A DNA stretch of 64,000 bases from Schmidtea nova (taxonomy: Eukaryota): contig CM097882.1 of the NCBI GenBank assembly GCA_044892505.1, positions 279,992,001-280,056,000 on the forward strand, read 5' to 3'. The position numbers were made by a program, and so were the translations under genes. Under the pieces are notes generated by a model. It worked only from the letters and a program-made list of their open reading frames with translations. It was not told where the DNA came from and ran no database searches. This document shows positions 1 through 64,000 of the stretch, piece after piece. Positions within the stretch are counted from its first letter, which is position 1; each line of letters starts with the position of its first letter.

Positions 1-561
1 GTTGTAGTGTCTGAGCGGCGTTTCTGAGGACGAATGACATGAAAAGGTATTCGAAGTTGCCAAAAGGAGTAGTGACTACGAGGGGCATTGTTGGGAGTGG
101 TGCGTGAAATGTAGTTTCTGATGGCTATGGTAGAACGTGTGTGTTGCCTGCACTGGCCTCGTTGTGTGAGAAAATAGGCGGTGCTTGTGGTATTGTTAGT
201 GGTGTTGTTGATGGTACTGTGAATGATATTGTTGGCGGTGATGTGGGTAATGCTGTGCGTAGCGTCTTTGTTGGTGTTGGTGTTAGTATTGTGCGAGGTG
301 TGTTTGGTGGTGTTTGTGCTGGTGCGGGTGCGGGTGTTGATGTTGGTGCTGTGCGAGGTGTGGTGGGTGGTGAGGTGGTTTGTGCTGTACTAAGTAATGG
401 TTTAGCGCCAGGTACTTTTCATGTAGACGAATCAACGTTAATTTCGGAAACAGTGTTGGCTGGCGCAGTTGATCGTATGCACGTTGGACTTAGTTGGCTG
501 TGAGAAAGAGAATTCACTGGCGGTAAGTCATTGGGGAGTCCAGGAATGTCCGATGACTGGG

Positions 562-1281
562 TTAGTTTTGATAAGGATGGACGTCACGTGTGCGCCAGGT
601 GCATCCGTCGAGACACGATCTGACTTCATTCTTGTAGAGGGGATGGTGAATACACACTGGGATTATTGGATTGTGATGTGTGCGGAATTCGGACGTGCAA
701 CCGATGCAGCATTTCTGTGCATTTTGTTTAAATCTGTTATGATAAAAGCAGATTAGTGTGGCGCTGTGATTGGGTTGCCTTTTTTTCGCGCGTGTTGTTG
801 GTAGGTGATTGGTATGATGTGCATCATGTGATGGAGGTGATGTTGTCTGAGGGGAAAGGTGGTGAGGTGTATGCGCTGCGTTAACGGTGCGAGGTAGTGT
901 AGGTGCTGTGTAAATATCTGCGCGGGGTTTATGTATTTGCAGTGCGTGAACGCGGTCAGCGATCTTCGCGAGGTGATACGGATCTTCAGAGTCAACCAAT
1001 GCCAGCGAAGTTTGTAGATAGTAGGGGAGTGCAGAAAGGAATTGGTGTGTCAATAGGTGTGAATTTTTGGAGAGTCCAAGTTTGGCCGCGTCGTTCGAGC
1101 GAATGATCTCAGCCAAAAATAGGCTCGGTTGTTGGCCTGAGTAGCGTTGTGGGGCTAATAACTTTTGTAGGGCTTGGGTTTGCGATGCGGTGTATTTGGA
1201 TACTATGAGTCCTTTTAAGTTCTCGTATGGGCTATCAGAATCAAGGACATCTGCTATTTTCTGAGCAAGCTCGGCTATCAA
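562..1281 (-). mobile_element. Ty3/gypsy-type Gag-like ORF (DUF7041-like N-terminus, Cys/His knuckle), degenerate
   Basis: The frame stays open upstream of the track ORF to about 1590 and reads ...PSSWFRIFEAH...LPAELIAELAQKIADVL..SPYENLKGLIVSKYTAS..ALQKLL. The C-terminal LICFYHNRFKQNAQKC matches the CxYHxxFGxxAxxC knuckle of this Gag class. No ATG at the 5' end. A Pro/Thr-rich frame follows at 1-560 rather than a recognisable protease. Confidence 0.65.
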
Positions 1282-1719
1282 CTCAGCGGGTAAACTGTCA
1301 AGGGGGTAATCGGCTCGTGATTTCTGGAAAGAGGACGTGTGGGCTTCAAAAATGCGAAACCATGAGGAAGGTGTACCGTCTTGATCTAAGAAAAACAGTA
1401 TGGGAGGGGAGCCAGCTGAAGAAATCGGCTCTATAGGAGGTCGGAAACTTCCGTGAATGCGGAAGTTAATGTCTAATATTGAATTAGCTTGGAGTATGGT
1501 GAAAGTCGAGATTAAACAACCGTTGCGTGATAGGTAGAAGGAACTCTTACAATGGATAGCGATGTAGCGATTTCTGAGTATAAGTCAGAGGTGACAACGA
1601 TTTGGCGTATTTTATTGTTGAATCGTATAAGGATATAGGTTGGTGTGATGGAGGCAGTTATGGGGGAAGAATAGTTGTTTTGGTTTGTCTGTTTTTTTGG
1701 ATGATGGTGAGGTTTGCCG

Positions 1720-1847
1720 TTAATTTTATTTTATCATGAATTTATTTATAAAATTATTATTTCATTTACACCTACCTCGTCCATGGACGAGGTAGGTGTA
1801 AATGAAATAATAATTTTATAAATAAATTCATGATAAAATAAAATTAA
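1720..1847. repeat. Perfect 128-bp palindrome (64-bp arms, no loop)
   Basis: Centre is ...CACCTACCTCGTCCA|TGGACGAGGTAGGTG.... The arms match base for base from 1720 to 1847, and both ends read TTAA. Confidence 0.95.
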
Positions 1848-2760
1848 TAAAATTTAATAAAATGGCTGCGATTGTGGAGAAAAAATAATTGTTGTGGGTG
1901 TGACTTGTATGGAATGTGTCGGAAAAAAACTGGGCAGAATATTTGTGGATTTTGAGAAAAATAAAAAAAATAATTTTAAAATTTAAGATGAATAAAAGTA
2001 ATATAAATAAGTATAATATGTTATATAATGTAATAACATAAATAATAGAGATAAAATACCCATCGCCAGATAATCCTAAGTATCTGACGCAATTGTTTTG
2101 AGAGATAGACGCTTCCAGTTGCATTACCGCTCCGTTTTTAGTGTGGTTGTTAGTGGACCCGTAAACCACACAGGAATAGGAGCCGAGGTCGAGTTTATGC
2201 AACGGACAAGAATAACTAGCAGTTTTGAATTGAGGATAAACTTTACGTTGCGTGGTAAATCTTTGACCAGTGACATATTGTTCAGGTGATGAGACGATGT
2301 TGACTGAGTATTCAACTGATTGCCAGTTGTAATTGACACTTTCGTGCTTTCCTGTTTCTACTGATTGACGGAATGTAGTTTCTGAGGCTGGTTGAAATGT
2401 CGAGGCTTCCAATTCCATTGTTGGTCCGGTCTCAGTAGTTCCTTTAACAGCGCATTTATAAGAACCCGAATAATCTCGTCTCAATTGTTCAAAAGTGATG
2501 CTGGTGTTTGTGAATTTCGGAATGACATTACATTGTATAGTAAATTTGTGACCAATAAGATATTGTTTAGGAAATGAGACGAAATTGACTAAGTATTCGG
2601 TATGGTCAGGTCTTCTGACACCAGTTGTAGGGGTTGCAACTTTCATTGCAGATACCTCTAAAACAAAATTAAACAAGAAGAAATATTCAAGATAAAAAAT
2701 ATCTTTTCTGAGTTTTCCAATTTTTTTGCGTTTATAAATTTCTTGCGTTTGGGATTTCAA
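1828..2760 (-). CDS. Putative type I membrane protein with two short Ig-like repeats; start uncertain, possibly a pseudogene
   Basis: Two internal repeats (YLVNFVSFPKQY..F.IQC.V.PKF...LRRDYSGSYKCAV and YSVNIVSSPEQY..F..Q..VYPQF...LHKLDLGSYSCVV) carry D/S-x-GSY-x-C motifs. There is an N-terminal hydrophobic stretch and a C-terminal hydrophobic segment. The track start is TTG; the first ATG is at about 2646. Confidence 0.5.
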   Translation of the reverse strand: MKSQTQEIYKRKKIGKLRKDIFYLEYFFLFNFVLEVSAMKVATPTTGVRRPDHTEYLVNFVSFPKQYLIGHKFTIQCNVIPKFTNTSITFEQLRRDYSGSYKCAVKGTTETGPTMELEASTFQPASETTFRQSVETGKHESVNYNWQSVEYSVNIVSSPEQYVTGQRFTTQRKVYPQFKTASYSCPLHKLDLGSYSCVVYGSTNNHTKNGAVMQLEASISQNNCVRYLGLSGDGYFISIIYVITLYNILYLFILLLFILNFKIIFFIFLKIHKYSAQFFSDTFHTSHTHNNYFFSTIAAILLNFINFILS

Positions 2761-2926
2761 ATCTATTATAAATTTCTTGCGTTTGGGATTTCAAATCAAT
2801 TATAAATTGCTTGCGTTTGGATTTCAAATTAGTTGTAAATTGCTTGCGTTTTGATTTCAAATTTATTGTAAATTGCTTAAGTTTTGATTTCAAATTTATT
2901 GTAATTGCTTGCGTTTTTAATTTCAA
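2732..2926. repeat. Minisatellite, unit of about 33 bp, about 6 copies
   Basis: Repeating T(T/G)TAAATT(T/G)CTTGCGTTT(G/T)GATTTCAAAT units. Confidence 0.85.
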
Positions 2927-5900
2927 ATCGTTTCTCTATTTTTTCTCTTTTAAACAAACTTTTTTTTATAAATATCTTTATTCTTAATTTAATATAGATA
3001 TGTATATATAATTAAAATATATATTAAAATTAGTTAAAATATAAATAAACATATATATGACGGATGCACTACAACATACATAAAACATACGCACACATAA
3101 AACATAACAAGCACCAAAGCTGTCCCGATACGCTTTTACAGGTGACGCGACTAGGCTCAACAAACTTCCTTATAAACACTTATATTACAATATTATACTA
3201 CCTATTACTATTTATATTAAATACCCTACAGCATCTAAGACAAAACATCGATCTTGTTAAACAGCTTATCATTTAGCATCATGCTTGCGAATCGCCATAA
3301 GCTCTTATGAGCTTTAATATTAAGAACTTGTTCCAAACATGCAGTGCCAAGTATGAGGTGCACATAGCAATAAATAAGAATTTTTAATTTCAATTATATA
3401 CTATGTTAATTTCAATTTTTGGTGTTATTTGTAAGTATATAACCTTATTTGTAGTATATACTTAACCTTATCTGTAGGTATCTAAACTTATATATTAATA
3501 TTTTGTTTGTTTTTAAAAATAAACAGATTACAGTTGAAAGCAGTCTTGATATTTAAAATAATTTTTCTAGTACACCGCGAGGATTAATCTAGCCAAAAGT
3601 TGCCTATGAGACTTAAACGTTTTGCCATCCTTGCTGTATATGAACCATTTTTGCTAACTCAACGCTTTATCCAAAATATAAAAACTAAAAAACTTTTGAC
3701 TAAGTGTGACGTTTAACAGCTTCAAACATTTACAAAATACAACAACAGTTCTATTGATAATTTAACTCAGGCAACCTTTCTTTATAAAATATCACAACAG
3801 AATTTGATCCTTTGTACCTTAGGAACTTTGAAACTTAACTCATCTTATTTTCATTCCCAGACGATCTCAAACTATTTAACCAAGATTTTAGGCATTTTGC
3901 TCAATACAGCTGGAAATTTTGGATGTAATTAAATTCATTGTTCAAACAATTTTCAATTTAAATACTACTATTAGATTGTCTGGAATAAAATGTCCGAATA
4001 ATATATAATCTTTAATCATCATAACTTTTTTTATGTAAAACGTATTTCTTTATTTTAAAGTTCATTAGAAAGCGCTTATTTCAAATTTAAATATTAAGTA
4101 ATATTTATAATAATTTAATTCATGGATGAGCAACCTTTTTTAACGGCGGGCCACATACAGACACAAAAATTTCACGCGGGCCACGTTTAAAAGACATCAT
4201 CAAAACAAAATAATATATATTTTTAACATCAAATGTAAATGGTCAAATTTGACAGCTGCAAAAATAAATATTTTTTTAACAGACGAAAATTTTTGTATAG
4301 AAGCCAAGAAAAAATATACAAGACCACTACATTAAATGCTGAAATATTTAAACTCGAGCGAAATACTTGTTTCAAAGGATAATCAAACTTTTTATGAGAG
4401 TTCCAGGTAACAAAGTTGACATGTGATTGAATCAGAGTCAAAACCAAGGTGTCACCAACGATGGGAATCTATTTAGAATCTTGTTTAGAAAACCACTGAA
4501 GAATCAACCTTAGTATCATTTTGTTAGAATGATGAAATGACATTAATTAAAATAAGTACACCTACGACCTACAGTTTTGATGAGCGTAGTGAGTGAATGG
4601 AAGGGTAGAGACAGAAATTAGAATCGATTGTCCTGAATACAAATTTTCATCAATCCGACCAAAATAGCACCTAGAGGTGGGACTACCTAATCAATCCGAT
4701 ACGACTGTAAAGTTAAATGAAATAAAAATTATAGAAATGAGCTTAATTCATTTTATCGAAAATTATAGTGATACTTTGAGATAATTACATCAGCACGAAG
4801 TAAATTTTTGCATAGTAACACGGTAGGATCAGTCGTAAATGAATCTCATTAAAAACCATAACCATTAGAAGACTAGACGACCACAATCTTCATAGTGCAG
4901 TCTGAGGAAATACTGCCGACATTTATTAAAGTTAAACTCCAGCGAACTAATAGTATTCGCATCACACTTCTTCGATAGATATATACAAAATAAACAAATG
5001 GTCAAAATTCTGTAAGGGCTAAAGTCACTTCACCATCAGTAATTCATCAGAAATTTATTTTGACACGAAACTTGTATATACAAAGCGTATCGTAATTACC
5101 GAATAGCACAACTAAAAATCAAGTTCAAGAATCTTCAGTAATCACGGATGTGCATTAAACTTTAATAATAAACCTATATTTTATACTATGTAAGATGAAA
5201 TCTTAGGGGAAAATCTTGAGGAAAATCGACTCTATCCCAATTATCTCGACATAACTGCAAGAAACCAAAACTGTACGAATACTATGGTACTTCAAGTTAC
5301 CAAATAGACTCATCAATGACTTCTCAATTCAAGGATGCGGAAGTAGAAATTATCTGACACGGAAGCCATTATTGGCCGATCGATTAAGACGGGTTTGGAA
5401 ACTTCCCGCACTACTTTCAGACGGTGCCTTGTGGAGTTAATGGCCTCCGCGAAATAGTGATCCGTGGTACAATTCCTCGGGAAGAGCTACTGGCCATAGG
5501 AAGATTTTTGGTCTGCGAGCTAAGACCCAAACCTTTAAAGAAACAACTTTAGTGATCAGTGTGATAAAAAATACATATATTGAGTGAGTGATTCCGTCAT
5601 ACGCAATGTCCTAAGAGAAGTAAAGTAATTCTTAGAATAATTCTAGTTTGAGTAGTTTTGATCAGGATAAATAATTTTCTTATTAAATGAATAATTAAGT
5701 GAAGTAAGGGAGCGGCAGATAAGAACACCGTTATTATGATAATCGTCATTTTGATAAATAGTGTCAACCGAATTTGCCTGAAAAAATATATAGTTATGCA
5801 AGTATGCGAGACAGGAACGGAATGGGAGTAAGTCTTTGGGCCGTTTAAAAAGACAAATATCCGAGTTAGAAAGCACGCACTTCACTCCAGTCCAGATGAA

Positions 5901-6213
5901 AGATACACATACAAAGATTGAAAGACTCAGACAGGCAAACGAAGAGTTACGAGATGAGTTACAGGGCACTCATAGAATTAAATAATTCTAAGAAAGGGAT
6001 AAATCTCGATTTCATTCAGAATAGCTAGCGGAAAGAATTAGGCCCATCATTCTAGAGAAGTGGCGCGATCTACATACCTCAAATCGAAAGAAAGATTCCA
6101 AAAACCTTGTCGAAAAAATGAAAGAGTCAAAAATAAAAAGTATTGCAAAAATTCATAGAACTTTAAGGATTTAATTTTAAAAAATATTAAAAATATTTAA
6201 TGTTTTATCCTTA

Positions 6214-6779
6214 TTAACCCCTTTCATGTGCGGAATGTAATATTACGTTTTAGTAGCCTTTTACATCCCCACTCTGTGATGTTTGTAATATTACGTCTTG
6301 TGTTGTTTATCGTATTGATTCGGCATATGGCAGTACTGAACCATAAAATTCATGGAAAATTTTATCAAAAACACTGAATAAGTTAAAACTTGACCTGTTA
6401 GTTCTTTGTTTTTCTACCGCGTGTTTTTTCGTGTTTGCAAATAAAAATAATAATAATTATAAAATAATTGCACAGAGAATTTGTGCAGTTTGTTCTTCGA
6501 AGGAAGTGGGTTGTAGGGAAATCCGTAAAGAGTCACGATACGAGTGTACTGACAGTGATGTTGATTTGTGTGCAGCACTTTACTATCAAATCTATCACAC
6601 TATTCGAAAATTCTGATGTCAATCTGATGTATATTTGAGTATTGACTAAATTTTGATAATTAAAAAACTTATTTCTTGCCTTTTTATGTCACTTACATAC
6701 TTTCAAAATAGTTTTTTCCAAAAATAAATTCACATTAGGAGAAAATTTCGGAAAGAAAATTCCACATTAAAGAGGTTAA
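6214..6779 (+). mobile_element. Non-autonomous piggyBac-derived element retaining the C-terminal Cys-rich domain
   Basis: TTAA at 6214-6217 and 6776-6779. The ends CCCCTTTCATGTG and CACATTAAAGAGG are imperfect inverted repeats. The internal ORF 6431-6616 (RICAVCSSK..RKESRYECTDSDVDLCAALYYQIYH) resembles the piggyBac Cys-rich domain. Confidence 0.8.
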
Positions 6780-8648
6780 AAACACTAAATAATTTTTTAT
6801 CATCTTGAATTTAAAGTGAGTTCTAGTATATTTAGTCTCCTGTCGGTAATGCAGCTGGTCTGTCCCGGAAGATCCTCATGTAAAGCAATTATTTATTAAT
6901 TAATTCTTTAGTTAAATTAATTAGTCAACATTACAGATCAAGCAATAAAATCATGACACATAACCCAATCAGAGTTCATGGAACGCCAGTACATAAGCGT
7001 GAGAGAATTTTTGCCCCATGGGAAGGACGTATTAGAGAGAGGTGGGATGCCGGCAAACTAACACCCTGACCGACTGGGAAACTTTGTGTTGAACAGTTCC
7101 TATAGAGAGGAATGCGAGGTCATTGCTGTGAAACCACCGGGAAGATTTCGAAAATCAATTGAAAACATATATTACAATTACATTTGAAAGAAGACCGCTG
7201 AGACATTCTTTTATATGATCTTATTGGCCGAATCAAGATGTGACCCAAATATGAAAGGTTAAATATATACCGACGTCGAGAATGAGAGGAGAAAGTAAAA
7301 TGATTATTTTCACTCGCTCCTCTATATTATAATTGATACGAACTCTGGAGTGAAGTTCATCCAGAGCCGGGTCATGCATGATCTATTATACAAATATTAT
7401 CCACTCATTCTCACTCAGCACATATACAGTTGTTGGGAGTAAGTTAGGTATGAGTTTAAAGTACCATTAAGAAATAGCCTTCAATGTTATCGTTTATATT
7501 AGTAATCAGTAGACAATAAATCCAACGAACATTAAACTTTGGTCCGATATCAAAGTTTAAATTTCCTAAAAATCATTCTGCAGTAATATTTGAACATTTA
7601 TAAGTTTATCAGAAATATGAGTAACAGCAAATTAATTCAGTGAAGATAAATTGATTTATTACAAACGATAAATGAAGTAATTATACATGTAATAGGGGGG
7701 ATTGATAGATAGACACCTAGGGAAAGAAGACCAAATTCAATAAAATTCTGATCTTTTAAAATCTTATAAACCAAGTAACAATTGCAGATTTCATTTAAAA
7801 TACGGCGGTAAACACCCACAACCACCACGTCAAAAAAATAAAGTATATAAGGAGACTCAAATATCAACAGAGCGTCAGTAATAAAATGCAAACAAAGACG
7901 TATGAGAAAATCAGCAACGAATTATCCATCAGCTATTCTCTAGAAAATTCCCTCATTTATCTGATGATGAACGCCCGAATCCGACAATAAGAACCACGTT
8001 CATGAGCAAGGGTTTCAGGTTATATAAAATTGTGGATACTCTATCACAGTGGAACAAGTACCAAATGAATAAACCATCTTTACTACAATCTCTGATTTAA
8101 AAATAACCTATGAAATACAATCAGTTAATGAATAACAATACGAGAATCATCGACCACTACTTATTTCAACAGTTCCTTATTTGAATCGAGATTCTAAAAG
8201 CAAACATTTTACGAACATCAGTCAATGCCCAACAATGGCAAATCAGACTTTCAGACTTACGAATAATAGTAAGAGTTCTTACATTGTACTTTGGATAAAT
8301 GCGGGGTTATTGGGGACCATTCCCAAACGAACATTAAAATATAAGTTAAATATTAAAGATAAATTTTCAATTCTTTTCAATACATTAGACAAAGAATATA
8401 ATGTCAATACACATGAGTACGCCCTCATTTATATCAACGCAAGAATCTTAACGACAGACACCCCCTAGAAACTTTAGAAATAGGCAACAATTCATTCCTT
8501 GATATTTATTGCCTGTTAAAAGGGTGGCGCCGACAATAATGATGAGGGAAATGGCGACTGCAGTCACTCGAACACAGTACACCAAATCAATAAACCATGC
8601 TATTTTTTCCTGAACAAACAATGATCTCTCACGGCTTGCTTTATAATC

Positions 8649-8831
8649 ATGGAAACCTATTTTCAAAGTTACAACATAATCACACAAAAGCAACAATACA
8701 ATTACCTATTACAAAACTTACCCCACGAAATCCTTTCGCCTATTAGTGACGAAACAGTGTTAGCAGCATCTCATTCAACCCCATCCACAATCCTAAAAGA
8801 CTATGTACTTCATTACTATTCTGAGTCCTAG
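8649..8831 (+). pseudogene. Second gypsy Gag N-terminal fragment
   Basis: METYFQSYNIITQKQQYNYLLQNLPHEIL...STILKDYVLHYYSES resembles the DUF7041-like Gag N-terminus. Disrupted on both sides. Confidence 0.45.
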
Positions 8832-9132
8832 TCAAACGTCTTTCATCGTTATTTCAAACGATTGAACATAGACGATCAAAAATCATTGATATAAAAATTG
8901 ATAATTACTCCTAATGAAACGCAGGATAGCCATTGATGTGTATATATTGCTAACTAAAAGGAAAAGCATTCGATAGCCAAGACACATAAAGATTCATATG
9001 ATAGATATTCTATCGGAATGTCGCAATCTTAGAATAATGGATTCATAACGATTCCCGTAACCAAGCGTTGAATGAGATTCAATATATAATGTAAACACTT
9101 TTTAGGAAAGTCACAGACTCCTGCTTCTTTAT

Positions 9133-10106
9133 AGAGAACGTGCTAGCACAAGAAAATTCCATCAAATATTGGCCAAGATTCGGAGTTGGCTGTTGAAGGC
9201 AATTGATCAATATCTTCAACACCAAAGTTCTTGGAAAGTGTGAAACATAATCATTAAAAAATAATTGAGATATTTTCCCCTTTCCAACATAATCGACAAA
9301 GTTCGAATCAATATCCCCGTACTTATCAATGTAATTCACTATCAGAAGCAAGACATCGACATCGACTAAATTGTGGCTTATTAACAGCAACATCATATTG
9401 CTGTGGGCTAAACTATTTCAATACAATAATTGAATATTGCCAAGACTTTTCCGGCGATTTTTTCATTCTCATCAGCAATACTGATATACTTGATGAAATT
9501 CGGTAGGAAGTATTGAAAGCGGCCAGTTGTCATTAATAATCTGTTCAGTTCTTGTGGAATGACATTTCTTGTCTTTCCGGACCGCACGTTGCATTATAAC
9601 CAAAAAGGAATCAATGGAACTCGCAATTCCAACATTCCATCCGAATTTATTGACACGGAGTGAGGCTCACCCATGTAATCAACAACCGAATAGTTCAGGA
9701 ATAACAATGACACAAAAGAAAAACCAAATTAGTCAAACAAGGAATCACGGGAATAAACACAATAAGAGACGCCAACATTTGCCCTTTAGAGAGCAAAGAG
9801 AACGTGCTAGCACAACAAAATCCCATCAAATATTGGTTAAGATTCGGAATTGGCTGTTGGAGACAATTGATCAATAGTTCAACACCAAAGTTCTTGGAAA
9901 GTGAGAAACATAATCATTGAAAAATAATTGCGATATTTTCCCCTTTCCAACATAATCGACAAAGTTCGAATCAATATCCCCGTACTTATCAATTTAATTC
10001 ACTATCAGAAGCAAGACATCGACATCGACTAAATTGTGGCTTATTAACAGCAACATCATATTGCTGTGGGGCTGAAATATTTCAATACAATAATTGAATA
10101 TTGCCA
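9133..10106. repeat. Direct repeat of about 310 bp (9133-9443 and 9797-10106)
   Basis: Both copies run AGAGAACGTGCTAGCACA...GAATATTGCCAA with scattered substitutions. A 40-bp piece (AATAA.AGACGCCAACATTTGC) also recurs at about 9761 and 10111. Confidence 0.9.
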
Positions 10107-13100
10107 AAAACAATAACAGACGCCAACATTTGCACTTTAGATAGCAAAGAGTTTAGCAGGACGAAAGTTAATGGCAACAGTAGAGACAGAAAATTAGGGT
10201 AATATAAATCCGGAAGCATTACTGAATAATGACACCAACCTTTGTCGAATGTTTTGAAAAATAAATGTTATTTTTACGATTGTTTTCATTGTTTTGTGTG
10301 TTTTGTTTATTGTAGAGAGTTTGATAGAGGGAAATTGAAGAATTGAGAAGAGCTGACAACCAATTACCTGTTTTTTGTTATAGATGAAATCCGATATCCA
10401 AAATCTTGAGGTAACAGTGAAAGAGGTTATCCGACTAAAATTAGAAACAGGGAGAAGAGCAGCGAAGCTATTGCAACGCTGACGAACACTAGAATGAAAA
10501 AGGATAAAAAGGACGAACTGCTCCGTAATGGCCAATGCTTCTAAAATTACCCATATTATTTATACAGACAATATTACTAGTGATCTCTCAGACAATATCA
10601 GTCTTCCAGATGCTACATCTCTCTGACGCTCCGAAATTCCTAATAAACTTAAAAAGCACACATAAATCTGAAAACATCGACCTTATCAACAGTATTAAAG
10701 TGGATATTGAAGACTGGTTTGTTCTTCTCTGCAATAATAATATCATTACATTCGATGAGCTTTTAGACTTATCTACCGAAAAAATACAAAACTTTTATAA
10801 TGAATACAACACAGAAAAGGAAGATACATACGAAATGATCAGAAACAACAATAAAATTATTACATACACCTCTACAGCAGAAGATGATACTGTCATACCG
10901 TACATTGACACTCTAAATGTCCTTTACTGAATTCAGTCAATCAAATTAAAACTTGAAACTCAAAATAAACATAACCTAGACCCATCACTCTGTCACCATA
11001 CCCTTTGGTATCCTTATCTAGGATTTAGTGCAGATCAAATTCAAAAACCCCTAAATATACCAAGAAGTATGATAAAAATACTAAATGAAGCAAGGGAAGC
11101 ATACAAAACTCATTACACCCAACCCTGAATATCTAGAATTGGAGGTTGACTGCTTCATCACGCTTGCTGAATGCGATCCCGACTATAAAGAAAACAAATA
11201 CTGTGATTAATACAAAGATACACTAATTGATGTCCCAGATAAGGACTCACTACCGTCCCATTTCCTGAAACCTCCGAGTATGTTGTGCCGAACTCGTGAT
11301 TACATCTCGGATCCAAGCTAAGAAGATGAAGCAGTTAAAACAACGATGGTTCTAAGTCTGTGATCCTTTTATAGCCGGGCTCATCCGAAAGGATATCACG
11401 TATCTCTTCGGAATAGGATTTTTCTTAAATAAATTTTGAGGGGAAAAAACCTGTTTCAGTCCAGAGAAAATAAAGAAGGCACCGCAACAAATTGAGGTCC
11501 TAAAGAAATAAGTGAACCAAAACGCAGTAGAAATCAGGATGTTGAAAGTACGACTAAGAGATCTCGTGTGCCGAAAATGAAAGGGAAATCCAAGAACTCC
11601 TAACGAAATTAATAAAGCTATTGAATTTTACGGAATCAGAATTAGTCCCAAGTGAGGGAATTGGACCTATATATCCGAAATAGCGAAGAGTAAACGTCGA
11701 AAGACAAACCAAAGAAACGACAATTACGCAAAATGGTTCGAGTTGCAGGGCAGATAGAATTTCTCATTGAAATTATATAAGTGTAATAACGTAGTCTCGT
11801 TGTATTTGATTTGATATTTATTTTTATGTTTACGAGTTTTCTTTTATTTTCGTCTAAAAAAAGTGTAAAGTAATTAGATAATTATAGAGATGTTTGAGCA
11901 TAAATGAAGTAGGAATGAGTTGTAAGATAAATAGAATTTAATTAAACTGTTTCGAGCTAGATTGAACAATAAAACTTTTCTTTTGAGAACTTTTAGGAAA
12001 GGGTTTTTATGAAGGGACCAGGAAGATAAGATTATCATGACATTCTATCGGCAGTAGCTGAAACCAATGAATTGCCTAGGAACTATCACACGCGGAGACG
12101 TAGCTCATCTTATGCAGGCATATTCAAGCACTTGGCACAATACCAACGTTGCCAAGCAACGGGTTCCAAGCGGGATTAAATAACCAACCATACAACCAAC
12201 GTTATGAAGATTGGAATGAGTTTATATTGTGTATGGAAAAAAAAGATTGTGTATTATATGGAAATTTTTTTCTTAAATAAATTTTTATGATATTAAAAAA
12301 ATTATTTCTTTTTTAAGTAATATCTGAGTAATATTATTTGAAAATATACGAGACGTTATAAAACTTTTATGAAATTTTTGAAAAGTTATTTGACAAAACA
12401 TTTGAGGATTAAGAAATATTTGTTTAAAAATATCAAGATATTTTTAAGTAATATTTAGAAACTTTTTTTATAAATAATTACTTATGCTATGAAAATAGTA
12501 AGATATTTAATGATTTATAAATAATATGAAACTTGAAAAATTTTTAATCGTTTTAAATTTTTTGACTATTTTTTTTTACTAAATTTTTTTTATAAAATTT
12601 ATAAAAATACATTTTTTTAATTAATATTAGTTCGTTTGAAATATCGATTTATTTGATTTATATTTTAATGGAAGATTGAGTAGCATCTGATGACAAGAAT
12701 TAAGTTCTCGAAATATATTATGCAGGATATATATTTGGATTGGCGTTTGTTTTTAATTATTTTAGTGCCATGTTTGTTGTGTTATGTATTGATTTTATAA
12801 ATATTTGTTATATTACAAATGATAATATAATGTTACAAGTGAGCTTTGAACAATCTGTACCGATTGAACTGAAAAACAACACAATAAAGTTTGCAAACAA
12901 GATCGTAAAGCTGGTATTAAAATTATTCAATTTAGATATCTTAGTACAAGACCACTGATGGAGATGAAAGGTACACGCGCTTGAAAATCTGTCTCGGAAT
13001 CAGCCAACAAAAAAGATGCGCTCAATATAATACGCAAATGCCGACTCGAATCGTTCATTTGCAAAGAGAAATTTCTTTGCAAAATGTTTAATTCAATAAA

Positions 13101-15058
13101 CTGAAATTCAACAAAGACCAATTATTCAAAAAAATATTTTTCATTAAAAACATTTGGAATATCAAATGTCATATTATATAAGTCCAAGTATTATAGATAA
13201 ATCAAATTACGCATTAGCGGACATTTTATTATAATGCACAATTTTAGGGATTTCTAATAAAAATGACGTGACGGATTAATTATCGATAATATTATTTTAT
13301 CAAAAATTTATTATATTTTCAAGTTATTAATTTATTTTTAAAAATTTCAAGAAAAAAGTTTTATCAAATCAGTTGCAGTGTTATTTTATTGGAAATATAC
13401 AAACTTGAAAAAGGTTGTGCCGAAAATTCGTGTAACTTTTAAAAATATTTTGATCTAGTCTATAAAATAGTAAAATTTCTGAAATAAAAACGAAAAGATC
13501 AAAGATGAAATGAAATTTAGTGTAAATAACACTTCGATCTAAACTTTTCCTCATTTGTTAACTGATATAGAAAGTATGTACTATCAATATGAAAAATTTC
13601 AGTGTTCTAAATAAAGTCATGATTCAAGTTTTTCTTTGCCATGTGAAGATGTGTATAGGATAAGACCAATAAAATATACATCGATACCTGTCATAACCCC
13701 AGTAAATCGTTGTGACATAAAGTTTTACAAAAAAGATGGTCAGAGATAAATAGTCAGTTGTAATAGTATTATAAACATTTGGTCAAACATTTTCCACAAA
13801 TATCCTTTGTAAATAAAGTTAGGGAGCAAATCTTTTTATCACGAAATGAAATTGTGACTGACAATTTATCTACATCATTGGTCATGGACATCAAATCATA
13901 ATCCAAAGTTGTAGATGTCATGTCCGAAATTATAAATGGCATCCCTACTATACGTACCCTTATCATCAATCTGGCGTCATGGTTGATCGAGGAAGTTTAG
14001 GGTGCTAGAGAGGAAAAGAATAGAAATGGGCAGTTGTACTTGTCCACATGTATACTATGTAGAGACGGTGTAGTGAGGCAGCCACAAATAGCGAGATCTA
14101 CTGTCGCCTACTGAAATCCGCAGTTACCGAGAAATAATTTCGGACAGTGACATTCTACTAGACTCTACTAGGAATTAATCGCGATCAGGCGCCTTTTGCT
14201 TCCGATAGGGAAACCTAGTAGATAGAGATCAGTGATTGAACAAAACTAGTTGCTACTAATAAATATATCTGCTCAACTTTTTTGATTTTTGTCGAAATTT
14301 TTGTTGTCACATGTGATAGTCAGTATTTAGAGTAAAGTCGGTATGAAACGAGCCAAGACGATTTTAAAAACATTTTTATTTTCATCAGATAATTTGTCCA
14401 TCAAAATGTCAAAAGTACCATTGATAAACTTGAGATCATCCAAAGAAGCATGGGATCGACCAAATGTGTGGGCATTTCCTTTGACATTAGTACGAGTATC
14501 GAAATGATCAATTTCAGCAACAAAGTCTTGATGAACCAATGGTTGACAACCAGGATATTCAAATCGTCGACGCGAATAAAATATCTGGTATTCATGAAAC
14601 CCTAAACATTTGCCGAATTCAAAAATCTGTTTCAAAGCATTTAATAGAAATGTTGTGCCACAAGTTTCTGGGATTATTCTCCTTTGCGATTCGAACAAAA
14701 TGCTTTCAATAAACACATAAGAATCCATATGATCATTGGACATTTGTGAAATGATTTGGCAATTGACTTTGTCAAGTATTTAAACGACGGAGCTTTTTTT
14801 AGCATTCATTGTCGTCAGAATTAAACCATATTGCTAATAACTTTTTCCTACCTTCAACGAAATATTCCATTAAAATTCAAAGTTCCAACACTAAGGAAAC
14901 ATTTTATAATTCCCTAAAATTCCAATTGTTCACCAAAATTCGAAAGTCCCAAAAATAAATCCAATTTAATTGTTTCGATAAAACAACTCTTAGAAAAGTC
15001 AATTAATATCTCAAAAATCAATCAATTCAGTTTCAGAACAATCACCTCCAAAATTATG

Positions 15059-15283
15059 CAGCGCACACGGACGCCAGAACCACAAACTAATTAACTGTCA
15101 CAAATCGCACACACAGGCGCGAGACAACTATAATCCAAATAAACAAAAACGCGCACACAGACGCTGAATACAAATTAGAAGGTCGCACACAGACGCGTAA
15201 TAAGCACAGCTCTACGCACACAGGCGCGAGAGCCCACACAGGCCTATATAAATAGCCAAAGTTTGCTACAATCAAACTTTGGC
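15059..15283. promoter_or_regulatory. Array of CGCACACAGRCGC-like motifs followed by a TATA box and an 11-bp hairpin
   Basis: Five to six motif copies at about 15060, 15106, 15150, 15183, 15214 and 15233. TATATAAATA at 15245. GCCAAAGTTTG-ctacaat-CAAACTTTGGC at 15255-15283. Confidence 0.55.
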
Positions 15284-15883
15284 TGAAACATCGGTAGATT
15301 TATAAAAAAGATAAGATCACGGTTGGAAGGGTAGAATATTTATAATGAATGAGTCTAAAGGAGCCGCACAAACGGATCTTTAAAAAGTTGATCCTTTCGT
15401 TGTAACTGATAGGAAATAAATCATAGTCGACTTGTATTCATTGCTGTTCTAAAGTTGTGTTTGGTTTATAAGAGGAAAACGATAACTAATTTAAATGATC
15501 GTACGCCTAAATTAGTGAACAGTCAGACAATATAGAATAATTAAACGTCTTCTATCGACAAAAGCGAGCTCGCTAGTGTAGTCGTGGTGACGCAGCTCAT
15601 CTGTCCTCTATTTCTAAAAGCCGTAATGCACAGTTCCAACATGATTGCCTAGAATGACCATGGGTGAACATTACTAACTTCCACGAATGGTTATTCGGGC
15701 GAATCATTCGAACCTAGACAGAAACGAGTTGAGTTAAAATTCGCACCGTAAACCAACACAAATGTGAAGAAATAATTTACGTGAATTTTACAACCATATT
15801 AAACGATGCTACTGTTCGGAAAAGTTAGAGTTGGCATACAATATTTTTATTTTCTTTTGATTATGATTACAACCGAATAAATG

Positions 15884-17040
15884 TATTTGAAGCGTTCAAT
15901 AAGTACCCGGACTATTCCATTAAAAAATAATAGTACTTTAACAATATACTAGTGAAATCATAATATATTACCTATAGTTACAAAAATATAGTTTCTTTAA
16001 TTATGCACCTACATAGCAGCGTTGCAGAGGAGGTGCAACATCCTGTCGAGCATCGAAGCGTGATTAAATTCTTTGTTTTGCGTCGTGATAACAGTCGGCA
16101 AATATTGAATCAACTGTTAATAACTTATGACAATATATGCCCTTCTCGGACTAAAATATATGATTGAATTAGCGAGTTCAAATATGGTGGTCTATCAGTG
16201 TTTTGTGATGAGAAAATTGATCTTTCCTGTACAATTTTTGATAAAAAAGATGAATATTTGCAAACTGAAGAAAGAACGCCGAATCAATATCAAGGATATT
16301 ATGCAGCGGTTGAATGTGACTGCCTGAGGTCTATATGCTATAGTGAAAGAATCTGGCTTAAAAAGTTGGTATCTAGGTTCGTCCCACGTTTTATTTTCTG
16401 GGTGTGTGAAAACTTGAGTAGATCCTGCCAAGGTAAATAATCTCTCAAAAATATTATTAAGGGAAGAAACACTTTTATTCCTGTATGTTTCTAAGGCAAT
16501 TTTTCTGGATAAACGAGTTTTAGGAAGATGAGATCTGGAACATGTCATCGAAAATTATTGATTTTGACAAATTTTTGGGATCAAAATGACCTAATTTGTG
16601 CGGATTTCGCTGAAAAAGATCAACAGATTAATTCCACCTTCTACAGCAACCTTGTGGACACATGTGGACGTAATCGCAAATATCTGGGTGGTCTGACTCT
16701 ATGGTACTAGGACAACGCTCAAATACATAAAAATTCTGAAACAATGCCATTGATTGAGAAAATATATTTATTTACTTAGATCACCCTCCCTAGGTCCAAA
16801 TCATATGCCCAGCGACTTTTATATATTCTGGTATATGAAAAAATATTAACGAGGAAAAGCAGGGTTTGAACCTTTTTTAAAGATCAGAACCCAACTTTTC
16901 AAAAATGTTCTTGCATCGCTGTAGGAATAGTGTGAACCACAATTGGTCTTATATTGAAAAATAAAGCCCACGTTACCTTGTTTTTATGTTAAAATACACA
17001 GTTTTAGCACCTTGTCTGAGTACTTATTGAACGCGCGGCA
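15884..17040 (+). mobile_element. Decayed mariner (Tc1/mariner) transposon
   Basis: TIRs GCGTTCAATAAGTACCCGGAC (about 15892) and GTCTGAGTACTTATTGAACGC (about 17014-17034). Broken transposase motifs: EHRSVIKFFVL...FKYG (HTH), LTNFWDQND..INSTFY, DNAQIH and DHPP.SP..PSDF (cf. HPPYSPDLAPSDF). Confidence 0.8.
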
Positions 17041-17144
17041 AATTTTGTTTGTCTATAATTATTGCGGGTTTTGATTTATTTTTATCCTGTTCGTGATTTT
17101 ATTATGATTGAACTAAATTTTTTATGAAATTTTAATTCAATATT

Positions 17145-17285
17145 NNNNNNNNNNNNNNNNNNNNNNNNNNNNNNNNNNNNNNNNNNNNNNNNNNNNNNNN
17201 NNNNNNNNNNNNNNNNNNNNNNNNNNNNNNNNNNNNNNNNNNNNNNNNNNNNNNNNNNNNNNNNNNNNNNNNNNNNNNNNNNNNN
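17145..17285. other. N run (141 nt)
   Basis: Ns in the sequence. Confidence 0.99.
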
Positions 17286-18209
17286 GACTTTAAAAATCTC
17301 TTCCTGATGAGTACAAATTCCTAAATAATCACGATCCACGAACGTTAGAAAAACAGACCAGCAGTGAATAGTAAAAGCACCCAGGTTGCCAATTATTTTA
17401 GTGATCTTCGAAAATACAGTTTTTAATTAGATTAACAATTTTAAAACACTGATTCTGTGATGTGAATATCTTATACCAACACTATTGGTTATGATAATGA
17501 TAAATTAGCTAGAATGATTACCGATTAACTTGACTTCATATGAATTTTAAGATTTTAAAATGGAAGAAGTTGTAAAGGATATTCGGTAGACATTGAGAAT
17601 GACACCAATCAAAGCCGAAAAGTGACAGAAGTTCATCCATGAAAATTCATTAGCCCTAATGAACCTTGAAAGCGATGTTTCAGTTCCAAAAATATAGACA
17701 AGGTCAGAAAATATATAGGCGTTGATCAAATATGTATAAGATAATATAATAGAGATCAAAGCTCTGAAACCATAAAAAAATAAATATCAAGGGATTCACC
17801 GAACAGTCGATAGTAAAATTATCAAGATTATTTATCAGACAACAGCATACAATGGAATGAAGTTATTCCATCCATTCAAGGAAACTCCTGAGCAGAAAGT
17901 AATTGTTCTCATTAAACTATGTCCAAGAAAACGAGCAAATCGTGGATTTTAAATATCTAGTAAATCTATACATAAAATAATGTTTATAATAAAAGAATTC
18001 GAAAATATTTAAATTATTTTGGAATTAAGTGAATATGAATGTAATGAAAATAGATTATTTAAAATTGCTTGATTTTAAGCTCATTTACTTTATTAAGATA
18101 AAGTGTCAAACATTAGGAAAATTTTGTTATTGATATATAAGCTGAGTAAAATTTTTAAAATATCTTTTAAGTTTCGAGGCAATAAAATTGATTCTTGAAA
18201 TTATTAGTG

Positions 18210-20317
18210 TAAGGTGACCAGATTTTAACATTGGTAAAACGGGACACCATTAACCGGTGACGAGGAGGGGAGGGTTGGGGGGAGGTGGTAAATAATTAAA
18301 AATTTGGTCTATTTGGAGCAATAAAAAATTTCATAGAACGCAAAATAGTATTGTAATATATTTTATTTAAATTCAACATAAGTACAATTTACAAATACAT
18401 ATAATAAATGAAAATTATAAAAAAAAATTATATATATAGCAATATTTTATTCTTTGGCATATTTCTCATTTGAGTGAATTTTTTTTAGTAGATTGTTGTC
18501 GTTGTTTAAAATGTCATGAAATTTTTCACAAGAATTTGTTAAATTATATTTCACACATAAAATGGCTTTCAAAGTCTCAACACTTAATTGTGATTTTTCT
18601 GATGTCCACACTTTATTTACCATAGAAATAACGCGTTCAGTCGCAGCATTAAATCCTGGTAAGGACAGCGCGTATTCCACAATTTTTAGTGCATTATTGT
18701 ATGGAATATAGTTTGTTTCAAAATGATGAAATATTTCTAACCATTTGTTCTCTATTGTTATTTTTTCTGATGACCAAGATTGAACCTTTTCCTTATCAAT
18801 ATATTTTTTTAATAATGATACCTCATTAAAAAGATCATTTTCGGAAATATTACTATCTGGGAAATTTTGAGTAATATGATCGAATGATTTTTGCACATCA
18901 TTCCAATTAAGTTCTTGTTTTAATGTAATCCAATGAAAATGTTCAATGTCATTGTAATGTACCGTCCACTCTTCTAAATAATCTATGCAGTTACTATAGA
19001 ACTTTTTGACGTGCTTCATGATATTTGTACGATTTATTGCACCTTGTTCTTCTAGCTGGTTTATACTATTACGGATAATTAACGGAAGAAAATTATTTTC
19101 TAACCGCTCTTGACGCAGAAATTTTAAATTATTAACTTCGTTTGCTACTTCGATTGTCGAAATTTTGTCACCTTCAATAAATTTTATAGCATTTTGAAAA
19201 AGAGCTGCTTGATTATGTACAAACTCTAGCCAAATTTTTGAAGATTCTTTTTCAAAAAAGTCTTCTAAAATTCTAGGACATTTATCCTGTGATAGAAAGT
19301 AGGATTTCAAAGGATCGTATATTTTCAAAATTCTTTCGACAGCTGGCAAAAGAGCTAACCAGCGCGTTTTACTGTATTCAAGTATTTTCTGATATTCGAC
19401 TTCCGCAGTTTCACAAAATTCTTTAGGCATTTCAACGCGCACAGTGTATATATAGAAATAAGAATATATTTTAATAACAATATTTTCCACATCTACGGAC
19501 AACAAGTCAGCAGCTGTTTGAATGGCGTTATGTATTATGTGCGCTGCACAACCAACACCAATAATGTTTTGATTAAGGTTTTTATTTAATTTATAAAATA
19601 TATTATTTATACCTCTTCTCGCTTTTCCTCCAAAATTTGCGTTCGTATTGTCTGCACAATATGCAATCATTTTATGTTTTAAATTGTTTTTTCCAAAATA
19701 TTAATAATGGAATTGAAAATTATTTCAGAAGTTTCGCCGGGCAAAGAAACGAAATCTAAAATTCTAATTTTTATTCCAGTTTCCGAATCAAAAAATCTAA
19801 TTATGGTTGGAAATAACTTTATTTCCTTATGGTTAGATGCGTCAGAATATATCGATATAAAATTAATTTTTTCTAGATTTTTGTTTAATTCTGAAAATGC
19901 ATATGGGAAAAGCACATTACACACAATTGCCTCGGATTTTGTTCTAGCACAGGCAAATTTTTTGTTGAATAACTTTTTGACAACTTGTGTACAGCCCATA
20001 GATCTGAAGGAATGATTGTGATTAATAGCATGAAAAGACATAAGTCCTTCTGCTAATGCTAATTTCTTTTCTTCGTCTCCATAAGTTGTTTTCCGAAAAA
20101 ATTCCTGTATTTTGGAGGAAGATGCAGCAGTATTTAAATATCTTTTATGTTTCTGTGTCTCCAAGTGCTTTGAAATATCATTCTTCCCGCCGTGCGAAAT
20201 AGAAAATTCACCATTACATTTCTCACATTTTACTATGTAATCGCTTTTGATTTTTTTAATAAAAGGAAATTCACTTCTTAACTCATCGTTAAATTTGCAT
20301 CCTCTTTTCTTACTCAT
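18210..20317 (-). mobile_element. hAT transposon (Blackjack-like end) with a transposase split by one frameshift
   Basis: Terminal TAAGGTGACCAGAT...CGGGACA at 18210. The ORF from ATG 20317 has a Zn finger (CEKC...SISHGG..DI.KH) and SDAS (D1). ORF 18447-19670 has CADNT (D2), CAAH, TRWL and ATERVIS (E). The join needs one extra A in the A6 run at about 19687-19692. The other TIR was not found. Confidence 0.85.
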
Positions 20318-21524
20318 TATGTAAAAATCAAAAAAAAATAATTTTAAATTAATAATTAATTTCATAAATACATAAATTTTCACAAACAGTACTCGTATTA
20401 TTTGATTTTATAGTGGCGGCAAAAAAATAATAAAAGTTAGTACTTTATAACAATCAAATTAATTTAATTTATAAACTAAAAATAAAATAATTAGTGTGAC
20501 TATAAGCAAAATTTATAATAGCACAATGATCTTAGGATCCTTGGATAAAAAGTTAATAGTAAAATGACAGTTAGAATTTTTTGTTAAATATTTTTTTCGG
20601 GAGATATCACTAATAAATTGTTTATTTTGAAGAACGAAATAATTATGTGCTTGTCGCTACACCTAAGAATGGAAAACGCATAAACCGAAAAAGTGAAATT
20701 TTCGGAAACTCGGCGATAAAGTAAAATACTTGAAAACGGCTGTGATGGTAATTTTTGTGCAATAAAAATGTTGATCTATTGTCTATGAAAAATGAAAATT
20801 TTTGAAATTGAAATAGATCTAAAGTAAAAAAACAAAAGATTCAAATAAAATTAGTATATCATAGAATATTAAAATGCATAAGAAGATAAAGACTTGGCCA
20901 GATAGAAAACTCAATAATTTAATTATTATTAGCAGAGACAAAGAAATCATATTGTGAAAGTCAAATAATTTCAAGGACAAACTAAAATATAAAATTCCAA
21001 AAAAATAAAGTAGTCAAAACAAGAACAAAAATCAACTTACTTTAGGAAGAAATTGATTGTTTACAAATGAAATATTTTCTACAGCAAATGCTTGTTGTCA
21101 AAAGTAACTATTTAGACGATAACCGAAAATAGAATCAAGCTTGTCACAAATTTTGTAGTTTAAAGTTTATTGGAATGTTAAAGTAAATTGTTAACAATAT
21201 GAATTAATTTAATACCAAATATAATAAGTGATAATAAAACAATAACTAAAAATATCTAACCTCAAAAATAATTTACATATAAACTCTTGAAATTTAGTAA
21301 AGGACGAGTAAATTTAGTTCAAAATCTTATCGATTCAAAATGACAGTGTAATTTAGTTAACGGGAAAATATACACGTTTAAAAATTAACATATGATATTA
21401 TACGACTAGTAAGAAGAATCATTCAATATTCGATTTAAATCAACAAATAATCAGGATAAAATTGTCTTCCAAGGACAGTTAGAGTAAAAACGAAAATCAG
21501 AATTCACAAACGAGACAATTATCA

Positions 21525-21526
<2 letters not shown>

Positions 21527-21563
<37 letters not shown>
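21527..21563. repeat. (TA)n microsatellite
   Basis: Direct reading. Confidence 0.97.
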
Positions 21564-21568
<5 letters not shown>

Positions 21569-24500
21569 CGCAATTTCTAGCAAGAGCTGTCATTCAGAAT
21601 TGAAAGGACTGTGTAGAGTTGCTTAGTCGACAAGTATCATCTTGTAAATATTCGGCAAGGTTGATGCATTTATTTGATGTTTGTAAAGCAAGCTCTCCTG
21701 TAAGAACCAAAACTGTTTGGTCAGCCCCGTTGTTTGCTCTAGTAACTACGTTCTCACCTTGAATTATTAAAGTAATAGAAATAGATTGAATAGGGGAAAT
21801 CCATTTTAGATAACAATCGGTTCGTATGGTTTTTGCAATGGTATTTGCTAAAAGATTGTAAAACTTTGGCATTTTTAAGTCGGAATCAGCGACAGAATTC
21901 AAGATTTGAGTCCTAATAATATGTTTATATTTATCGGTAAATTTGATGCTCCGCTGCAATTGTTGTTCTATAATATTCTTTAATTGAATTGCTGCAGAAA
22001 ATCTATGTAATATATTGAGTTCATTGTTTACGACGATAAAGAATAAATTTGAGAAATAATTGGATGTTGTGTAAATAATTCATTGATAAATAAATAACAG
22101 AAAAATTCCAAAAACGAATTAATTTTTATATTTTTGAACTTTGGAATTTTGAGTTGTGATGTAGAATATTTTTAAAACTTTAAATTGGTAATTTGCTTCT
22201 TTTTTTTGAATAGTCAACCAGCAAAATTGATCGACATACAAAATCTTCAAAGAAGGCACAAGCCGATCAAAGATCCAAAACTAAAACCCAAAACCATTGG
22301 CCGCACACCCAATGGTTTTGGTAAAATTCCAGCATATATAAAACATTAATTATAAGCTCAGAGGAGCATGGGCTTAAAGACATCAACGTATGTCATAAAA
22401 AGATATCCTGGGAGGGTCTATCACGTTGGTGATAAAATATGTTAATAATCTTATATTCTAGATATTGAAAAGAAGACCTCGGTGAAGCACCTAATTCAAA
22501 CTTACAATTCCCAGACCAAGAGTCCGACTGAAGTATATTCTACATTCAAATAATAATTGGTCTACAAACTCATCTCAGTAGCTATAACTGCAAAATTAAA
22601 TCGTCTAGTAGCGAATTATTGGTTTTATCCCAGGAGAGTGTATACCAAACGACTTTAAATTTCAAAGGGCACCCAGACAACATTTTATGATAACCGTAGT
22701 TAATCAAGCTTACCAATTTATTCCGTGAATTTAAATCACATCCAAAAACAGAAAACATATAGTTACACGCCATCAATAAACCCATTACTGTTTTACTAGC
22801 TGAAGTAGATACAACCATAGAATTACAGAGGCACAGTATAGTGGAAGTGACACGTTCGAATGGAAGCGAAAAGAATATTGTCAATTTAACTTTGGTAACC
22901 GACACCATAGTGTGTTTAAAAATACTAAATTACGTCAAACAAAATCCTATATTGAATGTTAATGAACCGAAGTGGAAATATAATACCAATGATGCAGACT
23001 TAAATGAAAATATGACATTTGTTAGGAAAATAATGAACAAAATGGAGAAAGATGAATACACAGTATTCATTGTGACAGGATTTTCCAAATCCTGGATTGA
23101 AATGAAGGATATCCTTTTATAATCGCCATATTGGATATAAAGGAAATTATTTACTATCCCCAATTGTAACGCCTAGAAACCCAGTCAAACATTATCAAAC
23201 CCATCAGTATAAACTGAGGGAGCCAAAAATCTGGATGAAGACGAATGTCAGCACATTATTAGAAAGATCGTCATAGGAATTTGTGTAAGATTTGTTATCG
23301 GTAACCCATATGTCATTGCAGAGGTTATTAGGCATAAGAGATCTAGTCTCCAACAAGCTTTTGGAATCGCGTGGAGTTCCGAAAATACATGGCAATTAAC
23401 ACGTGGATGTTTAGCTAAAACTTTCCTACGAACAAATCAAGGTGACCCTAATAAGTTAGTTGTGACAAATGAAGCTCTAACCATTCGGACAATTTACCTG
23501 CATATCCGAAATGAAAGGATGGACCATATTGTAGCTCCACTAAAGGAGTACGATTTCTTATTGCCAATGAAAACGACAGTAGTTGATACGACAAATATTC
23601 AGAATCCGATATCAGCAAGAAATGTCGATGAAATAGAAGAATTACTACCACCCCAGAAATCTTCATTATGGAAGAGAATGAATATGAATCATGCTATAAA
23701 GACACCGAGATTGAAATTGGAATATCGGCTGATGTTTAGGAAATTCCATCAACAAGTTCTGTCTATCACCAAAGGGGAAGTTAGTTATTACATGCATCAA
23801 CACCATCAACAAGTTCTGCCTATCAGCAATAGAAGTTTGAAAAACTCAAGATTACAGAAGGAAAACCCAAGTCTATCCTGAATAAATTGTTACCCAAAAA
23901 GAGAGACAAATCTAAACTCAAATTAAGAACAACACCTAAACCAACTAACAAACAAACCGAGAAGATTCAAAAAGTTTTCAATAAACCGGAGAAAGTGTTC
24001 ACAGAATCGGAAGATGATGATTTAATGGAAGTATCGTTTACACCTGCAGATAAGAAATTACAAGAGGAATTACATGTTAATACCGAACCTGAGGTCTAGA
24101 AAAAGTTGCAGATAAGGAAGGAAAATAAAATTTTGAAACCAGTACAAATAGATATTGACGGTTTATGCCAATGTGGTATAAGAGAACAAACGCAATGTGG
24201 AAGCCACAGGCAAAGGAATATGACGACGAGTCGGTTACTATCAACAATAACCCTAGTCGCGATGTGTATGATGTAAACGGTGTACCTTATTTGGTATCAA
24301 CCTTGATTCTATCAAGTGCCTAGGATGATAAATCATTATTCGTAAGTGTTGATCTCGATACATTAAGAAAACGTAAGTATAAGGCTAGACGAGAATATGT
24401 ATTTAGTAATTCCTATAGTACTAAGGATCTTTATAAAATACCAGAATCAAATTCAGAATATCAGCAAGAAACTTGATACAATCAAAGGAATATTCAGAAA

Positions 24501-24852
24501 GAATCTCAGATGTGTCAAATTTGACATTTTTTTGTAATTTGTGATCCTTTAACTGACTTCTTATATTGTATCTGACCGATAACGACAGTCAATCAACTTT
24601 CTGCTGCCCCCGTAATTGATTGAAAGAATAAAAATTTTATCTTTTTAAATTTGATTTTTCTACCAATTATTTTTATTATCTTTTTTAATTATTTTAATAT
24701 TTTTTTTATTTTTCCAATAATTCCGGATTCGGGGTATTTGTGGTGGCAATCGTCTTATACTTTAATTTATTTTCATTTCTCTGATGTTTCTATTTTTTAT
24801 TTTTGTTTTATTTTTACTTGTTTCTTTATTTCTTTTATTTCTTTTACATTTA

Positions 24853-26756
24853 CACTCAATTCTGTTTTTATGCGATTTTATTTTATGCGGTTTTAAAGTT
24901 ATGTGATTTTTTATACAAAAAATTTTTTATTATGATTTAGAAATTATGCGACTTGTTCCTTTTTTGTGTGCTCGTCATGATTCTTTACTCTCCTACTTTT
25001 TCACTCATTGCGTAGTAAAAAAATAATTTTACACACTGTGCTCATTATTATTGTGTCTGGTGTGGTTTTAATTCGATATCAATGAAATTTGTTGGCAATT
25101 GTTTCTTGGTGTAATTTTAATTTGAGTTGTTTTGTTTTATTAGATAAATGTAAAAAATTTTAAAAATTATTTTTTTATAAATTTGAATTGAATTAAATTT
25201 TTTTATTTTGAAAATTGTTAGAATTTTTTCATATTTAAATGAAAATTTTTTCTAGCTAAATTGAATTTATTCGATGTAAAAAAAGAACGGCAAACGAACG
25301 GCAATTTCTTTGGAAATTAAAATTGCAATCTTAGATCGTTTGGCGAAAGGAAAGAGATCTACTGATGTTGTTAAGCATTTTGGTTTCGGCGAAGCTACTA
25401 TAAGAGTCATTAAAAAGAATGAAGTGTTAATAAGACAGTCTGTTATTTCGGGTACAAAATTAAGTTCCAAATTTTCATCATATTCAAGAAATGTTTTAGT
25501 AGAAAAAACTGAAAAAGCGTTGATAATTTGGATTGACGATCTAACAACAAAAAGAATTCAGTCTTATTTGTTTTAATAATTAGCTAATCATGTTTAAAAT
25601 ATTCCCAATATTCTAGAACTTATTCTATTATATTTACTTTTGGTCCGTGATCTGTAACAACTTTATTATATTGTTCTTGTAATTTTTTCATTGTAAATTT
25701 AAATGTTAAATTGTTAGGTTTCTCCATAGCTCTATCTGTATATATCAGTAGTTATTTATCTATATTTAAAATTGAATAAAAAATGTCCACCTTATAAATT
25801 AAGAGTCTAGAAACTAATAAATTAAGGTCTCGAGAGTTGGAGACCGTCTATATAATTGTACTATCAGTTTTATCTCAGTGTAATGCCAATTAAAACATGA
25901 AAAACAAACTTAACCTGGAAATATAATCGTTCTCTAAAATTGAAGACAACAAAATTATGCGTGGAATATGAGATTTAAACTACGAAGACGATTACATACA
26001 AAAAATCATTAATACAGCAAAAGAAAGAAAAAATAAGATTCAAAACAAGAATAAAAACTTGGGTTTACATTTTATGTGAATATTGAGAAAAGGAATTTAA
26101 TTAACACCAGAAAATGGATTAATTTACGATTGAGAAAGATAAACTAACAAGTAAAATTAACAAAAATATTCATTTGTAACAATGAGAAATCACTTTATAA
26201 AGTATGAATTTCACCGATATAAGTATATATAAAATGTATAAATTAAATTATAAATAATTTTAGTATAGTAAATCTCAAACATAAAATTTGGTTGTTGATT
26301 AGATACAAATATGAATATTTTCTTGAAATATAAATAAGGTCATTTGCCAAAAGATTATGATATTATTGAAGTGATATTATTGAGCAAAAAGAATTCCTTT
26401 AGATAGTCCGTTAATTAAAAAGAAGGCTCTACGCTTTTACGAACAATTGAAGCAAATAGAACCACATTCTACCGCTCATTCCGGTACAGAATTTTCAGCA
26501 AGCACATGATGGCTTACCGGTTTTCTAAAAAGAAATCTATAATCCTCGTTTCTTCAAACGACTTTAATTACCCACCATAAGCCTCTCCAATGTTAACTTT
26601 TAATGCGATTTTTGGTTATTTTTTTGGTTTTATGCAGTTTTCGAAAATTAATGAGCTTATCCCTATTTATTCTATGTAGGTAGTGTCTTTTTTTTATGCG
26701 ATTTTTAATTCTTTTTTCTGAGGAACGTATCTATCGCATAAAAACAGAATTGAGTG
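24853..26756 (+). mobile_element. Internally deleted Tigger/pogo element
   Basis: Perfect 24-bp TIRs CACTCAATTCTGTTTTTATGCGAT with TA on both sides (24851-2 and 26757-8). HTH_psq/CENP-B-like coding remnant MEIKIAILDRLAKGKRSTDVVKHFGFGEATIR...IIWIDD.TKRI continues at about 26397 as PLDSPLIKKKALRFYEQL...FSAST.WLTGFLKR. Confidence 0.9.
25560..26384. mobile_element. Insertion of about 825 bp inside the Tigger coding remnant, flanked by a 12-bp direct repeat
   Basis: CAAAAAGAATTC occurs at 25548-25559 and 26385-26396. The Tigger reading frame resumes across it. Confidence 0.75.
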
Positions 26757-29700
26757 TATTCTTTTTTGAGTAGTTTTATTAACCTAACAATCTATATTTT
26801 TAAATTTTCAAAGTTTTAATTAATTTTTATGGTTTACTTTAAAATTTTTATTTTTTATTGATTTTTATCAAGTTTTTGTGCTTATAATTTTTGTATTAGA
26901 ACTTTTTTATTAAACCCCAATATACTTCGAATCTGTCCGGATCATTAATTCACAATTGCGTGATCTATGGTCTTTGTGGTCGTCTTTCGCAGCTGACCCA
27001 CGAATCGCTGTTTCGGTTGGTCATTTTGAAAGACCTTTGTTGAAGAGCATCCTCCGCCACCTGCTCCTGGAGAAGTTTGATTTGCTTTATCATCTTTTTG
27101 GTGCCTTCCACATTTGTTTATGTGGCTTCGATCTTTAGGCACCGAAAACGATACTTCTCCATACGTTCGATCATCACCTTGAACTTTGTCTAAAGGAGCT
27201 TTTTCTCCTGTTCCACCTTGGACAACCTGATGCCAGTGCATATCTTAAAATCTCATCGAGTTTTGTTTTTATTATATAAAATTCAATAAGACACAATTTC
27301 ACCATTCAAACCAGACAAATTTTCGAACACTCGTTCAATACGAAATCGTTGCTCAGGCAGACCCGATCGCGATTCAATTTGGAAAATTCATTTATTGTTA
27401 GAAGCATTTAACACTTGTTGATGATATCGTCCGACTTAAGTCACGCTTGTTTCAATTATTAACAAGGTTCAAATTTAAGGTATATTTAATTTAAGGTGAC
27501 ACCAAGTCGGATTTGATTCTTATTGCAATACAATAAATATTTTATACCATTAGGTAAAATTATTTCAAGTTTAAATTAAAATTGCGGTAGTAATTTATAA
27601 TATTAAGTAAAGTTATTCTAGATTTAAATAAAAACAATTAAAAAATAAGATTATTTTCAAATTTTCAAATTCTGACCAAGGCCTTCTTAGTAACCGGCAA
27701 TGACCGAAATTCAAAAACTCTAATTTTTCCCTATCGCTCAGTTTATCTTCAGGACAAATGGATAACCAGATAATTTGAAATCTTATTAGGTATTTAATTT
27801 TTTCCCAATAAATTCTCAGCAAAAAAAATGTTTTAAGATCTATATAGTTTTCCCCAAAGATTTTAATAATTTGTCGATAATTAAGTAGCACAGTTGCATG
27901 CACACTAACTTCTCTTCTCCTAACTAGGATTTCATTGGTGGGTGGATAATATGCCAGATATTTATCTATAATATATATTATTGATTTTAGGTAACTATTT
28001 TTGGAAGTCTGGTTTTCTCATTTTCATCGTAATTTCAATGGTAAGTTATTCCTGTTGACTCTTAAACTTATTTCTTACTTATTTTTAAGAATTTATATCC
28101 TTTCTGGATCGTCACCTGGAATCGGCCCTCTAAAACCAACTATCCAGTTTTCTCAATTTCGAATTTTCTTAAATATTCGTACTAGTAAAACTCATAAACG
28201 GAAAATTTTGGAAATTATTATCGATACATCATCGAAAGATAAATCATGTGCATTCTATCGAAACTCCGTGTGTTTGATCTACCTTATTACAGGCAATTTT
28301 ATGAATGCGATAAATTATATAAAGTCGTTTATGAGCTTTATTCTCCTATTCTATATGATAATATAAAAATTGTAACTAAACTGCCCTGAAAAATTATTGC
28401 CCATGAATTATTTCACCATGGCACCAGAAATCTTTTATAATTATAGTTCTCCAGGCGTAAATGGTACATTTTGAACGATCAGGTTTTACGACAATTCAAT
28501 TTGCCTTTTGCGTCACAATACGTTTGATAGCACGGTAAAGTGGCAATCTAATATCCTTAACCAAATGGCTATGTATGGTTAAGTTTCCTAATCACTAAAT
28601 AGATTTGATTTAATTAAAACCTTAAGCCGAAAGATGATCGAATGTAGCTGTTTCTTTGTTTTAATTATGTTATTATTAAGGGGTTAGGGTGCCATATTGA
28701 GATAATAGATATGCAAGTTAATAAGTATAAACGTTAGTTGTTGAGCAAAATAAAAACTAAGGTTTGGGTCAATTTTTAATTAATATGTATTATCATGAAA
28801 TACGAAATTTAATGGAGTTCTTATACGAACATATAATTTTACAAAATAGACTCGTAATAAAGTAAAATTTATTCTTGTATTGAAATAGATTTTGATAGGT
28901 GGTTGACATAGATTTTTACAATACAGTTAATATCTTAAAATCAGATGGTATTTTTATGACATTTCCTAAACGTTTTAGTTTAGATTTCGACATAATATTA
29001 TTGGATTTTAGTATTTTCATAATTTTTAATAAAATCCTTACAATAAATTTTGCATACGATTTTTAAATTTCATTGTTGAGTTTAGTTGAATTTTATATTG
29101 GATTAGAATTGTAGAAAAAAATAAATTTCACTTTAAATTAAAATTTTCCAGTTAGGATATATAGTAAAAATTTAGCACATTATTTCCTTGTTAAATAAAA
29201 GGTAAATATTTTATATTAGAACAAAATAAACAAAATTTTTTTCAATAATTCATTTTTATGTTAAATCAAACCCAAATACGTTTTATTTCAAAATAAAATA
29301 ATTTTTATCTTAAACTAAAATTGGTAAGATTTCCATTAAGTAATCGATTCTGATAATTATTTTGATTTCGCGGTATGGTGTAGATGACGTAATGATTCAC
29401 AAAAGCTAAGATAAAATTAGGTTTATACTCGAGCGACTACGATTCTGCGCGAACACTTCATTTTTATATAAATGTTGATAAGTTCCAGTTCCTATGTAAA
29501 TTGTGACAGTCGGATAAAGCCTAGTATGAGATGAAGCGATATTGGATGTTTGGGCGCAACTTAGTTAGAATAATGGGTCAGAAAGCTAGAAGAACACCAG
29601 CTGACTAACGATCTAACTAAGAGACTAATGACGGTACAACATGATTGCTGGACCGTCATCAGATCATAGAAGCTTTTTTAAAGATTACTATTACTATTAC

Positions 29701-30012
29701 TCTTTAATTGACGCTGGCTGTGTGTATATCGATCTGGTCTAGTACTATCGACTCCAGTCTGTATTTACTGTTTAGAGAGAAAGTCAATCCTTTACTATCT
29801 TGTTTGTATTAAAAAGAATGATAAAAATTTGTTAAATTCATTTCTTGCATTAAATCCCGTAATTCGTATCATAGTAGTAAACTTTGATGACCTTGAGCTA
29901 CCTATAAATATTAAAATTTTTCCACCAAACTTTTTCTCTAGTGTTTCTAGCTTAAATGGAACGATTCTTGGGGGTCAGACATTAAAAAAATAAAAGAATA
30001 TTTTTTTTCATG

Positions 30013-30200
30013 NNNNNNNNNNNNNNNNNNNNNNNNNNNNNNNNNNNNNNNNNNNNNNNNNNNNNNNNNNNNNNNNNNNNNNNNNNNNNNNNNNNNNNNN
30101 NNNNNNNNNNNNNNNNNNNNNNNNNNNNNNNNNNNNNNNNNNNNNNNNNNNNNNNNNNNNNNNNNNNNNNNNNNNNNNNNNNNNNNNNNNNNNNNNNNNN
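30013..30200. other. N run (188 nt)
   Basis: Ns in the sequence. Confidence 0.99.
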
Positions 30201-30389
30201 TTATTCTTTTTCTATTATTTTTATTAATTTTTATTATGGTCTTTATTATTATTTGTTGTGGTTATTATTATTATTATGGTTACCGTTGAGATCATGGCGT
30301 GTGTCATTGTAGACATCAGTTAACCCCTCCCCCCAATAATTTGCGTGCATTATTTTGGAAAATTTAATTGTTTTATCATTATTATTTAA

Positions 30390-30446
30390 TGTAAATTTGA
30401 ATTTGGCTTGCTATAGCAAATTGCTATAGTAAGCCAAATTACAAAT
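30390..30446. repeat. 57-nt hairpin element, copy 1
   Basis: TGTAAATTTGAATTTGGCTTGCTATAGCAA-A-TTGCTATAGTAAGCCAAATTACAAAT, identical to 38467-38523. Confidence 0.9.
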
Positions 30447-30852
30447 TAAGGAAATCGATTGTTTTAATGAACAAAAGATAGATCAGAAAATTAGAAAATT
30501 GTGTACAGAAAAAGAAATATAGAAAATTGATCAGAAATTTAAAAAGATAAAGAGAAATTGTCAAGACAAATAAAATATAATGAAAATCCTGGTGGTCATA
30601 TAAACTTTTGATTTATTTCTAGCGTTTTAGAAAAACTTTATTATTATCCCATTTGTATCCTCCAAATTTCAACAAAGAAAAACTTTCAGAACTCATTCTG
30701 AACTCCTCTGCCAAATCAACTAGAAAGAATATATTACAAGTAATTTTTCGTGGTTGTTAGTGTTTGATATAGTACCTTTTATTTACTAAATATAACTTTT
30801 GTATAATAATTTGTTTGTTGTTCGTTCTTTGTTGAATTTTATTTATATATTT

Positions 30853-30981
30853 TTGTAAACACTACATAAGCAGGCACCCCAATTGTCCCCACAATAAGTT
30901 TTGGGAGACTCTTTTGGGCTCTTACAAATTCTTATAGATAACCTCTAACAACAAAATAAACATTTCAACTGGTGTCAGAAG
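30853..30981 (+). mobile_element. LTR 3' end plus primer-binding site of a gypsy-like retrotransposon relic
   Basis: TG...AATAAA...CA followed by TGGTGTCAGAAG (30970-30981), complementary to a tRNA-Leu 3' end. Decayed sequence follows to about 31720. Confidence 0.55.
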
Positions 30982-31723
30982 CAAACACAACATACACACT
31001 CGTCGTTTTTTCAAACGTTAACGCCTTAGTAAAATAATGAATTATAACTAGAATAAAATAAAAGTTCCTGATATGGGAAGATTGGGGGAATGATCCCGAA
31101 AGTCCAATACCGAACAAGAAAACCTCGCTTACGTTTTCTTAATCGGTGAAAATTTTTCGTGAAAATTCGTAGTAGTGAACGACGGGAGATTTGATTATGG
31201 ATTTGCGGATCCTGGTAAAAAGTCCTCTGCTTCTCTCTTAACGAATTATCCGTAATATATAAACTTGTATTTCGGGTTTCGTTAGTCGACGGTTTGTTCT
31301 CACCTAGCTTGAAAAATTACAATGTTCGGTGTTTCGAGAATTGGTAGAAAAGTTTTGTTTTCAAATAAAATTTTTCTAGGGTTGAAAGTTGCAAATTAGA
31401 GTTAATGGATTATTTTTGCGTATTACGATGGGAAAGCTGAGGAGCGCATCAGTGGCAATTGTGAGAGAAAGTAATCACGAAGGAATTAATTTTCATTTTG
31501 CGAAGTGAGCGTGAATTATAGAGATTGGCTGAAATAATAAACTTGGTAAACATACAACTTAATAAATTGATTAGCGTGAATAGTGGAAATTCGCTACAAA
31601 TAAGGACAAAAGTCCCAGACAAGCATTTACCCACTTACGAATATGCTTGAAAATTACGACCTAAAGCCTGCTGAATTTTGAATGCTCCTAACTTCAAAAG
31701 AATTAAAAATTTGTATTATTCAA

Positions 31724-32127
31724 TCGGTTGGGTTTCAGTAAACTTGTAAGGGGGGTACAGGGGACACGGATGTTTCTATGCACGCCCAAGGGCGTGCTAT
31801 ATAGTGAGCCATGGCTCACTAATGAAACATCCGTGCCCCCCCCTGTACCCCCCTTACAAGTTTACTGAAACCCAACCGACCGCATCTACCTTAGGTAGCC
31901 TTTAAATGAAAATATTTACTCAAGTCATTATCCAAATATCTTTATATTAAGTTAAGTAACAGTAGCTTACTCTATATAAAAAGTTATACATTACTCAAGT
32001 AATGAATCAATATATTTTACTTGAGTAATGTAAAACATATATGCTAAGTTAAGTTATAATATCTTACTTTATATAAAAAGTTATACATTACTTAAGTAAT
32101 GAATCAATATTAAATCAATGAATTCAA
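31724..32127 (+). repeat. Left ITR: complete Y-shaped hairpin (31724-31879) plus inner promoter region
   Basis: Stem TCGGTTGGG...CACGGATGTTTC pairs with GAAACATCCGTG...CCCAACCGA. Arms are GCACGCCC-AA-GGGCGTGC (31780-31797) and TAGTGAGCCATGGCTCACTA (31802-31821). The inner part has a duplicated TATATAAAAAG...CATTACTYAAGTAATGAATCAATAT block (about 97-bp period) ending at ATG 32118. Confidence 0.92.
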
Positions 32128-32789
32128 TAGCAATTTATAATGCTCTTGGGATCTTTATGGAAAAATTTGTTACTAATAATCATTTTGAGTTTAACGATGA
32201 TCATGCTAAGCTGGTTGATTCGTTGTGGGCTAAATATAATCCGTTCCCTTTTCCGGAATATAAAAGCTATGAGTATAAGCTTCTGGGAATCGCTACGATT
32301 CTTAATCTACAGGCAGGTAAGACAAAGACTATTATGTTAGAAGGTGTTTCGAATGCAGGCAAGACCACGTTTACGGCCATATGCAGAGGCAAGTTAAAAC
32401 ATGGATTTTTTACTGGAGCTCAGACAGCTAGCGAATTTGTATTTGATGACTGTGTTGACAAGCAACTTATTATTGGAGAGGAGATTTATTGTGATCATCG
32501 TAATGTTAATCTTATCAAACTTTTATGCGAGGGCAATATTTTTCTACATGTATCTCAAAAGAACAAACAAAAGACTGGTCTTCCGAAGGTTCCTGTTGTC
32601 ATTACGAATAATTATCCTATTTGGCAATTTGCTAGTGCTCATAGACAATCATTACTGAATCGTTCGTTGTATATAAAATGTGACACTCCATATTATATGG
32701 GTATCCAAGGTGATGTTTTAGATGATGTTCATAGTATAGACAGTGTTAAATATGATACTTTTAAAAAAATAGATAAATATCTTAAATAA
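32118..32789 (+). CDS. Stand-alone SF3 helicase of the parvovirus NS1 type (no HUH domain)
   Basis: Intact 223-aa ORF with Walker A EGVSNAGKT, FVFDDC, Walker B LIIGEE, motif B' KLLCEG...VSQKNK, motif C PVVITNN and an arginine-finger region LLNR. Confidence 0.88.
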   Translation: MNSIAIYNALGIFMEKFVTNNHFEFNDDHAKLVDSLWAKYNPFPFPEYKSYEYKLLGIATILNLQAGKTKTIMLEGVSNAGKTTFTAICRGKLKHGFFTGAQTASEFVFDDCVDKQLIIGEEIYCDHRNVNLIKLLCEGNIFLHVSQKNKQKTGLPKVPVVITNNYPIWQFASAHRQSLLNRSLYIKCDTPYYMGIQGDVLDDVHSIDSVKYDTFKKIDKYLK

Positions 32790-32822
32790 CTTTATTTTTA
32801 TAACATTTCAATAACAATAACG

Positions 32823-34789
32823 TTAAACCGTAACATGTGTCATTCCACTTGTTCCAAACGCGACCACCTCCGGCCGAAGGAATCTAGCAGCATTGTCTTC
32901 CATCGATGGAAAAAAGTTTTCAGTCTTTGCACTGCCATCGGCTTTGTATTTTTCGCACCATACAAACATCGGGGCATAGTAAGGAATACTAGGTACTACC
33001 CATTTAGTAGTGGGTTGCCAAGGTCTTAAAACTGCCGTATCCCATTGAGTTAGCCGTCTCGTATTTGTAGTGGGAAATGATCCAAATAACTCAATTGTAT
33101 AACTTATCTTCCACTGAAAGGTACAAGTCAAATTTATTTTGTTACGATTAGGTCCCATCATTGTGTTTAATTTAATAAATAGCATAGGCATTGGATTATG
33201 TTCACTGCATTCTTCTAAATTAGCCAAGTGCGTGTAATGATACCACATTTCACTACTTTCATCCCATTTTTTTTCTATGAGTTCGGTATGTCCATCTGTA
33301 AGTTTCTCGTGTATAGTCCTTTTTACTTGTTCGTATTGGAATTGCCTTTTTTATGATCGACAGTTTTATGTACAAATCCAAATATTTGCAATTGACTAGG
33401 ATAAGGACACTTTCTTTTGTCTTTGGTAAATGACATTCTACCAATTGAACCCAGTACTTGTCTAAATGGTTTAATCTTTCGACAACCAAAGAAATCAAAC
33501 CTATACCAGGGAATATCGGCCGTGTCTAATACTGTGTTAATATTTGTATGTTGATCTTGCCATTCTCTGATGTATCTGGGAGCATTTTTTTTTACTTGCA
33601 GTATAATCATAACTATAACTACTGTCAACGTTACAATTTATTATTTCTACTTCGGCACATGTTTCAATGATGTAATTCCATCCTGCTGGATTTAATTTTA
33701 TAGGAGTAAGTAACGCAAGACTTCCATCTAGTTTAAAACCATTATGCTAAGTTGCTTCATCTAACCACATATCTTTGAATGATTTTGCACCATCGGGGGG
33801 TTCACGCAAGGTCAAAATAAATATTTATCGTCCTTGTACACTAAAAACTTCACCTGTTGTTGTAAGCCATTGAAATTATTGGCGCTAGTTTCCCCGATAA
33901 CCTGTATATTAACGATTTCGTAGTGCATATCAATGGGTTTCCACCAAAGGTACCGGTTAATTGCCGACCAAAAGTCCGGATTTGAAGCCATAATATGAGG
34001 ATAAGGGTACTCGAGATTGATATTGTACCACTCATTGATCTCGGTAGTTTGAATGCATGAGGCCCCACAGTTGGTGGTGGTAAAAGATATTCTATTTCCT
34101 TCGAGAGTCGGTCGGTGGTCTCCCTGAGATCCACGTAAAATTCCTCCTCCGCCTCCTGAACTACTTGTTCCTGCACCAGTTGGTGCTGGGGTTGTAGGCG
34201 CTGCTGCCATTTCATTAAGAGCTTGTGTAACTGTATTAATGCCTTTATGTTTCCTGACTTCGTTATTATATACATCTATATGTTCATTGACAACTGACCA
34301 ATGATCGTGGACTACGACATCATCTCTATTTCCATAGGCTTTATATAATTTTTTTTCGTATGCTAGCATGTCAGCCGTGTAAGCCGCACTCCATATACCA
34401 TGTGTCGGAGATTTATCGTGATTATACTGCCTTAAGTAATTTAAAACTCTCCCTCTTTGTACTGTTTGGAAATGATTATTTTTAACTTTATATTCTTCGT
34501 GTTTGATTTTATGTAAGAACTTTTCAAATTTTTCGTGTAAGTGACCGGTAGTATGAAACTCTTTTTTGATAATAGGCTTATCAGTAGGTAAACTTCTTTT
34601 TACCCTATCGGGAACTTCTGGAATTAAATCATCTGTATCCGGATCAGCATAGTCGTGATTTAATTTAAAAACTTTGTTTTCGACTATGCCATCTAGACTT
34701 TCTAATTGTCTCATAGTATTACCGATTGCTTGTTGAATCCTCTGTATAGGACTTAAATCTGGTCTTCTTTGGAAAAAATACGCATACAT
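32823..34789 (-). pseudogene. Parvovirus/densovirus-like capsid gene (about 650 aa reconstructed), three frameshifts and one stop
   Basis: A Gly-rich linker (GAGTSSSGGGGG) precedes a beta-rich region (..RYLWWKPIDMHYEIVNIQV..). The late PMPMLFIKL...TFQWKISYTIEL segment resembles parvovirus VP. The pieces join with single-base changes in homopolymers at about 33815 (T4), 33590 (A9) and 33350 (A6). There is an in-frame TAG at 33747-33749. A minus-strand AATAAA lies at 32791-32796. Confidence 0.72.
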
Positions 34790-34847
34790 CCATTTGTTCC
34801 TTTGTATTAGTTCCGGTAAGAATTTGAACCATTTCCACCACTAATGT

Positions 34848-35762
34848 TTAATAATTTCTTCGTCTGTGTATTTGTTTTTTTTCGAATATTTTAGATATAT
34901 CATTCAAATCGGTCTGGTCCATCCATCTTTTAATTATATCTTTCGCGTACTTCTGATATTTTTGAGAATTATTAATATACCTATCTAGTTCTTTGTGCTC
35001 ATCTAAATACCTAGAATGTAGTGTATACTGGTCTTGTTTATTATATAGAAATAACTCCCGCAAGTCTACTTTTTTATATAGTTCCTCTAGGTGAAAAACA
35101 TCAATTAAATCTTCAGAATTTACATAATCAAAAAAAGCTTTCTCGTCTTTACTATATTCAAACATAAATTCTTTAGTACTGTTATATTTGCCTCCTTTTA
35201 CATTTTGTAAAGCTATCATAATAATAACACTAACAGTCTGCCCTATAACTGCACCTCGACGAGTTGCAAAACGTCCCAATGAATTGAAGGTAGGTTTACC
35301 GTAATTACGTAATGCATAATTCAAGGTTCGACTATTAAATTTCCAATTTAGGCCCATAGTATTAAATACGTCACTTCTGATGGACTTTAAACTGTTACTC
35401 ATTAATAAATCATGATATGGGTTAGACCTTAATTTATTTTCCAGCGAACTAATACTTTTTATAATTGTAGGTTTAATAGTAGTGCTATAAATTTTATACA
35501 TAAATGTTAAAGAATCATAATACCAATTCTGATCAACTTTTTTAATATCCCTACCACCACTTAAGAACTTAACAATAGACGTTGAATATTCTAAATTTTG
35601 AACATAATTCTTCATGGCCCTTCGTTCCTCTGGTGTAAGAGTATGACTATTTATTAAACCTAATTTACTTTCTATGACATTCTTTAACTCAAAAACAAAT
35701 ATAATTAAATTACCAATTACTTCTTCTTCTGTGGTTTTCCCTCTAAGATATCTAATATTCAT
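34848..35762 (-). CDS. Orphan 304-aa viral ORF upstream of the capsid gene
   Basis: Uninterrupted ATG-to-stop ORF inside the ITR-bounded element, with a basic C-terminus (KKQIHRRRNY). No motif recognised. Confidence 0.7.
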   Translation of the reverse strand: MNIRYLRGKTTEEEVIGNLIIFVFELKNVIESKLGLINSHTLTPEERRAMKNYVQNLEYSTSIVKFLSGGRDIKKVDQNWYYDSLTFMYKIYSTTIKPTIIKSISSLENKLRSNPYHDLLMSNSLKSIRSDVFNTMGLNWKFNSRTLNYALRNYGKPTFNSLGRFATRRGAVIGQTVSVIIMIALQNVKGGKYNSTKEFMFEYSKDEKAFFDYVNSEDLIDVFHLEELYKKVDLRELFLYNKQDQYTLHSRYLDEHKELDRYINNSQKYQKYAKDIIKRWMDQTDLNDISKIFEKKQIHRRRNY

Positions 35763-35780
35763 TATAAGGTCTTTGTCACT

Positions 35781-36344
35781 ATGGAACCTTTTGGTCCGAT
35801 CAGAAGTTTGACCATATATTATGTCTTGTTAAAGGCACTGTTCATCAATTTGATTGATAGGTATCGAAAATTTTTTAGGTTTATTATTTTTATCCAGTCT
35901 GATATCTGTACTAGTTCCAGGACCACAAAAGAGGGACAAGATCGGTGCACAGTGTGCATAGTATTCCGCAACGCACTTCGCACTCTACGATCGATGAAGT
36001 CAGAGAGAACCTTGACAAGTATAGGGAAATGGAAGCTTGTCAATTGGTGGCAAAGATTAATAATGACTCTGCTGCCGCAATGGGAAATATGTCAAACAAT
36101 ACGAACGATAATATTTTCCGAAAACGTTTCTACCTATGGTCCTTTAATATCGGCGTCTCCTTTTTTAAGCAACACGAAGAAATACTTCGAGGATTATGGA
36201 GTGATCCTAAGATCACAAAGTTCTTTACAGGACAGGAGGAGATTGGGGATAATGGTTTCCGACATCTGCAATGTATGCTGGAGACTGTCAGAAATTATAC
36301 AATCTCGGCTGTCCGAGCCCAGTTCAAAATACCTTTGTCAGTAG
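35781..36344 (+). CDS. Possible overlapping accessory ORF (187 aa) in an alternative frame over the Rep 5' end
   Basis: ATG-initiated and long for AT-rich DNA. Starts 18 bp from the divergent ORF at 35762. No recognised motif. Confidence 0.35.
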   Translation: MEPFGPIRSLTIYYVLLKALFINLIDRYRKFFRFIIFIQSDICTSSRTTKEGQDRCTVCIVFRNALRTLRSMKSERTLTSIGKWKLVNWWQRLIMTLLPQWEICQTIRTIIFSENVSTYGPLISASPFLSNTKKYFEDYGVILRSQSSLQDRRRLGIMVSDICNVCWRLSEIIQSRLSEPSSKYLCQ

Positions 36345-37204
36345 CATCCGGCTACTGAGCGAGCAGCAGTCTTCCAATATGCGACAAAATCAGAGACCCG
36401 ACAGCCAAATGGACTTTCAATCTTATATGGTGAACAGAGTAAGAAATTTTCTGAAAATAATTTTAAATCAGCTCTTAACTGTACATCTTATTCTGAGGCA
36501 ATACAAATTATTAAAGACAAAGAGCCTTTTCATTATATTACAAAACGGAAAGTAATAATAGAAAGTTTATTGAATGAATAGGGCAGGCCTACAATGCCTA
36601 ATTTTAATAATTTTACTATCAATCCAGTTAATATTTACGACATGCCTAGTCATGTATTTCTTGGTCCGACTGGCATTGGAAAGACAAACTTCGCATTGAG
36701 CCATTTCACATGCCCAGTTCATGCAAAACATATGCAATTACTAGGCAGAATCAGTTCAGATACAACGAAAACAGATAGCATCGTTTTTGATGATCTTTAT
36801 TTCAATAAATTTAGCTCCTCAGAATTTTTAAGCTTAGTAGATTTAGCTTTTGACAATTGCATTAATATCAAATACTCAGTAGCTATAATACCAAAATGCA
36901 TGTCTCGAATATTTTGCATCAATACATTTGATAATTTTTTCCCTGACAATATATCTCCAGAAATACAAAAAGCTATTAATAGTCGCATTGTAATTCACCA
37001 TTTTACTGAAAAGCTATATAGTGAATATATAAATGAAAATGAAGTATTTTTTATATTACTACTTAATAACCTTGTTTTTAGGTGATAGAAAATCCATACC
37101 GGAATACGAACCAGCTGTTCAGGAGTTTTCTAGAGGAAGCGGAAACAGGAGCTTCTCCAGTGTTACCTGTAGATATTGCGGACGAGCTGTTCGAATCTTC
37201 ATAG
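36029..37204 (+). pseudogene. rep: CRESS-DNA/circovirus-like Rep (HUH endonuclease plus SF3 helicase), interrupted
   Basis: Motif I FYLWSFN and motif II GQEEIGDNGFRHLQCML. After a +1 shift at about 36350, motif III VFQYATKSETR. In-frame TAG at 36579-36581, then Walker A FLGPTGIGKT, Walker B IVFDD, IKY..AIIP..RIFCIN and AINSR. A possible 38-nt intron (37044-37081) adds an acidic tail ending at TAG 37202-37204. Confidence 0.85.
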
Positions 37205-37288
37205 GAGTCTGTGACACTACATTTTAATTTGAACAGTTAACATTGTGATTTGTTTCGTATTAACTTAGTTCTCAATTAAACATTGTTG

Positions 37289-37539
37289 TTGAATTCATTT
37301 ATTTAATATTGATTCATTACTTGAGTAATGTATAACTTTTTATACAGAGTAAGCTACTGTTACTTAACTTAATATAAAGATATTTGGATAATGACTTGAG
37401 TAAATATTTTCATTTAAAGGCTACCTAAGCTAGCTGCGGTCGGTTGGGTTTCAGTAAACTTGTAAGGGGGGTACAGGGGGGGGCACGGATGTTTCTATGC
37501 ACGCCCATGGGCTATATAGTGCTATATAGTGAGCCATGG
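37289..37539 (-). repeat. Right ITR, truncated and rearranged within the hairpin
   Basis: Reverse complement of the left inner region and stem (few mismatches), then GCACGCCCATGGGC-TATATAGTGC-TATATAGTGAGCCATGG, broken at 37539. Confidence 0.92.
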
Positions 37540-37800
37540 TTGCAATTACAAAATAATAAAACAAAACAATTATTATCAATTCAATTATTAGCACAATAAA
37601 CGCTTTAACAGTACAACTATACCAGATTACTTTAGCTTTTATCTACAGAAATCTTCGGAGGAACTGAGTTTCTACAGTCCTCTAACTCAATTTCAATGTC
37701 TGTACAGTGTTTGCTTCAAAGGTTAAAAATAATAATATCGGATTCAGAAATTGGATCCTTTCGAGGTATGTGTAAGGCCAATAAACGAATACAAGGTTGA

Positions 37801-37990
37801 TAATAATAATATCGGATTCTGAAATTTTATTCGTATTCTGAAATCTGATTCGGATTCCGAATTTGGATTCTCTCGATATATTTGTAGAGGTGATAAATGA
37901 ATACCAAATTAATGATAATAATATCGGATTCTGAAATTTTATTCGTATTCTGAAATCTGATTCGGATTCCGAATTTGGATTCTTTCGATA
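37801..37990. repeat. Tandem duplication of about 115 bp
   Basis: ATAATATCGGATTCTGAAATTTTATTCGTATTCTGAAATCTGATTCGGATTCCGAATTTGGATTC occurs twice. Confidence 0.85.
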
Positions 37991-38090
37991 TATTTTTAGG
38001 TCCAGTAAACGTATAAAAGTTAATTATAATACTTATAACCGAATTATTTTCAGGTAATTAATTTTTAAATTCTAAATCAATTTTTTTAAT

Positions 38091-38119
38091 GCTTACTATA
38101 GTTTATTACTATAGTAAGC
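38091..38119. repeat. Short hairpin sharing the GCTTRCTATAG/CTATAGTAAGC core
   Basis: GCTTACTATAG-tttatta-CTATAGTAAGC. Confidence 0.8.
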
Positions 38120-38466
38120 TGTTGGATTGAATTTAAAATTTAAAATTTTTAATAATTCAAAATAATAGTAAAAAATGGTAATAATAATAATAGAAGTAAT
38201 CCCCTAACACAATGCGCCTAATTAATGATAAAAGGGGGGGTTCCGGTATACACAATACCAAACACAATAAAAATAATAAAAGACCATGCCAATTATTCCT
38301 ATACACAACAATATATATGTGTGTGTGTGTAGTGTTCAGGAATGAATGGAAATGGTTGTTATTCTTATTATTATGGATGGTATTTTAGTACAAACCCCCC
38401 CCCCCAATCATTTGTATGTATTGTAATTTTTATTATAATTATAATTTTGTTTATGGTGATTTAAAT

Positions 38467-38523
38467 TGTAAATTTGAATTTGGCTTGCTATAGCAAATTG
38501 CTATAGTAAGCCAAATTACAAAT
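38467..38523. repeat. 57-nt hairpin element, copy 2
   Basis: Identical to 30390-30446. About 60 bp downstream of a C11 tract (38395-38405). Confidence 0.9.
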
Positions 38524-39120
38524 AAAAAAGTTATTGATCGAATTTATGAAATTTGATTGTTAAGAAAATATTTATACCCAAAAGAAAATCAACTAAATTG
38601 GATTCAGAATACAGAGAAATTAAAAGAAAATAACTGAAGAGAAGATTACTGTAACTGAATCTAATTAGAAAGTGATATTATCTTAACAGACGTTAATTAA
38701 AAAGGAAGATTATTGCAACTGAATTTAATTAAAAAGAATACGATCCAGATTAGAAAACTCGAATTTAATTATAAAGAAAACGATCCAGAATAAAACTCGA
38801 ATTTAATTATAAAGAAAACAATTTTTAACCCTTCTAACAATCTAACACGTGAGTACGTGTTTATAAAGTTTTTTTGAAGTTATTATTGTTTCTTAATAAT
38901 AAAAGTTTTTATTACTGTTGTCGGTTCATTTGTTGTTAGCATTCACAAATAAGCACGCACCAGACACACAAGAATATAAACATACACCCCGAGTGTCTCC
39001 ACACAGTTTTCGGAAGACTCTCTCGAGCTCTATAACTTCTCCCACACAACATCATTCTATCACACAATACACATCCATCCTCGACATCAAATTAAACAGA
39101 AAACCATTACAAAAGTAAAC

Positions 39121-39123
<3 letters not shown>

Positions 39124-39193
<70 letters not shown>
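39124..39193. repeat. (TA)n microsatellite
   Basis: Direct reading. Confidence 0.97.
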
Positions 39194-39196
<3 letters not shown>

Positions 39197-42100
39197 GTTA
39201 AAAATGAGTTATGAACCGATCAATTTATTTAACTCCAGACCCGGGAAGAGTCAGAGAGGAAGGATAGCGTCTCAGAAAGTTTAAAACTATTCGACAGTTA
39301 CCTTTTCATAGCAATGTCTCTAAAGCAGAACATACCTGTAGAGCTTGCTCGTGAGATATTCGTCGAAAATGCGGAAACTTAACCTAACCGGAGAGATACC
39401 TCGATTCAGCATCCACAGAGACAATCCCGACCACAGTCTGGTTCGGTGGACCGGAGTGGCCAATAGACGTAGAAGAGACGTATCCGGTCGACGTTCCCAA
39501 GTATTTTGTCGAGACCCCAAGCGAAATCGCGAGTCTCGATGTCATTTAATATGTGGGAACGATAATTGCCGATGAATTCAGAAGGATAGGTCGTGAAATT
39601 TACGATTGCGACATGGACAAACCAATTCCTGACTCTCCCGCAAGCCCGACCGGTTCTGATATATACAACTAACAATCTGATCTATCGTTATAATTATGTC
39701 ATAAGCGTAGTAAATAAATGTATTAATCTTATTTTGTTATGAGTTCATTAAATATCAAGTATAACTGTAAAAGATTTTAACCGAATTGACTCGAGAATAA
39801 GGAAGCGATAAAACATACGTCGTGGAAATTAACTATTATTAATCTAGAAGAGAAACTAAGAATATGAAAGCCGATATGATGGATACCCAACTCATAGGGA
39901 CATTAAAGAGAAGGATTGCAGAGCTGGAAAGCACCTATTTTTCGCCAGCTAGTATAAAAGTGCAGTTAAATAAGCTAACACGAGTCCGGGGAGCATACGA
40001 CGACCTCAAATTGGAATTTGAAGCCGTTCGGATAGAATAGAGGAAATGTAGGAGATACATTACTGAAAAGTTCGTAAAAGAAAGATAGTGAGCTTGATCC
40101 GACCATTAATTCTGTCTGAGTGGTATCCAGAGGCCACGGCAATTGAACACTCCGAGACAGAGGTAAGCAAACCACCACTGAAGAAAGAGAGGAAGAGAAT
40201 TAGTTCTCAAAAACGGCGGAAACGGAAGAGACAGAGGATGGAAGAAGAGAATAAACGACTAGTGTCTGAAGACCTGAAATAAGTGATGGATAATTATAAA
40301 TATGTGTATTTATCTCGCGTTGAGTTTTTCATTGATAGTTTAGCTGATGTTAGTAGTAATGTAAGATAGTAATAACACCGAAAATACTTCGACAACACTA
40401 AAAATAACCATAGATTATTTACACACATAATTAGTGACCAGCGACAAGGGTGAGACGGGAATTAAGCACAGCCTTCTATCGGCCACTAGGGAACCCGCAA
40501 GAATGATTGAGTTGGGAGTAGTTCTTTTAAAGGAGCTCACCTGCCGATTCACATTCGCCTGCTATGTACAACACCAACGTAAATAGATTGGGTATTTACG
40601 AGTACATAGGCAGTAAGATTTTTGTGTTGCGTAACAACCCTAGATGAATAAATTAAACAAACTAGAAAATATAAAAAGATTAGGAATGCTTCCACTACGT
40701 AACGCCAACACTTAGAATATTTCATTATGATTTTGTTGTTTTGTGTATGTTTTATTTATTTATTATTGTTTTTTGTCTTATTAGCTACCGAATTTAATGA
40801 AAAATTGTATGTCATGAATATATAGAAAACGCTCGTGCATATTGACAATATAATTTATTATCGTGCCCTAAACTAATATCCTTGCTTACACATATTAACT
40901 CTATCATAGGTCATTATCATACACAGCAGCCATCAACATCTTGCAGGCTTCTTGTATTTTTTCGGAAACATAATAAACTTTTTTACATATATTTAATACT
41001 TAGTAAATTCAAAAAATGTGATCGTCATTTGACGGGCTTTATTTAGCTAGTAATGAATTAGTAATTTATATTAATTTAATTAATTAAATTTCACATGAAA
41101 AATTTTATAAAAAATATTTTATGTAATCAATTAATAACACTATCTTTCTTATTTTTATGTAATCAGTTTTAAACTATGATGAACAGTAACAATATATAAA
41201 AATAACGAACTAACCATGAGTATCTACCACTAACGCATTTACGAAATAATATCTGCAATTAGCTATTTCCAAAAGCACTACTGTGATTTTTTCACCTGAG
41301 AATCAATTCCAGAATCCATTGCATAGGCCAACTTGCTCAAATTAATATCATTATTACTGGTTTATACTTATTATCATCTTTGGTGTGTTTAACAAAATCA
41401 GAAAATATCGCTTTTGGAAATAATTTCACTTTTAAATAAATAACCTAAATTATTTTAAAAATTAAATACATTATTCAGATATATAAGGTATTATCTAAGG
41501 TATTGTTGCATTTATCTATGATCGAATTATATTTAAATATATTTGCAAATATATAATTAAATAATTAAAAATATACATATACTTTAATAGCAACTAGTTG
41601 GTCACATTCAAAAGCTTTTAGGTTTTAAGACACTTACGCATTACTGAATAATCATGATATTGAATTGAAAATTGCCATAAACACAAATGCTTCTATTTTA
41701 ATGTTTTGTTTTTAAATTCATTAGTTGTTCAAAATTGAATTCGAATCTTTCAATTTAAACAATTTTAATAATTTTCATTTTGGCAATTTGTAATTTAACA
41801 GAAGTTAGAATCTGCAATTTAAATTTCACTTTGCATTAAATATCATGATTAAATTAAATTGTATTTTAAAAAGCAGAGTTTTAAAATTTTAGAACAAATT
41901 AGAAATTAACAAAGGTTAATAAAGACTATAATATTTTGATTTATATTGTTACATCACACATGGAACGAAAGTTAGTATCTCTAAATTACAAAATCAATGA
42001 TTATAATAATATCTAAATTTATTTATCTTATTAAGTATCATTTATATAATGGTTTTAGAAAAAAATAGTTTTAGGTAATGAACAAGGTGGTGGATTGTCA

Positions 42101-43635
42101 ACGGTATCTAACCTTGAATTTCTGTGGTTACAAGTTTTTTATTAACTTTTCCATTGTTATCCTATGAGATATACTCGTGAACGCGTGACTGGACACATTC
42201 ACATTTGTTGGTGTATGGGTTGTTAAAAATGTTGGGCCGAGGAAATCGAACATAAATTTTGTTTGAATTTATCAAAAATTAAATACATACAAAAGGGAAC
42301 AAGATTAAGAAACGCACGATAAAACATTACGCAGTAAGATAAAGCAAATCAAACTAAAACAGTAAAGTAAAATAGTAATCATACGAAACGCATTCTATAA
42401 GTTGGTGGAGATAGGGCTTTAATGATAGAAAAGAGGCATCTCAAAAGAGAGCCCACAATTTAAGTGGAGGTTGCATTTACATATGAAGGACCGCATGAGA
42501 ATCGAATGGGGAAGATTATTGCTTGTAGAAAAATAAAGAAACGCATGATCAAAGAATAAAATTGATATCAGAATAAAGAAAATAATTTATTAGAAATTAT
42601 AGAAAAAATCTCTATTGAAATATCGGAAAATAACAGAGATAGAGTAAAAATTAAATTAAATTTGATTGTTTTAATCAATCAATTAATGTACAAAAACAAT
42701 GGATACACACATAATTTAACGGAATTAAAAACAAATATTTTAGAAAATAAATAAAGTGAATTATAAAATTAAATTTGCAAAAAATAAATAAAACTCACTT
42801 ATTAAAAATTAATAAGTAAATTTAATTGTTAAAATAATTATTTAAATAATAACATATGTGAGCGTCAGTAAATATAGTATAAATAGACGCTAAAAATCAC
42901 AATTGAGTTCTAGTTAATTAGTTTGTTAGAGGTAACATTAATTTTTCAATTAATTTCGTTTTGGTCAGCCAGTCGTGTGGATGAGTATGTTTTATTTTGT
43001 TTGTATTGAGAATTTGTAATGTTCATTGATAATTTGAATTAGATTTTTGATTTGGTTATGTTTATTCATAGTTTGTTGTTATTTTGTTTAATTGTAAGTT
43101 TTTATGACATTTAATAAATATTTTGAATTGAAATTTCATATTCTGTTTTTTGGATAAACCGTCATAACATCCGGGGGAAAATTTATAAGATTAAGTCCTT
43201 GGGGTCTCACAACCCATATGGCGGAAATAGGTCTCTCGTCCTAACCCCTTTGGGTGTCAGGAAATGCGGCGACTTTGAACCAAATCTGGGCGGAAGAACA
43301 AGGGATTACAAATGAGTATTCATCATTTTGGTGAATTATTTTTGCATGAATATAAGTAGTAAGAAACGTTTTAGGAATTGATATATAACTTTTTGAGAAT
43401 GAATAAAGTTAGATATTTAATAGCCGGTGGTAATAGATAATTAAGATTTAATAAAAGGGATAGAAATGAAAAGTAATCAGATGCGTAAGTCCTTCTATTG
43501 GTAGCAAGAACCCAAAAGATAGAATATAGTGAGGAGTAGTTTCGGCAACAGAGCTCACCTGCTTACTAGATTTTCGCCATCGTGTACAGTACCAATATAC
43601 TTACTTTGGGGAATAACTATGAGTACCCGAGTGTG

Positions 43636-44094
43636 AGTAGTTAGTTAGTGGCTCCCCAACCCACTGGCTCCCCAACACAACCCCCCCTAGAAAAAAGTGG
43701 GTTGGGGAGCCACTATGTTTTTTCGTCGATCTTTTGTATAGGAAAATTTTCGTCGATCTTTTGTACAGGTGGGTTGGGGAGCCACTATGTTTTTGGGTCG
43801 ATCTTTTGTATAGGAAATTTTTGTCAATCTTTTGAATAGGATTTTCTACTCCGAAATTTTTTTCTCGGGCAAAAAGGGACTCTGAAATTTTGTACAGTGA
43901 TTTTTGATCTGGTATTTTTGAATAGGATTTTTGTTCTGGTTATTTTGAATAGAGAATTTTATGTCGGTCTTTTGTATAGGAAAATTTTTGTCGATCTTTT
44001 GTATAGGATCCTTTTTGTCAGTCGAGGCATATGGCTAGAGAAACTCATCGATAAAGTATAAAAACGAGATATTAACCTGGAGTTTTATTTTCCT
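43636..44094 (+). repeat. Polinton left TIR
   Basis: Inverted match to 56310-56821. Contains GGGTTGGGGAGCCAC and about 27-bp GTCGATCTTTTGTATAGGAAAATTTT subrepeats. Confidence 0.93.
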
Positions 44095-45518
44095 TTTTAA
44101 GCACAGGCTCGTTGTGGGTCAGTTTGTTTTGGAACCAACCTACGCAGATGCTTCTCTCGTTTTTCCCACCAAGGATTAGCAGGAGTTACAAACTCTTTAT
44201 CGGAGTCTTTCCCCAAAAGCCAACATGCGTTTTACTGCTTTATTAGCAATTGGTTTGCCTGCACACTTTACTCAAAGTATACATAGGTAGCAATCCCTAG
44301 AGATTACTCAGTGCCTCATCACCTTTGGACCATCTATCACCTTTACTTACACTTGGTAAACTTCCTCTCTTTGTACTCGAGTCAGCTTATTAGTGTCGAA
44401 GTGATAGATTAATGCTAAATCGAATCATAGTGGCGAGCCACAAAATCAACGACCAACATTCAACTTGCACGACAGATCAACGGATTCTTTAGAGGACAAA
44501 AGATACTTGTGGTATCCGGCTCCCCCCTGCGCTGCCCCCACCACAGGTACGTTATTAAGGCAATCGTATTACCGGCCGCGTTGACGCATGTAAACCCACT
44601 CAGCAAGCCGAGTGGTGCAGTTTGTCTTTTTATAACTGGTGGTCCTACTCCCACACTGTCTTTACAACTTAACACAAACCAGCTCCGAATATCTTGCTTT
44701 CGCTTTCATTTAAACGGTGAGACTGGCACTAAGCTGCGCTGCCATTGGTTATGATAAGTAGTCATAACTCATGTAGTCCTATTCAGCAATCTGAATAGCG
44801 TAGTTTGTCTTTTTGTAGCTGGTGGTTCTACTCCCACGCTGCCGGACAAGCATCGTACTCATCCTCATACAAACACTAATACTCTATTAAACTCGAGGCT
44901 TTGATAATGTCTTGCCTGAATCTTCAAGAGATTTATATACATGTTTGCGTCCAGTTTTCCCGGTTCATTATTATTATAAAAATAAAATAAAATAAAGTTA
45001 AAAGGATACGATTGTTCTTGCAGAGAAGATCGAATAGGCCTAAAGAATACTCAAAGTAGATGAACTTACCACAGGATCTTCTCGAATGCACGACTTGGAC
45101 CTAACTAGCGGGATTTATACTAAGGGAGTTCCACCCATTCTTGCACCCTCAGCCGATCGTGCACCCACCCTTTGAGCGAAAGAATGATCCTCTACGGACT
45201 GTCGGGAGCATTCTTCGCAGCTTCTTACTGTTGTCCCTGCAATGGGTCTCGGAAGCGGCCCCAAATCCACGAGTGAAACCTACAAAGAAATCTTTCCTTC
45301 TAAATATTTTGTAAGTAATTAATTTAATTAGATCTGCCCCCTATTTTATAATCAAGCAAACATACAGACAAACAATCAGACAACCAGAGACTAAATAAAA
45401 ACAAATAAACAATAAAATAAGAAACGAAATGTGAGGTTAGTATATAAAGTATATGGTTATTTTAATAATAAAGATAATATTATAAAACAATACTGTTATT
45501 ATATAAACATACAAACTA

Positions 45519-48500
45519 TTAGTGCCAATTCCTCCAAGCGCAATACATTCTCGCCGTCCAATTTAGTACTTTCAGAGATATGAGCATGGCATCTGACTGC
45601 GTGACACCGAATTTCTGTACGGTGTCCCATGAATCCTCGGCCCAGATACCCTGCCAGTTCAGCGTTAACGCACCGAACTCTACCGTATCTGCCCCCTGCT
45701 CAAGGACCCAGTCACGTATCTCAATCTCATCATATACCTTGGACTTTGATATATTTCGTTCTCTCAGATCTGACTTGTCACTAACAATTTGTACATCCAC
45801 GACCATAGCACGGCGGTCCTTGATAATTACTAAATCCGGTTTCCGTATAGTCTCTTTATACGGTATAACCGGTTCCACAAGGGTCTTCCACCCCTTCTTC
45901 TTCGCGATGTCAGCTGTAAAAAGCATCACTTTATTGTGTCGTTCCACTCGCATCCCATGCGAAGCAGTGCACTTTTGTGATATGTGGCTAAGACTGCAGG
46001 GTAACCCACAGCCCGCCTTACATATAGATGATGAAGTGGCGGAGCCGCCATTCATACGACTAAGTCGCGTCGGGGTACTAAAAAGGTTTCCACGAACTTT
46101 GACACTGTTAACGAAGGATCTACCTGTCATCAACTTAGTCCGGGCCTTAAGCCAGTTATGAACAAAAGGCACCTCGTCGCTTCCACACAGACCCTTCCCA
46201 TCTAGCTTTGTATACAACAAGTCTCGCATCGACTCGTAATAGGTATGTTTTTCGTACGCCAGGGAGTCACCAGTTTTAATATGCTTACTCCATTTGGCTA
46301 ACAAGTTTCTGACGACATCCTGCTCCACTAATCCGCGAATCCTTCCATCACTGCTATCGGCAAGCCTCTTCAATCTAGTTATCTTCGCAAACTTCACCTC
46401 AGCTTAGAGAGTAGGTACCCCCATTCCTCCATCTTTAACTTTGGAGTGAATGTATGAAAAGCACGTATCTTTGGGTAGATGTAGCCATTTACGAACAAGC
46501 ATCCGGGTTATCTTGTCCAGTTCATAAAGCTCCAAGTCATCAGTTTCGCCTAAAATTGCTTCGTGCAAAATGCCCGGTATAAGGAAGTTAGTTAAGACTT
46601 CCAGTTTTTGTTGTGGTTTAATAGGGGAGATAGTAATATTGTTAATGCGTTCTGTATATATTTTAGTTAAGTTATTTTTCATTTTACCCAGCGGACCAAA
46701 ATAAATGCCTAAATATTTATAAAAATCATTTGATAACAAAATGGGAAATTCCTCTTCACCATCGGCCACTCGCTCCGGAGTTATTATCCAACTGTCACTC
46801 TTCCCGTCTCTTTTGGCTACAATGGACGCCCACTTTGCAGCATTCACTGAAAGACCATTTTCACCAAGTTCTCGAAGAACAGAAGAAAGAATGTCTTGGA
46901 GTCCTTCTTTGGTCTCAGCTAGCAGGATTATATCATCAGCGTAGGCCATAATGGGATAGGTATTTCCATTCATCTTGTATCCGAGTTGGGTTTTGTAGGC
47001 TTTCTCAATCGCCAACTCAATAATATTATTAAAAAGTGCGGGTGAAAGCGGGTCCCCTTGCTTTACACCTCTTTTGAACGTAGCTGGCGTTCCATCTACA
47101 ATAGTCTCGGCGTCAGTATAGCTATTTTCTATATAATTTAATAGTAGTTTGGGGTAATGGGCTATTTTTGCCGCTCTTAAAATACTTTCATGATTGACAG
47201 AGTCAAAAGCTTTCTTCATATCAATGAAAGCCAGGGCAATATTCTTTTTATTTTTACGTGCATCAGAGAGGATAGAGTCTAGTAAAATAGTATTCTCTAA
47301 ACATCCATCGATGGGCTTAAACCCTTTTTGGGCTGAAAAACTTTTATCATAGTTTAGGGTTCGCTGAGCGAGAATTTTATTTAAAACTCTAGTTATAACT
47401 GAATTTATTGAAATAAGCCGATAATCACTTGGACTTTTTTGATTTTCGGTCTTTGGTATTAGCGTTGTTCTGGAGCTCTTTAGAACCGGAGGAAGATAAC
47501 CTAGATAAATAACCAAATTAAATAACTTTACCAATACAGACGTCGGGATCGTCCTTAGTGTTGCAGTAGTAATGCCATCAGGACCACAGGCAGTCTTCAG
47601 GTCTATTTCCTTAACTGAATTCAGAACCTCTGAATCGGTTATAGGTAAGACCATATTACTCTCCTCAGTTACAGTCTCTACAGCTCTTGTATCAGCATCT
47701 GATTCCCTTTCGAAAACCCCACGCCAATACTCACCCAGACCCGTAACTGGTTCGATACCACTCACCAAAGAATCGACCTTCCCCCCGAGTATCACTTTGG
47801 CTGCCTCACTTCTGTCTTTTTTGAATAGTTCTTGGAGAGCTCCATATGTTTTTCTTCGGAACTCTTTCTTCAGATGCTTCTTCGCATCCTTGGACGGCTT
47901 GACTAGTGGGCTAACCTTACTACGGGGTGGCTTTCCTTTGGGACGATGGCTAAAGGTTATATCATTACAATATATCTCTAGACATCTTCTTTTTTCATCA
48001 GACGCAGAAGGACCGTGGATAATATAGTCAAGGTCGCGCTCTTGACAATCATCAATACCTTCCTTCTTTGGTAGTGCGGAGAGGTATTTAATGATTGCTT
48101 CTTTGTCCGATTCATCGTGGGCGAACTGAACCTGCTGCTTGTTTTGCGATATGCAAATATTGTCGTCAGGGTTTTCCCTTAACACTTGTAATATTTTGCA
48201 ATACCTAACCGTTTTCAAGTGTGCTCTAATGGACTCCTTGGAGCGATCAGCACTAACGGTCCCTAATTTGTACATCAAAACTCCCCTATTACACTCGAGT
48301 CTCTCACATGCCATATGCACCTTAGCCATGCGGACCTTCTCCTCAACAGTCCAAATTGCGTTACGCGAGTTGATTTTATTTTTATTTATTTTATTTATCT
48401 TAGCGGCATCGTGTTTATCACGATGTTTATTACTGGTGTGTACCTCCTTCCCAATTTTAGTCGGAAAAATCGCTTCACAAAAATCACAAGCGAAAGTGTC

Positions 48501-48545
48501 GGCGGCTTCCTCTCCCTTCGTTATTGATTTTTTATTAGGTTTCAT
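45519..48545 (-). mobile_element. R2-clade non-LTR retrotransposon ORF (about 1008 aa) with one in-frame stop
   Basis: One C2H2 finger (CDFC...H....H) and a Myb domain (RNAIWTVEEK). RT motifs include QKGF...GC, AFIDMKKAFDSV, GVKQGDPLSP and YADD. TAA at 46404-46406 stays in frame with the C-terminal CxxC..HxxxxC, RHN, KPDL, VVDV and K..Y restriction-like endonuclease. Confidence 0.92.
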
Positions 48546-49021
48546 TTTTCATGGATTTGTTTTTAAGGGAGTGTTTTACAGTAGGACACCCTCCCTTGGT
48601 AATGTCTCACCGTCCTAAAATTAACCTACATAGATACCTTACCTAGTTCTTTAGTGGTGGTGGTCGTATATGATCTTATTCTTAAACATTATTATTATTT
48701 TCCTAGCATGAAAGCCCACATACAATCAGTAGTTTGTTGTATGTGGGCTTTCGTGTTAGCATGCTCCCTGTTACCAGAGCATTATTATAAAAGATATATA
48801 CAATATACAATATAACTACATATTTAAAAGTCTGTGCAAAATGCCCACATAGTACCCCTTGGGGCACTATGTGGGCAATTATACATTACAACTTTTATAC
48901 ACAAATGAGAATTTACAAATACAAATTGGTGGGGAGGACATACTGGGCCAGTCCTCTCCTTATATAGTACCAAGTTAATGACTACATATATATACTTAAA
49001 TACCTGAATACTAATTTACTT

Positions 49022-49238
49022 CAAATACCTAAAATACCTCAAATACCTAAAATACCTAAAATACCTAAAATACCTAAAATCCCTAAAATCCCTAAAATCC
49101 CTAAAATCCCTAAAATCCCTAAAATCCCTAAAATCCCTAAAATACCTAAAATACCTAAAATACCTAAAATACCTAAAATACCTAAAATACCTAAAATACC
49201 TAAAATACCTAAAATACCTAAAATACCTAAAATACCTA
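49022..49238. repeat. 9-bp tandem repeat (AAAATACCT, with an internal AAAATCCCT block), about 24 copies
   Basis: Direct reading. Confidence 0.95.
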
Positions 49239-50131
49239 GAAAAAGATATAAAATATAAATGCAATTAAATTAAATTTGAACCTGAAAATAAAATGACAAT
49301 ATGGTTAACAATTAATAAAGTTAATAAATTAAGGGTCAAGGAAAATTTTGGCGTGGCGGTGTTGGGTTAAGGGGGAGATCTTGAATCTAGTTAATACTTA
49401 TAAACTAGTCAATTCTTGTACCAACATGTTTTCGGTTGAGTAGTGGCCTACTACTCCACCGAAAACTGTCAGTCTGATCTCCCTTATCCGCCCTTACCCT
49501 AGCGGCTGGTTTGAACTTATGTAGCCCATTCACGTTTATAGTGAGAATGGTATCACTCTGATCTACCAGACCTTTACGACTACTCGTTTGATAATTTGAG
49601 TAATCGCACCCTATTTGTGCAATGCTTGCAATATTGCTATTGTTCGCTGTTCAATAGGATCTTCCCTATTAGGACAATAGAGGTGTTGTCTACCCAACTG
49701 ACAAGCAGTTATTTTGATAAGTGGGTAGTGGATTCGAGCCTGACTTGCATACGCCCCCTACCCAGTTACCCAGGTAGCATTTTAGGTCAATTAGGCGATG
49801 CACCCTAACATAATAATCATAATGATTTTCGCCATTATAACTTGAGATGGTAGGATCTTCTCTATAAGGACTATAGAGGGTCTATCTCGCCTGTTTGTGA
49901 AGAGATAGATAAATGTAAATTGCAAACACTACTATGCGTAAGCTATATGTTACCTTTTTTAAGGACAGGTATAAAGTTGACCACTACCCCACAGATCAGC
50001 CGGACATCCGACTTAGTGACCCGTGACGAACACATGGTACTCGATAGCCCTTAATGAGAGTAATGCGGCACCGAATTGTCGAAGCACCGAAGCACTCCAA
50101 TTCTTCTACCGCAGACCTAAGATCAATTGGC

Positions 50132-50770
50132 AATCAGTGGTATGTTTCGCCCACCAACTGACAAACACTTAGAATTTTAACTATATAGCTAGGCTATATA
50201 TTACAATATCATTTTATAGTGAGAATTGACACCACTTATATAACCAACATCGAGCCAACATCGAGTTTATTAAGCAACTAGGCCACTTAAAACAATTCCT
50301 TTGGTAGTGAGAATTGACATCACCGTATACAGGACCGACAATCAAGTGTCGACGACAAGACCTGCATACATCCGGGCCCTTATCAGTAATCAGCAGTATG
50401 TTTCACCCACCAACTACCAAACGTCCCGTATTTTTACTATATAGCTAGGCTATATATTACAATATCATTTTATAGTGAGAATTGCCACCACTTATATAAC
50501 CAACATCGAGCCAACATCGAGTTTATTAAGCAACTAGGCCACTTAAAACAATTCCTTTGGTAGTGAGAATTGACATCACCGTATACAGGACCGACAATCA
50601 AGTGTCGACGACAAGACCTGCATACATCCGGGCCCTTATCAGTAATCAGCAGTATGTTTCACCCACCAACTACCAAACGTCCCGTATTTTTACTATATAG
50701 CTAGGCTATATAGAACAATATCATTTTATAGTGAGAATTGCCAACACTTATATAACCAACATCGAACCAA
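50132..50770. repeat. 256-bp tandem repeat, about 2.5 copies
   Basis: AATCAGYRGTATGTTTC.CCCACC starts at 50132, 50388 and 50644. Later copies are nearly identical. Recurrent TAGTGAGAATTG motif. Confidence 0.92.
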
Positions 50771-51537
50771 TCACGATTATTACCATCACTGTACTTTATA
50801 CAACATCGACCAGATCGTTCTATCAGTTCCTCTAGTTTCAAAGGCGTCCCCGCACTACACTCGCAGAATAAGTACTAATGTATATATTCGCTGGTAGATT
50901 TAAGATCCATCATAAGAAGAAACACTGTTTTTAACAAAAGAGTGTGAGTAATTCTTAGTATAATCTCAGTACAGTCTTGCTAGTTTGGTTACTCCGGGCG
51001 TCCCACAGAGATTCTCACTAGAAGATCGGATCTTAAACTTCATGTTGCCATGAAGGTATATTTTCATATACTATCACCTTAAAAAGGCACTTTCAGACAT
51101 ATATATATTACCGAAAGTGAACCTCTCAAAACGCTACTATAGAACGTAACGATAATTTAAATCACCTCCCGAAGGAAGGATAATGAGATCAAATGACTAA
51201 TACCGAGTTTACGTTTATGTTTCCATACTTCAATATGGTTAACAGGAAGACCTCGTGAAGGCCCGTAGACTCGAACTTCTTTCTCGCGCACATATGTACT
51301 ATACCGTACTATTGTACCAGAAAGTTGTAAATCGCAAACACCCAGCCAACAATTACGGCAGATGTTATATTATATTCACCATGGCAGGTTCCAACTGTCC
51401 TTCCCTTGGTTATAGTCAGTAACCTTAGAAAATACTATGATAAATCATAGTTTACTACAACTCCGGGTATCTCACGACACCACTTTGTTAGTTATAGTTA
51501 TTTAAGTTAGACAATCGGAGATCCTAGCAAATTAGAC

Positions 51538-52006
51538 TTAGTCCGTGCCAGTTCTAAGTTGACCGTTTAGTGTACAACGACGATCATCAATCCGAAGACC
51601 AACAACCAAAGCAAAATTTGCCCATCAACCAGTTAAAAAAGTACCATCTCAACACCATTTCAAGTTGCCTCAAAACAGCATCAAAACAGCTCAATTCTAT
51701 ACCAACTGACTTCTTAACTAAGCCCATCATACCCGGTCCTTAGAGCCAATCCTTTTACCGAAGGTACGGATCTAANNNNNNNNNNNNNNNNNNNNNNNNN
51801 NNNNNNNNNNNNNNNNNNNNNNNNNNNNNNNNNNNNNNNNNNNNNNNNNNNNNNNNNNNNNNNNNNNNNNNNNNNNNNNNNNNNNNNNNNNNNNNNNNNN
51901 NNNNNNNNNNNNNNNNNNNNNNNNNNNNNNNNNNNNNNNNNNNNNNNTTATATCCGAATTATTGTTATTCAATTGATCACAATGAGATGTGTCATAAATC
52001 AATGAA
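51538..52006 (-). rRNA. 28S rDNA fragment (D7a-D8 region), pseudogenic, copy 1; contains a 172-nt N run
   Basis: The reverse complement reads TTAGATCCGTACCTTCGGTAAAAGGATTGGCTCTAAGG...AACTTAGAACTGGCACGGAC, matching conserved LSU rRNA sequence on each side of D8. Confidence 0.82.
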
Positions 52007-54914
52007 CCAATATTATGGTCATAATTATTATAATATTAGGTATTTTATATGCCCTGTATGCATAACCTCCCAACCCATTCCCTATCATTCTTTTTATGAT
52101 CAACATAAGAATCACTTAGGACAATATACATCAACTAAAAAACAAAAATTATTTAAACGACCTAATCTAAATGACATAAATTCTATTCTAAATAAAAAGA
52201 TTAAATTAAACCCTTGTACAATTGAAAAAATATATTTATCTACAAATGAACCAAATAATTCTGATGATGAATTGATGAAAGTATTGGAAGAAGCAATAGA
52301 GGAAAAGCAATTATTGGAAGCGGTCGAAGAGATTGAAGCGATGGAAGCGGTGGAAGCGGTAGAAGCGGTGGAAGAGGTGGAAGCGGTGGAAGAGGTGGAA
52401 GAGGTGGAAGCGGGCGAAAACAAAATTTTAATTGAAGCGGTGGAAGAGATTGAAGATTTTTGGAACGTAGGATTTTATCAAACTGGAGGAAGTGTTATAG
52501 AACCTCTCCCAGTCATTGAAAGCGATTTAAATGGATCGCATAGGATTTTAAAAATTAATACTAGTGATTTAAATATAAATCAAATTATTTTTCCTCAATC
52601 GTTAATTAATAAATTAATTGAAATAATTAACGAAATAGGCTATGTGAAGATACAATTTGGTATCTGTGTTGAGTTTGAAAAAGATGGAGAAATTAAAAGA
52701 AACAATATTTCCAATAGTGCAAAACCTCTGACACAGACATTTTTCGAAGAGGGAATTAAAAAATTAAATGAAAAGATTTCATCAATTACAGAATTAGGAA
52801 GTAGTTGGATTTTAAAAAGAATAACTGAAATTAGTTTTATTGTAACAAAAATTTCAAATATAAGCAGATTAGCTGGTAGAAGCTATATAAGAACACCTAA
52901 AGAATTAGCTAGAAAAAATTGTATAGTCAATGTACACAATAAAGACAATTTATGCTTTATTTACAGCATTTTGGTAATACTAAAATATGAAACATTAAAT
53001 AATCATAGAGAAAGAGTTTCGAACTATACTGAGTTTTTGACGGGCTTCGATTATGAAATATCTGAAATGCCAATGAAATTAAATAATATTAGGAAATTTG
53101 AATCAAAGAATCCCGGATTAATTATTAACGTATTGACGTATAATCCATCAACCTCATTAAATGATAATTATATTTTAAAACATCCACATTTGGATATTAT
53201 TCACAGATCAAAAATGAAAAACGGCAAAATTATAAATTTATTATTATTAAATGAAGGTGGGAAATATCACTATGCAGCCATAACAAATCTAAAGAGATTA
53301 ATGAACTGTAATCAATACTCCGATAATAATTTTAGAATAAGAAGCGACTGGTGCAGTAGATGTTTGAATGGTTTCCCAAATAAATTATCATTGGAAAAAC
53401 ATGAAAATCTTTGTAGAAAAAATCAACTAGGAACTACATTATATACTGTCCCAGAAAATAAAATGTTAAAATTTACAGATTGGTCAAAAACTGTTACCCC
53501 ACCATTTGTAATTTATGCAGATTTTGAATCCATTTTACCAAAGGATGATGTATATTATCAGAAACACTTACCTATTTCTGCGGGGCTTTTGTTAATAAAT
53601 AATTTTGATGGGTCAAAATCTTATCAACAATTTATTGGATTAAATTGTGTAGAAGATTTTTTAATAGCGGTTGAAGAAATAGCTTTATTTAAAGTTCTTC
53701 CATATTACAATAAAAATGGTAATACTAAAATGAATAGATTGACTGAAATTGAAGAGGATCAATTTAAAAATGAAACCACTTGTTACCTTTGTATGAAAAA
53801 TATCGTAGATCCTGTAAGAGACCACGACCATTTCACTGGGAAATATTTAGGTGCGGCATGTCAAACATGTAATATTAATAGAAAAATAAACAAAACTTTA
53901 CCAATAGTTTTTCATAATTTGAAAGGATACGATTTGCACCTTATTCTTAAATATGGAATAAATAAATTTAAAAATTGGTCATTGAGTTGTATACCAATTA
54001 CATCTGAAAAATTTATATCGCTTATAGTTCATGTTGACAAAATTAGTTTAAGATTTATTGATTCTTACCAGTTTGTGAATGATTCTTTGGCCAAGGCAGT
54101 AAAAACTTTGAATTCTTTACCATTGACAAATTCAGTTTTTGATGGAACTATAGTTTCTGAAAAGGGTATATTTCCACATAGCTTTGCAACAAGCTTAGAA
54201 GTTCTTGAAAACACTTATGAATTGCCACCTATTTGGGAAGGTGTTACAGACGATGAGTATCTTAAGGCTCAACTTATTTGGACTGAAACAAAATGTGTTA
54301 ATCTTTTAGATTATATGTCGATTTACTTAAAACTTGACTGCTTTCTTTTGGCAGATTTCTTTCAACAATTTCGTTTGAAATCTTTAGCTCATAATAAATT
54401 AGAACCATTAAATTACTTCGGTATTCCTGGAATGTCTTGGTCGTCTTCTTTAATGTCTTTAGATGAACCAATAGAATTAATTACTGAAAATGAAATGTTT
54501 AGCTTTTATGAGGGTGGAATTCGAGGAGGGTTGACTTTTGTAAATAAACATTTTGTAAAAACTGATGAAAACACCGATTTATTATATATTGATATTAATA
54601 ATCTTTACGGATGGGCGTTGAGCCAAGCTTTACCGTGTGGTGAATTTAGTTGGGTGTCAGATAATTTAGATAAAATTTTACTTGATTGTGTTAATCTTGA
54701 TCTTGAATCTTTGTCTTATGGTTACACTTTAGAGGTAGATTTGGAAATACCAACTGAAATCCACGACACTTTAGATGATTTCCCAGTTGCAGCTGAGAAA
54801 ATGAAACCTAGAGGATCTAAAGTAGAAAAATTATTACTGACACATTACCCTAAAAAGAACTATGTAATTCATTGGCGTTTATTAAAATTATTGATTAAAT
54901 TTATTGATTATTAA
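51987..54914 (+). pseudogene. Protein-primed family B DNA polymerase (Polinton-type), 3'-truncated
   Basis: Exo I YADFES, DHDHFTGKYLGAAC..CN, Exo II FHNLKGYD, RFIDS, Exo III YLKLDC..LAD, GGIRGG and pol motif A YIDINNLYGWALSQALP. Ends at HWRLL, before motifs B (KxxxNxxxGK) and C (DTDS). The first 7 codons come from the rDNA copy. Confidence 0.92.
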
Positions 54915-54916
54915 AA

Positions 54917-55384
54917 TTCATTGATTTATGACACATCTCATTGTGATCAATTGAATAACAATAATTCGGATATAANNNNNNNNNNNNNNNNNNNNNNNNN
55001 NNNNNNNNNNNNNNNNNNNNNNNNNNNNNNNNNNNNNNNNNNNNNNNNNNNNNNNNNNNNNNNNNNNNNNNNNNNNNNNNNNNNNNNNNNNNNNNNNNNN
55101 NNNNNNNNNNNNNNNNNNNNNNNNNNNNNNNNNNNNNNNNNNNNNNNTTAGATCCGTACCTTCGGTAAAAGGATTGGCTCTAAGGACCGGGTATGATGGG
55201 CTTAGTTAAGAAGTCAGTTGGTATAGAATTGAGCTGTTTTGATGCTGTTTTGAGGCAACTTGAAATGGTGTTGAGATGGTACTTTTTAACTGGTTGATGG
55301 GCGAATTTTGCTTTGGTTGTTGGTCTTCGGATTGATGATCGTCGTTGTACACTAAACGGTCAACTTAGAACTGGCACGGACTAA
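54917..55384 (+). rRNA. 28S rDNA fragment, copy 2, inverted relative to copy 1; contains a 172-nt N run
   Basis: Differs from copy 1 by one substitution and one homopolymer indel over about 297 readable bases. Confidence 0.82.
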
Positions 55385-56309
55385 TTCGATCTGGACCTCA
55401 AATAAAATGATTGGCTCTAGAGACGTGCCAATGTGGATTTACAGGTTTAACGGATCTGTAATGAACCTATGCGTCAATCTAGAAGTGGTTCGGATTAGTT
55501 AATTTGATTGTATAGTAAAACTGCAAGGGACCCAGTGAGCCTGAGTGGTTAGAGCTATAATATCCCTTTTAATGTCTTATGCGTCTCTTTGGACGCTATC
55601 TTCTCATGGGGCTCCGGATATTATAGTATGTTCTTTGGCTACGGGAATTAGCTCTAGAATAGCAATCAGATTTTTGCCAAAATGTGTCTCTAATGTATCC
55701 GACATCTGCCGACTTCTTGTTGGCCAGATATTTGCAGTGATACCGCTCTTGGCACATTTAAGTACGGTATAGTACTGTTGGTGCACGAAGAGAAATCGCA
55801 ATTACGGGCCTCCACGGGGTGCTTCCTGGTAACCATAATGTGTATGGGACAGAAGACGTATGCGGTGGTGTATTAGTTTAGGTTGAAAGGTCTAAAGGGA
55901 AACCTTAGTCTAAGATTGGACAATTTGAATTAATGCATTTCTGGTGGGTCAACGTGCTCACCGAGACAGATATCGACAGTCTTGTTGATAGTATCCATGA
56001 ACGGGGAGAGGTCGTAACCATTCCTAGACTCCTCGATGGTATCTAAGGGGGTGGGTTGGCTTCTTCCAACTTTTTGGGTGTGAGACACTTGGTGGTCCTT
56101 CGGGGCTGCCCTTTTTATGTGTATCACTATGAGTAAAAGTGTGCAAGGCTGAACTGAGTGTACATAGTACGGAGAAAAACCGGGTGTACATTTGGGTTAA
56201 ACTCTGATAAGGGAGGATCCCTGCCAAAATTGGGTGGGAAAAACGGGTGAAGCATCCAACTCAACTCCGTACCTATAAGGACGGTCTGACGCGGAGCCTG
56301 CGCTTTAAC

Positions 56310-56821
56310 AGGAAAATAAAACTCCAGGTTAATAGCTCGTTTTACTTTATCACATGAGTTTCTCTAGCCATATGCCTCCACTGACAAAAATGATCCTATA
56401 CAAAAGATCGACAAAAATTTTCCTATACAAAAGACCGACATAAAATTCTCTATTCAAAATAACCAGAACAAAAATCCTATTCAAAAATACCAGATCAAAA
56501 ATCACTGTACAAAATTTCAGAGTCCCTTTTTGCCCGAGAAAAAAATCTCGGAGTAGAAAATCCTATTCAAAAGATTGACAAAAATTTCCTATACAAAAGA
56601 TCGACCCAAAAACATAGTGGCTCCCCAACCCACCTGTACAAAAGACCGACAAAATTTTCCTATACAAAAGACCGACAAAAATTTTCCTATACAAAAGATC
56701 GACGAAAATTTTCCTATACAAAAGATCGACGAAAAAACATAGTGGCTCCCCAACCCACTTTTTTTCTAGGGGGGGGTTGGGTTGGGGAGCCAGTGGGTTG
56801 GGGAGCCACTAACTACCTACT
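56310..56821 (-). repeat. Polinton right TIR
   Basis: Inverted match to 43636-44094 with two extra subrepeat copies. Confidence 0.93.
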
Positions 56822-59430
56822 AGTGTGGTACATTGATATTTATGTTGCAGTATGGGTTTTATTAACCCCTAGAAATCGTTAATAGTTTTTATAACAACAC
56901 CCATACCTCCCAGTAGATTGTAAAGATTTGCATACAAATAAAGTTTTACCACTTCCGCTACGTTCTACTATTTGATAAACCATGTAACTTCTATATTCCA
57001 TTTTTATTTATTTAATTATTATTGTTTATATTTGTTTAATAATTCAAAAATATTTAGCAACATCAATTATGAAGGTGCATGTTTAGTTTCTAGAATTATT
57101 TTTCCAAACGGAAAACCTAAACAGGTAGAAGATAGAAACAGTAATTATTGCATTTTATCATTCAGATCTCGCAAGTATCGAGTGTTGGGCTAAAACTGAA
57201 AATTGTTTAAATGAATCGGTAACACAACACGTAGAGAGCGCGCAAGAAGTTCATTTAAAATTCTTTGAGTCAAAACATCAAATAAAACATTATAATCACA
57301 AAACACCGAAATAATTAAATTAAACATGTACAAAAGTGCAATAAGCATACACGTGAAAACACATATATAACATAAAAACATCAATTATGTAACAAAATTA
57401 CAAACTAAGACTAATTAAAATATTTTTAGAGGGAAAACTTCGATTTTTATCGTAAAAATTCATAAAAATATGAAAGAAAATTATTTTAGTTAAAATTTAG
57501 CAAAGAAAATTAAATTAGGAAAAAATTTGATTAAAAAGAAAAGTTTTGGATTAAAAATAAACTATTTTAAGTTTTAGAAAAATTTGATGCAAAAATATTA
57601 ATTTGATTTTGCGTAAAATTGTTAAAATTAATTTTAGAAAAATCGAAAATTTCTTCTAGAACAATTTGTTTTACTACATCAATGGAAACAACAAACAGGA
57701 TATTATATAAATACCGCCATCAAAATGGAAGTCATTCAGAATTTGCTCGAAAATTTTGAGAAATTTCTGCGAAAGTGAAATTTTGGAAAATTTTAAAAAA
57801 ACTAACTGGGAAAAACTAATAAAGGCGAACCCATCGAAATGTTCCAGAAACAATCAATCAGTTTCCAACTGACAGAATCCAAAAGTGTTGCGAAAAATCC
57901 CAAGACACGCATGTAAAGATCATGAACTTTTTTCTTTTATGCAGGCTAGCGAGTCATGCCCTCGTTACCCTGCAGTAGGTTTTTTAATTGACCTTTCGAT
58001 TGGAATATTGCTAATTCGTTACTGTACGATTTAATATGTTATTCATGATTTTTTTGGAAATTATAATTTTTCTATTTTAAATACTCATTTTTATTTTTGT
58101 CACATTTCTAATAAACTGATATCATTTTATTGTTATTTATTTATTTAATCATATGTATATCTATATGTTTTTATTAAAACCACTTCCATACATTCTGACA
58201 TGAGTCCGGCCTCGAGCTGAACTGATGGAAGTAGCCTATGTGGATTGCTATTCAGTTACTCACTTGCCAGCCCATATTTCCGCTATAGGTGAAGCCCACA
58301 CATCCATGATCACTTCACCCCATTCATCTTTGTTGGGAAACAGTGGCTTGCCCAAGGGCAAGGATTTTTAAATTAATTTAACATCTAGAATTCTATTACA
58401 TTTTTATTAAAGTGCGATACGGTATTCAAAGACGCAAATGAATATTTTATTTATAGTATTGTATTTATATTTATTAATATCAAAGTGCCTTGCTCTCACA
58501 AATACAAGAAAATTCGGACATAATAAAAATAAATCGAAAATATGCATTCATCTCTTAAATCGCCTTCGCTCAATGAACGTCGTCTTTACTTCATTATGAA
58601 GGAAATCGCAAAGTCTCTCAAGAAGTCGAATGAATTAAAAGCTCTTTAATAGCAACTCAGTGCGTAATAATAATGTCTATATTGTATTATACTCTCAGAT
58701 TTTACTCGATGTTTTGCACCATAATTTTATGTATGTAATGATGTTTCATGTGTGTTTTGCACTATAATGTGATGATATTTTATGTGTGTTTGTACTATAG
58801 TGTAAGAATAGTTTGTGTATGTGTATGTTTGTACTGGATATTTTCTTTTTCCTGAATTCTGATATAAGGTTACAACAAATTAAGATTTATTCTTGCTATA
58901 TATTAAATAAAATTTAATTTCAAATTTAATTTCAAATTATTTTTATTTATTAATTTTCAGTAATTTTAAATCTGTTTTGTCATTGTTTTCAAAAAATCCA
59001 ACCGGAAAATCAATGGGTGCCATGAAAGATGATGTTATCATGTATGGTGACATCAAATGGTGATGTATATTTTGATGGAAATAAATCAAATGCTAAATTT
59101 CCACCTAGAGTAAAAATTATTGGATTCACATCTAATATGGTGGAACATATGGATTTTTTATATTATGATAAATTAGTTAACAATCAAGATGTTCAAAATG
59201 CTTTAAAATATATGGTCGCATGTTCAAAACAAGAAATCATGGTTTAATAGTAACAGACAGCAAGGTTATGAAAATGAAAATTTAACTATTAAAATGAATG
59301 AAATAAAAGAAATAAAAGAAGTCTTTATTATTCCAGAAATACATTATCCAAATTAAAAAAAGATTTATGAGCAATGTTTTATTGAAAACGAGCAAAGTTT
59401 TATTGAAAACGAGCAAAGCTTTGGCTACAC

Positions 59431-61496
59431 CAGGCCTGGCCAACCCAAATCGCTCTGCGGGCCAACTTTTTTTTCCAAAATTTTATGCGGGCTATATAAT
59501 ATACGAAAACCCCAATTTTTATTGAAATATTTGTTTGAATTATTTCAGTACATAGATTTATTTGAACCATTCCAAGAAAAACATCTATTTTTATATTTAC
59601 ACTAGATTTTTTTTATTGTTTCAAGAACATTCTTATTGAACCATTTATTTTTATTATTTCACTACACTTAAGAATAATATTTATTAATGAGATGTTTGCT
59701 TTTCTTTGCGATCGCTCAATGCTTTTAAATCTACATCAATTTGGGTAGTTGCACATCGTAATTGGCTTTCAAGGTTTTCGTCTGTTAATGAAGCGCGAAA
59801 TTTACTTTTGGTAAATTTCATTTTTGAAAAAAAGGCTTCACAAACATATGTAGATCCGAAGGCGCTTACAATTTTTTGAGCGAATAATCTTAAGTTAGGA
59901 TACCTTTCTGCTGTTATATACGTGTTGTAGAATTAGATTTTTGATGTCGTCTTATGAACCTGCTTCAACTCATTGTTACACTGCAAATTAATTATTTCCA
60001 TCTGTAAAGCTTCTGGAACAGTGAAAGCGTCAACTTGAAATGGTGAAGAAAATATCTCAAACGTTTTGTCATATTTTGTAAGTTCTGAGAAACGACGAGT
60101 AAATGCAGCTGAAAGTTTTATAATTTCATCAGCGTACTTTGCAAAATTAATAGCTTGACTGCTATTAAATTCTTTTAATAATGGAAAATGGTGAAGATTG
60201 TTATTTCAAAGTTGGGACTCAAATAAAATTAGCTTGGTTTGGAATGCTTTGATATGATTACAAGCATCAATAATTAAATTATCTTGCCCCTGTAACTCCT
60301 TGTTTAGCTGGTTAATTTTTTCGGTTATATCTACTAAAAAACACAGGTCCAACAACCACATATCGTCATTTAAATTTGAAACTGGAGTTCTCTCTTCAGC
60401 CATAAAATTTTCTATTTCCACCCGTAATTCAAAAAATCTTTTTAAACATGTTCCGCGACTCAACCATCTAACTTTGGTAAAATAGACAATATCGCCGTAT
60501 TTCGAACTTAATTCGTCAAGGTATGCTCTGAACTTGCGATGCTGAAGCGCATGTGATCGAATATAGCTAACTGTTTTTATTACCACATCCATGACATGGT
60601 TCATGGACAATACCTGGGCACATAAATTTTGCTGATGTATCAAACAGTGTATTACAAATATTTCACTGGGTTTAACAGATGTAGCTTCAAGTTCATCCAT
60701 AAACAACTTTACGGTTCCTTTATTTTTACCAATCATAGCAGGCGCACCATCCGTTGTTAGTCCAGAAAGCTTCTCTAAATGTAAAGAATTACAGGATAAA
60801 CATTTTTTTATAGCGTGGAAAACATCCTCTCCTCTAGTGGTGTCTTTCAAATTTAAAAGATTTAACATTTCTTGTGTCACTCCGAAAGAATCGTTAACTC
60901 CACGAATAAATACAGCAAGTTGTGATGTATCTGAAATATCTGTACTTTCGTCGAAAGCTAGAGAATATGCTTTGAATTGTTGAATCCGCTCTCGTAAAGT
61001 CACCACTATTTCATCCGAAATATCATTAATGCGACGACAAATAGTTTGACGCGACAAACTTATGCACGAAATCATTTTATGTTTATCTGGCATAACATCT
61101 TCTATAACAGCTGCCAAACATTCTTTTACAAATTCTCCGTCCGAAAATGGTTTCATTTTCTTAGCGATTAACATTGCGACAGAGTAGCTTGCTTTAACAA
61201 TATTAGAAGGTAGTTGTAATGAAGAACTAAACATTTTCTGCTGAGATTTTAATTCGGATTTTAGCTCGGCCAATTTAATATTTCTCAATTCACTATTAAA
61301 TTTCACACACGTCGTGTTTCGTTTCATGATGTCTTTTAACATTGTATTCCTTAAAAACAGCTATTGTATCTCGGTAAATCAAACATGTTAATTTTGAGTT
61401 CTGCATTATAAAGAAATAATTTTCTTCCCAATGATCGCTGTATTTTCTGTTTTCTTCTGAAACTCTTCTTTTTTTGGAATTCATTCTAAAGGCCAT
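59431..61496 (-). mobile_element. hAT transposon (SPIN/Charlie, GTF2IRD2-like transposase), frameshifted
   Basis: Terminal CAGGCCTGGCCAAC...GCGGGCC at 59431. Pieces: KKRRVSEENRKY...W..YFF..CLI...KRHHETKH; SLAFDESTDISD, TTDGAPAM, HCLIHQ, VRWLSRG; and the C-terminal FGSTYVCEAFFSKM. The other TIR was not found. Confidence 0.88.
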
Positions 61497-62433
61497 GTAT
61501 AATTATTCAAAATAAGTGCATTTACTGTTACTTACTTATTTATTTAATTTTTCTGGTATAGAAATATAATTAATTAGATTTTTTATATTACTTTTTTTTG
61601 TGTTATATAATTTGATATTGTTTATCACTTAAAAATACGCCACTTCATATCTTAACAAAAACAAAGCCAAACTAAAAAAGTTTTTCAATAATTGTCGCCA
61701 TCTTTAGTTATGTTGGGCCAAAACGCAATGTGTTTTAATAAAGCGATAACCCCATAGGTAGAGAACGCGCAAGATTCCATTTTAACCTTAGCTTCCATTG
61801 AAAATCCAACAATTAAGTGGAAAACACCAAAAGGTGAAGATGAATCAAAACACAGCAACCGGTAGAATGCGCGCTAACTGCGAATTTATAAATATTTTCA
61901 CTGAAATCTCGAGAAAAATTAAAAGCAGAATGTTTGGAAGCTATAATAGGCAAAAAAAAAACCCATTGAAAGTGCCCATAAAGAACAGAATTTTGTCATA
62001 AAATCTTCAGTGCAGAAAAATTAACAAAATTTTAGAGGAAAATTGTGAATTTATCACAAAATTTCACATTTAACAATAGAAAGAATTAATATGGATCGAA
62101 AATCGTAAATTAAATCAAATCGAACAAATTTCGATTCAAACATAAAAATTTTTAATTAAAATAAATTATTTATAGTTTATAAAAAATTATTATACAAAAA
62201 TATGGAATTAATTTTCGGAAAATCATTAGAATTAATTTAGAAAAAATTAAGAGAAAATTCTAGAACAATTTGTTTTATTGCACTACCGGAGATAGAGAAA
62301 ATTTGATGGTATATATACCGCCATCAAAATGGCAGATTTCAGAGAGTTTTGTGGAAAATTTTTCTTGTTAATTTGCGGAGGAATTGCGAAAAATAATTTT
62401 TGTGAAATCTAACTTGAGAATTTGATTGCAAGA

Positions 62434-62525
62434 AGAAAAGTTAATATCAGAATTTGATTTCAAGAAGAAAAGTTAATATCAGAATTTGATTTCAAGAGGT
62501 TACTATCAGAAGTTGATTTCAAGAA
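62434..62525. repeat. Short 33-bp tandem repeat
   Basis: GAATTTGATTKCAAGAAGAAAAGTTAATATCA, about 3 copies. Confidence 0.75.
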
Positions 62526-64000
62526 AATTTGTGGAAAAATCGTTCCAAATTTCTAAGAAAAAATTATTTTGTTGGAAAGAAATCGCAGCAGAAGTTAATT
62601 GGACAAACGTAAGGATTTGTTGATTTTGGTTATTCTCATTGGGGATTGGAATGGTCGTCCATCATGCCTGACGATCATCCCATTCCCCCCCCCCTTTTAT
62701 TTAATATGTTATTTGTTATCTTATTTATTATGGTAAATTTTATATTATTAAAGTATTTTCATGATTAGTAGCTTAGTTTTTTTTTGTTGTCATTATCATT
62801 ATCACGAGCCACAAATTCCCAAAATAATTCAGGAAAAATCTCATTGAAATTGGTAAACTAAATTAAATTATGAAAATAAATAAAAAAAAAAATTTTTTTT
62901 TTTCTCCCATATCTTCTGACGATCCGTCCAGCCTTGGTTGTGCGGATCTGTTAGTAGCCTGGGTGGATCGTTGTCTGATTGGTAATCGGCCAGCCCATAT
63001 TTCCACTTTAAGGTGAGGCTCATACATCCAAATTCGCGTCATCCCAACTGGGGAATCGCGGTTTGGCCAAGAGCAAGGTTTTGTTATACTAATGATTTTT
63101 ATTATAATAGAGTATCATATTTTTATTATCTACATAAGCAATTTCGTAATATAACATAGCAACTAACTCATATCTTGAAATCTAAAATAGGAAATATTAC
63201 TAATTAAAAATCGACTCGTACTCACCTTCACCTTCACACTCTCAACAACGTTCATCTCATGAAAAAATGCAAGAGAAATGGATGCTAATGATGAAAAGAA
63301 AATCGTTCGAAATATGCTCAAAGTCTAGAATAATGCTCACGAAGGGAAATGAATTGTGAAACAAGTATTGATTTAATCTGAATTGAAACTCATTATGGTC
63401 TAAATAAGTTTTCCTGTGAATATTGTTTTTCGAGAGCCTGAAATTCCTAAGTGAAGTGTACCGAAAAAGTCGCGTACCCTTTAATTGGGAAATTCATGCT
63501 CAACAAAACCGAAATTTACTTCACTTGATGTTAAAAATATTCGTCGAAAAAGGTGTAACTTATTTTATTTAATTTTTATTTTTATTTAGTATATAAATCT
63601 CTTTGGATTAAATGCATATTTAGATCTCGAAATTCATGGATAAAATATTTTTATTATTATTTCATTTTGATCAAGAATAAAAATTTGCTTTTTATTATAC
63701 TGCAAAAATTTTTAAATGAAAAGGTTATAAACCAAGAATTTTCCTAATATTATTGATATATAAAAGATTTTATCAGTTCATAAAATTCCCGAGAATCTGA
63801 AAATCAAAAATTGTACTAAACCCCATAAAAATTATAAATTGGAATTTTATTATTATATTAGTAAATTTTTAATTTTTTTTTTTTTGTAAAAATTTGGATT
63901 CGGAATTTTATAAAATGAAAATTTAAGACTAATATAGTTAATTCGTAAAATATAAAAATTTAAGTTCAAAAACTTATATTATCAAACTTATAAATTTTAT

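What the first reader, a model, noticed from the sequence alone, without database searches (positions are those of the whole stretch)
32118..32789. Intact NS1-type helicase with no nuclease domain, driven from the ITR promoter
Seen: the ATG lies directly after the ITR TATA block, the ITR homology runs into its first codons, and there is no room for an upstream HUH domain. It is undamaged, whereas Rep and capsid are disrupted. Established: AAV Rep52/40 are nuclease-less SF3 helicases that act as packaging motors. Inference: there is a division of labour, with the CRESS Rep initiating replication and this ORF packaging the genome. A CRESS Rep could have replaced the ancestral NS1 nuclease while the capsid-adapted motor was kept.
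Basis: partly seen in the sequence, partly recalled or inferred. Interest (0 to 1): 0.75.

Follow-up and report, generated by a model that had tools for sequence, protein, structure and literature searches.

The report
Stand-alone helicase of planarian-type virus-like element
The open reading frame is a real, intact helicase gene without a nuclease part. It belongs to an integrated, partly decayed virus-like element of a kind already described in planarians, so the architecture is genuine but not new, and a packaging role is only a guess.

Summary
Window 32118-32789 (+) is an intact 223-codon ORF encoding a parvovirus-NS1-type SF3 helicase (Pfam Parvo_NS1 E 2.4e-12). Its AlphaFold model (pLDDT 88) matches AAV2 Rep40 best. 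The ATG lies 38 nt after a TATA-like block inside a 418-nt terminal inverted repeat, and the repeat homology covers the first 8 codons. An in-frame stop 18 nt upstream leaves no room for a nuclease domain.

This copy is not a deletion product. The three best relatives among 1.84 billion proteins are 222-244 aa and align end to end. One is the named stand-alone helicase of the planarian virus-like element PEVE. A 2011 paper reports integrated relatives (PIVE, Repbase) in Schmidtea mediterranea.

The 5.8-kb element (31724-37539) also carries a broken Rep-like gene. It has an HUQ motif and its own Walker A/B/C set, but no database search confirmed it. No search identified the "capsid".

At least 6 breaks lie in 4.5 kb of coding sequence, so an unbroken 0.67-kb ORF is expected about 40% of the time. 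Intactness is therefore no evidence of selection. The division-of-labour and packaging-motor idea is plausible but untested.

Verdict: new member of a known, poorly studied kind.

The parts
31724..37539 (.). Whole integrated virus-like element (5816 bp, 34.6% G+C), single copy in the window
   Evidence: Bounded by terminal inverted repeats. No second copy in the window. Flanks carry host-type transposon ORFs.
31724..32141 (.). Left terminal inverted repeat (418 nt), with an internal 97-nt tandem duplication (31943-32013 / 32040-32110)
   Evidence: 190 nt 98% complementary to 37306-37495 and 102 nt 86% complementary to 37275-37376. BLAST confirmation.
31724..31879 (.). Complete terminal hairpin: a long stem with two small arms (Y/T shape)
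   Evidence: DNA fold -77.7 kcal/mol. Shuffles average -21.0, z -19.3, 0 of 200 as good.
32070..32079 (+). TATA-like block inside the repeat, 38 nt before the ATG (second copy at 31973-31982)
   Evidence: Read directly from the sequence. Promoter function is inferred, not tested.
32118..32789 (+). Intact stand-alone SF3 helicase gene (223 aa): N-terminal helical bundle (res. 1-62), AAA+ core (res. 70-188) and a short conserved C-terminal tail
   Evidence: AlphaFold model pLDDT 88.3, pTM 0.85. Foldseek best match AAV2 Rep40, E 3.4e-10, TM 0.59. Parvoviridae NS1 proteins are best in BFVD.
32343..32366 (+). Walker A (res. 76-83, GxxxxGKT)
   Evidence: G76, G81 and K82 are invariant or >=90% conserved in alignments A1 and A2.
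32469..32483 (+). Walker B (res. 118-122, ending in EE)
   Evidence: E122 is invariant in 67 sequences and aligns with the Rep40 Walker B.
32595..32612 (+). Motif C / sensor 1 (res. 160-165, ending in N165). The arginine-finger candidate R182 lies at 32661-32663.
   Evidence: N165 and R182 are >=90% conserved in A2.
32823..34789 (-). Its longest open piece is 325 aa and carries a glycine-rich tract. Identity is not established.
   Evidence: At least 4 breaks (stops and/or frame changes) are needed to read it from first to last base. Pfam, PDB and the word search gave no significant hit. The only hint is a sub-threshold match (E 0.63) to a 60-chain 'VP2' entry, 9n5m.
34848..35762 (-). Intact 304-aa ORF of unknown function
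   Evidence: No Pfam hit above noise. 0 breaks.
35763..36079 (.). Spacer between the divergent 304-aa ORF and the Rep-like gene. It may hold internal promoters.
   Evidence: Read. A candidate stem-loop at 35925-36000 is not better than shuffles (z -0.56).
36080..37085 (+). Rep-like gene, broken. A GxE...HUQ motif and a Y..K motif are followed by a separate Walker A/B/C P-loop domain. The size (about 330 codons) and motif spacing are those of CRESS-type Reps.
   Evidence: Three-frame translations. P-loop triad found in 0 of 2000 shuffles, HUQ motif in 46 of 2000. At least 2 breaks, namely at least one frame change and one stop. No Pfam, PDB or word-search hit for its pieces. Not a paralogue of the NS1-type ORF. 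The start codon is my inference.
37275..37539 (.). Right terminal inverted repeat. Its terminal hairpin is truncated at the junction with host DNA. It carries the same TATA block and ATG on the minus strand.

Best explanation
The ORF is the stand-alone SF3 helicase gene of an integrated, partly decayed virus-like element of the PEVE/PIVE type. These are planarian extrachromosomal or integrated virus-like elements.

In this family the roughly 225-aa NS1/E1-like helicase is a separate gene by design. Rolling-hairpin or rolling-circle initiation would fall to a second gene, a circovirus-like HUH Rep with its own helicase domain.

The gene starts inside the terminal inverted repeat. It is most likely transcribed from the TATA-bearing promoter that the repeat carries, as in ambisense densoviruses (own knowledge).

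The protein most likely forms a ring-shaped, ATP-driven single-strand DNA translocase that works on the element's hairpin-ended linear DNA alongside the Rep. Its catalytic motifs are all in place.

Whether its task is unwinding during replication and terminal resolution, or pumping DNA into a particle as AAV Rep52/40 do, is not settled. I lean slightly towards a Rep40-like accessory or packaging role, because the Rep brings its own helicase.

Shown: the ORF, fold, motifs, repeats, same-size relatives and the named PEVE relative. Inferred: promoter use, oligomeric state, partnership with Rep and any packaging role.

In this copy the partner genes are broken and one hairpin is truncated. The ORF is therefore probably a still-intact remnant rather than a working or domesticated gene.
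For: - Intact ORF far beyond chance.
- Parvo_NS1 above Pfam's cut-off.
- Confident model with Rep40, B19V NS1 and papillomavirus E1 as best folds.
- Parvoviridae NS1 and stand-alone bidnavirus NS proteins among the best viral folds.
- The top three of 352 relatives are 222-244 aa and align over residues 6-221.
- These relatives contain only helicase domains.
- Liu et al. 2011 report PIVE integrated in Schmidtea mediterranea and group PIVE_1p with the PEVE small segment and the parvoviruses.
- Terminal repeats and hairpin.
- Rep-like gene with an HUQ motif plus a P-loop triad, unrelated to the NS1-type ORF.
- AT-rich, transposon-rich animal-type flanks.
Against: - Identity to the PEVE helicase is only 28-30%, and to the best relative 33-34%.
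- The host was not identified. None of the window's ORFs is in the protein collection.
- The genomic context of the relatives was not examined, so co-occurrence of helicase, Rep and repeats in relatives rests on the PEVE literature. The original paper is not held, so its content is from my memory.
- No search confirms the Rep-like gene as a CRESS Rep, or the minus-strand gene as a capsid.
- There are no expression data.
- Many short database relatives sit on short contigs and could be fragments.
Confidence: 0.75

Rival explanations
1. One reading: strict division of labour. The CRESS-type Rep nicks and replicates. The NS1-type helicase is a dedicated packaging motor kept because it fits a parvovirus-type capsid.
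For: - The best structural neighbours are AAV2 Rep40 assemblies, including an entry titled as a Rep40 pentamer on an AAV8 capsid (9rwg).
- The Rep-like gene has its own P-loop helicase domain, which makes a second replicative helicase look redundant.
- Hairpin termini are parvovirus-like.
- A glycine-rich tract and a sub-threshold VP2 match occur in the minus-strand gene.
Against: - No capsid gene could be identified.
- Likeness to Rep40 is shared by all NS1 and E1 helicases, which are replicative.
- There is no functional or expression evidence.
- In bidnaviruses a stand-alone NS1-derived helicase exists beside a different replication enzyme, with no packaging role demonstrated (PMC4061559).
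Confidence: 0.25
2. This copy is a deletion product of a full-length NS1 that lost its HUH domain on or after integration.
For: More distant relatives are long NS1 proteins with 200-500 residues ahead of the helicase: 58 of 155 have more than 200 extra N-terminal residues.
Against: - The closest relatives have the same length and the same N-terminus, with a shared N-terminal helical region.
- One of them is the annotated helicase of an extrachromosomal element.
- The ATG and first codons lie inside the terminal repeat and recur in the right repeat.
Confidence: 0.04
3. The helicase has been domesticated by the host. It is kept intact by selection while the rest of the element decays.
For: The ORF is intact with all catalytic residues, while the Rep-like and structural genes are broken.
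Against: - Two other element ORFs (304 aa and 325 aa) are also open.
- With at least 6 breaks in 4.5 kb, an unbroken 0.67-kb stretch has P of about 0.4.
- The best-kept parts of the repeats are still 98% alike, suggesting a fairly recent insertion.
- The exact protein is absent from 15 billion catalogued proteins.
- No orthologous copies were available for dN/dS.
Confidence: 0.06
4. The mature protein gains an HUH domain by splicing to another exon.
For: None found. Splicing cannot be excluded without transcript data.
Against: - An in-frame stop lies 18 nt upstream.
- Only 238 nt of repeat sequence without an ORF lie between the hairpin and the ATG.
- The only HUH-like coding stretch lies 3.9 kb downstream on the same strand.
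- Relatives of the same length begin at the same point.
Confidence: 0.03

Closest known systems
[quoted passage not shown] 2002, BMC Genomics 3:15)
   Same: - Stand-alone helicase of nearly the same length (227 vs 223 aa), aligned end to end, E 8.9e-20.
- Same Pfam domains.
- From my memory of the paper: inverted repeats flank the unique regions, and a second, circovirus-Rep-like helicase gene is present.
   Different: - Only 28-30% identity.
- PEVE is extrachromosomal and described with a large and a small unique region. The helicase record is 1911 nt.
- The element here is a single 5.8-kb unit integrated in a chromosome, with broken genes.
- PEVE DNA was not fetched, so the layouts were not compared.
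PIVE, integrated virus-like element of Schmidtea mediterranea (Repbase Reports 2008; discussed by Liu et al. 2011, PMC3198968)
   Same: - Integrated in a planarian genome.
- NS1-like ORF (PIVE_1p) that groups with the PEVE small segment and the parvoviruses.
- The window's AT-rich, transposon-rich flanks fit such a host.
   Different: Repbase is not available here, so I cannot say whether the window's element is PIVE itself or a relative. The host of the window is not identified.
AAV Rep52/Rep40
   Same: - Nuclease-less SF3 helicase with an N-terminal helical bundle plus an AAA+ core.
- Best sequence and fold match among solved structures.
   Different: - Rep52/40 are nested products of the rep gene, made from an internal promoter. 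They share every residue with the large Reps (own knowledge).
- Here the helicase is a separate gene. It is unrelated in sequence to the helicase domain of the element's Rep-like gene.
- About 20% identity.
Bidnaviridae NS1 (Bombyx mori bidensovirus VD1 ORF2)
   Same: - Stand-alone S3H derived from parvoviral NS1, with the rolling-circle endonuclease domain lost and another replication protein taking over initiation (PMC4061559).
- Bidnavirus NS proteins appear among the fold matches.
   Different: - Bidnaviruses use a protein-primed PolB, and their terminal repeats do not form hairpins (PMC4061559).
- Here there is no PolB, a true terminal hairpin and an HUH Rep-like gene.
Ambisense densoviruses (Parvoviridae)
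   Same: Linear genome with long inverted terminal repeats that end in Y/T-shaped hairpins and carry TATA promoters just outside the first gene. Genes lie on both strands (own knowledge; the anatomy here is).
   Different: - Densovirus NS1 has both HUH and SF3 in one protein.
- Here the helicase stands alone and the HUH lies in a separate, CRESS-sized gene.
- The right-repeat promoter here faces the antisense of that gene.
Parvo-like hybrid viruses (PHV / NIH-CQV)
   Same: Described as hybrids of a circovirus-like Rep and a parvovirus-like capsid (own knowledge; the group is discussed in PMC13141889).
   Different: No separate NS1-type helicase is known to me in that group. No comparison was made here.

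Membership tests
SF3 helicases of the parvovirus NS1 type (Pfam PF01057) | Profile match above the curated cut-off | tested here: met
   46.9 bits vs cut-off 20, E 2.4e-12
SF3 helicases of the parvovirus NS1 type (Pfam PF01057) | Walker A, Walker B, B' lysine, motif C asparagine, arginine finger | tested here: met
   G76, G81, K82, E122, K148, N165 and R182 sit on invariant or >=90% conserved columns. They align with the Rep40 motifs.
SF3 helicases of the parvovirus NS1 type (Pfam PF01057) | Rep40-like fold (helical bundle plus AAA+ core) | tested here: met
   Model pLDDT 88.3. Foldseek match to 9rm5 Rep40, E 3.4e-10, TM 0.59.
PEVE/PIVE-type planarian virus-like elements | Stand-alone helicase of about 225 aa, homologous over its full length to the PEVE helicase | tested here: met
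   P0003, 227 aa, E 8.9e-20, aligned over residues 14-199 by HMMER and end to end in A1
PEVE/PIVE-type planarian virus-like elements | Second gene: circovirus-like Rep (HUH plus own helicase) | tested here: inconclusive
   Motifs and spacing are present, but Pfam, PDB and the word search were blank for its pieces. The gene is broken.
PEVE/PIVE-type planarian virus-like elements | Unique region(s) flanked by inverted repeats | tested here: met
   418-nt and 265-nt terminal inverted repeats
PEVE/PIVE-type planarian virus-like elements | Planarian host | not testable with these tools
   Flanks are AT-rich, with hAT and RT transposon ORFs. None of the ORFs is in the protein collection. No eukaryotic genome collection is on hand.
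AAV Rep52/40-type packaging helicase | Helicase-only protein lacking the origin-binding/nuclease domain | tested here: met
AAV Rep52/40-type packaging helicase | Nested in, and co-linear with, the large Rep gene (internal promoter) | tested here: not met
   It is a separate gene 3.3 kb from the Rep-like gene, with no similarity to that gene's helicase domain.
AAV Rep52/40-type packaging helicase | Docks on the capsid and drives genome packaging | not testable with these tools
   No capsid was identified. There are no functional data.
Parvoviridae | NS1 with HUH nuclease and SF3 helicase in one protein | tested here: not met
   In-frame stop 18 nt upstream and no upstream ORF. Same-size relatives.
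Parvoviridae | Hairpin telomeres on a linear genome of 4-6 kb | tested here: met
   5.8-kb element with a Y/T-shaped terminal hairpin
Parvoviridae | Jelly-roll VP capsid gene | tested here: inconclusive
   Only a glycine-rich tract and an E 0.63 match to a VP2 chain. Pfam and the word search were blank.
CRESS-DNA viruses (Cressdnaviricota) | Circular genome with a nonanucleotide-bearing stem-loop origin | tested here: not met
   The element is linear with terminal repeats. The candidate stem-loop between the divergent genes is not better than shuffles. The origin-motif pattern is not enriched in the window: 28 matches vs 21 expected.
Bidnaviridae | Protein-primed PolB beside the stand-alone S3H | tested here: not met
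   No polymerase domain in any ORF of the element

The most novel reading that the evidence does not exclude
The element may be a natural hybrid between the two great lineages of eukaryotic ssDNA viruses. It would have a hairpin-ended, parvovirus-style linear genome whose initiator is a CRESS-type Rep. Its NS1-derived helicase, stripped of its nuclease, would survive as a dedicated motor for a parvovirus-type capsid. If so, it would be a living example of initiator replacement with motor retention, parallel to the origin of bidnaviruses.
Probability: 0.15. Interest if true: 0.7.

Novelty: new member of a known kind. Interest (0 to 1): 0.35.

Why it matters
PEVE-type elements are among the least studied animal ssDNA virus-like elements. 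They carry two unrelated SF3 helicases, one inside a circovirus-like Rep and one NS1/E1-like and free-standing.

A well-bounded integrated copy shows the anatomy of the family in one piece: complete Y/T-shaped terminal hairpin, promoter-bearing repeats, helicase, two unknown minus-strand genes and a Rep-like gene. It links that anatomy to parvovirus-style termini.

It also gives a second natural case, beside bidnaviruses, in which an NS1-type helicase persists without its nuclease next to a foreign replication initiator. That bears on how modules are exchanged between Cressdnaviricota and Parvoviridae. For this particular ORF, however, nothing shows that it is active or selected.

Tried and rejected
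- The word-index protein search gave no hit for any of three queries: the helicase ORF, the longest open piece of the Rep-like gene and the longest open piece of the structural-gene candidate.
- PDB sequence searches of the Rep-like and structural pieces found nothing significant.
- Pfam on nine other ORFs or pieces of the element found nothing above noise.
- An AlphaFold model of the Rep-like P-loop piece, made without an alignment, had pLDDT 33. It is unusable and was not searched.
- I looked for a CRESS-type origin. The candidate stem-loop between the divergent genes is not better than shuffles, and the origin-motif pattern is not enriched.
- Pfam does not recognise the nuclease domains of the long NS1 relatives either. 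Its silence on HUH in the short relatives is therefore not the argument. Their length and aligned N-termini are.
- Exact look-up of eight window ORFs to identify the host found none in the collection.
- Names of ten further short relatives were uninformative, and most sit on short contigs.
- The original PEVE paper could not be read.
- I rejected 'selection keeps the helicase intact' as an inference from intactness alone.
Full report
**1. The observation**

The window holds one ORF at 32118-32789 on the + strand: 223 codons, ATG start, no internal stop. Given the element's composition (34.6% G+C, stop probability 0.068 per codon), 223 open codons have a chance of about 1.4e-7. In 300 shuffles of the element the longest ATG-ORF averaged 78 aa, with a maximum of 142.

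The protein matches Pfam Parvo_NS1 at 46.9 bits (cut-off 20, E 2.4e-12) over residues 57-169. Among solved structures it matches AAV2 Rep40/Rep68 and B19V NS1 by sequence (E 8e-6 to 3e-4). Walker A (res. 76-83), Walker B (118-122), the B' lysine K148, motif C N165 and R182 are all in place.

**2. The element around it**

The ORF sits in a 5.8-kb element (31724-37539) bounded by terminal inverted repeats.
- The left repeat is 31724-32141. The right repeat is 37275-37539.
- The best-kept 190 nt of the two arms are 98% complementary. The inner 102 nt are 86% complementary.
- The left end is a complete 156-nt palindrome. It folds into a long stem with two small arms (-77.7 kcal/mol, z -19.3).
- The right hairpin is cut short at the host junction.
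- Repeat homology runs to 32141, so the ATG and the first 8 codons of the helicase lie inside the repeat.
- A TATA-like block (32070-32079) lies 38 nt before the ATG. A 97-nt tandem duplication gives a second copy upstream, in the left repeat only.
- An in-frame TGA lies 18 nt upstream of the ATG. No + strand ORF of 40 aa or more lies between the hairpin and the ATG.

Use of the repeat as a promoter is inferred from position.

The rest of the window is AT-rich and full of transposon-type ORFs (hAT dimerisation domain, reverse transcriptase, DUF4371). The element is thus integrated in an animal-type genome. Nothing suggested a human contig. The four N runs were left untouched.

**3. Is it a deletion product?**

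The word-index search, which sees only proteins of 123-390 aa, found nothing. The claim depends on the architecture of relatives of any length, so I ran the exhaustive search over 1.84 billion representatives.
- It gave 352 hits at E <= 1e-3.
- The three best are P0001 (244 aa, E 2.5e-29), P0002 (222 aa, 1.9e-24) and P0003 (227 aa, 8.9e-20).
- They align with the query from about residue 6-16 to residue 199-221. They therefore share its N-terminus, its N-terminal helical region and its C-terminal tail.
- Pfam finds only helicase domains in them.
- More distant hits are typical long NS1 proteins with the helicase in the middle. One example is P0014, 817 aa, named as a chapparvovirus non-structural protein. 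Of 155 proteins, 58 carry more than 200 residues ahead of the helicase and 39 carry 40 or fewer.
- Pfam does not recognise the nuclease domains of these long relatives either. The argument therefore rests on length and aligned termini, not on Pfam's silence.

The helicase-only form is native.

**4. What family it belongs to**

[quoted passage not shown] This is PEVE, the extrachromosomal virus-like element of the planarian Girardia tigrina (Rebrikov et al. 2002).

The paper itself is not held. From memory, it describes a genome of about 7.5 kb with two unique regions flanked by inverted repeats. It also describes two helicase-like genes, one a homologue of circoviral Rep and one like the papillomavirus E1 helicase.

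Liu et al. 2011 (PMC3198968) make three relevant statements:
- The Schmidtea mediterranea genome holds numerous parvovirus-NS-like sequences, annotated in Repbase (2008) as the integrated element PIVE.
- PIVE is closest to PEVE.
- PIVE_1p and the PEVE small segment cluster with parvoviruses.

The window's element fits this kind. It may even be PIVE itself. I could not compare, because Repbase is not on hand and the host is unidentified.

**5. Structure**

An AlphaFold model built on 67 aligned relatives is confident (pLDDT 88.3, pTM 0.85). It shows three N-terminal helices, an AAA+ core and a less certain tail.

Foldseek against the PDB puts AAV2 Rep40 assemblies first (9rm5, E 3.4e-10, TM 0.59). 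These include an entry titled as a Rep40 pentamer on an AAV8 capsid (9rwg). B19V NS1 and papillomavirus E1 follow.

Against predicted viral structures the best matches are Parvoviridae NS1 proteins. Also listed are an unnamed 227-aa protein (Q91S73, 28% identity) and stand-alone bidnavirus NS proteins.

**6. The other genes**

On the + strand near the right end lies a Rep-like gene (about 36080-37085).
- One frame shows a GxE...HUQ motif.
- A Y..K motif follows about 40 residues later, in another frame.
- Further on lies a complete Walker A / Walker B / motif C set.
- The P-loop triad occurs in 0 of 2000 shuffles of the element. The HUQ motif occurs in 46 of 2000.
- The size (about 330 codons) and the motif spacing are those of CRESS-type Reps (own knowledge).
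- Pfam, PDB and the word search gave nothing for its pieces. The assignment is therefore motif-level only.
- The gene is not a paralogue of the NS1-type helicase.
- It is broken. At least two breaks (at least one frame change and one stop) are needed to read it through.

On the minus strand lie an intact 304-aa ORF of unknown function (34848-35762) and a structural-gene candidate (32823-34789).
- The candidate's longest open piece is 325 aa and has a glycine-rich tract.
- At least four breaks are needed to read the whole candidate.
- Its only hint of capsid identity is a sub-threshold match (E 0.63) to a 60-chain 'VP2' entry.
- I treat 'capsid' as unverified.
- Introns could explain some frame changes. 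No tool here predicts introns, so I tested no splice model and joined no pieces.

**7. Does intactness mean selection?**

There are at least 6 breaks in 4548 nt of coding sequence, or 1.3 per kb. The expected number in the 669-nt helicase is therefore 0.88, and the chance of none is about 0.41 (simple Poisson, my inference). Two other ORFs are open as well. The contrast 'helicase intact, Rep and capsid broken' is real but says little.

**8. Mechanism**

The most likely reading is that the ORF is the free-standing SF3 helicase gene of a PEVE/PIVE-type element, transcribed from the promoter in the terminal repeat. Its product would be a ring-forming, ATP-driven ssDNA translocase acting on the hairpin-ended DNA together with the HUH Rep.

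The Rep brings its own helicase domain. The evidence fits a replicative or hairpin-resolving role equally well. I give the packaging reading about 0.25.

The nearest evolutionary parallel is in bidnaviruses. There the NS1-derived S3H is a stand-alone protein, the endonuclease domain was lost, and a PolB took over (PMC4061559).

**10. Verdict**

The finding is a new member of a known but poorly studied kind, possibly the known PIVE itself. Interest is moderate (0.35).

Noticed in passing
window 31943-32013 and 32040-32110: A 97-nt tandem duplication (89% alike) of the TATA-bearing part of the left terminal repeat. The right repeat has one copy. The left end therefore carries two promoter-like blocks ahead of the helicase.
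   Followed up: partly
window 37275-37346 (minus strand): The right repeat carries the same TATA block, ATG and about 8 codons as the helicase start. There the reading frame closes at once, and the promoter-like block points into the antisense of the Rep-like gene. It is about 1.5 kb from the nearest minus-strand gene.
   Followed up: partly
window 37440-37539: The right terminal hairpin is truncated at the junction with host DNA, while the left one is complete. This asymmetry is expected for an integrated copy.
   Followed up: partly
window 34848-35762 (-): An intact 304-aa ORF with no recognisable family. It is divergent from the Rep-like gene across a 317-nt spacer.
   Followed up: partly
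window 35925-36000: The spacer between the divergent genes contains a 9-nt stretch that differs by one base from a match to the origin nonanucleotide pattern. It sits in the loop of a weak predicted stem, but the fold is not better than shuffles (z -0.56).
   Followed up: yes
window 30322-30449 and 38393-38526: A 128-135-nt repeat (82% alike, direct orientation) lies on both sides of the element, about 1.3 kb and 0.85 kb away. Each copy has a 60-nt near-palindromic core (98% alike). It looks like a miniature transposon.
   Followed up: no
window 37738-38031 and 39124-39193: A 112-nt tandem array (2.6 copies) lies directly to the right of the element, and a perfect (TA)35 tract lies further on.
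   Followed up: no
window 18447-20383 (-), 46404-48545 (-), 51987-54914 (+), 60206-61342 (-): Host transposon-type ORFs: a hAT dimerisation domain, a reverse transcriptase, a 975-aa ORF with a weak Endonuclease VII match and an internal 18/27-nt coding repeat, and a DUF4371 ORF. None is in the protein collection as an exact sequence.
   Followed up: partly
window 1-2000: Strong G-over-C skew (0.43) and higher G+C (43.5%) than the rest of the window, with a 30-nt G/T-rich tandem repeat at 278-372.
   Followed up: no
window 50132-50770 and 48998-49238: A 256-nt tandem repeat (2.5 copies, 95% matches) and a 9-nt microsatellite of 27 copies lie next to the reverse-transcriptase ORF.
   Followed up: no

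What the first reader, a model, noticed from the sequence alone, without database searches (positions are those of the whole stretch)
31724..37539. Full-length endogenous chimeric ssDNA virus: parvovirus-like hairpins and capsid, CRESS-type Rep and a second independent helicase
Seen: one ITR-to-ITR unit of about 5.8 kb, ordered NS1-type helicase (+), capsid-like gene (-), orphan ORF (-) and HUH+SF3 Rep (+). Established: parvoviruses encode a single NS1 with HUH and SF3 fused, and CRESS viruses are circular with a circovirus-like Rep. From memory, the planarian element PEVE (Girardia tigrina, Rebrikov et al. 2002) has inverted repeats plus a circovirus-like Rep and an E1-like helicase. Parvo-like hybrid virus pairs a CRESS-like Rep with a parvovirus-like capsid but, as I recall, has one helicase. 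Inference: this is a PEVE-like lineage that can be read here as an encapsidated linear ssDNA virus replicating by rolling hairpin, and it may represent an unclassified virus family.
Basis: partly seen in the sequence, partly recalled or inferred. Interest (0 to 1): 0.95.

Follow-up and report, generated by a model that had tools for sequence, protein, structure and literature searches.

The report
Integrated defective PEVE-like ssDNA virus copy
This is a real but partly broken genomic copy of a small DNA virus of the poorly studied planarian "PEVE/PIVE" kind, which combines parvovirus-style hairpin ends, capsid and helicase with a separate circovirus-style replication protein; the kind was already described, so it is an interesting example, not a discovery.

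Summary
Window 31724-37539 is one unit bounded by about 290-nt inverted terminal repeats, 98% identical over 190 nt. The left end folds into a 156-nt T-shaped hairpin (dG -77 kcal/mol, z -21). ORF1 (+) is a helicase-only protein of the Parvo_NS1 family (Pfam 2.4e-12). The minus-strand gene is a parvovirus-type capsid gene. It is homologous to ORF1L of the planarian element PEVE, and a family profile hits solved parvovirus capsids (best E 3e-4). ORF3 (-) is an intact orphan. The plus-strand Rep shows only sub-threshold circovirus/geminivirus Rep signals plus SF3-like Walker motifs.

"Full-length" is overstated. The right hairpin lacks its outer arm. The capsid gene needs at least four frame changes or stops to read through, and Rep needs at least two. 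The cross-arms of the two ends lie in opposite (flip/flop) order, which is a trace of hairpin-transfer replication.

The kind is already on record: PEVE (Girardia tigrina, 2002) and the integrated PIVE of Schmidtea mediterranea (Repbase 2008; PMC3198968). Both structure predictions failed, so the capsid fold is untested. Synteny with relatives was not checked, because fetching their DNA is barred.

Verdict: a defective endogenous member of a known, unclassified lineage. Interest is moderate.

The parts
31724..32013 (.). Left inverted terminal repeat. Its outer 156 nt (31724-31879) form a T-shaped terminal hairpin: a long stem plus two short palindromic cross-arms. The inner part carries a TATA-like box and a 14-nt near-palindrome.
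   Evidence: I1, I4; dG -77.1, z -21.
32040..32141 (.). Partial tandem duplicate (period 97 nt) of the inner ITR part. It holds a second TATA-like box and a second near-palindrome and lies directly upstream of, and slightly overlapping, the ORF1 start.
   Evidence: (D2, I2).
32118..32789 (+). ORF1, 223 aa, intact. It is an SF3 helicase of the Parvo_NS1 family with no nuclease (HUH) domain. The ITR ends just upstream of it, so there is no room for such a domain.
   Evidence: Pfam Parvo_NS1 2.4e-12, residues 57-169 against profile positions 99-211 of 271. AAV Rep40/Rep68 helicase chains at 8e-6, and another parvovirus NS1; 0 breaks.
32823..34789 (-). Capsid (VP) gene of parvovirus type, broken. 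It has a roughly 200-aa N-terminal extension, a glycine-rich linker and then the VP core. Both the N-terminal conserved core region and the C-terminal end are recognisable and colinear with a 428-aa relative.
   Evidence: P0002 at 1.5e-7 and P0003 at 8.4e-7. P0005 is PEVE ORF1L; alignment A1; the A1 profile hits 14 parvovirus capsid chains, best 3.1e-4; the window ORF alone gives faint hits to the same capsids in the same region; the last piece matches residues 324-422 of P0003 at 3e-5; at least 4 frame changes or in-frame stops.
34848..35762 (-). ORF3, 304 aa, intact, with no recognisable relative. It lies in tandem upstream of the VP gene on the same strand.
   Evidence: no hits; 0 breaks.
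35763..36079 (.). Central region between the divergently oriented ORF3/VP genes and Rep. It is the presumed bidirectional promoter region (inference).
   Evidence: A weak stem-loop here carries a near match to the CRESS nonanucleotide, but this is not above chance.
36080..37085 (+). Rep gene, broken. It is CRESS-like: an N-terminal HUH-type region (motifs I and II read by eye), a central region resembling the geminivirus Rep central domain, and a C-terminal P-loop region with Walker A, Walker B and motif C in SF3 spacing. The start could instead be an in-frame ATG 17 codons upstream.
   Evidence: frames. Viral_Rep E 0.1 and Gemini_AL1_M E 5.5e-4, both below Pfam's cut-offs; no PDB hit; at least 2 events.
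37306..37539 (.). Right inverted terminal repeat. The inner part is 98% complementary to the left one. The terminal hairpin is incomplete, with the outer arm missing, and its cross-arms are in the opposite order to an exact inverted copy of the left end (flip versus flop).
   Evidence: (I1, D8, D9, D11).

Best explanation
The region is a chromosomally integrated, defective copy of a small linear ssDNA virus of the planarian PEVE/PIVE lineage.

Shown:
- The unit has parvovirus-style inverted terminal repeats ending in a T-shaped hairpin.
- It carries a parvovirus-type capsid gene homologous to PEVE ORF1L.
- It carries a helicase-only protein of the NS1 family.
- It carries a second, separate replication gene whose weak signals all point to CRESS-type Reps.

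Inferred mechanism of the parent virus:
- The CRESS-like Rep supplied the HUH nicking and joining activity at the hairpin ends. Replication ran by hairpin transfer (rolling hairpin). This left the two ends of this copy in opposite flip/flop configurations.
- The NS1-type helicase-only ORF1 lacks any nuclease domain. It most likely acted as an accessory motor, for strand displacement or for loading ssDNA into preformed capsids, as the helicase-only small Rep proteins of dependoparvoviruses do (that role is from my own knowledge of AAV Rep52/40).
- ORF1 would be transcribed from a TATA-like promoter inside the left ITR. ORF3 plus VP, and Rep, would be transcribed from the central divergent region.

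This copy lost the outer arm of one hairpin, probably at integration. Its capsid and Rep genes no longer read through. It is therefore a genomic fossil, or at best a carrier of two still-open genes (ORF1 and ORF3).
For: - ITRs and hairpin.
- Flip/flop: the cross-arm segment is a direct repeat between the two ends, not an inverted one (D9, D11).
- ORF1: Parvo_NS1 helicase only.
- VP: homology to P0002, P0003 and PEVE ORF1L. The family profile hits aveparvovirus, bocavirus and AAV capsid chains, all in the same region (PDB identities checked). The C-terminal piece is colinear with P0003.
- Rep: three colinear weak signals plus motifs.
- Integration: host-type repeats, transposase and reverse-transcriptase remnants lie on both sides in the same window. 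GC is 0.346 in the element against 0.298 in the flanks.
- Defects counted.
- Literature: PIVE and PEVE.
Against: - Rep's HUH and SF3 identity is below every curated threshold and has no PDB hit.
- The capsid fold is unconfirmed: pLDDT was 30.6 for the VP relative and 34.0 for the Rep helicase piece.
- No second copy or relative was compared at the DNA level, so the unity of the two halves rests on the single ITR pair.
- The ITR arms are 98% identical while two genes are badly broken. This is an odd combination. It could mean that a defective genome was integrated, or that some frame changes are indel errors of the assembly.
- The frame change inside Rep could also be a splice junction, as in some CRESS Reps. 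This was not tested.
- The host species is not identified.
Confidence: 0.8

Rival explanations
1. It is a virus-derived transposable element, not a viral fossil. On this reading, a hairpin-ended element multiplies inside the genome using its own Rep and helicase, and the capsid gene is a decaying leftover.
For: PMC3198968 treats PIVE and similar elements as 'ssDNA virus-like transposons' and reports numerous NS1-like sequences in the Schmidtea genome. In this copy the capsid gene is the most damaged gene, while ORF1 and ORF3 are intact.
Against: No target-site duplication is seen at the ends. Only one copy is in 64 kb. Rep, which intragenomic spread would need, is itself broken. One end is truncated the way integrated hairpin genomes are.
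Confidence: 0.12
2. It is a chimera produced by chance or misassembly: two unrelated elements lie side by side, a parvovirus-like helicase/capsid unit and a CRESS-like Rep unit.
For: No relative was compared for synteny. The two helicases share no detectable similarity. The literature speaks of a PEVE 'small segment' carrying the NS1-like gene. From my own memory, PEVE's two unique regions are separated by repeats.
Against: A single pair of 98%-identical ITRs encloses all four genes. Apart from a 97-nt tandem duplicate next to the left ITR, there is no internal repeat remnant. Gene packing is tight and the orientation is orderly. PEVE is reported to carry both helicase types as well (from memory of Rebrikov 2002, which is not held).
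Confidence: 0.05
3. It is an episomal virus genome wrongly joined to host sequence by the assembler, and is not integrated.
For: PEVE was described as extrachromosomal. The ITR arms are nearly identical.
Against: One hairpin is truncated and runs straight into AT-rich, repeat-rich host-like sequence. Two genes are broken. Both flanks continue for more than 25 kb in the window.
Confidence: 0.03

Closest known systems
[quoted passage not shown] 2002; NCBI taxid 159252, unclassified viruses)
   Same: The capsid-like protein is in the same family as PEVE ORF1L. The record holding ORF1L is 5,699 nt, close to the 5,816 nt here. By the literature, and from memory, PEVE also has inverted repeats, a circovirus-like Rep and a second NS1/E1-like helicase.
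   Different: The relationship is distant: about 30% identity in the best-conserved VP stretch, whereas the unnamed relatives are about 50% identical to PEVE. PEVE is reported as extrachromosomal, whereas this copy is integrated and defective. The VP here has an N-terminal extension of about 200 aa that the relatives' predicted proteins lack.
PIVE (planarian integrated virus-like element, Schmidtea mediterranea; Repbase 2008, discussed in PMC3198968)
   Same: It is an integrated, ITR-bearing planarian element whose first protein (PIVE_1p) is a Parvo_NS1-like helicase grouping with the PEVE small segment. The AT-rich, repeat-rich window is compatible with such a genome.
   Different: I could not test whether this element is PIVE itself or a relative. 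Repbase is not available here, and the source organism of the window is unknown.
Parvoviridae (for example dependoparvoviruses)
   Same: It shares ITRs ending in a T-shaped hairpin with flip/flop, an SF3 helicase of the Parvo_NS1 family, a VP with a glycine-rich linker, and the conserved VP core region matched by the profile.
   Different: The NS1-type protein has no HUH nuclease domain. The nuclease sits on a separate CRESS-like Rep that has its own helicase. No PLA2 or Parvo_coat Pfam match was found. There is an extra orphan ORF.
CRESS-DNA viruses (Circoviridae, Geminiviridae and others)
   Same: The Rep layout is HUH region, then a central domain, then a P-loop, with weak Viral_Rep and Gemini_AL1_M signals. 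Rep and capsid genes diverge from a central intergenic region.
   Different: The unit is linear and hairpin-ended, not circular. There is no significant ori stem-loop with the nonanucleotide. The capsid is of parvovirus type.
Bidnaviridae and parvo-like hybrid viruses (PHV/NIH-CQV)
   Same: These are other ssDNA genomes that mix a parvovirus-type capsid with replication genes of another origin (PMC4419787, PMC13141889; their architectures are from my own knowledge).
   Different: No PolB gene is present, and the unit is a single segment. PHV sequences never came back as hits, and they are now regarded as reagent-borne sequences of unknown host. No comparison was made.

Membership tests
PEVE/PIVE lineage of planarian virus-like elements | Capsid-like protein homologous to PEVE ORF1L | tested here: met
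   The window ORF matches P0003 and P0002 (E 1e-7 to 1e-6 against 1.8 billion proteins). P0003 matches PEVE ORF1L at 4.8e-63.
PEVE/PIVE lineage of planarian virus-like elements | Two separate helicase-bearing genes: an NS1/E1-like SF3 helicase and a circovirus-like Rep | tested here: inconclusive
   The NS1-like helicase is clear. Rep has only sub-threshold signals. No direct comparison with PEVE's own two proteins was made.
PEVE/PIVE lineage of planarian virus-like elements | Inverted repeats at the ends | tested here: met
PEVE/PIVE lineage of planarian virus-like elements | Planarian host | not testable with these tools
   The source of the window is not given. The exact look-ups found nothing.
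Parvoviridae | Terminal hairpins on a linear genome, with flip/flop | tested here: met
   This is DNA-level evidence only; single-strandedness of a virion genome cannot be tested here.
Parvoviridae | A single NS1/Rep with an N-terminal HUH nuclease fused to the SF3 helicase | tested here: not met
   ORF1 aligns only to helicase positions 99-211 of the Parvo_NS1 profile and starts next to the ITR. The HUH-like motifs lie in a different gene.
Parvoviridae | VP with the parvovirus jelly-roll core | tested here: inconclusive
   The sequence profile hits 14 parvovirus capsid chains in one conserved region, best E 3.1e-4. The structure model was too poor for a fold comparison.
Parvoviridae | PLA2 domain in the VP1 N-terminal extension (many genera, not all) | tested here: not met
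   No Parvo_coat_N or PLA2 match at E up to 1.
CRESS-DNA viruses (Cressdnaviricota) | Rep with HUH motifs I-III followed by an SF3 helicase | tested here: inconclusive
   Viral_Rep E 0.1, Gemini_AL1_M E 5.5e-4, and Walker A/B/C read by eye. No PDB hits. The model failed.
CRESS-DNA viruses (Cressdnaviricota) | Circular genome with an ori stem-loop carrying the nonanucleotide | tested here: not met
   The unit is ITR-bounded. The 8-of-9 match upstream of Rep sits in a stem-loop no better than shuffles (z -0.6), and such matches occur about 7 times per kb.
Bidnaviridae | Protein-primed family B DNA polymerase gene; two segments | tested here: not met
   No such ORF or Pfam match is in the unit.

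The most novel reading that the evidence does not exclude
The PEVE/PIVE lineage, of which this is a readable endogenous copy, is a family-level group of linear ssDNA viruses. In it, a parvovirus-type capsid, T-shaped hairpin telomeres and an NS1-type helicase work together with a separate CRESS-type Rep that supplies the nuclease. This would be a living intermediate, or a recombinant, between CRESS-DNA viruses and parvoviruses. It would bear on how parvovirus NS1 and rolling-hairpin replication arose. The capsid assignment and the hairpin anatomy may not have been described for this lineage before.
Probability: 0.35. Interest if true: 0.8.

Novelty: new member of a known kind. Interest (0 to 1): 0.5.

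Why it matters
PEVE has sat among the 'unclassified viruses' since 2002 and is almost absent from the literature I could search. Only PMC3198968 discusses it together with its integrated relative PIVE.

This copy allows several statements from the sequence alone:
- The lineage has AAV-like T-shaped hairpins with flip/flop.
- It has a capsid protein related to parvovirus VPs.
- Its NS1-type helicase has no nuclease domain.
- The nuclease sits in a second, CRESS-like Rep gene.

If these points hold across relatives, the lineage is a natural test case for two questions. One is the proposed descent of parvoviruses from CRESS-like ancestors. The other is how modular ssDNA virus replication genes are. 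If this is simply a copy of PIVE, it adds anatomy to a known repeat family and nothing more.

Tried and rejected
- Word-indexed protein searches with the VP ORF and with the Rep helicase piece found nothing. The length filter may hide full-length relatives.
- P0001, the top hit of the exhaustive search, is a repeat protein matched five times by one short stretch. I rejected it as spurious.
- The AlphaFold model of the 428-aa relative P0003 with the 5-row alignment had pLDDT 30.6. The model of the Rep helicase piece alone had pLDDT 34.0. Both are unusable, so fold search was not run, because matches to such models are meaningless.
- A CRESS-type ori was sought. The pattern was taken from PMC6186406. 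An 8-of-9 match sits in a loop upstream of Rep, but the stem-loop is no better than shuffles and such matches are common. I rejected it as evidence.
- PHROGs, NCBIfam, Rfam and PDB searches of Rep pieces and ORF3 gave nothing usable.
- No target-site duplication was found.
- Identifying the host through exact protein look-ups failed.
- The PEVE papers of 2002 are not held.
- The supplements of PMC3198968 do not mention PIVE.


Full report
**Observation**

The repeat finder shows a 190-nt inverted repeat (31824-32013 against 37306-37495, 98% complementary). It also shows a 40-nt perfect palindromic stem at the left tip (31724-31763 against 31840-31879).

Read directly and folded as DNA, the left 156 nt form a long stem capped by two short palindromic cross-arms. 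This is a T-shaped three-way hairpin with dG -77.1 kcal/mol and z -21, and none of 200 shuffles folded as well.

The right end keeps the inner stem strand and part of the cross-arms but lacks the outer arm, and it does not fold.

The cross-arm segment is a direct repeat between the two ends (D9, D11). In an exact inverted copy it would be an inverted repeat. The two ends are therefore in opposite 'flip' and 'flop' configurations. Hairpin-transfer replication produces exactly this arrangement.

A 14-nt near-palindrome occurs three times in the window, always in the inner ITR parts, against 0.01 expected. A TATA-like box sits beside it. On the left side this inner part is tandemly duplicated with a 97-nt period, right up to the ORF1 start (D2, I2).

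Only one copy of the unit is in the window. The element holds four stop-free runs of at least 200 codons, against none in 500 shuffles. Its GC is 0.346 against 0.298 in the flanks.

**Genes**

ORF1 (32118-32789, +, 223 aa, intact)
- It matches Pfam Parvo_NS1 at 2.4e-12, but only at the helicase positions 99-211 of 271.
- It matches the solved helicase domains of AAV Rep40/Rep68 and another parvovirus NS1, at 8e-6 to 3e-4.
- It begins next to the ITR, so there is no room for a nuclease domain. It is a helicase-only protein.

Capsid (VP) gene (32823-34789, minus strand)
- Roughly its first half is one open frame. That half contains an N-terminal extension of about 200 aa, a glycine-rich linker, and then a conserved stretch.
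- The exhaustive search of 1.84 billion representatives gave two real relatives: P0002 at 1.5e-7 and P0003 at 8.4e-7. The top hit, P0001, is a repeat-protein artefact.
- Searching with P0003 returned P0005. [quoted passage not shown] PEVE is an unclassified virus.
- A profile of the five-sequence alignment A1 was searched against all PDB chains. It returned 17 hits, and 14 of them are 60-subunit capsid chains labelled VP2, VP3 or capsid protein. All 14 align at the same profile region (about positions 20-100) and the same chain region (about 50-150). The best E-values are 3.1e-4, 6.3e-4 and 3.3e-3.
- The entries I could check in papers are aveparvovirus, bocavirus and AAV capsids (PMC12282197, PMC6521121, PMC7828300).
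- The window ORF alone gives faint hits to the same capsids in the same place.
- The last minus-strand piece of the gene matches the C-terminal residues 324-422 of P0003 at 3e-5. The gene is therefore present end to end.
- The gene is broken. At least four frame changes or in-frame stops are needed to read it through.

ORF3 (34848-35762, -, 304 aa)
- It is intact and has no detectable relative in Pfam, PDB, PHROGs or NCBIfam.

Rep gene (about 36080-37085, +)
- It lies in more than one frame. At least two events are needed to read it through: one frame change and one in-frame stop.
- Searched piece by piece, the N-terminal piece has Viral_Rep as its best Pfam match, at E 0.1. The middle piece matches the geminivirus Rep central domain at E 5.5e-4 and 20.4 bits, below the cut-off of 24. 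The C-terminal piece shows only a P-loop.
- By eye, the pieces carry in order: a motif-I-like and an HLQ-type motif II, a Y-x-x-K-type motif III, then Walker A (GPTGIGKT), Walker B and an asparagine-bearing motif C at SF3 spacing.
- These signals are colinear and all point the same way, but none passes a curated threshold. There is no PDB hit.
- The two helicases of the unit share no detectable similarity.

**What it is and how it most likely worked**

The best reading, at 0.8, is an integrated, defective copy of a PEVE/PIVE-type linear ssDNA virus.

Shown:
- The hairpin-ended ITR unit.
- The NS1-type helicase without a nuclease domain.
- The capsid gene's family tie to PEVE ORF1L and to parvovirus VPs.
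- The defects.
- The host-like flanks, which hold a hAT transposase remnant, a reverse transcriptase and tandem repeats.

Inferred:
- The CRESS-like Rep provided the nicking at the hairpins.
- Replication ran by rolling hairpin, with flip/flop as its trace.
- ORF1 served as an accessory or packaging motor, as the small helicase-only Rep proteins do in dependoparvoviruses (my own knowledge).
- Transcription ran from an ITR promoter for ORF1, and from the central divergent region for ORF3 plus VP and for Rep.

Rivals:
- A virus-derived transposon (0.12).
- A chance or misassembled chimera (0.05).
- An episome wrongly joined to host DNA (0.03).

One oddity remains. The ITR arms are 98% identical although two genes are badly broken. 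Either a defective genome was integrated, or some frame changes are assembly indels, or one of them is a splice junction. Reads and RNA-seq would settle this.

**Comparison with what is known**

PMC3198968 states that Repbase has held PIVE, an integrated virus-like element of Schmidtea mediterranea, since 2008. It also states that PIVE_1p and the 'PEVE small segment' group with parvovirus NS1, and that PEVE itself had not been found integrated. The kind is therefore known.

The element fails the Parvoviridae criterion of a fused HUH-SF3 NS1. It fails the CRESS criterion of a circular genome with a nonanucleotide ori. It also lacks the bidnavirus polymerase. It works like a parvovirus at its ends and in its shell, and like a CRESS virus in its initiator, but it is a member of neither group.

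I could not find three things described in the searchable literature: the parvovirus-type capsid assignment of ORF1L, the T-shaped hairpin, and the flip/flop. The 2002 papers are not held, so I cannot claim these as new.

- Synteny with relatives is therefore untested.
- Fold search was not used, because both models were too poor.
- The N runs in the window were left as they are.

2. I recalled the CRESS nonanucleotide consensus before reading it. The pattern used is the one printed in PMC6186406.
3. To end queries at ORF ends, I worked out piece bounds in my reasoning. Those bounds are not repeated here.

**Verdict**

This is a real feature and a known kind. It is a defective new member, or possibly PIVE itself. 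Interest is 0.5.

Noticed in passing
window 30390-30449 and 38467-38526 (also 38091-38119): A 60-nt, internally palindromic sequence occurs twice at 98% identity, about 1.3 kb left and 0.9 kb right of the element, with a third weaker copy. It looks like a small MITE-like repeat family of the host. It is not part of the virus unit.
   Followed up: no
window 37738-38031 and 38641-38819: Tandem arrays with periods of 112, 19, 32 and 38 nt lie just right of the element, and a (TA)35 run lies at 39124-39193. The element sits in satellite-like, AT-rich DNA.
   Followed up: no
window 18447-20383 (-): Two adjacent ORFs of 407 and 234 aa. The first carries a hAT-family dimerisation domain (Pfam 1e-5), so this is probably a hAT transposase remnant.
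   Followed up: partly
window 45519-48545 (-): A 713-aa ORF with a reverse-transcriptase domain (RVT_1, 5.9e-34), followed by a 292-aa ORF. This is a retroelement in a locally GC-richer stretch (0.41).
   Followed up: partly
window 51987-54914 (+): A 975-aa ORF with only a weak Endonuclease_7-like match (3.4e-4). It is bracketed by two equal-sized N runs (51776-51947 and 54976-55147).
   Followed up: no
window 1-2000: GC is 0.435 with a strong GC skew (+0.43). This is unlike the rest of the window and unexplained.
   Followed up: no
window 35781-36344 (+): A 187-aa open frame with no hits overlaps the N-terminal part of Rep in another frame. It is in the same frame as the two downstream Rep pieces. 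This could be chance, an overlapping gene, or a hint that the Rep transcript is spliced.
   Followed up: partly

Follow-up and report, generated by a model that had tools for sequence, protein, structure and literature searches.

A probable deleted Polinton copy with a mirrored, R2-interrupted 28S cassette in its inverted arms in Schmidtea nova

R2 is a model rDNA-bound retrotransposon with mostly vertical inheritance. In the window, i.e., the whole 64,000-nucleotide stretch of Schmidtea nova DNA analyzed here, an R2-type element and pieces of the 28S gene are found between the ends of a Polinton-like transposon, which raises the question of how they came to be there. A first-pass annotation had described the element as a shell with R2 and rDNA pieces as its cargo. 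The explanation that we consider probable is that the copy belongs, with an internal deletion, to a Polinton subfamily present in many copies, the terminal inverted repeats (TIRs) of which contain an R2-interrupted 28S cassette.

Ends and interior of the copy

The element is flanked on both sides by the 6-bp target-site duplication (TSD) AGTGTG (43630..43635 and 56822..56827), a coincidence with a chance of about 1 in 2056 at this base composition. Its outer TIRs, at 43636..44022 (plus strand, with internal 27- and 72-nt repeats) and 56380..56821 (minus strand), are identical in 397 of 402 alignment columns with lengths 55 nt apart, and both inverted termini start with AGTAG. According to the cited part of PMC8097293, Polinton/Maverick TIRs end in (AGT)2 or (AG)3. 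The left end, AGTAGT, is a full match to (AGT)2 and the right terminus carries one mismatch. The TSD and TIRs claimed in the first-pass annotation were thus confirmed, with the one mismatch at the right terminus as a correction.

The interior contains a partial gene for a protein-primed DNA polymerase (PolB) at 52002..54900 (plus strand), which reads without interruption until it breaks off about 316 aa ahead of the point where the closest full-length homologue ends. The 5′ part spans residues 1-926 of a 1242-aa PolB at 51% identity; full-length proteins with 50-57% identity were found, many of them carrying PF03175, a domain for which the fragment itself gave no match. At the break joint (54879..54926) there are short local duplications with a period of 13, a trace typical of end-joining repair. 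No long ORF was found within the element beyond those of R2 and PolB, and none of the 19 other interior frames scanned, of 39 listed, had a Pfam match, which bears out the earlier report of a partial PolB and no integrase or virion genes. Because the integrase, ATPase, protease, and capsid genes are missing, the copy is taken to be a deleted derivative rather than an intact Polinton; it has lost the C-terminus of PolB along with every other Polinton gene. Searches of viral contigs for neighborhoods of PolB relatives and for a TIR pattern returned no match, and neither did a search with a 28S pattern. Two runs of 172 N (51776..51947 and 54976..55147) part PolB from both arms, so the continuity of the element across them is putative.

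The R2-type elements and their 28S frame

Read inward, both arms consist of an outer TIR, a 15-bp stretch of downstream 28S, an R2-type element, upstream 28S, and a segment referred to as X, in this order. The left 15 bp (44023..44037, minus strand) match the 28S sequence that immediately follows the R2 cleavage site in 14 of 15 positions, with the native context in locus L006, and the right 15 bp (56365..56379, plus strand) in 13 of 15, the last base of the latter being given by contigs as in the left arm. This target motif has two matches in the window against 0.04 expected, a number reached by 0 of 100 shuffles. There is one per arm, at the 3′ end of each R2-type insert and on the correct strand, and no further motif was found at internal points of the inserts when the window was searched.

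The upstream 28S pieces lie at 51535..51775 (minus strand) and, as its mirror, at 55148..55387 (plus strand). The left piece corresponds to approximately positions 1923-2127 of the LSU model and ends about 152 nt before it would reach the R2 site; both pieces match positions 1925-2120 with 72 and 70 bits, and in inverted orientation they differ by 2 mismatches and 1 gap in 241. Rfam detected them only in stretches of 300-500 nt and missed them on the whole window (gathering score) and in stretches of 1.2-14.6 kb. The 28S base at which the inserts start is identical in the two arms and lies 152-153 nt ahead of the R2 site (L005, L006), and none of eight global alignments revealed a significant 28S-like replacement of the missing 152 nt in either R2 end. 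The arm frame around the inserts is about 99% identical, and the inserts themselves are about 30% diverged. Innermost in the arms is the 59-nt segment X (51948..52006), which overlaps the PolB start codon (52002) and has a 100% identical mirror copy at 54917..54975. A 28S origin of X is not supported: a by-eye register fitted L006, but p exceeded 0.05 at five of six loci (range 0.04-0.59), and the contig depth at 51998 was 259-421 in public runs X2-X4, far under the rDNA level.

The left R2 element would extend over 7497 bp (44038..51534, minus strand), bounded by the two 28S joints and with ends homologous to the right-arm element. Its single ORF (48548 to 45519, minus strand) encodes one CCHH finger, a Myb-like stretch, reverse transcriptase, a CCHC motif, and an RLE endonuclease, motif names that were assigned by eye, and is interrupted by one in-frame stop at 46404-46406; it is closest to R2 proteins, its best PDB match being R2-type (E 4.5e-78 and 3.6e-29). 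The 3′ end lies at the conserved 28S site with just 15 bp of downstream 28S after it, and the 5′ end adjoins upstream 28S, the joint lying 152 nt ahead of the site. The UTRs would be about 3.0 kb (5′) and 1.5 kb (3′) long, with tandem arrays. On the 5′ side of the ORF are two long hairpins (48703..48880, minus strand; fold of 352 nt, z -7.35), and 9-nt (48998..49238, 27 copies) and 256-nt (50132..50770, 2.5 copies) tandem repeats were found, so both the R2 and the repeat arrays reported earlier are present. A search of three regions for an HDV-like 5′ ribozyme gave no matches with a home-made descriptor run without positive control, and none by Rfam. An R2D-type clade is suggested by the single finger only, in line with the cited part of PMC5035012.

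The right arm carries, at 55388..56364 (plus strand), a 977-bp ORF-less, SIDE-like element that opens with a decayed 28S-like duplicate and has R2-like 5′ and 3′ ends joined to each other at the R2 site; among the open reading frames listed, none is an R2 coding remnant. The left and right inserts share their ends at about 68%, with alignment scores of 138 and 182 against shuffle maxima of 54 and 47. In the left element the common 3′ terminal block (44038..44323, minus strand) shows 68% identity over 297 columns and 83-93% in the last 70 nt, and the 5′ block (51195..51442, minus strand) 67% over 267 columns. Folded jointly, the blocks scored better than all of 100 column shuffles and showed 5 and 6 compensatory pairs, which from two sequences are weak covariation evidence; folded singly, the blocks gave weak z-scores (-0.5 to -1.5).

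Judged from these joints, R2 occupies its canonical 28S target within a Polinton inverted repeat. The two 28S fragments noted in the first-pass annotation do exist, but they are the same segment mirrored, as part of the inverted repeat, rather than separate pieces; the second R2-type element in the right arm had been missed. What it took for cargo is instead one mirrored cassette shared by the two arms, in which R2 occupies its usual 28S site. In the literature searched, no Polinton TIR was found to be described as holding rDNA or R2, although a similar element could be recorded in paper supplements or in Repbase.

Recurrence of the joints and competing explanations

Public contigs were taken from four runs (X1-X4), all of one study, which is possibly also the source of the assembly. 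The contig comparison lists 32 of 27,506 pieces and excludes 43000-50779, comprising the R2 ORF and the left TIR joint; in the region compared, 30 of 30 bins are covered in four of four runs. Of the words sampled from 43000-48990, just about half occur in the runs. Among the listed pieces, the 28S/left-R2 joint is bridged in two of four runs, X3 (51319-51566, depth 298) and X4 (51385-51567, depth 264). Ordinary insertions of R2 into rDNA would produce this joint as well. The X/PolB joint is bridged in X4 (51948-52132, depth 297), and, again among listed pieces, the joint between target and outer TIR is present in X4 with 39 letters to the contig end (depth 1499). Contig depth does not equal copy number; median depth is 9-14 for rare diverged contigs (X2-X4) and 4700-6600 for rDNA-type contigs, so that, relative to rare variants, the arm joints recur at a 30- to 170-fold depth. 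Three joint types this far above rare-variant depth point to a multi-copy subfamily rather than to debris accumulated at a single locus. The left-type 3′ end is marked by a gap of one base at 56353. This gap has a depth of about 360 in X3 and X4, near that of the left 5′ joint; it was seen in 0 of 500 in X2, and its depth in X1 was 5205, unlike the left 5′ block (about 1800).

No contig across the whole element, either N run, the 28S/right-insert joint, or the PolB break is among the 32 listed of 27,506 pieces. This agrees with the view that the joints are genuine but the 13-kb order was stitched by scaffolding from different repeat copies over the two N runs, so that, for example, PolB would stem from a different copy or its break would be an artifact. 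The equal-length N runs are mirrored around PolB, all parts are highly repeated, and R2 assemblies in repeats are often wrong, as stated in the cited part of PMC13188248. However, the matching TSD links both outer ends to a single insertion, and the overlap of R2, target, and TIR is just 15 bp with upstream sequence differing between the arms, so that this is not a collapsed-repeat join. The PolB break also has short local duplications such as end-joining repair leaves, and a chimera would alter the interior order with the arm cassette unaffected. We regard such a chimera as improbable.

Another explanation, also rather unlikely, is that the common 5′ and 3′ blocks have long belonged to the Polinton arm and that a separate R2 with repeats was inserted later into the left one. 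It would spare the left insert its otherwise required very long UTRs with tandem arrays, and it is in line with the failure of the home-made descriptor, lacking a positive control, to find a ribozyme and with the right insert being free of R2 coding remnants. Against it, the block limits lie exactly at R2-type 28S joints in the strand of the ORF and 28S sense, no second target motif was found at internal points, and derivatives consisting only of R2 5′ and 3′ ends are known from the cited part of PMC3414825.

That the deleted 13-kb form is itself mobile, as a non-autonomous Polinton taking its R2 along when mobilized in trans, receives only a small probability: its ends are intact, a TSD is present, and near-identical PolB contigs occur at depths of 217-518, similar to the arm joints, but the PolB break is unbridged among the 32 listed pieces of 27,506. 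The latter, an absence from an excerpt, is a weak point. The low depth of bin 54884-55111 caps a contig across the break at about 67 in X4 but at 211-4442 in the other runs; as missing cover is not evidence, this gives no more than a hint that the break is private to this copy. Least likely is the earlier proposal of accretion, with an old Polinton remnant gathering rDNA fragments and R2 after insertion, which the decay of the copy (PolB cut, a stop in R2, other genes missing) would fit but which is disfavored because the arm joints recur at the depths given above, and also by the identical 28S boundaries in both arms and an arm divergence of just about 1%.

Possible origin and relation to known systems

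Under the explanation preferred here, that of a deleted member of a multi-copy subfamily, an R2-inserted 28S piece would have been captured a single time, at the inner border of one of the TIRs. Most likely it would have been cDNA from a co-transcript of 28S and R2 that ended in a short stretch of downstream 28S, or else an equivalent DNA piece. In the cited part of PMC2718515, R1 copies outside rDNA sometimes carry downstream 28S along. Polinton replication, by pairing and copying ends, may then have placed the cassette in both arms, and the subfamily may have multiplied via its Polinton integrase. Through homologous conversion, the arms would subsequently have swapped R2 content with R2 variants residing in rDNA, leaving a full-length R2 in some arms and the short derivative in most. 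In the present copy, everything between mid-PolB and the right arm would have been lost, with end-joining repair as the probable cause. If this explanation holds, capture followed by conversion has slightly better than even chances; a less probable, though still considerable, variant is that the target was empty when captured and that R2 inserted into it twice, separately. Polinton ends enclosing R2 and rDNA are supported, as is the earlier suggestion of a route out of rDNA, but the choice between mobilization in trans and later accretion is not, given the mirrored cassette with R2 at the 28S site.

If true, a Polinton subfamily with the R2 target and R2 in its TIRs would be an exit from rDNA with specificity kept, and a possible vehicle for horizontal transfer of R2. 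It would also offer natural tests of the minimum downstream 28S needed for an R2 joint, of end-to-end copying of kilobase inserts by Polinton TIRs, and of continued conversion of dispersed 28S pieces with the rDNA array. More speculatively, and with a low probability, intact capsid-encoding Polintons of this subfamily might hold a working 28S target in their TIRs into which R2 and its short derivative retrotranspose, creating a second mobile niche outside the nucleolus with twofold amplification per element and possible host crossing in virions.

Compared with Polinton/Maverick elements, as far as the cited parts of PMC8097293 and PMC10748475 describe them, this copy has in common the (AGT)2 end, 6-bp TSD, TIRs, and protein-primed PolB, but differs in the missing integrase, ATPase, protease, and capsid genes and in arms that reach inward through a 28S/R2 cassette. 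In the cited part of PMC5035012, one-finger R2D-type elements have the same domain order and a 3′ end at the canonical 28S site, while fish R2s show a fixed upstream 28S loss of 110-130 bp versus 152 bp here; R2NS families likewise reside outside rDNA arrays, but they gave up target specificity, whereas here the canonical 3′ joint is retained and the target itself has moved. The Drosophila R2 SIDEs in the cited part of PMC3414825 are, as here, located at the R2 site, devoid of an ORF, and composed of an R2 5′ end and an R2 3′ end; the right-arm insert is set apart by its 977 bp, its approximately 30% divergence from the neighboring R2, and its location in a TIR. Pokey (PMC3849761) and SINE28 (PMC10946416), in the parts cited, are likewise transposons with rDNA-derived sequence. 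The former is a piggyBac element that inserts into 28S and carries IGS repeats evolving in concert with rDNA, whereas the present element is a Polinton carrying the 28S target region together with R2.

The Polinton frame and its surroundings

The element at 43636-56821 is flanked by two copies of AGTGTG, an identity expected by chance for about 1 in 2056 pairs of random 6-mers of the window's composition. Its left terminus is AGTAGT, while the right terminus carries one mismatch to (AGT)2, the Maverick end motif according to the available part of PMC8097293; of the intact ends and perfect TSD described in the first-pass annotation, the TSD and the left end thus hold, but the right end is imperfect. 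The outer TIRs differ in 5 of 402 aligned columns, with 55 further gap columns.

PolB is an open frame from its start codon, broken at residue 926 relative to a 1242-aa homologue, and its contig is bordered on each side by a 172-N run. Short duplications at the break presumably arose by end-joining. No long ORF other than R2 and PolB occurs inside the element, and no Pfam match was returned for the 19 of 39 short interior frames scanned, those left out being mostly TIR and tandem-array frames. The earlier inventory of R2, repeat arrays, two 28S pieces and a partial PolB, with no other Polinton genes, is therefore borne out. Lacking the full gene set, the element is a deleted Polinton derivative, Polinton-like in its working, and this copy relies on other elements because of its missing genes and a stop in its R2 frame. 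The closest PolB relatives (P0124-P0146, 44-58%) form a group known here solely from metagenome contigs, and named insect PolB proteins are more distant (~33-34%).

Elsewhere in the window, 31824-37495 (5.7 kb) is enclosed by inverted repeats of 190 nt (98%) and resembles an endogenous densovirus-like element. It contains an ORF similar to parvovirus NS1 (32103-32789, PF01057, E 2e-12); reading by eye adds ORFs on the opposite strand (32823-35828) and another helicase-like ORF (36582-37085). A PDB search with one of its ORFs gave only a match to a VP2 at E 0.8. hAT transposase remnants lie at 18447-20407 and 60206-61360 (PF05699, PF14291), and a DUF7041 ORF (562-1584, within the stretch 562-1847) adjoins a perfect palindrome with 64-bp arms (1720-1847).

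Mirrored arms and their R2-type inserts

The overall picture of a Polinton shell carrying R2 and rDNA was partly confirmed and is sharpened here into two mirror-image arms; the 172-N runs around PolB had gone unmentioned. The two 28S pieces are one segment in mirror orientation (2 mismatches and 1 gap in 241), and the innermost 59-nt segment X is present as exact mirror copies on the inner side of the N runs. The left insert (inferred extent 44038-51534, 7497 bp) carries a minus-strand ORF of R2 type, interrupted by one in-frame stop, whose best solved-structure matches are R2-type proteins; it also contains tandem arrays. It shows the features examined for R2 membership except an HDV-like ribozyme, for which a home-made descriptor, run with no positive control, gave 0 hits in 3 regions. 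The right insert (55388-56364, plus strand) is 977 bp long, and no coding remnant was found in it. Both share a 5' block (left 51442->51196, right 55619->55877; 179/267, score 138 against a shuffle maximum of 54) and a 3' block (left 44323->44040, right 56077->56362; 202/297, score 182 against 47). Directly abutting both 3' blocks is a 15-mer, derived as a pattern from the metagenome 28S locus L006, that matches 28S downstream of the R2 cleavage site and that we take to be the R2-site flank; each arm has one copy on the correct strand, and these two are the only ones in the 64 kb, where 0.04 would be expected. Both inserts begin at the identical 28S base, 152-153 nt upstream of the R2 site (by comparison with L006 and a second 28S locus, L005). 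From the shared blocks, the 15-mer placement and this common start, the order in each arm is upstream 28S, R2-type element, 15 bp of downstream 28S and outer TIR.

Several further features were observed. L006 is the nearest of 6 loci to the arm 28S piece (~71% match). The right insert starts with a decayed 28S duplicate (55383-55538), 78.6% over 42 nt to the segment just upstream, its alignment giving 48/75 and a score of 37 against a shuffle maximum of 33. Directly ahead of the R2 start codon, 48549-48900 forms a strong predicted fold (z -7.35) with two near-perfect long hairpins. A very deep contig, with small gaps, matches 51037-51110 (depth 25000, 3231 and 4414 in public runs X1, X2 and X3); some high-copy sequence lies inside the inferred R2 5' UTR.

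Arm sequence in public contigs

Four public runs (X1-X4) from one study, possibly the source of the assembly, were compared as contigs. They contain about half of the words sampled from 43000-48990 and cover 30/30 bins of 50780-57600. Joints were assessed in the latter region, outside which the R2 ORF region lies, among 32 of 27,506 pieces, and counted as bridged only with 31 letters. Among these pieces, the joint between 28S and left R2 is bridged in X3 (depth 298) and X4 (264), although ordinary R2 insertions in rDNA would yield the same joint, and that between segment X and PolB in X4 (depth 297), extending 43 letters into the N run. Across position 56379 an X4 contig (depth 1499) runs 39 letters to its end, the other three runs reaching 18-29 letters, below the 31-letter rule. 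None of the pieces listed bridges the N runs, the joint between 28S and the right insert, or the PolB break. A loose contig end before 55148 reads as conserved 28S by comparison with L006, and such contigs may be of rDNA origin. X1, X3 and X4 show the gap of the left-type 3' end at position 56353, and X2 does not.

Relative to diverged rare contigs (median depth 9-14 in X2-X4, 51 in X1), depth is 16-58x for near-identical contigs, 59-123x for the right insert and 341-738x for rDNA-type contigs, these medians resting on 2-7 listed contigs per run with one X4 28S-variant contig (depth 115) excluded. Because contig depth is not copy number and the runs may have supplied the assembly, we read these values as arm sequence present in many copies, with no count implied. 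The outer TIR (56480-56707) reaches 37,000-58,000, far deeper than the joint between R2 and TIR (700-2500, X2-X4), hinting at many related TIR families that lack the cassette. On balance we favour the view that this element is a deleted copy of a Polinton subfamily that exists in many copies and whose two TIRs each hold a 28S cassette interrupted by R2.

Proposed origin and known systems

The arm frame is ~99% identical and the inserts are ~30% apart, so the differences between the inserts did not build up where they now lie. Polinton replication would copy TIR content end to end. In the favoured route, a single R2-inserted 28S piece would have been captured and copied to both ends, with later exchange with other R2 variants by conversion. 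Capture of an empty target into which R2 inserted twice is less favoured, since an end 15 bp past the R2 site is what would be expected if 28S and R2 were transcribed together and the transcript kept a short 28S tail; such tails occur in some R1 copies beyond rDNA (PMC2718515, in the part available). R2 is described as drawing on 3' homology of a few bases (PMC12222951, PMC13580325), and its main recognition region as situated 22-34 bp upstream of the cleavage position (PMC12222951). As that region is lost upon insertion, arms already filled are probably not re-targeted. A bolder reading, to which we give a low probability, is that intact Polintons hold a functional R2 target and are able to carry R2 along, perhaps from one host to another.

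A Polinton TIR containing an R2 target with R2 inside was not found in full-text searches of open-licence papers; nor did term look-ups show it in two versions of a recent R2 survey (PMC12247875, with no match for Polinton, and PMC13188248). Transposons with rDNA pieces are already known, as in Pokey with its rDNA IGS repeats (PMC3849761, in part) and SINE28 (PMC10946416, in part), the latter review naming neither Polinton nor Maverick. R2NS provides known cases of R2 beyond rDNA, through loss of specificity (excerpts of PMC5035012). The same excerpts describe fish R2s with 110-130 bp of upstream 28S lost, compared with 152-153 nt in this element, while the right insert resembles the 5'+3' SIDEs of Drosophila as presented in the available part of PMC3414825.
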